Source: Hydrolagus affinis (Eukaryota). From it: a stretch of DNA of 64,000 nt. The stretch covers positions 1-64,000 of the forward strand of contig JAAILG010000991.1 in the NCBI GenBank assembly GCA_012026655.1, written 5' to 3'. The translations under genes were made by a program, and so were the position numbers. Shown here piece after piece: positions 1 to 64,000 of this stretch; the first letter of the stretch is position 1, and each line of letters opens with the position of its first letter. Under the pieces are notes generated by a model that did no database searches, was not told the DNA's origin, and was given only the letters and a program-made list of their open reading frames with translations.

Positions 1-183
1 AAATTGTATCACAAGATAAAAACTCAGCATTGTATAATTGAAGATTTTAGATAAATACCAGTTGGGTTTCACAATACAAACAGCTATTTGATAACTAGTG
101 CTGTCAACTTCAACAAACACTGCATTTGATGTCAAATCACAAAGTGAAATTAAAATGATAGCAATTTCTGTGGCTAAACTTAC

Positions 184-322
184 CTCCTCAGAGGCGTGAT
201 GCTGGTGGGCTAACATTGCCTTGCCCAGATCGATGCAAGAGGTGAAACTTTTATTCCTGGCATCAATCTCTGCCCTGATTCCCTGATGGTACTTCATCAA
301 TAACTCCACAGAAGAGACATCT
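184..322 (-). CDS. SPTB: Exon 28 ([20 protein letters not shown]..)
   Basis: gacag|A ... GAG|gtaagt; 139 nt. Confidence 0.95.
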
Positions 323-3300
323 CTGTCATTAAATAACAGCAATTGATTCATTTTAGTACAAAGAATTTGCATTTCGTGTCAAATCTATGGACATGCACAC
401 ACTCATTCTCTCTACACACATACGTATTCTCGTTCTTATGGTTCAGAACAGAAGCTACAGCCTCTGGCTATTGTTCTTGCCATTTCCTGAAATGTTAGCA
501 GTACGGTTTTAAGCTTCAAGGCGATCCAATGCGGTATTCTAACATACCGTGGTTTCTCTTCCGTTTCAATCTGCCTCATGATGTTCTCCATCCAGGACAT
601 CAAGTCTCGGACCATGCTGAAGAAGCGGAATTTGTCCGCGGTGTCAATCAGCTGTGTGCGTCGACCGTCACAGGCATCGAGAAGAGCTTTCCAGGCCTCA
701 ACCACCCCCTGCTCTTGTTTCTGGATTGCTGTGGCTTTGTCTCCCGCGTACGCTGTCTGCAAACGACCTGCGTCATCCTGAAACTGTTGTACCTGCAACC
801 AAAAAATCCAATTACTCATTCGTGCTAAATAAATGGGAGGATGTAGTGCTGTTCAACACACTATTCTCTCTCAGGTGTACTGGGTGTCACTATCCACTTT
901 CAGTCTGTGCACATACTTTAAGGTCATTCCACTTTGAAGCCAATTTCAGATTTATTACCGGTCATAAAACTACGACCAGATAAAATTACTGCAGTGAGCA
1001 ATGTACTGTTGACCGGCTCCATTTAGGAAGAATGGACGCTTAGCCCATGGTAGCTTTAAAGGCAACTATACAAGAGGGGAAAATATTGGCCAACCAATAA
1101 AAAAAACTAAACGAATGACTGCATTTACTGAGATTGAATAATCTGAAAGTCTAGTGGGGAAGTTACGAGTCCACAATGACAGTTTTGAAGAGGATACAAC
1201 CAAGATGCTTGTTTTCTAAATCAACAAGAGAAAATAGTAAAATAAATTAATCGATGCCATCTGTGATTTCACGATGTATAAAACTTTCGGGCGGAACAAA
1301 AAACAATCAGAATTTCAACCAAAGTTTGTGCATCAGTCACCGGTTCCTGCAGGGTTTGTGGAAGTTTCGATAACACATGCACCAGTGGGAGTAATTGTGA
1401 CATAAAGTGTTCAGTCGCTCACGTACCTGGATTCCGAGGGCGTGTATATCCCTTTCGAATGTGTTGTGCATTCTGTGAAAAGACTCTGCTGTGTTTGAGT
1501 CACGGCCCAGGTCCTCTGGCAACTCCTTGTGCTTGTCCTGTATTAAGCTCAGGAGCTCTTTGCCGTCGTAGAAGAATTTGTGGAGTTCGTAGGAGGCAGC
1601 CAGCAGCTGTGTGCGGGTGTCTATCAGTTCCAACAGATCGGCCCAGGCCTCGTTCAAAGTGTCTTTCCAGTCGGCAATGTCAGCTGCTTCCGAATGACCG
1701 GAATCAATGAGATCATCTATCAGCATGTTCACACTGTCCATTCTCTCTTGACCAATTGTCCCCGTCTCCCGAGCGAACTCACGGAATTTTTCTCTCAGCA
1801 ACTGAAAGAGAATACCGAAACATACTCAAACATGGCTGTTATACATTTTCCACACATAGATTAAAAAACAAACGAGGGAACAAAGAAAGTCATTTATCAC
1901 CTCTGGAATATGTTGCCTGAGACGAATTTCAGTAAAAATTGGGATTGAAGAGCACATTAGTACCTTTCTTGGCAGAAAGGAGTAATCAAATTGAAATTAG
2001 GAGTTGGGGTTGAGACTTATCAAAATGCCCTGGTCTTATTCATTTTAATGTCATTTTTATGTTCTTGAAAATTCCATGCTCGCAAACAAACAACTACATT
2101 TCAGCTTCGCTTTGAATAAAAAATATTGTAAAGAACGATCTGGCAAACGGTTTTCCTTTCTCCTTGCACATCTCTCTCCTCCATCACCAGCGAGGCCAAC
2201 TTGTATCTCATAATTTCATCAACTGCAATCAACAAATTGTGTTCAAATCTGAGCAATGGCAGAACTTAAACAAACATGATATCCAAGTTTGGAATGGAAC
2301 TCCAGCAGATTTGGATGGAACTGAACCCTCTCACCCCATTCCAAGGGGACTCCTGTGAGAACAGGGCAGATGGACTGTGTTAAGAGAATGGTGGCCACTG
2401 CCTCTACTAAAAATTGAACATTTTTGATGCAAAAAAAAGTCTGAGTAAGGAGTAGTTTCCGAACATTCATTCAAAGTAAGAAGTGGCCCCTTACACATGT
2501 GATCTCTGCAATAATAAGGATTAATGTTTCTTTTGATTGAAGAGGATGTATTTGTCTTTACCCGAACACGCTGACACTTGTTGACAGGTATACCTAAATA
2601 TAGTAGAAGCCCGTTTATCCGACACCCTCGGGACCTGGCCTGTACCGGTTAAAGCGTCTGCCGGATATTCGGCAGAAAACCCAACACAAAAAAATATATA
2701 TATTTTTTTAAAAATTAAATTTTTTAAAACTTAGCATATTAATAATAGACTAAATAATCATTTATATAATATTATATACAAATAATAATTATGATCATTT
2801 TACACACAGCGACCAGGCAGTTCAGAGAGCTCTTTAAACTAATGCAAAAGTTACACGTCAGAATGACACTGATCTCATCGGGGGCAGAAGAGAGGAAATC
2901 TTGAGTTATTGAGAAAGCAGAGAGTGAGTGGCGGCTGCTCAGTTCAGTTAACTTTCTTTCCAAAAAGCCTTGCGATGCCTGTGCGCGTGTGTGTGCATTA
3001 AGTTGAAACACTGCACTCTGTAAAATGAGCATTGTAGGGATGAGTCTTTTTTATTAAAATAAAAGACAATGAATTGATCTGCAAGTTTTGCTCAGGGTGT
3101 GGATGTGTGTTTTGCTGTTTTGTGGCTAAATTAAATCTAAGTTAATCAACTCACCCCACTCTGCCTCTCAAAGAGTACACTCCGGAGAGTACATTGCTTT
3201 ACAGTACTGGCAGCATTCTGAGCTAGAGCCACCATCAGGCACCTAGTAGCAGCATTCCAAAATACTGACGCAACACAAAACACCCAAAACATACATTTTT

Positions 3301-6300
3301 CTGGATAAATTCCGGTTTATCGAATGTGGACCTTTTTTTTGCGGTGCTGGTTATACGGAAGTTATGGTTAATCGGGTCACGGATAAACAGCCTTCTACTG
3401 TAGTACCAATGAACACTCACAATAACTTGATCGAAGTCTTGCCCTAATTCCTGTGAAGATGCTGCTAAATCCTTCTCTGCAATCCACTGCTCCAGATCCA
3501 TCACCTCGCGGTTCAGCTGGAAGAGATGGTACATATCCAGCAGTTTTCGCTTACGCTCATCTGCTAGATCCCGGAGTCCTGCATATAGTTTGTCCACCTG
3601 CCCTTGACGTCGAATGATCTGCTCACTGTAAGTTAATCAGATAGTCAGTAAGTCGAGGACAGAGATCAATAATAATACTTAAACTTGATATAGCACCTTA
3701 TCATGTCTTCGAGTCGTCTTAAAGAGCTTCACAGAATATTCTGTAAAGGGGAAAACTAAATGTATATTTTGCGGATGAAACACAGCAGCCAAATGAACAC
3801 AGCAGCATCCCACAAAGTGTTGTGGATTGGGTGACCAATTTTATAATTATTATTTTATTACCCCCAGAAAGTGATCCGCCAATTGACTAACAACCAGGTT
3901 CCCAATTACTGTTAGGTAAACAATGGTGTGTGTATATGTGAGGAGCAAGGAAACCTGCCCAATCATTGAATCATGCACTTCACTCTTCCATATAGCAAAC
4001 GGGTTACAGATAATTAATAAGAATGTTTCTTATATAAAAGTGAGTGCCACCTCTGGAATAAAAATGCGACTATCATGAAATTAAGCAGGAATTGTGCAGA
4101 TGCTATTGTTTGAAAAATAAAATAAGACAATCATTGTTTTCCTTCAAAATGAAATCAAACTCTAGCAATGGGTTGGTACTTCATCTCAAAAGGCTGCATC
4201 TCCCCCAAGGGAAGAGTCAGTAATGACTGCAATGTTATCCTCTTAGCTCTTTCCTGCAATAACTTATTCCTTTGGAGTGAGAATGTTTCTAACATTAATA
4301 AGAGACTGGTTGCTCTCTCCAGTTTGCTCTTTGGTCTAATAATTGGCTCTGATGAATGTTGTTGACTGTATGTTTGTAGTGGTGGTGCTTCCTGCAGCCA
4401 CGGGCCGTTATTTTTCTGCTACTCACCCCTCAGGATGCTCTTCAGCAAAAAGCCTCTGAGCCCTGTCTGCGAGCAATTGGATAGTCTGCCCATAATCTGT
4501 CACAGCCTGCTGCAAGGTCAAGTGCTTTTTCAGCATTGAAGTGGCACCAGCTTCATCCTGCAAAAGCCAGATTAAAGTTACGAACACATACATACCTGCA
4601 AAGCAAAGTCACAATGCAACACATTTGTCCAAGCTCTATCCCACCTTCCTAACTTGAGAGTTTTGCTGCACGATTCAGACCAAAAACACATCTTATAGCT
4701 GAGTCAAATAACATATACTGTATTATGAGTACGTCTGGAATACAGAGCAAATGTAAACACACATACATGCACACTCAGAACAGATTCCTCTTAGCAACGG
4801 GATATTTTTGTGGAAAGGAAATACTATCCAGTTTTCTCCAATTGAATTTTTCCAGTTGATCACCAAATAACAGGTAAAAAAACGCTAGTGCAAAAACCAA
4901 CAGCACAGATAATCACACTTGCTACCTTTTGAAGGATAGATAGAAGGATAAATTATGAGGAAAAAAGTAGGGAGAACATTTTGTTTTAAATCTTCTTATA
5001 TTAATTCAGCGCCTTGGCTCATCCTCCCGACATGAAAGGCGCTCTATAAATATAATTTTGTTGTTGTTGAATTAAAACTACTGTATCACAGAGCATCTCA
5101 TTACCCATGAGCCTTAAACCACCACAGCTCCTGCCGTTGGCAAATAAATTTGCATCAGTATTTACCTCTACTTTGATGTCCTACCAGTTGTTTACTGAGA
5201 ATATTCATCATGTTTTCCAAATGACAATCAAGCTAATATCAAAGGAAACTTGCCATCAGAGCCAAGAGTGAGAAGCAAAACATTCAACATTGAGAGAGCA
5301 CGTCGCAAATGACAGCCTATCCTACCAAAGATGCATATGCAATTGTAACTGGAAAATTTTGAGAAACAGACATTTAGTGCCAAAATCAAGAAGAATCTAA
5401 TTTCAACTGATACTAATAAAATGGATAATAGGAGAAATAATAATATTGGAAGCTAAATGACAATAAAAACAGAAAAGCAACTGAAAAAAGGCATTTAACC
5501 ACATCGAACCTGATCCCATAAGTAATTGAAACATCAGGAGTTATTAGTAATGATGTACCTTTGCTTTTTCATCAACAATCATGTACAGTTCCTGCTCACT
5601 CATCCAAGATTCAGCCTCAGCCGCATCCAAATAATACTGCGCGGCTTCATTTGCACCAGCCAGTCGATTCTGCCTTTTTTCAGTCTCTTCCTTTAACTTG
5701 TCCCACAATCCATTCAACTCTCCCAATTGCTCCTTAATATCATCCAGGTCAGGGCTTTGTTCAATCATAATATTTCCTCTTTCCAACACGTCATCAATGC
5801 GCGGCTGATGGCCTTGGATCTCCCTTTGTAGAGTCTATGGAACCAAAGAAAAGCTTGTATCATTGACAAGAGTTTATCAAACAAATCATCTTTAGAGCTA
5901 AGTGTAAGTAACCCTTGCACTGGTAAGCATACATTACCATTATCTTTCCATAGGGAACAAAAGTCATACACAGTAATTTAAAGCTGGAAGATTTTGCATT
6001 TTTTTTAAACAAGTGCCCAGTAGTACGAATGGTGACTGCTGTATTGAGAACTACAGCAATAAACTATTGACCAGAGGGATTGAGGAATGGTAGATCTTTA
6101 CTAAGTGTTCACTGGTATTACATACTTTGTTCTTTTTCGTAAGGAGCTGCACTGTCTGAAGGTTGTGGCCATGGTCAGTCGAGGTTGCAATGGGCATTCG
6201 TTCCTGTACCCAGAGCTGTAAGAAAACACACCGAAGTTCAAATTCCCACAAAGCAAAACATCTGCATACTCTGTGTAAATGACTATTTACAGAAATGTAT

Positions 6301-9300
6301 TATTATTATTATAAAATACAATTTCTTACATTTTCATCTTCCAGGTCGCGATACAACTGAAAAATAGCCTTGGACGCAATGAGCTTCTGTCGTCGATCCT
6401 TCAGAGGCTGTGCAAATTGGTTGGCTATATTTTCCTCTTTCACATCCATGTCCACCTGTGATTTTAGTGATGGGAACCCGTACACCAATTGAAGCTCTTC
6501 CACCTCCTTCTGTTTGGTTTCCACCTGCGGTTCCATCATCTATCCAAGTGAAATCAATAGTTTTAGCATCTGTCCCCAATTCTTCATTAAAAAACATAAG
6601 AACATAAGAATTAGATGAAAGAAGACCAAGGTCTATCCAGCTCTCCTTCCACCATCCTGGCATGTTGCCAAACTACATCCTGTATCTCACAATATTATTT
6701 CCTAAACAAAATCTATTTAATTTGCTTTAAAGACATTTCATCTGAGATGTGATTCTACTTCACTAGAGTTACTTTGGAGTGCCACCACATCTGACCACAG
6801 CTGATCAACAGATTTGTAACATTTGTCCTTACTGCGATAGTGATTTCATGTCCCTATTTTGATTTGAAAGTCTTTAGATTTCGGGGCAATTGCACAAGAT
6901 CCTATAGGTCCGAGGGCCATCTGGTTGCAAAGAGCCAGGAATTCAAACCCGAGGCTATGATGGAATGCTTCCATTACTCCAATATAAGGCATTTACTCTA
7001 CACTATTGGACAAGTGTAGAAAATTGGATTCTAATTATAAGCATCTAAACTAAGCTTAGCTGCATTCAAATTATATTCGGATAATAAACAGTATGGTTCG
7101 ACTACTTTCGATAAAAGTTGTGTTTTTTCTAAAACTATTAGGGTAATCAGACGAGAAGGGATTAGAGAGGTGGCCTACACAACTCATCGAGCAAAACATT
7201 TAATATGAAGCATTTTCCCTCAGCAACTAGCATCGTGTTATGCCTTCCCGTTACCTCCAAATTTTTCAGTAGGATGTTGACACCCGTCAAGTCCTTTCCA
7301 ATATCTTCTGATGTTAGCTGTGTCTTCAGCTCAACTATCCATTTGTTTAGGTCAACACGGCTCTGTGCATACAGCTCTGACCGGTTTGCATCGAACAGGC
7401 GCTGTGCTTTGGCTTTGGTGGTGGATTCCAGCTCTTCCCACAGTTGATGCAGTTCATCCAGTTTCTCGGAGATGACTGGTTTAAACTCCGGCTTCTCCTG
7501 CATCAGCTGCTGCCCTTCCTGCCATCAGAGAAAAACCATCAGACAACAGAAGCACTTTCAAAGCAGCAATCAACTGCAGTATTAATTATACAATTGATTT
7601 TCAGGATTCCACTTTTATTAACTTAATGCTGATCCACAGAAGGTGAAGCCATTATCACTGATTGGCAACAATGGAAGTTTTACACTACCAAGCTTTCAGA
7701 AATATTGTGTGCATTTTTTTTTTTTTACGAATAAAGTACAAAGTTAAAACGCATTTGGCAAGATTGTACAGTATTTGCATTCTATGTTGATTCCTGTGAC
7801 AGCGTGCACCACAACACTACACCATAAAGGAAATATTACTTGTCTAAGATTAATTGCTTAGACTTAAACCTTTAACTGGCAATTCATAATCATTGCTGAG
7901 GACAGTACTATACAGTATTATATAACCATATACTCACTTAAACTATAATTATATCAAAGAGTGTTAATCTCAAAATAGAATATACCCATTACATCAATTT
8001 TCATATTGATACTTGCATATGTCAATAGATATAACAACATTGATTAATAAGATATTTCCAATTAAATAACTCTTTTGGAACCCAACACAGTTTTAAAGTT
8101 CAGATTTAAGATTCTAATCTAATCCCTCAACCATGTAATTGACTTTCCTCTCCTACTTGTGTGTCAAATTCAAACACAGATGTCGAAGTTTTCCACTGTA
8201 TTGCTATTCAATTTACTATAAAGATTATCAATCTTTAATGTTTGGGGGTTGAACAAACACATGCAAAATAATGTTTAAAAAGTCATGCTGATCAAATCAT
8301 TGACTTAGGTGTTGTGTACATTGCTCCCATAATATTTTGGATCCTGGAAAACGTATTTCCAAAAAAATAAACTGACAACAACATTACATTTATATGTAAT
8401 TTTTCCCTGAATAATACAAATCATTCAGTCATGATATCAATTGTGTCACAGTTTTATCATAGCGATAGAACAATGAATGAAATCTTGAGTGGGAAGATTT
8501 TGGGGGGAAATGGGGAGAAAAAGACTGCAATGTTAAAAGCTGGACTCAGAACTTGAGTCTAATTCCTAAGCACAGTTTCACCTTATCAATTTTGTTCAGC
8601 CATTCCTTGTTTGATGCCAGCTCAGCCATAAATGCTTGGTGTTTTTGCCACTTGGTGTGAAGGTTGCGAGCCTCATCATAAGATGTGTCTTGGGCTGTCA
8701 GCATCTTCTCATTGATCCAGAAAGTAAGCTGCAACCAAAAATCACTGAGCAATGACCACAGTGCCACTCTGGAACTCAAAAGATCTTGAAAATGTGCCAC
8801 AAAAAGAACAATTTTATATTGCAACAATTATAATAAAAAGCGACAATTGCAGGTAGAGCATTAACATAATGTATCTCAGTTGCATAAATTGTCAGTATTC
8901 ATAGCTGGGTTAAATTCACAAAGTGTCACAAACCTCTTGGCAATTCTGCAAGAAATGCTGAAGGTCGTGGTTGTCTTTTAGATGCGAGGCCATCTCCTTT
9001 GCCTTCATTTTATTCTCTTTGTATCTAGAATAGTAGTGCATTTACAATTAGTACAGGTAAAAGAAGAGGGAATTGGCTTTTTGATGCACACATTCTCCCC
9101 CAGCCTGTCAGAGACAATAATGCAGCTCACCTTTCATCAATAGATTTGATCTTATCGCTCACTTTATCAGCAAAACTATTTTCGTCACTGATGAGTTTCT
9201 CTCCTTCCTCAATTGTCCCAATGATTTTGTCTTCATTGGCATCCATTGTTGCCATGAAGTCCTCATGCTTTTTAATGGCACCTGCAGCTGATTGCAGCGT

Positions 9301-12300
9301 GCTTGGCATTTCCACATGTACTAACGTATATTCCTAAAGGAAATCACAAGACAGTTTACCCAAACCATTTTCCACCCTTCAATTTGTGGATATAGACATT
9401 GCGTTTGTATATTGTGTTTAAAGTAACTTGATCAATATTGTTTGCGGTTCTCAGAGCACAACTTAAAAGCTGTAATATGTAGAAAATGGACTTTTGAAGT
9501 TTGAGGAGATGTGAATTTGGGGTTAGGTTACTCTGGTTTACCCCTGGTGGTCCAAGTTTTGAGTCTCAGTGGTTAGATATCTTAAGAGTATGGGATATTA
9601 TACCTTGTTAAAGTTACATTGATATAAGGATTGTGGGCATGCTTATGTCGAATACTCTGAATGCAGGAATATATATATGGAAGCCTATGGGATTGAATAT
9701 ATGAAGAGTATTTCACTAATCGCTAAGTTGGTTATTGTTACTTCAATTTACATAATGATGCTAAACCCAATGAATTTCTGACACATAGTAAATCCAGTTA
9801 CATGTAAACTCTAGCAGTTCTGATCCACAGAAATGGGTTTACAGAAACAGGTTTGCCCTAATCCATTCTCGTCTGTACTTAAAAGCACTTACAGTGAGAC
9901 TATTTCAGTGAGACTATGTCAGTCACCCTTTTCAAATCAGTCGCCAACATAACAGAAGACTAGCACTGATGCCCACCCCATCACAGTGTTCTGTACTTTG
10001 TTAAAGTGGATCAAAGTTTGTCTACCCACAACCTCCTTTTGAGCATACAGAATTATAACCCGCACTTACTTTTGTTGTTACTTTTGTACAAATAGCAAGA
10101 TATCAGAACCATAGAGTACCTGGTTGTTGAGGATGCGGTCTGATTGCTTGCTATCTCTGAGAAACTGCTGGTAGCCATGTGACTGAGCAAGGTGTTCGTT
10201 CCTGTTCTCCCACATCTGATGGAGCTCATTCCAACCAGTGTCCAGCTCTTTCAGGCTCTGCTCCAGTATTTGAAACTGTGGGTCAGTTTCTTCCTGTGTT
10301 ATCATCTTGCCGGTGTCTCGGACCTTTTGATAATCTTCCTCATAGTGGTTGATTTCATTTTTGATGGCACTGTGCTGCCGGAGGAGGGCTTCAGCCTCCG
10401 GCAGTGAGTTTGGCATATCTTCGGAAGCTATGGCTTTTTGTGATTTTGATAACCACGTTTGAAAGTCATCTAATTCTTGCAGGAACTTCTGTAACTTGCT
10501 GGCTTCTCCGAGAGACTCCTCCCGGCCCTGCAGAGTTTGTCTCAGTTCTTCCCAGACATCATTGATTTCCTTAAGCCGCTGCAGGATATCTACAGCATGC
10601 TCGGGGTGCTCAGAAGCCAGTTTGTGGGCCTCTGTTTGCAGCTCTGGAAGCCTTGATTCAATGGCTGCAAGATCTCTCTCGATTCCACAAAGTTTCCTTT
10701 GAATGGCCATGACACCGGTTAAGTCATTTCCTAATTCTTGGGTCGATTCAATGAGTTTGGTTTTCTCACAGATCCAGACTTTGGTCTCATCACACTCGAG
10801 GCGGTAATTCTGAAGACTTAATGCAGAGTCCACACTCTTCTTTTTCTGCTCAACTAGCTTCTGGATAAGCGTCCACCTGCAAGGAGCATTTGAGAATGTT
10901 ATTCATGGGAAGGCCATGTGAAAATTCTTTCAATGGACAAATTGTATCAAGAAAATAGCAGCAGAAATCTCAACCAGTAAAAAACAACTGTTTTGAAATT
11001 AAAACATTTAAACCTATGCTGGTTAACTTTTAAAAAAAAATTGATAAATATTTTCGCATGCCCACATTGGGATTCATGGTAAATAATTTAATGATTTTAT
11101 ATTATTTCATCTCATATTTTCTGATCATGAGAAAATATATAACCAGAAATATCCAGGCCTCTTTGGGTTGGAGTAATTATTAGAGTTTCCAAAATGCTGC
11201 ACCATGGAAGTACAGAAGAATAAATTCCACTCATTATGCTTTACTTGATAATGTTCCTGATGGTGACTATATCATTGTATAAGTTATATTAACACACAGT
11301 TTCAGCTGTGAATAACCCCATTAATTTTTCATTCCATTTTAAAAATATACCTGGGTACACTCAGCCCATTAACAGCATATAAATAATGCAACGTTTTCAC
11401 TACTTAAAGCATTAAAGTTTACATGAACAATAAATCTATACAAGAGAGGCCATGCCAATTTATTATTTATAACTGTGCCTGTGCACCATTTCTGCTGGTT
11501 CTGCAATGTTTAATGGGAAATACGATTAAAGACCTGTATTATGGTGTGTAGTGGTGTGTTGCATGTCCACAACATCATTTGTCAGATACAACAACAACAA
11601 CTTTGATTTATATAGCGCCCTCCATGCCAGATGGCGTCTCAGAGAGCTTGATACCTTAACTCTAGGTAAAATAAGCATTGTTTGAGGTTCTCATTAAAAC
11701 AGAGGACATTTGAAACAGCATTTAAGGAACTTAACATTGGCTAAAAAGCCAATCTGCAGTATTTGTCCAAAGCTTAAACTGTTTTTAACTTAAGCCTGAT
11801 GTATTTTTGTAACATATTTGATTGATTAGTTACTGTGAAGAATTATATCTATCGAGGGACCTCACTGTTCCTCCAGCACCTGTTTTGCAATATTCCTGCA
11901 TACAGTTAAATTGGTACTGTAGACATCAGAATATAAATAGCCTATGGTTGCTATGCTACAGGGAGAAATCTCCTTGGCAAAAGATAGCGTAGGCAGCCAA
12001 TGCTGAAAACAAATTTTCACCGCTCATCATAATTGTTGCCAACCAGGTCTTGGGAGGCTGTCCTTTCCCGTACACACTTAGGTTTGCATTCAGCAATTAA
12101 AATCTTCCTTGCTCATTGTAAAGTGAAATGAGTTGAAATGGTAACCTTAATCTTTCACCTAAATGAATAAGAAACAAAATATGCAGCAAATGACAAATCA
12201 CTGAGTTGGTTTACCTATGGTTCAGACGGTCTTGAGATTCTTTAACTTCCTGGGTACTTGGGTGACCAGTCTCCACCAGATGCGTGGCTGCATTATTTAC

Positions 12301-15300
12301 ATCCTCGATTCGAGACCCCAAATTGTTCACTTCCACCTCCAAGGTTTCAAATCTATTGAAAGGTGTTAAGAAATAACAGATCACATCATGCCTTCAAACA
12401 TAGGTTTAAGAATAATTCCTTAATCAACATATTTGACCATTTACGTAACACCGCACCACTGATATTCACAAGTAATTCTTAGTGATTTTTAAAAAAATAT
12501 ATAAATTGTATTGAATGTAATCATTTATACTTCAGTTGAACATTGACAATTGGAATTGCCTATTGGAAGTAGTACGGATAGAAATAATTGAAGCTGTGAT
12601 TAAGATCTGTGATAAGATGTTGTGGGTTTCGCCAGTTCACATTATATTCTGTGAAGCGCTTTGAGACATCTTGAAGTCCTGATAAGGCACTATATCAAAT
12701 GCAAGAATTACTATTATCTACCTGTGCTGCACAACTTCCAGATCCTCCAGTTTCTTTGGTACCTCCAAACCCTCCAGCCACTTTTCTTTCTCAATCATCC
12801 ACAGCTCACATGCATCAGCCTCACTGAACATTCTATAGAGAGCAAGGGCATCCTGCAAACACTGTTTCCGTACATCTGACAGAGCCACTAGGTCAGCATA
12901 TATCTCTCTCATCTCATTCTGTTGGTCTCGTATTTCTGGTAGTTTCCTGAATTCATCTGGGAGCCTCTGTGCCTGCTTGTTCACAGCATCAATAGTTTGT
13001 CCACACTTCATGATTTCACCTGTCAAGTCTTTATGCTTCTTTACCAGTGTTTGTGTTGAAAATTCATCGTGGCCAACATCATCAGTGGACATGATGCGAT
13101 AAATGTCCTGCAGCCAAGCCTTGAGATCATCTGCATCGACTTGGTACTGGAAAAAGTTCTGAGTGTCCTGGAGATTTTGCTTGCAGAAGGCAGCCAACTC
13201 TTCCAAATCCTTCCACTTAGTGAGAACTTCGTCTATTCGTTCCTTAATCTTGGGCGAGGCAAAGTGTTTCTCCGCAATCATATCCTTGCCGTCTTTTACC
13301 GTTTGCTGCACATGAGATCTGAAACCACCCAGTTCGTCCTCCACTGCCTTATGTTTATTTTGCAGGATGACGATGCTGGTAATATCTTTCCCACAATCTT
13401 GTGAAGAGAAGATCTGCTCTCTTTCATTGATCCAGCTCTCGGTTTCAGCCATCTCCCAGAAGAACCTCCACAGTCGACGGGACTGCTCAAGCTGGGCTCT
13501 GCGTTCAGCTACCAAAGCGCAAAGGTCTTTGTAACATAGCTCTAGGTGGTTAACACGATCCCTGATCACATTAGGATCGCACGGTGTGTAACCTGGGAAC
13601 AGAATCACAAATAAACAGTAGTTTCAAATAATGTGGTAATTTCACTTAAATCAATCTGAAAACCTGCCATAATCTGGAAAAAGTCTCACAAAACAATTTT
13701 GTATTAATCGGAGTCTTTGAAGTTTTTCTAATTCCACAGCTTTTGCACTCTGTGTATTTCTAGTTTATTTAATTGCTCCATTACTAGGGAAATAGATTTG
13801 GTTTCATTGCGGAATGAAAAAGCTCTCAAAAATTCTGTTTTCTCATTTTTTTTCTGACATGCCACATTTTGCTTCCATAATACGCAATCACACAATCCTG
13901 AAAACTCAGAAGTAGGTGGAGTGATTAAAACATTGAATCGATATCTGTGTCTGGTTCGAAGATGGGGCTGATGTGTTTTCTCAGCCGACCTGATCATAAA
14001 CAATTTAAACAGTGCAGTATTTGAAATAAAGTCCTGTGGTAGAAACATCAATATGTACCTTCTCCTTCAGTGAACTTGAGAGCCCCTTTATTGACTAACT
14101 TCACTCTGTCAGCCTGGACTGCAATGTCAGCTTCCACCAAAGCATGTTTCTGTAATAGATCCTCTACACCCATCAGGTGTTTGCCAAGGTCCTGGGAGAG
14201 CAGTCGTACCTAAAATAGTCAAGAAATAAGGGTGTGAATCCAAGCGTAATAAAATACATTATATCTGCACGCTAGTATTGTAATGATTCATTATTTTAAT
14301 AGAGATTTTGACCATTGAGGATGTTTTGGGACATGCTATCCTCCCTGTGTGAAAGGCTCTATTTCAAATGGAAGTATTATTGTTATTATAACATGGTACA
14401 GCAGGAGGAATCTGAATTGATGACTTAATCTGACGTCTCCAGGGTAATGAGAATATCTCTTCTGATGTGAACTTATTTCCCTTACACTGGCTGCAATTTC
14501 TGCAAGACATTTCTCCTAACTACGTCATTGGAGCTCATTCTCTGAATAGAAACTATAATTAAATTCGAAATTAAAAATCCAAAAAAAGCAAAAACAGGTT
14601 GACAGGCAATTAAAAAGGTTATTAGCAGTGAGGCTCTAAACATTCTCACAGCAAATTACAACTAGTCAAGCATTCCTTGTGTTCCACTGGAACCAACTAA
14701 GCAAAACATGAATTCCCTCTTTTGCTTGAGTTAAAATCGACACGTACTTTCATTTCATCCATCCAGTCAATGATGTGCAGCATCTCCTGGAAGATCTTTT
14801 GAAGGTACACGTTCATCTCGAGCCTTGCCCGTCGAGCGTTGAGCAACTCCAACAGGTACTCCCAGAGTCGCATGATGTTGTCCTTCCTGGCATTAATGCG
14901 CTTGATGTCATGGTAATTCTCAGTCTCCAGCTCGTTCGACACATTCACAAGGGTCTGTACTCGTTCCTCGTAAGCTGCGATGTCTGTCTCGATGGCCTCA
15001 TGTTTCTTCATGGCCGCTTCCACAGCAGATAGGTCATAGCCAAAGTTATCCTGTGTGCCAAACGAATAAAAGGAAACAATAAATACGTGTAAGAGACTAA
15101 AATCTCTCACCAACGAGATGCAGCACAGCTACTTGTTCTGGCACAAATGAAAAGCAGACTCAGCCATTGAACATTGCTGGCTTCAATTGAAAGAAAAAGG
15201 ACTGTTGGACGTCAAACTATATGTTTTTAAAAAAGCATGCTTAGCTTTACAGCAGAGCAAATAACAGACCACTGGGGAAACTATTTTTCTTATGGTATGG

Positions 15301-18300
15301 TAACATGCAGAGCGTTATGTTAGTCATAAGCACCAGCACATTCAGACAGCCACTGGAGCAGCTTAAATGAGTCAGAAAATAATTTGTCATGAAGGAAAAT
15401 AAACTAGCTGATCACAAAAACATTCTAAGAAAAATGCGACTGAAATACACATTTTGTTCTCGGACTGAACTATATGCATTCACCAGTTGATCCGCTGAAG
15501 TACAACAAAGAGTAGGAAAAACAAAAGGAACAAGCGCCTTTATTTTGACTATAAAAGTCCGAACAAACAGGTTCAAATAAAACAGGAGAGAAGATTGTGA
15601 GCTGATTAAAGCACAAGGCAATGCCAAATGGTTTCACCAGCTTAAACGCCCACATTCTAGAATAGAGCCTGTACATTCAGCCAATATAGCCACTAGTAGA
15701 TAGTTGCATTAGAGTGTGTGGTGCTCGATGGGAATTTGAATCGTTCCAGGAGGCGAATAACTTCCGTTATTAAAAACACGAAGGCTGCAGAATGCAGGAC
15801 ACTTAATTAGGAAACGTGCCCACTTGCCCAGCCAATTGCTCAGATTGCTGGATTCTAATGAACTATCTACTGGAATAAAGAAAAAAAAACAGCACTGAAG
15901 TAAAACTGACAAAAAAAAGTTATTAATACTTTGCCTTCACCATCCTGATTTGCTGCTTCGTAAAACAATTTTTTTTGTGAAAAAAAACAATTACTTGGTG
16001 AGGACGCAGAGTTAAAGAGACAATACGAGAGATTTTCAATCATTGCATCATATTAAATATAAGTGTTGGAGAAATGATTACATGTTATCCAGTAACTTTC
16101 TGTTCATATACTTACATTTTCCTAACAAAATGAACACTGTGTTTCAATAATTATTTTTAAATAACTCATTATATCCAACCTACCCATTCAACATTAAATG
16201 TCATTTACACTAAAAATAAACTGTTGTATAATATCTACCTCCAATGCATTTATTTAGCATTCCTAGATGTTGACATTCACTAAGTACTTTGCAAATAAAG
16301 ACTAACATTGGAATATATTTTCTTGGAGCTGAAATGCTGAACACATTTGAGGTTTCTAGGACCTATTAATACACTGTGGTAAATATTTCATAGTTGTTCC
16401 TCACGCAAGGCTGTTCAGTCTGTACGTGCAAAGATCCATGCGTGCATCAGTGTAATCACTCATTAAAATTGCACTGTTCCTTCCCAATGGGAAAAGTCAG
16501 GGAAAGTCTGATCAGGTTCAAACATCAAATATAAAATGATTTCACAAACATGAGTGCACATTCTTCTAATCCTCATTGAAGACCATCAATCACTTGGAGG
16601 GAATGGAATATTCAATAAGCCGCTCCTTTCACTTGCACTGTGAAGATGGCTATATTTGCACTATAGTTCTTCATTATTATCTGAGTTCAAACATCCCAGA
16701 ACAATGGGGTTTGGGTAAAAAAAAAATCTATCTCGATTTCCAAATGAATATTATGCCTGAACGTCACTATCTCTATAAAATCTTTATCCTTGGGACATCC
16801 TCCCAACGCGAAAGGCACTCGACAAATGTAATTTTGTTGTTGTTACCCTAGATTAGGTGAATTTAATTGCATATAATATTCCAGATTGATCTGACCAATG
16901 ATCAAAACACCTAGCAGTGATATCTGCAACAATGCAACCCACTTTGTGTTGTAATCTATCCCACTGCCGTTGCACCATATACCTTTTGACCTTTGCAAAT
17001 CAATTTGCAAATCAATTTATCCACAATACCTGCATCTTCTAGGTCTCTTTCCTGATCTGTATGGTGTACACTGTTCCTTTCAACACCTATTCCCTTTCAT
17101 CTCCTTCTGGTTCTAGCTCTCATGGTTAGTGCCAGGTACTCTCCAAAAGGGGAGGGGAAAAGAATCAACAACATCATCCCAAACTCTGCACACCTCTAAA
17201 CAACCTGTTACACAACACAATTGGGAGAAACCATTGAATGGCTTCATGGCCCTAATCAAACCCTCCACCTCTGCCTCTACTCCCCCACATACACACTTAG
17301 TCGATGTACTTAACACTGTTTATGGAGGGAAAGAAATAAGGAGAAATTATATATAGCCAACATTATATGCATTTTTATATACAGTATTATATGCAAAAAA
17401 AGTACTCCAAGCACAATTTTTCAACTCTGCTGATTAGAATTCGTTAGATATTTACAGATTAGAGAAAGTTTTTTTTATTTGAAAGACATTATTTGTGCAA
17501 CTTGCAAATTAATAAGGGCGTTCAGTGATCAGCTCTTATTAATGATCTGAAACATGGCACTATTCCTGATTAATTTAGTGCGTGCATGTGTGTGATTTTC
17601 TTTACCTGTGAAACAAGCCGCTGATTTTCACACAACCAGGTCTCCCGCATGAGTGCCTTGCGGTCAAAACGGCGGGCGAGCTGCTCCAGCTTCTCCTGTC
17701 TGATCAGCTCATTTCTAAGGGCCAGTTCGCGTTCGTGTTCTGCCTTCTCCAGTCGTTCCCATCCCTATTGAAGAACACAACATGCAGGCAACATAAATTA
17801 TACCAGAATCTCCTTGCAACCAACTCACAGCCTTAAGAAGATTGATTCTCATAAGATTGCAGACTCTGACAAAGGCTCACTTAATCCAATTGAGGTATGG
17901 ATTCTTCTAGAGATCGTAAAGCAGAATTGTTGGATTTTGGTTCAAGTATACTGGTTCAAGTATATTTGCTGTGCTTCAATTCATGTGCTACAGGCCTGTA
18001 TTATAGTTTTCTAAGCATTTTCTTTTTAAAATTCTAGAAATTATTAAGAATGTCTTCTCTCACAGGGTTACTATTCTGGACTGGAATTCATTATTATACT
18101 GGAACACAGCAATAATATTGCATATTAAAATGCATAACAACAAAAGAATCGAAAGATGAAAAAGTCTGTCATCTGGAGGTTGCAATTGAAGCTTTTGCCC
18201 AAATCCTAGTAACTGAAATAGGGATCAATTCACTTATCCGTGGCTTGCGGGTAGAAAAGACCGTTTACATCTTCTTAACAGCTAGAATCTGCTCTGAGCA

Positions 18301-21300
18301 TTTGCTTTAATGAACGCTGAAATCCAGATGCTCTTCCCATACAGTCACACATTTCCCGTAACAACAAACCTACCATAATAGGAAACGGTGTCTCACTAGC
18401 CCAGCCCTGATTTTAGCAGAGGGCTAAACCAACAATTTTAAAACTTGTGGGTTTAGAAAATAAGAACTTACATGTGTACAGCGCCTTTCACGTCGGGAGG
18501 ACGTCCCAAGGCGTTGGACAATTTTCTCTCTTATTTTTACCAAACTGGTCATTGGAACCAATGAATGGACGAAGCTCCTACCCTGTTAATGTCCGAAATG
18601 AGTTTGCCTTCATGCGGTGTGTACACCTTCTGGTTATTCGCTCTCATCTTGCTCTGGATGGAGAACAGCAGCACTTCGAGATTACCTTTCTCTTGGAACC
18701 TGTGAGAGGATGGCAGCTCGTCACGCTTTAGTTACAATTTGAAAGCAAACCTCTGGGTAAACAGAGCCAAAAAAATAAAGGGAGATGAACTGGACAATAA
18801 TCTTGTAAACATCAATAGGCAGGGCAGCACAGTATTCCACAATGATTTGAAACCGTGTCCCATTAATCCACTCTGAAGAATGCCACAGAAGTAAGCAAAA
18901 GCATTCAAGCCCTGTTTGATTTAGTGCTGTTACTATTTTTATGCACCAAATTGGTTCAAACTTTGACTCTGGTCATGGCTTCCAGTCTTTTAAATCTTAG
19001 GTGTTCCACAAAAACATGAGCATTGAAAGCTTCGACGCAGGTTGAAAAAAATAAATGGCACATTTTCTAACTGCTTTATGCGAAAAGAGCAAATGTTTGA
19101 TACCAACCTGTTTCTGATCTCATCTGGTTTTATACAAATTCTCAAAGCTCCTGCAGATACACAGATTATAACTAATGATAATATTTATACAGTGCAGACG
19201 AATGGAGCTCATCACGGTGATGGATGTCAGTGAGAAAAGAAACACTTTTTAAGACTTCCCGGTGCCTTGTAACAACATTGAGTGCTCCCTGGGAACATTT
19301 AGCATAGGTCAGAAGAAGTGCAATACTCCTTTTGGTTTTGCCCCCCAAAACATCACCCCTCGAACAGCCTTAACTAATAATAACCCTCGTATTTGACTGA
19401 TGTGAGTTTTTGTTTCCCGTTGCCCAAGCCAGCCATCCGGTGGCCTCCCTGCGAGACTGGCATTGGGACAACGTTCAGTTCAAGTCTGTGCTGTAAAACA
19501 TGTGGAACTAAGCATCAGACTCAATCTCAATTTCAGGTTTTATTTCTCTTGCCAAAGACAGAAACATAACTAAATTCATCCAAGGCTAGGTTCAAACCCA
19601 TGACCCTGACATGAAACAACTGTGCATCCGTCAGCAATTGGTTCTTTTCAAAGTTATTGAAGTTTGCATAACCACCTCATGAATCACATTTAAGCTCCGT
19701 CTCTTGAAATATCTTGGGCTGTCCACTGGAAAAATCACAATATAAATACAGTGGGCCTCTGTCAATACTGCAGTAGTTCTTATCCTGATATGACAGCCCT
19801 GGTATAACACATGGGAAGCACAAAGGAAACGGCATCAGTGGTGACCTTATAACCTGGAAGTCAGACATTTTTAGATGGAAGCAACTAGCGCATGGGAAAT
19901 GAACCAGTCAACTGCGGGCCTGCACATTTTGGAATTTAATGGTTCTCAACTACTATGATAGAAGGCTCCAATTTGTAGATGAATGAAATGTGAATGAAAA
20001 GCAATTGAAACTGATATTGTTGTCACAAACATCCCACAGGGTTGTCTTCTCGGTACAGCTGAACTTTTGGAACAATGTTACATGGGATAGAACTGTAATG
20101 GAAGCATCTTGAGGTGATCAAAACTAAGAAACTTGTATGAGTATTACACCAAGACCTAAAACATACCTCAGCCTGACTTGCGTAACTTACTTAGAAGGTT
20201 TCTCCACAGTGCGGTAGGTGTTGAAAGCCTGTAGTTGTTGTTGCACTCCCGTCAAAGAGTTGGCAAACTTCCGGCTGTTGAGGATGATGATAGTCTGTTC
20301 GATCCAGGTCAACAAGTCAGAGGCCAATTGTTCGTATTTGTCGATCATTTTCTGGGTTTCAATTGCATTATCCAATACCTGAATGAAGATGGAGGAGAGC
20401 TCAAATCTGGTGATTAGCAAAACATTTTAATTATCAGCATTATAGTTTAAGTTATAGTGCATAATCTTATTTGAGAATACTGAATGCAAAGCGAAGATTA
20501 TTTATATCTAAACAGCAGTCATTTATCAAACAAACCTTTCCGATTCTCTTTCCCTCCACTGCTAATGCCTTCATCTTGGAGAAATAATGATAAAATGCAA
20601 CAACATAGGTGATTATTGATTTTTCATCTGGATTCTCTGTAAAAACATCTGTAAGAAAAAGACACATGCAATTTGTTTTTGTGATTTTATAAAACAGGCT
20701 TTATAATCAAGCAGAAGAATAGTGTTATTTGTGTCAGCACTCTGTCAAGTACAAATAACACCAAGAAGCATATTAATCCAAACAATAATTTGCAATTTTA
20801 CAATGCGTACAAGATGTCTCAAAGCATGAAATGTGTCATTCCTGTTAAGTGCAAGTTCAGGGTGGAAACCAGGGAGTACATCTACATGAATTAATGATTG
20901 GAACAGGTTACAGAAAGGGTATTGATAGGGAGGCCAGAATGCTGGATTTGTTTTAAAGAAAAGCTTAACACTGTGATGAAAGCAGAGTAGGGTGGATATT
21001 GTGGAAGGATTGATTGAGAGCAAATGGACGGAATGGCCTTCTTCACGTCCAAAAGAACCCAACTCCAGTTTTTACATTCATTTTTATGAGAAAAGCGTAT
21101 TCGTTTAATGTCATTTCGCTTAAAAGTCGCACTTTGCAAGAACCAAACCGCGACGTACAGGGTCTACCTGTATTGTGATCAGTTGAAATTTACATAAAGT
21201 CCAAATGAAATCTACCTTCGGGGTCAAGGAGTTTAGTCACACCCAGCTTCTGCTCTGCAACATTGAAGGCCTGCTGCAAGTTGTGGGTAGCATTCGATTT

Positions 21301-24300
21301 TTTCAGTTTCTTGAAATCAATCACATCAGGCCTGAAGAAGCAAAGACATGTTTCAAATAGGATCTGGTTTGTGTGTGCGTATGTATACACATTTTCCATT
21401 TAACACATTAATGAATTGCAATGAATAATGCTTTCCCTAGAATCCCAGACTTTAGGAATGTTACCCAGAATGGACAAGAGACAATTGTAGGTCATTTTAA
21501 ACAGACGTGGTTGGATGGGATTGTAGCAGGCAGCTTTACCTTAACCAATCACAAAACCCAGCTCCTGAAAGTGACAGCCACACATCCTACTGGCAATCGA
21601 TAAAAAAAATAATCATTTGTTAACAGATTTGAAAAAAACTACGTTAATATAAGCTAAACAGAACATAAACAAGTTACGGTTCTGGATAAGATCGTAAGGA
21701 GAAAAAAAGAGAGGCAAAAGGGAAATTATTCTGAAACGAGAGACGGTGACGGCCTGAGTTATGCACATTTCATTGCAAGCCACACTTGATGGCCATCGCC
21801 TCACTCACTCTACCTGTGCTTGTGGATAAGAGCATTGAATGCCATGCCATCCTTCCAGCTTGACGTGAAGTTTCTGATGTTTACATTGGGATACCTAGGC
21901 ACAAAAATAAAGTGTTTGTTCAGCAATGTGTCTTCCACCCCAGATACAGCAAAACGTTCAGACCCCATGCTTTGTGGTGTTAAGTTAAATCGAAGACCAA
22001 GATTAAAGGAAGGTCTGTAGACTTACCCTGCTGTCTTCATCTGGCACCAAAGGAGGAGGGCATCCTTCGCTGACCGAGTCTCACGGTTGTCATGTGTCTC
22101 TACAGTGATGTCCTGGATCTGAAATAACAGGTGCCATTTGTAGAGAATAACGTTCAGCAACGAGTGATTAAAAGCCGACAATCCCACGGGAGCTGCTCAG
22201 GTGATGCCATAAACCATAACATTAGACATGTTTACCTGAACACAGAGCGATTTTTAGCCCTAGATTCACCCCAGGATATGTATTTTTTTAAACCAGATAG
22301 ACTGGTGTTTGTTGAATAATTTAACTCAGTTTAAGCCTTTTATTTCTGTTATCACCTCGCTTCATGGTAGATGCTGATACTAGTGTCAATGAGATCTGTA
22401 CAAAAGGATTCATGATTGCACCATAATCATAGCAGGTATAATGAATGAGCAGCAGGTAATAAGTTCATCAGTACACACTTGGTTTAACATTGAAGTGAGA
22501 TTCACAGAGGGAGTGAAACCACTCGAAAGATTATTTCCATACTGTATCAATTGTAGTTCTTCTACATCAACACCTGATCATCTGTAGAAGAGAACATTTC
22601 ATGTCTCATGCCACGTATCCAATTACACGTTCAACATATAAACCAAACAGAGGAATAGCGATAGTTGATAAGACCAAATCCTCGGGTTCAGTGAGATAAT
22701 GTTCAATTTGATAGAGAACTTCAGTTAGTCATAATTTCAAAGGGATTTACAGAATAAAAAATTCTGTATCATTTATTTGAATAGACCTACATTTTTTTTC
22801 ACAAGCAGCAGTAGTTATGCAACAGCCTTTAGAGCTAAGGTGTATTTGGTCAGTGGTTAGGGCAGATTCTTGAAGACTGGGATAACAGAATGACTGTTTG
22901 ATGTACACAATACAATAAGGCTGCCAGCAGCAATCTGAACAGCTTAAGTGGTTGTCAATGTAGTTAGCGGTATCTGATTTCCCTCCAAGTCTTGTATCTG
23001 GCACATAATGTTACGTTATGCCAAGATATGTGTCTAAGAAAAGACCAGAAAAAGCACAGTACGAGAACACAGTGATTCTTTAGCAATACCTCACCATGAC
23101 ATTTCCACATATTCAGGAATGTCTTTCGTTTTCCTGAGTGTATTAATTGACCAAGCCAGAGGTCACAGAGTGAACTTTAACAAATAGTGAATAATTAACT
23201 CATTCAAAGTCTCAGCATTGACTCCCAAATGGCAAATATCTAAATGAATCAAGCTTGCGATCATAACGATTAATAGCATATTTATCTTTCAGTCAGATTT
23301 CAACAAGTCCACTCCACCCACATTGATGCGAGATGGGGCAAATAAGATCAGATCATATATTAAATCTTTAGCTCACACTTTCATCAGGTAGTGGTGATGA
23401 GGCAAGCATTCTTATCACATGCAAAAGGGCAAAGCTGACTTTTAAGCTAAGGAATTCTATTTTGGATAGCCACTAGTACATGGAATCTGGTGATTTTTTC
23501 CACTTCCCGGGTCAAGAAATGGGAAAGAGTACTTGAAGGAACTCCATTTCAAATACTATTGAATAAATCCACACAAAACTGGGAATAAACTAGTTGAAGT
23601 CTGATCAACTACTTTTCCTCTGGTTTCATTTATAGACGCTCTCGCAGATTGCATCTGAACAGGCTACCAGAAAGGATGGAGGATGTGGGACAATGGATTT
23701 ACTTAAGAAACAGCTTGATGCTTTAATGGCAATAGCGTCGGTGGGAAATCTGGGGGTACGAGACCAAAAGGACCAAAGACCCGTCAACATCAATCACTTG
23801 CCATCATCATCATCAATACCACTCTAGTGGATCTCGCTCAATCTCACTCTGTACATTTTGTGATCTTGTTAGTTTCAAAATTTAATCTCCTTTCTCGGAA
23901 TGTTTATTAAACAGCTGTCAATGTCAAAAGTGTTGTTGGACGGAAGGTGATAAAAACACAACTGTTTCCTGTTTCCACCCACCTGGAAGCGTAGGATGAT
24001 GGTCCAGATGAGACCCAGTGTCAGTCTGTGACTTCCATCAACGATGTCGTGTGACCCCATGTTTTCAAGGTGCACTTTTTGCTCTTTCAGGAACTGAAGG
24101 GCTTTGTCTACATTTTCCAAACAATGAATACGCATCCGGCCTTTGGTTGGCTTTGGCTTAATGGGAAGAATAATGGTAACGTGCATCAGGTCGAAAAGAA
24201 ATGCAATAGAAAATCAACAACAACTTACACTCATGCAATGTGTTCTCCTGTAAAACTAACATATAAAAACGCTTCACAGAATGAGATTTGTTAGAAATGT

Positions 24301-27300
24301 AGTGAACATCATGAAGGGGAAGGAACAGCGACCAGTGATGTGCAGTAAATTCATTGTAATTTGGGGAGAGAATTTGAATTATTTTCACAGTGTCAGGAAC
24401 GGCGGAATCTCTTCATGTTCAGCTGAATCAAAGCAGAACGGGATCTCAGTTGATGAATCAGCCCAAAAAATAATAATTTACTTTTCATCTGGCTCACAAT
24501 ACACACTTCACCTGTTTATTGCGGAGATTATCAGGTATCAAGTGAGGAAAGGAAATAATATTTCCACTGACCAGCATTGTTACCCCTCACAAATACAAAA
24601 ATAAGGAAATGTAGCAAGACATAGACATAAACATTGACAAACTCGATCAAACAAACATTGCATAAACTATTTGGAGTTCAGAATGCTTCAGCGCATTCAA
24701 AGTTAATGATCATCTCATTTGTGCATTTAATTTCTTTTTAAATAATAATGCACGGTAAACATGGGGCTCTCGATTTCATAGATGCACTTTACTCTATATT
24801 GTGTAATACAGGTACACAATATTACCTATTGTGTAGGTAATAAAAGTCCATTGCAACTTTCTCAAGGCCTTGAATTATTCTGTTGTTGTAATCGACCACT
24901 GATGAATCAAGATAGGTCAAAAAACAAAACAGTGACGCCAAAATTACATCCGATCCGAGAAACATACCAGTTGTTCTCCTGAAAGCACTTCCAGTAGTTT
25001 AATAAGCATGCGGCCATCTCGCAGGTCTGTGTACAGGTCAGTAATCCGGCAGGTTACACGTGCCAGGTGAGAGTTCACCCATTTTGTAAAAGTCTTCTTC
25101 TGCACAGCTTCTCGCTCATCTGAAAAACAATTGTAGAATACTGTTTGGGGTATCTCTTGTCACTGTGTTTAACCACCAATTGGATTGATCATGAATTTAG
25201 TGATGTACAGTGAACATTTTAAACTTAACATGGCGGACAATAATCCCATGCTACTATTCCCCAAAAAAGGGAGTTTCTCCCAGTGTCCCGGTTAACAATC
25301 TTGCAAATTAATACTGATCATTCATATCGTGTCTTTTTACGGAAAATTGCTGTGTCTAATTAGGAGCTAAAAAGAGCTCACAATTTGTGGGGGGAGGGGG
25401 GAAAATCAGTAGCTATCTCTCATATTTGCACTCTATTGTGAAATGGTAACTGTTTGCAAACATCATGAATGGATAAATCAAGAGAAAGCTTGTAGGATTA
25501 AAATAAAACCCAGGTATTGAACAAAGGTCATTTACAGGATCTCTATATAATGTAGACAGATGGCCACAGAAAACCGTTTGGGTAGGGCATCACAGACAGA
25601 TTTATTGATGGAATGTAAATGTAATAACAACAACATAAAAGAAATCTAGCAGCAGTATAAATAGTTGCTCATTACATTTCAAAGGAATAAAAACCTCAAT
25701 AAGGTTTATAAATAATACCAAGTATTTATCTATTTACATCTGATATCTTTATTAATTATATGGGCAAAGTCAAATCCTCCATGTTTGTTTATACTTATTC
25801 ATGTTTGCTGGTGTGCTAAACAATGTTAACATGGAGGAAGCCTGATTTAAAGGTCGAGGGAGGCTCTAAAAACAGGCACAGGTGAAGGGAGAAAGTCAAA
25901 AAGGACGCAATGTGAATGCAGGAAGGAAAAGGTAGTGCACAGCACAAAAGTAAAATTAAAAATGAAAAGGGATGGATGAAAGGATTGTGAGCCGCAAGGT
26001 GGGAGAAGGAGAGAGACAGCTGGTAAAGTGTAGTTCTGCCCTGCTTGTTGGAACACAACCATAAAAATGATGCAAGCAGATTAGACTCGCTTCACTCAAT
26101 GCACGTTCCCAATGCTGTTCTCACGTTCCTTAGGTTGGTGATATTTTTGTTCCCATTTTCAATGATTCACCAAATTGCAAAAGGGTGCAATGTAAATGCA
26201 AGTTGTTGTGGGAGAAACGCGGCAGCCAAATTGCGCACAACAGTGTCCCACAAACAGTCGTGGAAGTGGGGCCAGGGGAGAAAGGGAATAAGGGGGGAGA
26301 GGGAGGCAAAGGTGGGGTAAAATCAGGGAGGAAAAGGGGGGAGAAAGGTGGTGGTGGCTTAAAATCAGGGAGAAAGGAGGGTAAGGGGGCAGAGGGAGGG
26401 AAAGGGGAAAGGGGGAGAAAAAGGGAGTGAGGAAAAAAGGCCAGGGGGCAAGGGAGTGGGGGGGGAAATCAAACAACAACAAAGAACAAAATTTGTTTGG
26501 GATGGCATAAATGAACAACTTCATTCAGTCAAGCCCAAGAATAGCTTGTGATAATAATAATCCTTGCATTTGATATAGTGTTGGGAGGATGCCACAAAGC
26601 GCTTCACAAAATTCACTGTAAAGTATAACCGAACTTAGAAATCGAAACAAAAAATTGGGCAAGTTGGCTTATCCAGCCTGTCTTATCCAGTGCTAAGTAC
26701 TCTCTCTCCAAAGAGAATCAAAGGCTCCAATACCGAAGAGAATCATTGTTAAACCAACCCTCACTCAGCATTTAATTCATGCTATTCCTAAGGCAGCAGC
26801 ATTCGATCTGACACCTTGATGAACATAACAATGTAAAGTTTGTCAAAAGCATTTGAGGGGAATGAAAAAGCTGGTACTGTATTATGAAGTGTCCAAAAGA
26901 TTCAACAATACAACAGAGAGCATCGTGAGTGCACAGTAATTATTCATTTCAGACAAACATTCAATGTGCATATCACCTCCCTCAATGATTAACAAGGAAA
27001 TAAATACATAGCCATTTCCTTAATTAACAGTATCTTTTGCTGTATTTTTTAAACTGAATTTCAGTTTCTATGTAAATAAGTGTGTGTGAGGGGTGGGGGG
27101 GAATCCATTCCCCAAGAATAACTGAGACACAGCCAGCTAGTTGCACTATACAGTGAGCACTCAATGTTGCTGCTTTGAATGATTTAAAATGGAAAAGTGC
27201 AAAAAGAGACAGTTCCGTGATACTGACAGAGCCATAGCTTGGGAAGGAGGAGGGGGAAAGCAATGAGAAAGATTATCTGATTGCAGCAAACTCACCAGTG

Positions 27301-30300
27301 AGAATTTTAGCCGCCTCCTGGGTGGTTCTCCACTAGGCATTCATTTCTTTGATGCCTTCATTCCATAATAATAATCCTTGTATTTGATATAGCACCTTAT
27401 CTGAAGTATATAAAGTATTTTTCCCACCCTTTTCAATTTCAGGTTGTATTTGAGATAAAAGCTAACGCAGGAAGAAATTCTACTTGGGTCCAGATTTATT
27501 CTATCTATACAGCATTTTAGAATATTTAATGTAATTTAACATCTCAATCGTACCATTGAAGTTGGTCTTCTGTCATTTTTAATATAATTTAGAGAAATCC
27601 CAATAAATACAGCTGTGCTTAAGAACCTCTGGAGTTTCGAAAAAAGATACATGAAAAGAGTGCATTTATAGTGGAATTTCTCTTCAGCAGTTTAACAATC
27701 TATGGATGAGGTGTGGACACAAAAAGTGCACATCAGTTGCAGCATTTGAAAATAAACTGGGTACATGTGAAAGCACTTAATCTAATCCATGTGACACTAT
27801 TGCTTCTGACATCTAGATAATCACCAAAACACAGAGAATGGCAACATGATTCTTGGGACGCTGCAAAATAAATTCCCAATAACTCTCAGCACCTTGGGAC
27901 ATCCTCCCAACGTGAAGTGCACTCGATAAAGGCAATTTTGTTGTTGTTGTTGAATGAGCCAGTGACAAATGCCTGAACCATCTCTGCGTACATCATGCTG
28001 GCTAAATATAAACAGCGCTGCGCTGTCCACAGGACCCTAACCAGCGTGAAGGGCGCTATACAGATGCAAGTTATTGTTCTTGCTCAGGAGGAAACAAAAC
28101 TGCAAGCTGCAAAAAAAAGTGAAATTCTGCACCATCCAGCAACTTTCTGACAGCACGTTGCAACATACTCTAATACTTTGCAAAACCGCAGCAGCACAGA
28201 AGAACCGCCATTCACACACAGTCGGCCGAAGGACTCTTCGGGGTCATTGTGCTTGCAATGATACACCCCATCGATAAACAAATTCAACCACGCCAGCAGG
28301 CTGCTTAGCCAGTGCTTTATGGTTTCTAAATTACCTGAGCAAAGAGCTGTGGTATCTGAGCAACATGTTTGATATACAGTAGCGCTTTTCACATCTCCTA
28401 GATGTCTCAAAGCGCTTCACAGTATATACTGTAAAGTAAATTGCCTGTATATTTGTGGGCGAAACACTGCAGCCAATTGTGCACAGCAATGTCCCACAAA
28501 CAGTTGTGGATTGAAATGACCAATTTTTTTTAAGGGATTATTATCAAGCGTGTAGAGTAAGGAAACTTGCCCAAGGTTTCACCCTGGAATTGAACCCAGG
28601 TCTCTTGCTTGTAAAGTGAGTGCTCTAACCACTGAGCTATAGGACTCCACAAAATATACCATGTGAACATTTATTTTAAATTTTAAAACCGCACATAAGT
28701 ACATGCAACCATCTTCCAATATAATCATTTGATGGACAATGCAAATAAATAACTAATGTTCACAAAAACAGAATAACCTCAACAGCACATTAGCTGCATC
28801 TCTGGATATTTTTGTTCCTAATTTGAAGGCAGAACCTCAGCCTCCATTGACCTAAAATGAGCTTTCTCCTACAGCACATAGTTGGCAGTCCACGGCAGGT
28901 TGTCAATTGGAATTGGAAAGAAATGAAAAAAGACTGGAAAAAGATAAGTTTTCTCTCCCTAAACTTCAGGCACATCTCAAGGTAGGTCAAACAAGTGTAC
29001 ACCGCATGGGTGATTAACAACATCAAAGTCCTAATCAAAGAGGAATGGGTGAACATGTAGAGAGCTGGGCTTCTAACTTGGACAGCTGAGTAAAATTAAC
29101 AATGGATAAATGAGAAAGAGAGAAATTAGAATGATTAGTTTTCTTCTGGAAAATACAGTGTGGGAAGAGTTAATGTGCACACATTGTTTTCAATGGCGTG
29201 GGCTGAGTGGTCAGGCTGCACAGCATTGAGCAAACAGTGACTGGACATGCATTCGGTTTGGAGCAGAGTTTTAAAAGCAGTGGTTGTGTCTGGACCTGGA
29301 TTTCTGTAAAGGTTTTCATTCCAATTTAGCATTTTCATTGAAAAAAACTGTTAGAATCATCTGCAGGCAGACTCTGACAGTGCTATGTGGTGTATAACAG
29401 TCCAAAGTGCTTCCAGTTTCTTTTCAACAGTCTTGACACATGACTGGCTGCCGGGTCTTTTATTTAATGATTTATGCACTCATTGTTTCCACTTCACCTG
29501 TTTGAAACACAGTCACAAAATGTTTTTGCTACCGGTAACTCCGTTTGCCATTTAGCATAGGTGCGCATTACCCCGTAGCTCTGGTGGAGTCCTGTAGCTC
29601 AGTGGTTAGAGCACTCGCCTCACAAGCGAGAAACCTGGGTTCGATTCCAGGCAGGGAACCTTGGGCAAGTTTCCTTACTCCACACGCCTGATAATAATCC
29701 CTCAAGAAAAAAACAATAATAAATTGGTCATTTCAAACGATGACTGTACATGGGAAACTGCTGGGTGTAATTGGCTGCCACCTTTCACCCACAAATATAC
29801 GGTCAATTCACTTTCCAATACATTCTGTGAAGCGCTTTGAGACAGATCAGATTTAGAAAATGTTAAAAGTGCTATATTAAATACACGGATTGTTATTATT
29901 TATTATTCTCACTTCTGCTTTTGTATCCCCCTACTCCCCGATTCTGACTTTTATGCACATTCACTGGACCTTTCAATACAAATACATCTACCATGCAATA
30001 GTCTTACGCCTTCAGTCTGGAAGCTATATCAATGGTCAATAAATACACTGCTTGTTGGTTTCAAAGAAAGATAAATGATTAACAAGAACACAACCGAACG
30101 TTCCAAATACTTGTTTTGGCTCCTGTCCCACGTCCCCACCCCACCCCTAAGAAAGAGTCGGAATTAAAATTGACTTGATCTCTCTGTACTACTCACATAC
30201 AAACAAGCTTTTATATACACATCACATACTTAGACGGCAAAGGTCTGATTTCTACCGTTTTATTCTAAATTAAAGTGGGATATGGCTTGCTTGTGTTTAG

Positions 30301-33300
30301 ACAAAGATAAAAGTGTACCTTGTAACTGTTTGAAACGCCCATCCATGATATTGTAAGACGTCTGATGTGGAGGATTGTAATCTGGACACATCCCTGCCAT
30401 GGCAGACATGAGTAGAGCGGTTGAGGCACTAGTGGCCGAGAGCTTTAGCAGGTGGATCTGCACAGCTGCAATGCCACAAGCACTTTCAGAATCCACTGGA
30501 AGGTGGAGCCCTCAAGTTGATAGTTAATTTCCTTTTTCCACGTTAGCAGTGCTCCAGCTCTGCTTGAGAGAGTTTCTGAGAGGATAACATGACCCTCGTC
30601 TGACAGTTCAATGCCAAGCCTCGACTCGCAACCCTGCTCTACCTGCCTCGCACACACACGCGAGCACACACACACACACACAGAAGATTTGCATATGAAT
30701 TGGCTTCTATTTGAACATGTCCCTATCACAATAATCAGGCTGAGTGATGTCACTTTTAATGTGCCCTAAAGCGGTGTAGGAATAAAATAAGAAAGACTGC
30801 AACAACAGGAGGAGACTAGACCGGATATCACAGTGCAAATATTAGCAGTGTACTCAACGTCTCCCTGAGGTCTGCCTGACTATAAGCTGAGTATAACTAC
30901 AGTACATAGAACTTGGGTTTAGAAACAGTGATACCATTAATACCTATATGACAGCAAATTACTGAAAAATATTTAATAAATACTGGTTATCCTACATAAC
31001 AAAACTGATAATGCTTCAATGGCCAATAGATAAAATCACACCTCTGTTATATTGCTGATCTGTGTGGTATCAATGCAAACTGTGTTGTCTAATGGATTTT
31101 ATAAATTGATTCATTTCACCCACAAATATACAGTCAATACACTTTACAGCAGATTCTGTGGAGCGCTTTGAGACGTCTAGAAAATGTGAAAAGCGCTGTA
31201 TCAAATGCAAGGATTATTATTATTATTTTATACAGCAGCAATTTGTATTTACTGTACATAATGTCCTCATGTAGAGTGACATCTCATAATGCTTTACAGA
31301 GATGGTGCTGGACAGCAAGTAGGGAAGGTGATAGTGGGGGAGTGAGCTGGAAAGGAACAACCTTAGAAAGTGTTTTAGGCACCCAGAGACAAATACACAG
31401 GAGCAAAACACAGGGAGATCCACAGGATGGGGGCTTAATGGATGACGGTAGGGCAGAGGTGGGTAAGCAAAAGGCAGGAGTTTTAAGAGCAAAATGGACG
31501 AACAGAAGAGGGAAGCTGGAGCGACATTTCACAGCACATTATATTCTGTGAAAATGATATGTTAGTATAAAATGCATACCGCACAGACTCACTTATTTGC
31601 GCAACGCAAGCACACAAGAATGTACATTTTGCATTCATCAATATTTACACTTCCTTCAAATAGGATTGGCAGCCTTGGGTGAAAATTTCCAATCCCATTT
31701 TTCAGCAAGAAAAACTTGCATTTATATAGCGCCCTTCACGGCAGACGGCCTCTTGAAGCTCTTATACAATGCCTTTCACATCGGGAAGAAGATGCTGTAC
31801 AGTGAGGGAATTGGACCTGACTTGCGGGTTGGGATAAGGAAGGATGGAGGACAGGGAGGGAGGGGGTAAGAGTGTGAAGGGACCTTACAGCAAGCAGAAA
31901 CAGCAGGTTTCCACTGAATTAGTTTAAGCTGCATTCAAGCACAAACTCAATCAACCACCACCCAGCTTTTCTGCCCTCCATGTTAGCACATTTATTGATG
32001 CGTTGATGTGCAAGATTTATTCGATTCACAGAAAGATTTTTGTTTCGTCAGCAGCAAGTGAAACAACAGACAGTAGCAGACAAAGGCTCCTGCCACAGTC
32101 ATGCAATTAAAACTACTGTACAGTGATACTAGGCTTCAATTCTGTGCCTATAACAAGTCCACATGATTCTCTGCATTTGTGATCAGGGATTAAAATTTTA
32201 AGAAGCATCAAAAAGCAGAACGGGAGGGCGCAAGGAAGAGGGATTTTAGCAGATGGTTGCTGAGAGTGGATAAGAGTAACAACTAAATCTAAGGCAGACA
32301 AACCATCAGGGGTGGTGACTATTTAAAGGCAGACCAAGGAGCCACTCTGTGTAATCTAGGACAGTAGCAGATGATGGCAGATAATGGCAGATGAAGCACA
32401 ACAAGAACTCTTCAGCTGATGGCCCCACACTGCACAGTTGCTTCTGTCAGTGAAAGGATGCCCAGAACATCTCATCAGCGCTGTCACTGTCTATTTCCTC
32501 CATGAGTTTGGATTGTAAATCTTTTGTTGGAAAATATTGCATTGTCTGGACTGAGCGACAATTAACTGCACTCGTTTGCCATTTCCACCTCCTTTGCAGT
32601 TTTATGTATTGGATTCTTGTGTTGAAGATTTGCTGCGAACACCCATGGAGCATTTTGACAAACAACATCAAGAGTTTTGTTTGATGTTGTATGCTCTTTT
32701 ATCATTACCTTGTAAGCCAAGACGGCAAAAATGCAAAGAACGGGTCAAAATTTGGTGAAAGCTTTTCATATTTTAATAACAGCAATGTTTCAATGCCTGG
32801 AGCAGCTAAGACATTTCATTTTCATTATAATGAAGCCGCGTGCAAGCTAAACTTTAAAGCTTCCACAATCTAATTAAAGGCTTCTGACAGGTGTTGAAAT
32901 ATTGTGTCAAAGTACTTGGCAAGCAAACCAGCAAACAAACAAACAAACAAGCAGGGTTCATTACACATTTTCCATTCAATACTTTTTGTTTCCCAGTTCT
33001 CTGTAACTGCAACAGTGTTTTTCCCCCTAATATTGTAACTTTAAATCTATATTTTCATCAAGGGATTGATCCACAGAGATGATGTCGGATGCCAAGCAAG
33101 GAACGAGGGAGAAGTGATCACACGTGCAGTTAGAGTTAGGTTTTTAGGCAGAATTTAAAGAAACCCACAACAAGCATTTATATAACGCTATTTACACAGG
33201 GTAGCATCCCAGAGCGCTTGACGGTGCTGGTGTGAGGGCAATGAGTCAGGGGAAGAGGGAGAGGATAGGTAACTGAAAGTATATAAAAATGAAGGTCTTT

Positions 33301-36300
33301 GTGTGGGATTCCGAGGTGGGGAAGCAGGAGGCAATGCAGAGAGATTGAGGGGGAGAGACTTTTAAGAGTTTTACGGCGAATAGAGAGGGGTGCGTTGGAG
33401 GAAGTTCCAAAATTGCTGAAGATTCAGCCAATGAAGGTAGGCATTAGATGCGCAGCAGGCATGAATTTTCTGAAGAGGAGAAAGCAGACAAATGGGGTGA
33501 GAAGAAAATCATGGAGATCACAGGGAGGAGGCAAAGGTGCAAAGTAAACTTTAAATGAGGACGAGCACCTTTGAAATGGATTCAGAGTTGAAAGAACTTG
33601 ACATTATAATGCAGACCAACTGAGGACATACCCCAGTGCCTCATAAACGCTTGCAACAGAAATTTAACATCAGAAAAAAGAAATTACATTCAACATGGAA
33701 TTTATCAGAGCAGCTCTGGACTTTTACAGAAATCTGTGTGAGGAGTCAAATTCTAGAATATGATATTCATCAAAATTTTCAGCAGAATATCCTCTTAAAA
33801 ATTCTGTGGAAACTTACAAGATCAGTTCACAATTTGAAATCAAAGTTTTATGGATTCCCTGTTGCCATTAACCACATTCCCAGAACAGTTATTAATGTTC
33901 CATCACATTTACAGTCAAGCTGGTGATAAATCTAGGGCAGCATTAGAAGTTAAACAGCTCAGCCTTTCAATGCTTCAACATCACAGAGTAGCAAACAGAT
34001 GCACTTATCTTCATTTCAAATAATAATTACCATAATTCCACGTGAATATTCAAAACGGAAGCGCAACAACATGCCAAGAAAAAAACATAGAAATGAAAGA
34101 CACTTAATATTAACATATTGCTTGATTTTTGCACAATGGAATTTCCAATGTACCACTGGAAATAAAGAGAATCCTGGTTAAAAAAAACCTTGTATTTGAT
34201 TTAGCGGCTTATCAGATCGTTCAGACGTCTCAAGGCGCTTCACAGAATATACTGTAAAATGAATTGAGTCTATATTTTGAGAGTGAAATGCATTGAATGT
34301 GGTAACACGATCAAGGTGAAAAAAGCAGAAATTCATCCTCAGTTGTTCCAACTCAATTACTGGAGGAAAAGAACATGCAGAAAGATAATGAATGATTTAT
34401 TTAAGCTCTTTGATGCATTCTGATTTCAACTTGGATGTGCTGCACCCAAGGAGAGGCCACTTACTGTCACAAGGCCACAAAAACACAGCAAGAAATATTT
34501 GTCTGCCTCACTCCATAAGGAAGCACTCCATAAGGAAGCATAACCCTTCAAAACAAGAGAATCTGCTCTGTCTAAAAGCCACAAAATTGAAGTCTATTCT
34601 TTTGCAAGTGGTGAGTGAGAGAAGTGAAGGGGGTAGTTTTTGCCAAGTTAACTGGACTTTGAACCCAGCAGCAGAATTGCAAAGGAGTGCTCTTGCTATG
34701 GCAACACAACTGAGAGTCTGAGGCCAATTTGTGAGAAACATGGGAGTAATTAAGGGAGAAAGAATTGAGGAATACACACACCCCTTGTGTAACTAGAGCA
34801 GGTGCCCCACCTGTGAAACGAACGTACATAAATGCAAACATTTGCTTTTAATAGCAAACCAAACTCAGGAGTGCAGGGCGGAAGTAACTGTGGTGCAACG
34901 AAAAGGTTTTGACCATGCATATCAGGATCTGTTTCTCTATTCCGTCTGCACTTGGGCAACTCCATTGGTAACAAAGCTGCACATAGTTTTAATCTCAAAT
35001 TCATGTACTATATACTCTTTCAAATTCCATTATCAAGAAAAGAAAAGACACCAACACAGAACTGCTGGTGGTTAAATACATTGCTTAAAATACACAGCCT
35101 GCAAATCCTCTTGTCCAATTCACCTAAACTGTTCCAAAATGGTTGTGGCTCTTCAGGTCACTGAACATCATCCTTTGTAACATGAGATCCGGTGACTGGC
35201 TACCACAACTGCTATCATGCAATTGGCTTGAATTCAAATCTGCGACGAAAACAAAACGCAGAATCCACCTACCAGATTGAACACTTCAATATCTAGCATT
35301 GGACAGTCCAATATCTAGCTTGCGCAGTGTAGGATTTTGTTAATGTTTAATCAGATTCTGACATGATACTTTTGTAAATTTACAAACGGCTGGAATCTCT
35401 CCAATGTAAAAGGTCACACATCAAGTTAAGGTGTAGATTTAGTGCGGAGGAAAGCCATACAACAGCAATCTTTGGTACTAGTCTTTGTCTCTATTTTCTT
35501 TAAATTTAACACAACCTGGCAACTTTAAATTAGCACCCCACTAATTCTATCCTAATGTAAGGGCAGCGGATTGCCAACAGCAATAACCAATAGGAAAGAT
35601 ATTACACTCTAATTTGTTGTCTTAAATTGTTCCTCCAATTTAACACCATTGTTCTAAATTGTTATTGTCACATACAAATCCAATCTCACACCCTCCTCTT
35701 GTATTCTGTGAATATTTGCTGCCTCTCTGTAGCCCTCTTGTACACTTCACATTGTTCTGACGATGTACAACAAGCTTAGATAATGCGTGAGTCCCAGAAA
35801 GGTCTCAGAGCGCTGTAGATTGGTGAAATTGGCTGCCAAGCACAGAAGTAGTAAGGCGAGGGTGAGGTAACCCTAGCACCTCATAGAGGTAGGTTTTCAG
35901 GTTGATTTGAAGAAAGATAAAGAGTGTGGTGGGGGGCGATGTGGAGGTATTGAAGCTGGCAGTTCTAGTGATCAGGGGCACGTTCATCTAGAATAACCTG
36001 ATTCCTGAAGAGGACATTTTTAACATATGAAACGACAGAGAGATTATCAGCAAGCTGAATGACCATGAGACGAGAAGACGACATCAACAGATATCCGTAT
36101 ATGTGCATTCTCCAGCAGAGGCGAGTAATAGATGGCAGAGTAAGGAAGTATTTTAAATCGAAGGCAAGCTCCATTTTTATAGCCCCTTGTCATGTGGAAG
36201 ACCTCAAAGCACTGCACTGTAATTATGAGCAGAGCAACAGGCTATTTGTCACAAAATAGCTGCCAATGCTGGAATTTTATTGCAATTTATATTTCGTTAA

Positions 36301-39300
36301 AAGTGAGTCACACTCACTTTAATTAACTTCAACAATCTGAACTACAATCATTTGCCACCGCAGTATTCTACAAATGATCGCATTACTGAACATTTTAGCA
36401 CGTAATTCATTAGAAAGTGTTTCAAAGGAATTTGTGAAAAGGGCTGAACAGAACAGTGTTAATTTGACTTTTAAAAATGTGACTGAGGTCAAATGAAAAA
36501 TCACTCTTCTAAACTCAGAACAATAAGTTAGGATGCACCAACACAGTAGCAGATGAAGACATGAGTTTAGAGTGTTTCCATTGGCATTTTTAGTATTAAA
36601 AAGAGGAAGTTTTCTTTAGGCTGAGGGTAATTAACAACTGGAACTGGTTTCCAGAAATGATTGTTAAACCCAGGATAGTGCCAGTTGCTGTGATGAGATA
36701 TGGTAAAAAGCTGAGCCCAAAAAACGTTTTCTTCATCCCCTCTCATGATCTTGTGTACAAAGGCTTGCCACTTCACTCCAGGTACTAGTCTGAAGTCACA
36801 CATTCACAACAGAAACCCTCACCCGCCAAATCTCACCTGGCACAGTAAAGAGGCCAAATGCTCCCCCACAAATTTATCCTTCAATTTTAAACTGAAGGTT
36901 AAATTTAATCTTCAATCAAGCTGAACTACTTATAAAGATTGTAAGACGTCCAAGACCGGAACATTTAGAAACAAGGTCGGCATATTTTGCAGTTCCCTGT
37001 TATTTATTTGAAAATGTAAAGCAGGTTATTGGTAATTGGCAGTGTTTTATAATTTTCTCTTATGGTCATTAACTTAAATTATGAATGAACAATGTGATAG
37101 GCACAGCTACTGCCTTATCGGAGAGAAAAAGGTCAGAAAATATAAAAACTAAACTTGTAGTACAGTATTAGATATTCTGCAGTTTCAGTGAGCACATTGA
37201 GTGAGAAAGATGTTAAAATTCAACTGAGTAAATAAGTCATTATTTTTAAACAGATTCCACATTACCCAGTGAGATTAACTATGTGATAAAAATCAACCGT
37301 TAATAAACACTGCTTTTCCTTTAGGAATGTATTGCACAGAATGTTTTATTTAATTTTGCGTGGTTTGGGCAATATTTAATCCAGGTTAGAAAATTGAAAA
37401 ATTAAATCAATTGAATGGATAAAACAAATTGTTATTACTGTAGTTATTGTTTTTTGAGAGGGGAATAAAAAGGATAGGCTGCATTGACTGGTGCCTAAAA
37501 TATTGCAATCCAACCTGAGTTTAAGACATCCTCGATTTAACTGCACTCTAGTTAAACTGGCACTAAGATTAAGCATCTGCAGTTACAAGTGAGCATTTAA
37601 CAGGTTGCACTGGAATGTCGACAGCTAAACATTGTGACCATTATTGCACAGCAGAGGTCACCCCAAGAATTCAAGGACAAATCTGTTAGCATTTAATGCT
37701 GCAAAACAAGTTTCGATTCAAGCAAGGGGGAGTCTTAACATCGATTCCCAGTGCTGACTGACATTCCTGTACGTGTTCAAAGAGATCCAGCAGTTGCTGC
37801 CGTGGTTGCTGACGGAAAATCTTTCATCTCAGGTGGAAGGTTAACAGAAGACAATTGACACCCCACCCACCCCCCCCCCTCACTATCACCCACTTCTCAA
37901 ATGGAAGCTGGAAATCCCATCTAGTCTTAGCCTGTGAGACGCTTTTCTTTCTTAAACTTTAAGATGGGGCAGAATTGTAGAAGATTCTTAAATTAAATTC
38001 AAGTCCCAATTTGGAAGCCGGTTTTCTGCTTCCTAAAATAATTTTTGGTTAATAATTTTCCACAGTTCCACCCTATCCTTGAAGGGCTCCGAGATTCTAC
38101 CCCACAAAAAGGGCTTCATATGAATACAAATTGTTGTTGCAGTATCTTAACTTTAAAGCAAATTGATTTTACAGGCCAAACTAAGGCCATCTTGGATTTC
38201 AGGCTCCCTGCTCTTCATTCAGACTGTCCTGTCAGCTCTCCTGACTTACAGAGAGCCTGTGGCTCAGTGAAGTGACTCGAAATGTCTGGAGAAGTAAAAA
38301 AAAATGGTATTTGCCAATCAAAATGCAATAAATCCAGTTTGTGAGTCCTGGATAATAATAATAATACCAGTAGTAATCTGATCATTTAATCCGCGACATT
38401 TTTGTGAGACACTGCTGTGTGCAATTTGCTGCGTTTCATCTACAAAACACCATCAAGGCACTTTGCAGTGTATTCTGTGAATCACTTTGATGCTCTCAAA
38501 TATGTGCTAAAGCACTATATCATATGCAAGGATTATTATTATTATTCCTGCATTTTCAACCGCATTGACAGTGAATTTCAGCCACACTCTCCGGTATGGA
38601 CAAGTGGAACAGGCTGTTGTGTTGGCAGCCATATCACGTACGCTATGCACTCAAGCAGGACCCCACACTTCTGTAAGAATTTAAGCTATGCTGTACTTAA
38701 GACTGAGCAGACAGCTGACTCACACAAGCAGGTACACACAGTGCAAAAGATAGAAATTGTAGGTCATAGTTTAGGCCAAGTACCATATGCCATTTATCTC
38801 CCTAATCAACAGGGGGTCAATGAACACCCGAGCAGCAAAGTTTCTCCCCCAACATGCTTGTCTGTTATCTATGGTCATACAGTAAGCGTTGATCCTTCAA
38901 CATTGACATGTCATAAATTTGTTGTGTTACTTATTGCAAATATCCCCTTCTATCTATTCAGTACTGCACTGAGCACATTATCACATTACAGAGAGAGAGA
39001 GCCTGGTACAATGTTGCACAATATTTACACATTGTAGGAGGAGCCTATAATGATTAAACGCTGCTCAAAACACGCGCAGTATTGTCAATGTTGACATTCA
39101 TGACATTATTTTTTAGGAACCCGAAACAGAATATCTGGCTCATATTTGTGCTTATCTATAATTGATTTCCATTCTTATTGGAAAGACTGTATTTCAGTCT
39201 CAATCACGCAAACATACCCATGAATAGACATTGGGAAAAGGTATCTTTCCAGGCCTCATTAAAACAAAAGTCTTTGAAGACAGACTGTATTGTAGCTTGA

Positions 39301-39815
39301 CAAATGCCAAAGTTCCTGTCTGAACTGTACAGTGACTATATTGGATTCACCAGGAAACAAACACTTCCAAATGCTTTCGATTGACAAATTTGCAGGATTT
39401 CCCTGAATTCAAATATTGAGAACAGCAAGTAAACCTTTTCCGTCCTCCAATAATCCGACTTTCAAACTGCTACAAGAATTTAAGCTTTGAATTGAACAAA
39501 ATCTAAACGAATTTGTTACGTAAATAGGATTGAGACAATCATTTTACGTCCTTTTAAAAAGATATGTTGCTTCATTGCAAAAATAATAGCAGAAAGCCCC
39601 AGCATCATTATCCATCAACCTGTCAAATGATTAGAAAGCCTTGCGCTGCTCATTTCCCCCTTACCTGCAAGGGCTTTGATCCTGGAACGCTCGAACAATC
39701 TTGCAGAGCTGTTGTCATTATCTAGTTCATCTTCATCAGATAGTTCCCAGCGAGCGTTGATGTGGCTGTATTGCTGTTGGATTTCCACATTATCAAAATC
39801 TGTGGCTGATGTCAT
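184..39815 (-). CDS. SPTB: Beta-spectrin, erythrocytic type (beta-I); spliced CDS of 27 exons, 3'-incomplete at window edge
   Basis: Exons join in frame to 1980 codons: CH1-CH2 then spectrin repeats. N-terminus [32 protein letters not shown] and the segments [35 protein letters not shown] and DNFGYDL match my recollection of SPTB rather than SPTBN1. Confidence 0.9.
548..792 (-). CDS. SPTB: Exon 27 (repeat 15 with AYAG loop)
   Basis: tgcag|GTA ... CG|gtatgt; 245 nt. Confidence 0.95.
1427..1801 (-). CDS. SPTB: Exon 26 (repeats 14-15, ankyrin-binding region)
   Basis: ttcag|TTG ... CAG|gtacgt; 375 nt. Confidence 0.95.
2601..3400. mobile_element. Non-autonomous Tc1/mariner-superfamily (pogo/Tigger-like) element, 800 bp
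   Basis: Terminal inverted repeats tagtagaagcccgtttatccg and cggataaacagccttctactg, each flanked by TA (2599-2600, 3401-3402); no transposase ORF. Confidence 0.8.
3421..3625 (-). CDS. SPTB: Exon 25 ([21 protein letters not shown]..)
   Basis: ttacag|T ... ATT|gtgagt; 205 nt. Confidence 0.95.
3668..3960 (-). mobile_element. SINE, related subfamily (tail and core)
   Basis: (AAT)n, gatatagcacc..gcttcacagaata..gcagccaaat..cccacaaa. Confidence 0.7.
4427..4557 (-). CDS. SPTB: Exon 24 ([19 protein letters not shown])
   Basis: tgcag|GAT ... GG|gtgagt; 131 nt. Confidence 0.95.
5559..5834 (-). CDS. SPTB: Exon 23 ([16 protein letters not shown]..)
   Basis: ccatag|ACT ... AAG|gtacat; 276 nt. Confidence 0.95.
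6126..6215 (-). CDS. SPTB: Exon 22 ([25 protein letters not shown]..)
   Basis: ttacag|CTC ... AAA|gtatgt; 90 nt. Confidence 0.95.
6330..6539 (-). CDS. SPTB: Exon 21 (repeat 11 helices B-C; divergent)
   Basis: ggatag|ATG ... AAT|gtaaga; 210 nt; ends [11 protein letters not shown]. Confidence 0.88.
7255..7518 (-). CDS. SPTB: Exon 20 ([12 protein letters not shown]..)
   Basis: ggcag|GAA ... GAG|gtaacg; 264 nt. Confidence 0.95.
8582..8728 (-). CDS. SPTB: Exon 19 ([26 protein letters not shown])
   Basis: ttgcag|CTT ... AAG|gtgaaa; 147 nt. Confidence 0.95.
8934..9024 (-). CDS. SPTB: Exon 18 (..[16 protein letters not shown])
   Basis: ttctag|A ... GAG|gtttgt; 91 nt. Confidence 0.93.
9131..9333 (-). 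CDS. SPTB: Exon 17 ([13 protein letters not shown]..)
   Basis: tttag|GAA ... AG|gtgagc; 203 nt. Confidence 0.95.
10120..10876 (-). CDS. SPTB: Exon 16 (about repeats 7-8)
   Basis: ttgcag|G ... CAG|gtactc; 757 nt. Confidence 0.95.
12215..12352 (-). CDS. SPTB: Exon 15 ([19 protein letters not shown]..)
   Basis: caatag|A ... AG|gtaaac; 138 nt. Confidence 0.93.
12605..12717 (+). mobile_element. 5'-truncated SINE tail abutting the exon 14 donor
   Basis: tattctgtgaagcgctttgagac..ctatatcaaatgcaagaattactattat. Confidence 0.75.
12722..13592 (-). CDS. SPTB: Exon 14 (large exon, about repeats 3-6)
   Basis: cccag|GT ... AG|gtagat; 871 nt; lies within ORF 12718-13608. Confidence 0.95.
14059..14209 (-). 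CDS. SPTB: Exon 13 ([22 protein letters not shown]..)
   Basis: tttag|GTA ... G|gtacat; 151 nt. Confidence 0.95.
14748..15050 (-). CDS. SPTB: Exon 12 ([23 protein letters not shown]..)
   Basis: cacag|GAT ... AAA|gtacgt; 303 nt. Confidence 0.95.
17606..17764 (-). CDS. SPTB: Exon 11 ([17 protein letters not shown]..)
   Basis: caatag|GGA ... CAG|gtaaag; 159 nt. Confidence 0.95.
18582..18699 (-). CDS. SPTB: Exon 10 ([16 protein letters not shown]..)
   Basis: cacag|G ... AGG|gtagga; 118 nt. Confidence 0.95.
20191..20378 (-). CDS. SPTB: Exon 9 (start of spectrin repeat 1)
   Basis: attcag|GTA ... AA|gtaagt; 188 nt. Confidence 0.95.
20536..20648 (-). CDS. SPTB: Exon 8 ([25 protein letters not shown]..)
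   Basis: ttacag|AT ... AAG|gtttgt; 113 nt. Confidence 0.95.
20850..21055 (+). mobile_element. CR1 LINE 3' remnant (others near 6594-6720 -, 25440-25625 +, 54735-54910 +)
   Basis: ..tttaaagaaaagcttaa..atggacggaatggccttctt resembles a CR1 3' end; an aacataag repeat tail sits at 6594. Confidence 0.5.
21216..21331 (-). CDS. SPTB: Exon 7 (CH2: [23 protein letters not shown])
   Basis: cttcag|G ... G|gtagat; 116 nt. Confidence 0.95.
21814..21894 (-). CDS. SPTB: Exon 6 (CH2: [27 protein letters not shown])
   Basis: cctag|G ... AG|gtagag; 81 nt. Confidence 0.95.
22027..22118 (-). CDS. SPTB: Exon 5 ([25 protein letters not shown])
   Basis: ttcag|ATC ... GG|gtaagt; 92 nt. Confidence 0.95.
23983..24156 (-). 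CDS. SPTB: Exon 4 (CH1: [24 protein letters not shown])
   Basis: cccattaag|CCA ... CAG|gtgggt; 174 nt. Confidence 0.95.
24968..25119 (-). CDS. SPTB: Exon 3 (CH1: [19 protein letters not shown]..)
   Basis: ttcag|AT GAG ... CTG|gtatgt; 152 nt. Confidence 0.95.
26268..26465 (+). repeat. Purine/G-run-rich low-complexity tract
   Basis: Many G3-G9 runs separated by short A-rich spacers. Confidence 0.85.
28363..28648 (-). mobile_element. Full-length SINE, same family
   Basis: Reverse-complement match to 29586-29905 including the GGAGTCCT head. Confidence 0.88.
29586..29905 (+). mobile_element. Full-length tRNA-derived SINE (Deu-like core, L2-like tail)
   Basis: A box TAGCTCAGTGG, B box GGTTCGATTCC, central aattggctgc core, gtgaagcgctttgagac tail ending in (TAT)n; several paralogous copies in the window. 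Confidence 0.88.
30319..30409 (-). CDS. SPTB: Alternative first coding exon ([30 protein letters not shown]), SPTBN1 short-N-terminus-like
   Basis: Ends CAA G|GTACAC in phase 1, compatible with exon 3 (gives ..KQLQ-DEREAVQ). ATGs at 30409 and 30400 (GCCATGG). In-frame stop upstream at 30512-30514. Confidence 0.8.
30640..30760 (-). promoter_or_regulatory. Candidate internal promoter for the alternative first exon
   Basis: Octamer ATTTGCAT 30687-30694, CCAAT (minus) 30699-30703, CRE-like TGATGTCA 30745-30752, (CA)n 30650-30682. Confidence 0.45.
31105..31228 (+). mobile_element. SINE 3' fragment (similar fragments near 26550-26630, 34187-34290, 38400-38545, 48833-49030, 58680-58772, 63480-63625)
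   Basis: Matches the 3' half of the full-length copies. Confidence 0.75.
39665..39815 (-). CDS. SPTB: Exon 2 coding part (full exon 39665-39865), start codon
   Basis: ATG at 39815 in GCCACCACA-ATG context; acceptor tttctcttcttgcag before 39865; donor GCAG|GTAAGG, phase 1. Confidence 0.95.
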
Positions 39816-42800
39816 TGTGGTGGCTTCGGAGATTCTCTCCTCTCATTTACCACGGAACGAGCCCTCTGCAAGAAGAGAAAACACCTTGAGGGTCACAGTG
39901 GTCACTTGATGGAAATATTCAAGGTGTACATCCTGCAACATGACATTCCGTGTGGCTGTGGACAGAAATGATAATTTTACACTGGAGGCTTCCTTCCATC
40001 TGTTGTCAGATAATGCAGCAAGAATGGTGCAAGCAGCAGCGCACATTCACAGCCTATTCTGTCCAGTAGATGGAGGTATTGATTGCAAGAAACGGCTGCA
40101 AAACATTAGCTAGGTGCTGCACTTACTACGATTTGCCTCTCAATAGAGACGTCAGAGGCAAACTGTTATGCGTGTAACAAACCATGAAGAACACTGGCTA
40201 TCAAACACAAAGGAACCACCTCAGGCAAATTAATGAAAGCTCAGTTCAGTTCCCAGTTTGTTTTTTAGCCCAAGTGTCATTTTATAGAAGCACTTTCTTT
40301 CAAAGAATTTATTTTCAGAAAATTCCTTTGGGGATTGAAACTGGCTCAGGATAATTGTTAAGCAGCTGTGAGCTCTACACTGGAGCTCCTGTGGATAGTT
40401 CTGCATTTGTACATCAAATTGAACACACATTCTGACCGCCTGCAACCCCCAAACTGTGCAGCTCACGTGGACTCATAGGCTTTGTGGACTCGATACATGT
40501 GGCCGTACAACTTAATACATAACCTAGTGATGTGCTTTTTAAAACACTGAAAAGAGGAAGACTTTTGACAATCATCATGGAAAACTGCTTACTTTTTTTT
40601 TAAAAAGTGTGAAGTCTTCCATTATAAAACGAACAAAGCCCAGCAGATCAAATGCAAAACCGAAGTTTTTTGTGAGAACATGGTCTCTCTCACTCACATT
40701 CCAAACCATTGTGGCCAGAACTGTTGCAGCCAAATAAACAAAAACAACAACTTTGATTTATATAGCGCCCTCCACGCCGGACAGCGTCTCAGAGCGCTCG
40801 GCAATGGACAAGGATGTGGGGCCCAGTCGGAGAAGTAATAGCAAAAGAAATAGAAAACAACTTAATCCTAAATTGCTTATCAGTAAATTTGTTCCAAGAT
40901 TTGTTCCAAGTCAATCTCAGGTGACTGGCTGTAGGAGCTGCAACAATCAGAGTGATGAATTCTGATTGCCCAGAGTTCCATAGACTAACGTACAAGAATT
41001 TTTCAATGGAATTCGACTAAGCTTACACACTTTCTTTCTGCAGTCTTATTTACTCCTTATGTATTTGTTATTAATGCAACCCATTTGACTTCCATTTGAG
41101 ATGACTTCATTATCACACCACAGACCTTTAATTATCTCTTTCCCTTCTCTTTTGGCAATCTCTTATTGACTCAATTGTTGGTCTGATTAGTGGTTTTAAA
41201 GATTAAATCTCTTCCTAAATCTGAACTGGGACTCATTCGTCTTGGATGCTGATCCTGATCCATCAGAGAAGTTCAACCATTTCATGCAGCTGGGTACATG
41301 GTCTTATGCTTATTGAAGAGCATTTACTAAAGGGGGTGAGAGGTCCGCTTTCTGAACAAATAAGGATAAACGCTGCCAGTACAATAATAATAAATAATCG
41401 ACTATAACCAAGTGCGATTAACAAAACAGGAAAATAATTATCTGATAATAATACAAAGTCATGCTTTATAATTCCATTGTTAAACTTTGCATACCGGTAT
41501 GTAAAAAAAAAGAAACTTGTGTGAATTCAGTTATTATTTAGCAAGGATTATTTTGATGTTTCATGAACCTGAGGTAGACAAAAACATACTATTCCCACCA
41601 TGAACCCAAGTGAAATAAAACAACCTGTTATTTTACGTTGATCAAATTACTAAGGGCACTTTTAATTTATCTGAATACATAGTTTGCGCAGAGCACATAA
41701 TCCACCTGCAATTACACATGGTTAACACTCACTGTATAATTAAATCCAAGGTCATAGCAGTGGAAAGCAGTGTTGAAACTTGCTGCCAGTTCACACTGAA
41801 GAGCACTAACACATAAAAGTGCACTTAAAATAATCCAAGCAGTTCATTAACATTACCTTCTAATGGAAATTATTCTAGTTAAAGCATACTAAGACTTTGG
41901 GGGCAGACCCACAACATTCTACAGTTTAACTCAGGGAACGCTTTGCAATTTCTACCTTATATAGCAGTGGTGAATGAACTTGAGGTGTCCAGCAGGGCTG
42001 CACATATCCTGATATCCATTACTGAACCAAGTAGACGTGGGGAGTGGTGGGGGGCTGCCAGAGTTTGAAATCCCACAGCACAATTTTATTGGTAGCTTTG
42101 AATATGGGCAGGACACTGCGGATTGCATGCTTACATGTCTGACATGACGCACAGACAGATTAACATCTTGGGGGAAATATCCAAAAAATAACTGTTCACT
42201 CACAAAATATCTCTTCTGTAAGAAACAACTGGTGCACTGCCATATTTGCTGATCATGTTAATAACTAAGTTATAAAATATCCGTTCACACTGAAAAGAAT
42301 TTCAAATGAGAGAACGCTCCTGGGGAGAACCTGTTTGTGACTAACGTGTGCAGATCTGTAACGGTTGGTGATGCTGCGTTCTGTGACCGCCATGAACAAC
42401 GGTTTGTAATTTCCAAGAAAGCGCTTTGAGGTGTGGCTCATTGATAACCGTATCATTGGGCTTATTGGCAATGCCCAGTATCTCATCAGGCCAGCTGCAA
42501 AGGCCCTGGTGCAGACCCAACCACATTTCATGCTGCGGTATTTCTTTACCCAGAGCTTCACGACTTGGATCCAGAATTAGGATGAGACCATCGCTGTCAC
42601 ACCAGTTGCTGAATTCCTAGCTCCAGCCTTTAAATATCCCAGATAATGCTCTATCAGCAACAGCTGTTGACCATCCCAAGACCCTGCAGGGAGAGTCAGC
42701 AATGCAAAAGTCATTCACTGGGTCATCTTTAAGGTATGCGGCCATTTATTCATCAGTAATTCATTTCAAGCGTAAAGCTTGTCATGGTACCCACGTTGGT

Positions 42801-43071
42801 TTTGTACGCCACAGAGACAAAACAGCAAGGCCGCCCGACATGTCCGAATTGAAATACAAACTACCACATTGCCAAGTCGTGTCAAGTGGAAGAAAAAATG
42901 TTTCTGCTCACAAAAAGTATTGATGGAATTGTATAATTCAATTGCAGAGCAAAGTCAAATATTAAAACATTTTTCATTGTATGCCTGATCATAAATGGAA
43001 TCTTAGTTATTTCTGTCTGGAGTAAATAGGTTATCTCCTTTAAAGTGGGTTCTGAGACATGTGAAGGCATA

Positions 43072-43215
43072 AACAACAACAACAACAACAACAAATTACA
43101 TTTATAGAGCGCCTTTCACGTCGGGAGGACGTCCCAAGGCGCTGCACAGGGGGAGTATGACCCGAGCTGGGAGGGGAGTGTTTGGGCGGGGGTGAAACAC
43201 GAATGGGAGGTCGAA
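43072..43215 (-). mobile_element. Extremely 5'-truncated L2 tail (copies near 5005-5070, 11588-11650, 16785-16845, 18460-18515, 27888-27952, 40736-40800, 56445-56503)
   Basis: (CAA)n followed by agcgcctttcacgtcgggaggacgtcccaaggcgct. Confidence 0.75.
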
Positions 43216-46027
43216 GAATATAAAGTCATAAACTGAAAACTAAGCTCTTCTTACTGAAGAAATGGTGAATTTTAAAACAGCTGCAAAGGCTAGACTGCAC
43301 AGCTGGAGTTTGTTTCATCAAATTCTTTGCTCAGGAAACACTGGCCTGCTTCACGTCCCCAATCTGCTTCACCCCACCATCTGTGGGTGAACTTTCAGCC
43401 ATTCTGTGCCAGCTTTCTGGGGCTTTGGGACTCCATCCCAGAGTCCTTCCATCTTGCGCTCTCTTCAAAACCCATCTCAAGTCCTATCTTTTCAACCGAG
43501 ATCTTCGGAGATCACAGATCATCATGCCTCACGTTGAAGGATTTCATCTATACAAATGCCAGCATACAAAACACTGTTTACACTATCAATTTGATTGATG
43601 TCAACTCACTTCAGGAGAGAGAGACTTGATTATCCACAATAAAGGCATTGAGATTCAGAACATGCCTTTATGCTCTATAATTAGTTAGTATGTTTTCGTG
43701 TTTTGCACAGCGTCACTGCTATTTTAGTAACTGGGTCACTGTTTTCCCAACACAAATGCTTTGACAGCCTATTCCAGAAACACATAAAATGCTTCTGTCA
43801 TTGTATCAACATAAAAGGAACATTTCTGCCAACGTTTTCCAACTACATCAAGGTGACTGGTAAAGCAAGCAAGAAAACTGGCTAGGTTTTACTGCAGTAC
43901 CTCTTTTGCTGCTGTGCAGTACGGTCAGTAAATCTATCCTTTTTTGAATGCTCTCTCTTTAAGATTAATGTTGGTGCAGAATGGTTTGTACGCATTAGAA
44001 CCATGACAATCCAAAATCATTGTGAACTGAAGTAGCAATGGAATGATGTGCTCTTAACATGCAACAGTGCACTGAATCACCTCCAAATAATCTCATGGGT
44101 GTGTGGGCTGAATAATTTCCTTCAAATAAAGTACCCTCAAATAATTGGGTTAAATTGTAGTTTTGTTTTGACACACAGGAATTGTCTGTGTAAATTTTAA
44201 CAGATTATATTTAAGCCAAAAATCATAGTTGTAAGAAAAACACGATTATTAAAAAATCAATTCACTCTGCAATTTGGATGTATTTGGTGTGGGAGAGGGA
44301 TACTTAAAGTTACATAAGTTTAAAGAACTAATCTTTGGAGGAATGTTTCTTTACCATGTCCTGCCTCATCTCCTGAAATTAAGGTTCCATTTAATAAAGA
44401 GGAACAAGACCTCAGTGACATGTCCTCCTCTTTTCAGCCTTTATTTTACAAGGATTCTGTGTTGGATAAAAAGATACAAAATCCCATTTGGTGAACAATG
44501 ATTTTATCCACCTGTTAGATGGATGGATCAAGTAATCAAATAGATTTTGTTTCTCTCCCACTGGAAGCAATTGGACCATTTCTTTCCTGACCCACTGCAC
44601 AGGTTTCCTTCCCTCCAGAGTTTTCACATTGAAGGATTAACTGGCAGAATGTAAACGAGTACTGAGCCTTGTAAATCAAGATGAGAACATGTGATATGAG
44701 CTCTGAGACATTCTACCACCAGCGTGACAGAAAATCCTTTCAAATGTACAATGAATAAAGCTAAATTGGGCTTGGGCCAACAAAAACAACAACAAAATTA
44801 CATTTGTATAGTGCCTTTCAAGCCAAGCAAGGCAAACAAAAAGCAAATGGTGGGGAAATAATTATCTGGCTGATATTCAAGGACTTTTTCTCAGTTCAGT
44901 CTTGGTTTAAACTATGAATAATATATTTATGTTATCAAGATAGTCCTCTATGTTGCCACATGTACATGTGTAACTGTTTTTGAAAAAAAAAATGCATACG
45001 ACTCCAAAATACAATTCTCCTAGTACAGTATATTGCAGAGAACACTTTAATATTCCATTATGCTATCTGAGCTTCATCAAAACCTTCTCCACAAGGAATT
45101 GAGCTCCATATTCCAAATTCAGTTCACATAGTTGGATAAGATTTTTCCTATCCAGGGAGTTCTACTAGTCTCTACAAATCTCCTAATCTAAAAAGATGCC
45201 CTCAATACATTGAAAGCTTCTTTTTTATTTCACAAGGGTGAGCATGAAAAGAAGCACGTTTGATTTTCCTTTTCAGATGGACAGAGGCTGATGCAGAAAA
45301 ACTTCAACTATTGTGTCTGTTTACAAAGTACAGATATATCCACCAAAAATCGTTCAGAATCCTAAATGTATGAATATATAAGTTTTGAATACACAAGTTT
45401 TGGCATTAAGAGATATCACTAGAATGTGTAAATCCCTATTGTAAAATGTTATGATACATAAAGCTTGGTAGTCCAAAGCAATTCACACTTCAGTTACCAC
45501 ACCGATTTAGGTGTGTCATCTTGCTTAATGCATTTTGAAAATGTTGCTGACCTCCACTGATGAAATAACAGCCTTAAAAATCAATATCTCACTGAAACAT
45601 TTGTCATGCTCTAATGTTATTGAGCCCGACAGTCAAGATAATTGTCTCTTCGTCTCCCCAGCCAAACAAAATATGATAGAGATAAACTAAAATACTTACT
45701 CTACATTGTTCCTTATATAGCTAGAATATATACTGCATATAGTTAAGACAAACAAGTTTCCAAAGGATCTCTGCTACTAAAGTAATGCTTTCCTGAGATC
45801 CACAGAGCAACAATACCAACAACAAAATTGGATTTATAGAGCGCTCTTCACATTGGAAGGAACAGTCAGGGGTCGGGACCAGAGCATGGGGGTGTCAGGG
45901 GGAATGGAGAGAGAGAGAGGTGGAAGGGCGGCAGAAGGCACTATCGAAAAGGAAGATCTTGAGACCGGCCTTGAAGGAGATAAGGGAGGAAGCCCACACT
46001 GTTTAGAATGTTGTCAAATATATAAAT

Positions 46028-46323
46028 ACAATAATCCTGTACTTGATATAGCACTTTTCGCATCTTCTAGATATCTCAAAGCGCTTCACAGAATATACTG
46101 GCAAGTGAATTGACTATAGATATGTGTGCGAAAAGCAGCAGCCAATTGCTCACAGCAGTGTCCCACAAACAGTTGTAGATTGAAATGACCAATTTTTTTT
46201 GAATGATTATTTTATCAGGCGTGTGGAATAAGGAAACTTGCCCAAGGTTTCGCATTGCCTGGAGTCAAACCCAGGTCTCTCACTTGCAAGGCAAGTGCTC
46301 TAACCACTGAGCTACAGGACTCC
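46028..46323 (-). mobile_element. Full-length SINE, same family
   Basis: Head ends at ggactcc (46323); core and tail present. Confidence 0.88.
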
Positions 46324-46529
46324 ACATATTTGTACTGCTAGCTAAAATACAATAAGTAGTTTGTTAACACAATGATATAACTCCACTTGGAAGTGATTCA
46401 CAATTTTTAAAACAAATTCAATATTTCAAGTATTAGAGTTTGGATTTCACTGGTACAATATTGGTTCTGTCTGCACACATTATGCATCTATGCTCCAAAC
46501 TGATATTGTTTCCTTTTTGATACTCTGTT

Positions 46530-47100
46530 CAGGGGGAAGATTGATGTGCTCCTGATTCTAGTTTTTGATACGCAGTTACACAAGAATTAACAATTCCATC
46601 AGAGTGGAAAAGGTGTACCAATGAAGCCCAGCATCCAAATCCCTGTGCCTCCAGAATGTCCTTGTAACGAACACATTTCTTGAGAAAGCTCATATGCTTT
46701 CTCTCAGCAGCAACGTATACTGACTTCACATTGAACTGTTTGAACATCTCAACCACTATTTGTTGCCATGTTCTTGCCTTAGGGCTTCTCCGTCATATTT
46801 CTTTTTGCAACAAGTATCCTCATAACAATGAGCCAGTATTGGTATATTGATGAATCATAAGAAATTATGTTCTAACTACTTTCTAAAAAATTGCTATCCA
46901 AAAATGTATTTTGGCTTCTCAGATATTTCTCTGATATAAACCCTACTCAGGTTTCCCACAACGTCGCTTTTCCTGCAGATATCCTGCCCACTGCTATCAG
47001 CCCAAACACCTTTTCTCGAGTCCTGCTGCTGGATAAAACCATCCTCGTAAATATTAGTTTCTAATGTTTCGCTTTGTTGCAAACATAAAACAAGGAACAA
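46530..47100 (-). mobile_element. Degraded L1/Tx1-clade ORF2 C-terminal remnant
   Basis: Broken frames VGNLSRVYIREISEKPKYIFG and LLQKEI*RRSPKARTWQQIVVEMFKQFNVKSVYVAAERKHMSFLKKC follow the pattern of fish L1 ORF2 ends; stops present. Confidence 0.4.
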
Positions 47101-49934
47101 CCTTTTCTCATTTTCTTCATCTATCCAATATCTCCACTATTTCAAAATCAATGTTCTACATTGATCTTGGTTAAAGTATCTATGACAGCAATCACCACAT
47201 AGTAATACCTTGGCATTCGCATAAATAATTAAATACAATAATGTAATAGAATAATGGAATTGAACCAGCTCCTTACAAGTGCAATGACAGCAATAACCTG
47301 TAACAATGTGTATTTTTCTCCACCACCCCCCATCCCAAACAAAACAGAAAACAAACACCTGGCTCACAAAAAATATATGGCTAAGGAAAGATTTACACAA
47401 AATGAAATGGTCCTGTGTCCAAAAAGTAGCTCAGAATGCAAAGCATTCTTTTAATCAGGAGGTTTATATTATTTTGACATTGCTACACATTTTGCACATA
47501 ATCTTCCCTGATTAGCTGTGAGGTGCAGCTCCCAACAACAACGCAAAATACACAGTCACTACACTCTACGGTATATCCTATGAAACACTTCAAGACGTCT
47601 TTCTGGCATGAAAGGTGCCATATCAAATGGAGGGATTTATTATCATTAACATGGGCACATGCCCAGGTTGTGGGACTCCAAAACAGTTCATTAGAAAAAT
47701 GAAAATACGCCAGGCACCAAGATGTCTATTATCATATTTACAGCTCAGCATAATTAAGCAATTTGTAAGAATTTAATTCAAATAAAGGCCACCTGGGAAA
47801 TAAATCTTGGTGAAATGCAACCTAAATCCAGTTTCAATTTATACAATGTTATTCACATGAAATTAAATGTTGACTCGAGTGACCTGTAATTTTCCAATTG
47901 CTTAAAATAAGCTCTGATATTATGAACATATTGAGTACAGACCACCTACTCAACAAAGCTCTTGCTCTCGACACAACTGAATGTGCAAGATGTTGCATTT
48001 TAAGCATCAGAGCCTCAAAACATACAATATTTCAACAAGCAAAAGGCAGCTTTGATGTTCTACGGTGGCTAAGCCTTGTCAGATACTCACAAAATATACT
48101 CATTTTAAGAGAGAAAAAGGAAGTGTATATTGCCACTAGTTGACCTGATCTTATAAACACCCAGTCTAATAGCTGAAAAATTTAAACTTAAATCTAGAAG
48201 TTAAAACGTAAACAGATTTTTACTCACTATACAAATAAATGAAGGGAGAAAGTTAAAACCCTACATTAAAGCCATCAAATGCACTTAACAGACCCCAATC
48301 CATAAATATCAGCACAATCAAATAAAATGAACTAACACCTCCTTGTTTACATCCTACTTAAAAACTTCCACTTGATTTCAGCATCACACTATGACTAGTT
48401 GCTCAGTACTATTAAAATTGCTCAATTGAAAGTTCCTTAATCAAGCAATGCACTGATCAAGACCTCTTGAGGTACCATTGCAGAGTGGGGTGGGAATCAA
48501 TCTGCTTTGCTGTTTTTACACTGCAGTGATGTAAACTGAAATGCCCTGGTAGCCATTTCCTAAAGGTACTTTCACTTAGGAGTGCTCCAATGTGATCTCT
48601 GAAAGAAGCATTGAAATACTGTAACTCGGAAAGTGCATCAGAAAATTAATTGATTTTAAAAAATCTGCAAGACAGGTCTTCTGTTTTCTCTCTGCAATTA
48701 AAACTTGTAGATTTAAATTAAGGGTTTAACAGCTTGATCAGTGTCAATTTGCTTTCACTTTGAGCAGAATGCACTCAGATAAATGTGAAGTTTGATTGCT
48801 GATGCTGTATGACAGACTCTTGAAGCAAATAATAGTAATAATCCTTAAAATTGATATGCTGTATTGCCTTATTGTGTCACCTAGAGGTCTCAAAGTGCTT
48901 CACAGGATTTTACTCTATAAGTCTAGTGTCTGTGTATTTGTAGATAAACATTGCAGCCAATTTGCACACAGTAATTTCCTACAAACAGCCATTAAGTGAA
49001 TGTCCCAAAGTGCTTCACAGGATATATCATACTGTGCAGTGACTATAAAGTGCCAACGTTTCTGAGACTATCTTTGTTATTCGTTGTACTTTCCAATAAT
49101 ATTACTGTATAAAGCAAGCCATAGCATCTGAATCGGAGCATAGGTAACACAGGTAGCTACTTCTTACTGTGCAAACTAAGAAACACCAAATTGGAATATC
49201 AGTTTTTAGCACCATCACGTCAGCAGTCTTGTGTTGTGAGATGTTGCTAAGCTCTCACCACATCACAGACATTTTCTTGGACCAATTTCTATCATGGATT
49301 AAGGCGTTAGCGTCATCAGATTGCTCCGACACATCTCCCAACATTTCATAAAATTTCATTCATGAGACTCAAATGTTGCAGCTGTTGATCTCAATTAAAT
49401 ATTCACATGACACACAAAACAGATGGGAGTATTTCAACAGCTAGTCTTTTACCAACCTCATCAAAGAAAGGGAAGAAAATAGAGGAAGTATGTCAAAAAA
49501 AAGGCTCTAAATTAGGCATCAGAGTAAATATTTACTCAATGATGGGACATTTATATTCAGTGAGCAATGTGATGGCACAGCCCACAAAATCATATACACG
49601 GTTCAGCAATGAAATGATCTGGTTCAGTTCAAGGAATGTTTTTTTTATGAAGTTTAGCAAACAATTTAGAGTGATCTGAATTGAATTCAAAATTACTACA
49701 AAATGATTCAAAATATCCTCATATGCTATGTTATGTTTTAAAGTCACACAGTGGACCATGCCACATAAAAAATTATATTTGCACATCTTATGTCCCCCAT
49801 TGTGCATTTGATTCTATTGTTTGATGGCATTGAACTGAAACACATAGTGTTTTCTACAGGTAGGTCCAAGATAGAAAATCAACACTTTTGATACCATTAA
49901 GTTTTAGGGAGAGGATGGGTTGATACTTTTGAAG

Positions 49935-50131
49935 TTGGACTTATCCCATGTGGGCATCACTAACACTCTGCCATGTAGGAAAATCCCACATCTTAGAGGC
50001 GTCCTCTAAGGGGGATACCAAGCAGAAACAATATATTTATTGTACTTTTCCTATGGGCGAAAAGAATTGGTGCATGAGCCAAGACATTTTGCTCTCAAGC
50101 ACCTCCTAGTGGCCACATGGGATAAGTTCAA
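49935..50131. mobile_element. Palindromic MITE-like element, about 197 bp
   Basis: About 19-bp inverted ends ttggacttatcccatgtgg and ccacatgggataagttcaa; nested internal stems. Confidence 0.6.
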
Positions 50132-52867
50132 TGATTGGACTGATTGGCCTTCAGCAAAACCCTGGAAACAAAAGATCTCCCCATCCTCTCAGTTTAGTTA
50201 ACGATAAGTGGCATGTCAAAACAAGGGATGGGGGAAGCTGAAGAAAATAACCAATGAATAGGAAGGGATAAATAGATTCTCCTCTCCAGTATCAATAAAC
50301 TTGCAGCATTAAGTAGTCCAACTAACTGCATCACAAAATCTGAGTTAACCCAACATATGTGGCAACTACTGTCATACACTTAAAAACAATAGCTCCTGGG
50401 AATGCAGTTACTTAATACAATGGGTTTGATATTAAAGGAGCAGTTTGGTTCAAATACATACGTTACTGTGTAGATAAGTCCCTTCTCAATGTTCCTGGTG
50501 CTGTTTAATCCTCCAGCCTTGTGTTCCTGTGGATCTGTGACTATTGAAGTGACCTAGAAGTAACATGTGCTTTAATGTCACTGGTGGAGGACTGGGTGTT
50601 GGCCTAGAGTGATCAGTCAGCCATGCTGTGAACAGCTGCTGGTAAATGTTCTGAATCCTGGCACTAAGGAGTTATTATCAGTCTACAAGAAGCTCCGATT
50701 TCTTCTAATGAGCTTGGGTCGTGAGTGCAGTCCTCATACCAGTCCAATTCCCAACTGTCAGGGATTGAAACACAACTCGCTGCAATTACAGGAATGGAGC
50801 TTCTGCAAAAAGCCTTCAGACTGGCAAATGTAAGATCTGCATTGTCAATAGATGTGAACGCGTCAAACAAACCCTGTTTGTAGCACTTGATCATATCCTT
50901 CTATCTGCGATGAAGTACAAAATAAATTATTGGTGAGTTTCAGCTAACTCACTGCATTTCTCTGCTTGAGCTCAACTACCTTGGTCCACTATTTCTCATG
51001 TTGTGTGGGAAAAAACATGTATCCTTCATTTCATATCACAAGCAACAACTGCAGAAAGAACCATGGCACTATTCTTGAATAGAAAAGGCTCTTAAATCGT
51101 AAACAAGTGCTGCACTCAAGTTCTGGTTGGCGTTCAGGTGCAGGTGTACAAAAAAAGCTCACGGAACACTGGGGAATAGCTCTGTCATGTGGCACAAATC
51201 GAAGATAATTTTTGAGTTTTGGTCTTTAATTCTTTTCTAATGTCTGGTAGGTATAGATTCTGTTGCGTGTATGAAAAAAAGCTTTCAGTTTCAGTGTTTT
51301 TTTGTTGCAAAAACAGAAGTACAGTAGAGTACTGTATATCAAAACTCATTTTGCATTTGTCCACACTGGAATTACCTTTCTAAAATAAATGAAGCAGAAC
51401 TGGTATTTTTTTTAAATGACTACTAATGTGCTTCCCATTATCAATTTAGTAGTTCTTAAAAGTTCATAGAGACGTTCTTTAGGTAAAAGCGTAGAGAAGA
51501 CAGCTTTATCCACATAAATAAACTTCCAGGTCAAATTGAATGAGGGTAAGGAATTGGGCTCTTAACAGACTCTCAAGATTGGCAATTCAACCATGCAGTA
51601 TATGTACATGTGTTTCTTTGAACCTTCTAAAGTCTGACTAAAGATACTGCCAAGTTATTTCCTATAGTTTGAACCTGCATTTGTTTCTCACACAAAGGGG
51701 CTGTAATAAGTTATCGTTTCCAACACTTAGCACAGTTTATGCATCAAGCATAAATTTCAGAATAGTAAGCAAACAAACGCTTCAAAAATAAAACAGGAGA
51801 CTTGGGCTGTATAGTAAATTACTGCATTATACAGTCTTACCAGGAATGAAGTTTTTATTGGTGAGGGTAGACCACAGCGACTTTGGCTGTTTTTCCAAGT
51901 ACAGAGGAACTTGAGAGCAATCTAATCTATACCAAGGAGTCAGAGCAAGATTCCACATAAGCGAAGGGTAAATGAAGAATTTGTGGCTGAGATATTACTA
52001 CACTATGGATTGGCTGAGTTCTTTCATTTGTCAGCTGTTTAGTGCAGAAGGATTTTAACGTGTATAAATAAAACCAAATCAAACATGCGCACTGTTTTAG
52101 CACAGGCTATGGAGTAGCTACGTTTAGATAATGACATCTCAGCACAAAATATTCACACTATTAAATTGCTAGTAAACTCTCTCGGAAATATCATCCTTTA
52201 TATGATTTTAAAAAAAATGTGAAACCACAATGCAACTCCAAATCTCCTTTACAACAACAACAACTTACAAAGCACCCTTCACTCCAGAAGGCATCTCGGA
52301 GCACTTGTTCCCTAATGTTATTCCCTTTACTCCATAATGAAACGAGCAATTTCTTTTACATTTCTCAAGATCTGTCTTTCTCTTCTGCTTTAAAGAACAT
52401 ATAGGCTGCATTGTGATTTTAGTTTCTCAAAATGATAACGACAAACATCCGGAAGTAGTTTACAATAAATTTTATTTCAAAACAAATTGTTTAAGTGACC
52501 TGAACTTAAAAAGTTCCTACTCTGAAATGGTTAAGAGTTAGGCAAGATCACAGTATATTGTCCATTGCTACCTGCTGTTTTAGATAATTGCAAGCTTTGC
52601 TTTGAGGGAGACATTTACTGGGGTTTTTTGCGCCATGTAACCACGCAGTGAATTTTAGAAGTAATTTGTTCAAACTGTCAGGTGTGAAGGTGAGAGATTG
52701 GAAATGGACTGAAATAGGATTACTCTAGTTGCTTGAAAACCACAAGCAATCCTGGATTGATATTTTCCGCCATTTATAGATGCCTAGGGGCAAAAATGAT
52801 ACTTTAAGGATATCGTCAAAACAAAAGTCATTGTATTCAAATAATAACACAATTAACACATAATATA

Positions 52868-53030
52868 ACAACAACAACAAAATTACACTTGTATAGCGCC
52901 TTTCATGTCAGGAGGACTTCTCAAGGAGCTGGAGGGAAGTGGGGGATTAGGAGTTGCCGATGGGACCATCGAAGAGGAGAGTTTTGAGGCGGGACTTGAA
53001 GGAGGCCAGAGAAGGGGTGAGGCGGAGGGA
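52868..53030 (-). mobile_element. L2 LINE 3' end
   Basis: Minus frame SLRLTPSLASFKSRLKTLLFD is typical of the L2 ORF2 C-terminus; followed by a stem-loop and (TTG)n tail. Confidence 0.75.
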
Positions 53031-54412
53031 CTGTGGGATAACTTAGGAACACTAAACCATCTGATATGCCCAAACATTTGGATTAACATGCTTTCTTTGG
53101 CACAGAAAAATACTTTCTCTTTCTATCACTGAGGTCGTGACTCGGAAGGTGCAATGAATTAAGGAGCTGTGGCAGACGCAATTCATAACAGAGCATAATA
53201 TCCATTAGAGCTGATAATGTAAACAGCACACTCCAATGACTATCATCTACTCCCAGGTGGGATGCAAGGAATTCTCAGCTACGTTTGGATACTCTAAACT
53301 TAAGTATGGTGATAGGTTTCCACATTTGTCAGACACCCTGCTGACCAATAAAATACTGCTGAGGTCCTTCAATATACTTCAATACATAATGCACTAAAAC
53401 TGCCACTCTTTCTTCATCACAGTGAGCACAGTGAGCACAGCCAAAACAGAAAACATGTTCTTTTAATATATTCTTCTGTCATTTTATTTTAGGAAGACTA
53501 TATATAGTAAGAGAATATTGCCTTTAGTTATTTTACTTATCGTACAAAATAACCCCTCCCTGTTGAGTTGAATGCCAGATGATATTCCAAACAATATAGG
53601 CATAACTTTACACCACAGCGCAAGTAAAATTATATTTTATTATTAGAATAATAATAGGTGAGAGACGTACCCATCATTTAGAATAGAAAACTGATGCAGC
53701 AATACAACTATATACAGAGCAACTATAACCAAAATAGATTGCTACACACCAACTATGTTTTCTACCAACCAAATGCATTCAAAATTACTGTATGGATGAA
53801 ATTAATTGTAAAATGATAAATCTTGAAAAGAGTGTGCCTGGAAATGTGCTAAAAGGTACAAATTAACATATTCTTCACTGGGACACAGTAGGCACTCATG
53901 AGATGATCTATGCGCAAAGTCCTAGGAATAACCTTCAACTGCATCATAGTGCTGGCACAGTCACAGAAATACCAACATTTCTCAATACAGTTACTGTCAG
54001 CCACCAGAAATGGAAAATCACATTAGAACCTCCTAAATCACAAATCCACACCAAAACACACTCAAAGCAATTTATGCTTCTTTTGCTGCAAGAACAAATA
54101 TGAATACATCAAAGGAATCCAGATTTCAAATTTAAATATGGATTTTATGTAATAATATAATATATTCATATAAGGTCTGCCATAAATCATATGTCCAGAA
54201 AGGCCACCTTTGGCATCTGGCACACTTTTAAACATTTTAAGTGTTGATTTTGAGGAACCTGCTGAAAGTAGTCCTTCTACATTAAGCATTAAAATGTTTT
54301 GACAACATTAATGTAAATTGTAAACCAATACAAATCAATGTTTTACAGGCATTTTTTTCTCGAGTCAGTATGAGTATAGAATACGCTAATTGAAAACTGA
54401 GAAGAATTGAAA

Positions 54413-54444
54413 ACCTAATCCTAACCCTAACCTAACCCTAACCC
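54413..54444. repeat. Short degenerate (CCCTAA)n array
   Basis: cctaatcctaaccctaacctaaccctaaccc. Confidence 0.8.
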
Positions 54445-56569
54445 AAGCAGCAGATGTATTCTTTGTATTACGTTTTTTTAAAAAATATGATTTTACTATA
54501 GTGGAAACCTTATTGTTACCAAGAAGAAAGGGGAACAGGTGATAATTATGTACCTTAAAACAATGCAATATAGATAGTCCGTATTTGCGAATCAGTATTT
54601 TGCCATTTATTAATTCAAAGGCTGAGAAAACAGAAATGGTAATTGGGTTAGTGAACTTGGATTAAATGAGGAGCATGAAGCATCAATGACACAAGAGGAA
54701 CCAAAAACAATGACAGTTTACTGGGTAACGAGTATTAAATCAGAGGTCTGTAGAAGCTGTGATTGTTGCAAAAAGCATCAATGCATTCAAAAGAAAGCTT
54801 GCTACATACATGAGAGTGAAGGAAGTCGAGGGAAGTGGAAGGGGTAGAAGCCCATTTGGCAAAAATCACTGGCATCGACAATTTGGGCCAAATGATATTT
54901 TTTGGGGGTTGAATATCTGCAGTTGAAACAATATCAATAATGTGCATTAAGATAACTGTATATATATGAAAGTGGTATGAAATATATTTGCGGACTATAC
55001 AATGATCAAAATATTGAATAATAAGTAACTCCACTTATTTATTGGCCACTGACTAATCTCCCATTTTCCTGACTTTTGGAGATGATCAAATTCCCACTCC
55101 TGACTGCAACAGACTCTCTAATCATGTCATAAGTGTGAATCTTAGAAAATTCTACAAAAATTAAATGAAAGACACTGGCCAACAAACAATGAAACATCAA
55201 GCTCGTAATGTAATTGAGAATTAAGGGTTCTAATCTTACTGTCTTAACGTAAACTAAATGCAAGACTGCAGAGTTTGAAGCCATATCCAATACCTGTTTC
55301 ATAATGCAACATTCAGCCTGTTTGATGATCTGAGATTGTCCGACAACCTGTGATAAACACTGTTGCATATATCAAAAAAAACTCTTACACATGCCACGAA
55401 TTATGATTTTTAATGGTAGATGCTTCTTTTGATGTCATAAGTTTTAATCAAGTGGTGAAGTACTTCAAAGGATGTTGGATTATTTCAAGGGTATCAGACT
55501 GGAAAACAGGATCTCTCACTACTATTGGCCATTTTGAATAGAGATGTGAAATGGATTCCCAATAATTTTAAGTCAAATTACTTGACATGTTAAAAGATCA
55601 GCAGTTTTCAGAAGTGATGTTTCAATCCATGAGACATGTATAACATCAATTAAAGTATCCTGAGGTGAACTGCTGGAACTCCTGCATAAACTTAACTTGC
55701 AACAAATGAATCTCTTGACATTTCATCAGCTTATAGAATACAATATTTCAGTGCAAAATGTAATTAAATAAAACACACAATGAAACAAAAGTTGTGCTTT
55801 ATGATTTTAACATTTTAGGTTCAATTGATGCAATCCAATTGCAAGCATCCATTCCCTGCCACAGTCAATCACAGTCAATCACGACACTTGTCACTTGAAA
55901 AATAAATGGCCCCAAATGAAATAATACGAACAAAACTGGTAGCAATTGCCATGACAGATATCAAAGGACAGCAATCTCCTGCCGAGGGTTTACAGTTTCA
56001 GTTGTTGTGATACTGTATAGGGTGGTTTGAATTGCAAATGCAATTTGGATTTTTAAAAATCATTGCCTGATACAGGGAGAACATAATTTCCCTATGTACT
56101 ATTACATATATATCATGTTGTCAATGTTGGACACATTGTGACCACTTTGTGGTTCCTGATGCACTAAAAGTAATATTATTTCTTTGGATTAGAATATCAG
56201 AAACCAATTAATTCAAGTACAGTATTAGTACATTTATTCCAATTTATTTATGTGCGTTTTTGTGCAGATTGCTCAAATTATATTCAGTTCACCACTAGTT
56301 TCTACACTTTTAGAATGCCACATTATGATACTCATAGAAAACTATCTATGAAAGGGGTTATCTCTGGTGTAGTTGCATTATGCAAAGATATTCATTATAC
56401 GATATTCATTGTACAGGCTCACTTCTGTAATTACCAAACCAAAGTGCCTTGGGACGTCCTCTCGACGTGAAACGAGCTTTAAATATGTAATTTTGTTATT
56501 ATTGTTATCTGTGGAATGCAACAATTAGGACAGAATAGTGGTGCAAAGATATTGTTTGCTTGCTTGGAT

Positions 56570-56797
56570 TTTGTCCCTTCGCCATGCTCCCTCCCTTGCC
56601 TTCTTCAAGGCATGACTCAAGACCCTCAATTTCTACCGTGCCTTCAGTCGCCCTCCTACGTCTCTGCCCCCCCTTCATCCCAACCCTGCCCTCTGCCCTC
56701 CCATGCTCAGGTCCTGATTCCTGACTTTTCAGCACCTGGGATGGCCTTCCCAATGTGAAAGGTGTGATACAAATATCATTCTGTTGTTGTTGTTGTC
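56570..56797 (+). mobile_element. L2 LINE 3' end (others near 43380-43562 +, 45810-45995 -, 33170-33585 -, 35800-36175 -)
   Basis: ccttcttcaaggcatgactcaagaccctc.. followed by gtgaaaggtg.. and (TTG)n. Confidence 0.65.
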
Positions 56798-57295
56798 GTG
56801 TGGAGGAATTTTGGAGCATTCCCTTGTATAAAGCATTACCTGTAATTGCTCACTTCCCTGGTTAATGAATTAAATTGTTCAGTCTTTCAGATTTCAATTT
56901 GTATAGATTGTATTTACAAGCAGACTTGATGGACCGAATGTTTTTTTCTGCACCGTATTTTTTTCAATGTTAATTCTAGACGTGAAGCAAAATAAGACTG
57001 AATTTGCAGAGTTTGGAATAATTGAAAAATGATCCTGAATATACATTTTAAACAAAGATAATTGAAGTCTTTACTTGGTCAAAGTAATGTGTATTTCTTA
57101 AAATAAACTGCAAGTAAATGCCTCATCTGTTACTGTCATGTGTTTCAATCCTATAAATTCAAATCACAATAGCTGCAGCTGCTGTCAAACTCAAAATGAC
57201 AAAGAAAGGTGAAGGCAACACAATGTACTTACCTAAAGAATACAGCTTGTCAGTACAGTATTAGAAAATATACGGGCAGAATGATTACTACCATG

Positions 57296-57615
57296 GGAGT
57301 CCTGTAGCTCAATGGTTTGAGCAATCACCTCCCAAGTGGGAGACCTGGGTTCGATTCCAAGCAGGGCAAAACCTTAGGCAAGTTTCCTTAGTCCACATGC
57401 CTGATAATAACCCTCAACAAAAAAACTATACTCAATGGGTCACTTCAATCCACAACTGTTTGTTAGACACTGCTGTGTGCAATTGACTGCTGCACTTCAT
57501 CCACAAATATACAGTCAATTCACTTGACAGAATATTCGGTGAAGCGCTTTGAGACGTCTAGAAGACGCGAAAAGCGCTATATCAAATGCAAGCATTATTG
57601 TTATTATTATTATTA
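57296..57615 (+). mobile_element. Full-length SINE, same family
   Basis: ggagtcctgtagctcaatgg..ggttcgattcc..(TAT)n. Confidence 0.88.
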
Positions 57616-57814
57616 CCACAAAGTATGACTCAGCAAGAATCTAAAAGTTGTCAAAAAGTAGCTGTATTCTTTCCGTGTATCGCCCTAATCCTCTCTGTAC
57701 TTTTATTGGGCAGTAGAATGAGATTGGTTTGATTTTCCTAATAAAAATTTTTTCATTTTTTTCTAAAAATGTCGTAAAATTAAATTACATGGACTAAATG
57801 TTTATATTTCACAT

Positions 57815-58135
57815 ATGTCATTGAAACATTCCAAAGCACTTCAATATACTGTAAAGTGCAGTATCTGTGTATGGCCGACACAGAGCAATGTCCTACAGAC
57901 AGCCATGAAATGAATGGCCAGTTTTACCTAGTCCTAGAGCATCGTTGGGCAGGAAACTGGGAGAAACTCCCTTTACTTTTTAAATAGTGCCATAGGATCT
58001 GAACAGCAGAGGCGACCTCATGTTAAAATCTAATCCGAAGAACAATACTTCTGTCAATTCAATGTTCCCTCCCAGTATTGCTGTGGAGTGCTTCAGCCTA
58101 AACTGCGGGTTCAAAGATTTACCAAGTGGGATGTT
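57815..58135 (-). mobile_element. Old SacSINE1/DeuSINE-like remnant (another on + near 25245-25370)
   Basis: gagaaactccc..aaatagtgccataggatct..tccgaag..ccctcccagtattgctgtggagtg..cagccta resembles the shark Deu-SINE body as I recall it. Confidence 0.6.
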
Positions 58136-58619
58136 AGGACATTTACCAGTACATTATTCTGAGTTCCCCTTCCCCCAACTTCAACATCACTAAAAGCTGT
58201 CCTATGTGATAAGAGGGGAGCTCCACAATTTCATCTCGATAAGAAAACTGAAGGGATGATACCCGCCAATTTGCTGCTATGGCGATAATTTCAATTTACA
58301 CAAAATGTGTCCGCGAATAAATGTTTTAATAACTAACTTCAGGTGAGAATTTAGAAACAAATCAAACAGAAAATATTTTGGAAGTATTTTTGCACTTTGA
58401 AAAAAAACATAGCAGTTTAGTTTTTAAACGTTCGTTCCACAATATTAACATTTGATAGTTTTTTAAGGGTATTGCAAAACTATATACAATAATACAAGAT
58501 ACAACTACATCACAAATATACAACTTTTTAAAATTCTCTACCCTCTCTCCAAAACAAACACTCTCCCCAAACCCTCTACTACTGAAGACACCAACTGGTG
58601 CTGAGATATGGTTTCACAG

Positions 58620-59093
58620 GCATCCAGAAGATTCCTGCGCCTGGCCCAAGTTGTCATGAATGCCATTCATGTGTTTCACTCACAAAATACGCAGTATATT
58701 CTGTGAAGCGCTTGGAGATGTCTTGACGACGTGAAAAGAGCTATATCAAATGCAAGGATTGTTATTATTATTAGACCATTTAGCGACTGTTGGCAGGCTG
58801 TGCAATTGTTGGAGAGAGGTGGGGGTGGGGGGGGGGAATATCACAGTCAAGCCTGTTCCTGTGACCTGATGTTCCCACATGTAGTTTGCAGCTTAGTTAT
58901 AGGTTAGCAAATTTGAGCAGTAACCTTAATGAATATTCCCCCTTCATTTTAACTGGGGAGAGGTGAGATTGAGATATTTTGTGGCAACACTACCACTCCC
59001 TGATCAGTTAACCTGATCCAACCAAAGACCTTTTTCTGTATAGCTGCTTAACACTGAGCAGAGAAATTACCTACCGAGTTAACCGGGGAGCCC
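58620..59093 (-). mobile_element. Old degenerate tRNA-SINE remnant, interrupted by a younger SINE tail at 58680-58772
   Basis: Minus strand begins gggctccccggttaactcggtaggtaa.. and includes ggcttgactgtgat..cagcctgccaaca, like a common shark SINE I recall; family name uncertain. Confidence 0.45.
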
Positions 59094-60698
59094 TTTTCAA
59101 AAACATACATACTAATAGCTGGAGAAAATAAACCACTTTTACTTCCCACACTTCAATCTTGTACTTGTTCGCATCTAGTATAACTGACAAACTTGCGACA
59201 ATTCCAGCAAGGGCACAGCATGTTATTACGAGCATGCCTTAGTTTAGGAGAACCATTTTTCACTCTTTGGACTATGAATTCCACTTTTACCTCTCGGAAA
59301 GTGGCGGAATAATAAAATCTTACTCAGCAGCAAATGAGACAGTTTTATGCTCTGCTGAAGTTGACACTAAAAATAAAATGGAAGATTTGTGGCTCAGCTA
59401 CCCAAGGTCTAAACGAAAGACTGAAATGAAGAACGGTCAAGTGAACTATTGGTAATTTGTCTGGTATTTTAACAAATAGAGGCTAAATTATAAACTTCTG
59501 ATATTTAGCAAAACCGTGTTCTCAAATGCATTTCCAATTTTGACATATTAAACAGACATATTTTTATTATGATAGGATTTCCAGTCTATAGGAGTTATTG
59601 AGTCAATCAACCTTTATATGGTAATTTGTTTCGTTCATCTGAGCCCTTCAAAGAAGAAAGAACTGGAAGACTTTTTTTTAAAAAAAGGTATTTTCCTCTC
59701 CAAACTGTTGTAAAATCACCTACAATGTGGTTTAACGTGATTTCTATGCTACACTGAGCAAAGCAATTGTGTTTTCTAGCAAACGTTTTTCTTCACAAGT
59801 ACAGGTACTGTGTAATAAATTGAAATGTAGACTGCTTGTTTTAAAGTTAGTTTTTATAAATGATTAAAAGATTACTAAACCAACACACATTTCACTAAAC
59901 ATCAATCGCATCTTCATTTCCAAAGTAAAACTTTAAAAAACTGAGGCACAGACTTTGAAATGCTAGTTTGACTTGGCATGTGACCTTCAAGTCACCTTAT
60001 GTAGAATGAACTCACTTTAGTGTATTGTGTTAATCAGAAATCACACATGCCATTTCAAACCAAGTTTGGTGACAGCAAAATGAGGTCACCCCTGAGACAG
60101 GCAGTCACTCTGATATTTTGAGAAACAACTTCATTCCAGCATCTGAAATATTCTCCAAAGTAAATCTCTGTCAACGTGTGCTGGTGGCTCAATTTAGCTG
60201 CATGGGATTATTGTTCTCTGAGAGACCAGTGAGCCACACTCCTGTTCCACATTCCAGTGACCTGTTACTTTACAATTGCCATGTTCTCTTGACAATCAGT
60301 GACTTCAAAATAAAAGGACGTAAAATACTTGGTTCTGTTCAAAATTTATGGAAATCAAGTCTGGACAGGGCTGGATTTATTTAGCCAAGGAACAAGTTAC
60401 CAATCGATTTTCTTAAGGGGATGGGGGAAAGAGGAGGAAGAGACTGAACTAAAAATCATATAAGTAAATAAACTAGCGATTGACATTTGTTTGCAAATTA
60501 ACTAGCAATTGTTTTCTTCCCAGCCCGTGAAATTGATCGGCATATATACATTTGTATGTATGTATTTCTAAGGGGGTAAGAGAAGATCTTTTAAAGAACA
60601 GACACCAGAGAGAGTTTCTAACATTTTATATTCCAGGCATATCGACGCCCACTTGTGTATGATTTAACAGGACAAATGGCAAACATCAAACCTATTAA

Positions 60699-60735
<37 letters not shown>
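60699..60735. repeat. Compound (TC)n(TA)n microsatellite
   Basis: Seen directly. Confidence 0.95.
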
Positions 60736-60736
<1 letters not shown>

Positions 60737-61102
60737 AAGCTGTCCTCACTTTTACAAAGAATTATAGGAGGGACACGGCATTTTAATAACATTTATTTAC
60801 AATTCAAAAGAAATGGCAATTTCGCAAGCACGTTATTCTGATCTGGCAAATTAAACGCTCCTGCTTGGTTAACATTCTCTCTCTAACATTCTCTCTCTGC
60901 AAGGCTGTTAATGAAACGTGCTCGTTGCAAACAATGATGAAACTCCTATTTAAAAACACAGAAAGTGTGTGCTATATATATATCTATATATAATTTTTCT
61001 AAAAAAACACAGAAAAATATATCTTTCTTAACATCCCCTGGAACTGGCTGTCAATGTACCAGCAAAAACAAAGGAGGAAATAAAAGAAAACTCTCTCTAT
61101 TT

Positions 61103-61165
61103 ATCTGTTTGTCTGTCTGTGTTTGTGTCTGTGTGTGTCTCTCTCTCTCACACACACACACACAT
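61103..61165. repeat. Compound (TCTG)/(TG)/(TC)/(CA) microsatellite
   Basis: Seen directly, just inside intron 1. Confidence 0.9.
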
Positions 61166-61256
61166 ATATTCAATGGAAATAGAGTAGTCTTGAAACAGAT
61201 ATGAAAATGCAATGCAGGTAAAGGAGTTTGGACACAGCTGACACACTCACACTTAC

Positions 61257-61400
61257 CTCCTGAGTCCCGGGATGAGTGAGTGAGTGAGTGAGACTCGTTG
61301 TCCCTGGGCTGAAATGCTTGAGCAGCCAGACAGTCAGCCAGTCAGTCAGTCACTCTCTGAGAATTTTAACCAACCTCAGTCACCTCCCAATGTCAACCAG
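61257..61400 (-). other. SPTB: Putative non-coding exon 1 (5' end approximate)
   Basis: Perfect donor GAG|GTAAGT at 61257/61256; no ATG on the minus strand; lies directly below a promoter-like cluster; exon 2 has an acceptor and needs an upstream exon. Confidence 0.6.
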
Positions 61401-61520
61401 CTGCTCTGCCCAGCACCAGGCAAGTGCGCCCCCCCCCTCCGCCGCTGATACACACCATTGGCGTTGACATACGCTGTCTCTCAGCTGTTAGCTCAACAAC
61501 CTCGCCTGAGTCAGCTCTGT
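61395..61520 (-). promoter_or_regulatory. Candidate TATA-less promoter
   Basis: GC-box-like C-tract about 61427-61445, CCAAT (minus, 61457-61461), TGATA 61446-61450, E-boxes CAGCTG at 61398 and 61482, AP-1/NF-E2-like TGAGTCAGC 61507-61515; locally CpG-enriched. Confidence 0.55.
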
Positions 61521-61758
61521 CAAACAACAGAGGCAAAAAAAACCGATGGCATCTCCCACATGTGATGGTGGTGGGGAGGAGCACTGCAGAATGCTCAATT
61601 GCCTCTCAGTGGGTTTTCGAAGCCCAGACATGATCAGAGGGTAATAATAATAATACTAATGATCCTTGCATTTGATATCGCGTCTTATTATGTCAATGGG
61701 ACGTCTCTCAAAGCGCTTCGCAGAATATACTGTGAAGTGAATTCGCTATGTTTTGCGT

Positions 61759-62075
61759 GGAGTTCCGCAGCTCAGTGGTTAAAGCACTCGCCTTACAAGC
61801 GAGAGACTTGGGATCAATCCCAGGGAGGGTGAAACCTTGGGCAAGTCTCTCTTACCCCACAGGCCTGATAATAATTGCTCCCACCCCCCACCCCCAAAAA
61901 ATGGTCATTTCAATCCACAACTATTTGTGGGACACCGCTGTGCGCAATTGGCCGCCGCTGCATTTTAGGCACATATATACAGTCAATTCACTTTACAGTA
62001 TATTCTGTGAAGTGCTTGAGAAGTCTAGAAGACGTGAAAAGTGCTATATCAAATGCAAGGATTATTATTATTATT
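61759..62075 (+). mobile_element. Full-length SINE nested inside an opposite-strand SINE fragment (61641-61758 plus 62076-62160)
   Basis: The two flanks read contiguously as the minus-strand tail and core of the same family. Confidence 0.8.
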
Positions 62076-64000
62076 TGTGGGCAAAACATGGCAGCCAATT
62101 GCACACATAGTGCCCCACAAATAATTGTGGATTGAGTGCCCAAATTATTATTATTATTTTGAGGGGAGAGGGTCAGAAACCCTTCTCATTTGTTTCCAGA
62201 AATTGAGCAAAGGCCCTTGCTGCACAAGCTTATCTCTGTCTCATAGTGGCAAGCTGCAGAGTTTTATCTGATTAAATTCCAACACTGAGGCAAATGATAA
62301 AGAAGAAAGCAAATGAATATGAATTGTTAAACTTCCCCACATCCCTCAGATAGTGGAATATGTTTCAAAATATAGAGCAGAATATTCTTACTCCATTTAC
62401 GAACTATTCTGTGAACCGCAATAATTCAATGGCTCAATGAGGCACTATATCAAATATAAGAAATAATTTATTATCCTATCATGCATTATCTAAATGTTTC
62501 AGAAAGGGTAATGAATAGGATGGAAACTTAAAAGAAATCCAATTCTTTGGAATAAACTGAAAAAATACCTTGATCACAGTGAGTTAGCTGTGCAAGCCGG
62601 AGAGGTAAGTACAGTACTTAGTTCAAAAACATTCAGAAGGGAAATGAATGACAACTTAGTTCAGCAAAGATTTGAGAGAAGAAAAAACATGGCTTTGAAT
62701 CAGGTCCTGAATAATGCATCAAGTGGGATGGGGCTGAATGATATTTTGTTGTTCTTACAATTGTGTTGTGCTTCAACACAGTAATAATTTCTCACCAGCT
62801 TTATATGTTCTGATTTGAACAATAATAATTCATCCGCAGAGAGACACTCAGTCTCTGAGCTCAAGGTCGGTCAGGTTTCCAGAAACTCTGCAATCATCAA
62901 CAGTGCAAGAGCAAGCTTCCTTGCTTTGATTCAGAAAGAATTCCCTGAAAGTTCCTTAAATATATTCACATCTGAGTCAGAAGAGCAGATCGAAATCCAT
63001 TACATTTGCAGTAACGTTTTACCATAGACCTACAGGAAATAGGTTCAAAAGGTTCCAGAGAACAAGAGTTGCCCACAAATGGTTATGTGAAGACTGAACA
63101 TAATGAAATGACAATATTTAAAAAAAATTTTGCAAGATTTCCATGCTATATGCTAAATATAATTTACGATTTTTTTGGTTAGCTGGGTGTCTAACACATG
63201 TGGAAAATCTGTCGCAATGTTTAAGAGTATCCAAATGAGATTCAGTGTTCCACAGATGTATGCCAGTTGTCTGGAATGAACATGGTAAGCACGATGCTGG
63301 AACTCAACCAACTAAAACCATTTAGCTTGTCAATGAGATCTCCCTCTGGCAAGCTTTCCCACTTCTTGTCCAGCTTGGACCATCCTGCCCATTCATGCTT
63401 TGGCTTGATGGGTCAACAAGAACCAAATGGGAAAATCTCTGCTGCCATTCCAGCCAATGAACTGGATTGGCTAGTTTTATCATCGTCATCGAGACGTCTC
63501 AAAGTGCTTCTCAGAATATACTGTAAAGTGAATTGACTATACTTTGTGGGAAAAATGCGGCAACCAATTGTGCACAGCAGTTTCCCACAAACCGTTGTGG
63601 ATTGAGTAACCAAATTATTATAATATGAGAGTGTTTTGTTACCAGCGGCTATGTTTGGTATTAAATCTCAGGGAGATAGTTATTTCTTTGAAGATTATTA
63701 TATATTGCATTCACTTTCATCTTGCAGTTCCAGAATGGTAAGATGCAAGTTCATTAACCATTTTGGTTGTGCAACTGGGAATAAAATATCAAATAAAGAT
63801 TCAGTGCATTCCTATCCTCTCTAATCATGTAAAAACAACTCAAATTACTTCACAAGTAGTCACCTCAAATTATTTTCAAATAGCTCAAAGTATAAAGAAC
63901 ATCACTGACAGTACCTCTCAACTGAGGAATTGTGACAGGATATGGAGGCTTTTAAAAATAAAATCTTTTATAAAATAAAACCCAATCAAGTGAAACATTA

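Follow-up and report, generated by a model that had tools for sequence, protein, structure and literature searches.

A conserved, probably alternative first coding exon in the beta-I spectrin gene (SPTB) of the chimaera Hydrolagus affinis

A short exon inside a beta-spectrin gene of the chimaera Hydrolagus affinis is, in our reading, a real and conserved exon of SPTB that most likely serves as an alternative first coding exon, with a predicted splice to exon 3 that would replace the canonical N-terminus. We put the probability of this reading at about 85%. It concerns the window, i.e., the whole stretch of 64,000 nucleotides analysed here. The original prediction, made from the letters of the window, had presented the exon as hidden, novel and “beta-II-type”, and neither part of that description has survived. 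Annotation of the kind that it had itself singled out as removing the novelty exists for sptb orthologues in Callorhinchus milii, zebrafish, bowfin and many teleosts, and the label is too narrow for an exon that is present in SPTB, SPTBN1 and SPTBN2. Since public annotation already includes the isoform, its novelty is low, and the exon in the window is a new species' copy of it.

Results

Two models of the gene, each with 26 exons, were assembled from tblastn matches and give a canonical product of 1933 aa and an alternative one of 1913 aa, both free of stops and with GT-AG borders at all introns; the C-terminus of the gene lies outside the window (Table 1). The modelled protein has an intact frame with tandem CH domains followed by spectrin repeats. 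On the minus strand, the alternative exon is situated between the canonical exon and exon 3 and ends in a GRF-basic-QLQ motif at a phase-1 donor (AAG followed by GTACAC, directly after 30319) that joins the first CH1 exon. The original prediction had read the intronic frame in the same way, and both the translation and the open 1913-aa model agree with it. The donor score compares with a range of 4.0–11.5 bits for the gene's own 26 donors, and it is equalled or exceeded at 4 of the 840 GT sites in the host intron, the alternative donor itself being counted. Translated on the minus strand, 30514–30319 runs from the stop through 34 codons without an ATG into the 30-residue peptide. The ATG in the GCCATGG context is present at 30400, as had been described, although the peptide as originally given begins at 30409, and the “M” at 30496 in the open reading frame track is indeed a GTG.

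Table 1. Features of the SPTB gene in the window
Feature	Coordinates	Strand	Details
Alternative N-terminal exon, coding part	30319..30409	-	30 codons + 1 base, phase 1; putative 5' end
Three in-frame ATGs	30389..30409	-	30409 in weak context, 30400 in strong Kozak context (GCCATGG), 30391
Splice donor GTACAC	30313..30318	-	8.5 bits (matrix from the gene's own donors)
Best candidate in-frame acceptor	30465..30479	-	6.0 bits; would yield a 147-nt internal exon
In-frame stop upstream of the exon	30512..30514	-	From translation of 30514–30319
Canonical first coding exon	39665..39815	-	50 codons + 1 base, phase 1; acidic N-terminus and actin-contacting helix
Shared exon 3, start of CH1	24968..25119	-	Takes either N-terminal exon in frame; acceptor at 25119
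Other 24 modelled exons, SPTB body (CH1-CH2, spectrin repeats)	548..24156	-	tblastn-based; gene continues beyond the low end of the window

The canonical exon is identical to that of C. milii isoform X1 at 50 of 50 residues. An acceptor immediately before 39865 implies a further-upstream, untranslated first exon. Upstream of the canonical exon, between 40200 and 64000, a motif scan and a listing of long frames recognised no protein-coding gene or synteny neighbour.

Foreign sequences single out the alternative exon as well. Alternative termini of 22 residues from five proteins (one SPTBN1, two SPTBN2 and two SPTB) were compared without gaps with 127,864 six-frame positions, and all five found their best match at 30385 on the minus strand, with scores of 54, 33, 42, 39 and 44 against next-best scores of 24, 29, 29, 28 and 28, respectively; the margins span 4 to 30 score units, and that of the skate terminus is thin. 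In tblastn, the Callorhinchus N-terminus matched 30409–30320 with E=4e-24. By these comparisons, the match of the alternative exon in the window is not due to chance. With 163 distinct N-terminal segments as queries, no third alternative exon was found in the window, where the other matches were weak or scattered. The single match of the exon peptide in the PDB (E=0.7) was taken as chance, which leaves the short terminus without a PDB match. A protein search with the exon peptide alone gave two candidates, neither of which scored, and a 16-residue match in a representative library (P0121) belongs to an unrelated 1639-aa protein and was dismissed as chance.

As to the surroundings of the exon, a search of the 600 bases 5' of the ATG found no TATA-like motif; the closest ones, at 31103 and 31232, fall within or border on a dispersed repeat, probably a SINE-like element. 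Copies of this repeat flank the exon at 29584–29907 and 31103–31231, and many more occur across the window at 70–88% identity. An upstream reading frame of 15 codons, out of frame with the exon, occupies 30590–30543 on the minus strand, 3' of a TG-repeat at about 30680–30650, and would be relevant only if transcription begins 5' of it.

That the gene is the SPTB (beta-I spectrin) orthologue is supported by a gene-body tree, obtained with a quick IQ-TREE run on 29 rows and 1251 columns with the N-terminal exons excluded, drawn with a midpoint root and with SH-aLRT as its only support measure; the rows are the window and 28 proteins picked from 238 to cover the groups, with neither an invertebrate root nor a cartilaginous-fish SPTBN1 among them. 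The window pairs with C. milii (SH-aLRT 100) on an SPTB side (SH-aLRT 99) that also holds fish, frog, reptile, bird and mammal SPTB. SPTBN1, SPTBN2 and SPTBN4 form separate groups, and a split with a support of 100 divides SPTB and SPTBN4 from SPTBN1 and SPTBN2. The original prediction had named the gene SPTB and proposed such a tree as a check, and the value of 99 upholds the assignment.

An alternative in which the window holds SPTBN1, or a copy of SPTBN1, and the exon is simply the known Elf3-type N-terminus, is scarcely credible next to this grouping. It would draw on raw identity, which outside the chimaeras is highest to SPTBN1 (about 70% between the window model and amniote SPTBN1, compared with 63% for bear SPTB and 58% for bird SPTB), on the later RefSeq entry for C. 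milii, XP_042193997.1 (P0239), which is named “non-erythrocytic 1”, and on the synteny marker not found in the window. However, raw identity is highest to SPTBN1 because the SPTBN1 branches are very short, the canonical exon of the window carries an SPTB-type acidic motif, and the earlier RefSeq name of the C. milii orthologue is “erythrocytic”. Between the two names, the tree favours the earlier one. Proteins of skate, horn shark and lungfish that are labelled “non-erythrocytic 1-like” group with SPTBN2 in the same tree; judged by the tree, the names of fish beta-spectrins, being assigned by similarity, are untrustworthy.

For this SPTB gene, the closest counterpart of the short form is C. 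milii XP_007886307.1 (P0223), a predicted RefSeq model from a different species that is named “spectrin beta chain, erythrocytic isoform X2” and represents the orthologous short isoform. Like the alternative window model, it has a 30-residue terminus with the same junction, its exon is identical at 25 of 30 residues with all three Met residues in place, and 1743 of 1916 residues (91%) are identical over the models. Its length falls 20 aa short of that of isoform X1, which is also the difference between the two window models. The short terminus occurs in one of the 12 members of the C. milii cluster, the other 11, including XP_042193997.1, being canonical. The lower identity of the alternative exon (25 of 30 residues, compared with 50 of 50 for the canonical one) might be expected if transcription of this exon had ceased in the source species and left it as a remnant, but this is very improbable: the frame and the donor are intact and conserved, so are the three Met residues and the last 12 residues, and the exon is annotated across ray-finned fish.

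The ray-finned sptb isoforms of zebrafish (XP_005158906.1), Danio aesculapii (XP_056332566.1), bowfin (XP_066550926.1) and sturgeon (P0172) fall in the SPTB clade and share the terminal motif and the CH1 junction with the window, whereas the upstream part of their termini has no sequence relation to it; the zebrafish and bowfin entries are labelled erythrocytic isoforms. The best 120 of the 155 matches in a search with a large exon included cavefish models named “Spectrin, beta, erythrocytic” with a short-type terminus. Residues 1–40 of one of these served as a follow-up query, and among the matches listed (the best 120 of 556 were examined) were NCBI entries for “spectrin beta chain, erythrocytic isoform X1/X2” from many ray-finned fish. 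The support for the short terminus in SPTB consists of predicted models throughout. In many teleost sptb models (P0123–P0171, P0253), the short exon is extended upstream by a Ser/Pro-rich stretch of about 140–250 residues, an extension missing from the models of bowfin, sturgeon and chimaera.

The stop upstream of the exon, from which the original prediction had concluded that the exon behaves as a first exon, is present, but it does not force that status because five AG sites between the stop and the donor would give open in-frame cassettes. The exon could then serve chiefly or additionally as an internal cassette, with the canonical exon spliced to an acceptor 5' of the ATGs and two pre-CH1 segments standing in tandem. 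Models with the canonical exon upstream of the motif exist in all three paralogues concerned (16 SPTB, 2 SPTBN1 and 11 SPTBN2 models, or 29 of the 135 motif carriers described below), and seven SPTBN2-type NCBI models from horn shark, toad and several teleosts (P0180, P0200, P0202, P0205, P0226, P0228, P0229) fuse the canonical to the short exon. Because short linkers connect the two exons in these seven, dual use is plausible in SPTBN2, the exon order in paralogues being taken from the fused models themselves. For the gene in the window, use as a cassette nevertheless seems unlikely. Even the best of the five acceptors, at 30465, is below the median of 9.2 bits for the gene's 25 true acceptors (range 1.4–14.2), the join points in the fused SPTB models vary in the manner of homology-built artefacts, and the three conserved Met residues come with a strong Kozak site. 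A first coding exon is favoured because the Met cluster is conserved and the C. milii model begins at the same Met.

The terminal motif of the exon is not confined to SPTB. It was detected within the first 320 residues of 135 of 289 proteins (64 SPTB, 13 SPTBN1, 58 SPTBN2 and 0 SPTBN4), counts that are non-independent, as the set includes fragments and several models per species, and in which paralogues were assigned by the best blastp match to the references on the tree. Its invariance is partly built in, since the proteins were retrieved and counted by the motif. The SPTB carriers come from chimaera, sturgeon, bowfin and teleosts, and 48 of the 64 motif-bearing SPTB-type proteins have no canonical exon upstream, while the SPTBN2 carriers come from skates, lungfish, frogs, marsupials and a loris. 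Among the best 120 of the 556 matches to the teleost query, there was no tetrapod SPTB and no SPTBN4 with the short terminus.

Homology with the short N-terminus of SPTBN1, which the original prediction had proposed, was borne out when that isoform was retrieved as P0005. The SPTBN1 form (mouse Elf3, Q62261-2; P0005, P0027, P0078) has the same seven terminal residues and the same junction as the window exon, to which it gave the widest margin in the ungapped comparison (a score of 54, where the best background match reached 24), but it belongs to a paralogous gene, its terminus has 36 instead of 30 residues, and the upstream halves differ. Mouse Sptbn1 Elf3 has N-terminal motifs of the short-form type, and one study lists a measured half-life of the protein in heart (PMC13419524). 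The short SPTBN2 models (skate XP_055520757.1, lungfish XP_043916434.1, and those of frogs, marsupials and slow loris) likewise share the terminal motif and the junction, but they too represent a paralogous gene, have an LSPAA-type motif that is absent in the window, and in several NCBI models use the exon internally. Mammalian-type SPTBN2 with the short terminus is found in P0208, P0224, P0231, P0233 and P0289, of which one is named as loris and two as marsupials; there it takes the place of the segment on which high-affinity binding by SCA5 L253P depends. One of them, a Logan contig of 8010 bases (P0233), encodes a whole SPTBN2 of 2397 aa with the short terminus and is therefore a spliced transcript, although it bears on the paralogue only.

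Carriers of the exon stand on both sides of the split between SPTB plus SPTBN4 and SPTBN1 plus SPTBN2, and we therefore infer from the midpoint-drawn tree that the exon dates back at least to the ancestor shared by beta-I, beta-II and beta-III. This agrees with the earlier proposal that both N-termini predate the divergence of beta-I and beta-II, and extends it, as SPTBN2 has a short terminus too.

Discussion

Exchangeable segments directly in front of CH domains are also known from UNC-70c, plectin and the spectraplakins, which resemble the window gene in arrangement. Plectin has many first exons. Actin binding by the N-terminal region of plectin is described as regulated via calmodulin (in passages of PMC5676748), and UNC-70c of Caenorhabditis elegans is described with a unique 103-residue extension before its CH domains (in passages of PMC6233056). 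Moorthy 2000 was discarded as a source for alternative N-termini in C. elegans, since passages of PMC2174577 place the splice before the PH domain. Within the literature searched, which covered few subscription journals, neither a short N-terminal SPTB isoform nor the pattern across three paralogues was found, and in passages of a review on beta-II spectrin, Sigma1 and Sigma2 are solely variants of the C-terminus (PMC7757025).

The position of the junction suggests what the exchange of exons would do to the protein. In passages on beta-III spectrin, S37–A52 is described as a helix lying on actin and running on without a break into helix A of CH1 from D53 onwards (PMC8810934), and removal of residues 1–51 is reported to abolish actin binding (in passages of PMC5676748). 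The canonical exon of the window aligns with residues 6–52 of 6ANU and 1–49 of 8IAH, two solved structures that both carry the canonical terminus, so the junction corresponds to the border between the N-terminus and CH1, and the swap would replace the whole segment. The original prediction had likewise placed the exchange in the actin-contacting segment before CH1, and the junction does fall at the first CH1 residue as defined in PMC8810934. A link to Paralemmin-1 was rejected, because in passages of PMC11887803 this protein binds residues 261–307 of beta-II, outside the segment before CH1.

A transcript of the short form would begin at a putative intronic promoter, and splicing of the alternative exon to exon 3 would substitute a short N-terminus of 27–30 residues for the canonical one of 50 residues. 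The last 16 residues of the canonical exon, which according to the literature make up the actin-binding helix required for binding, would be lost in this swap. The short isoform would presumably still bind actin, since its last six residues keep features of the canonical form, with which it shares an Arg at position -6, hydrophobic and basic residues at -5 and -4, respectively, and a Leu at -2. The acidic segment is lost, however (2 acidic residues in the short form versus 11 in the canonical one), and a Gly stands at -7, seven residues before CH1, so that the short isoform would probably differ in actin affinity or its regulation in tissues that use the intronic promoter. AlphaFold gives the C. 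milii short form a mean pLDDT of 44, with a canonical control also below 50 for the greater part of the CH region, so that both models were set aside as too low in confidence there. No direct comparison between the two termini was found in the literature searched.

Both exons would already have belonged to the common precursor gene of beta-I, beta-II and beta-III, possibly having arisen there by exon duplication, so the canonical and short exons may be old duplicates of each other. As a tentative and rather doubtful extension, the two exons could form an ancestral two-way switch of the N-terminus that has been kept in beta-I of fish and in beta-II and beta-III through to mammals, has disappeared from beta-I of tetrapods and from beta-IV, and in which the choice of promoter sets actin affinity.

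Conclusions

As the discovery of a hidden exon, the finding is minor, the isoform being public already for many fish, elephant shark and zebrafish among them. The remaining interest lies in the observation that three of the four conventional beta-spectrin paralogues have the same second N-terminus, apparently unremarked so far, and that this terminus replaces precisely the segment reported as required for actin binding. If the ancestral switch is true, beta-III spectrin, the product of the SCA5 gene, would have a short isoform without residues 1–52, which are required for the high-affinity binding and the toxicity of L253P, and the choice of isoform could then alter which cells are vulnerable.
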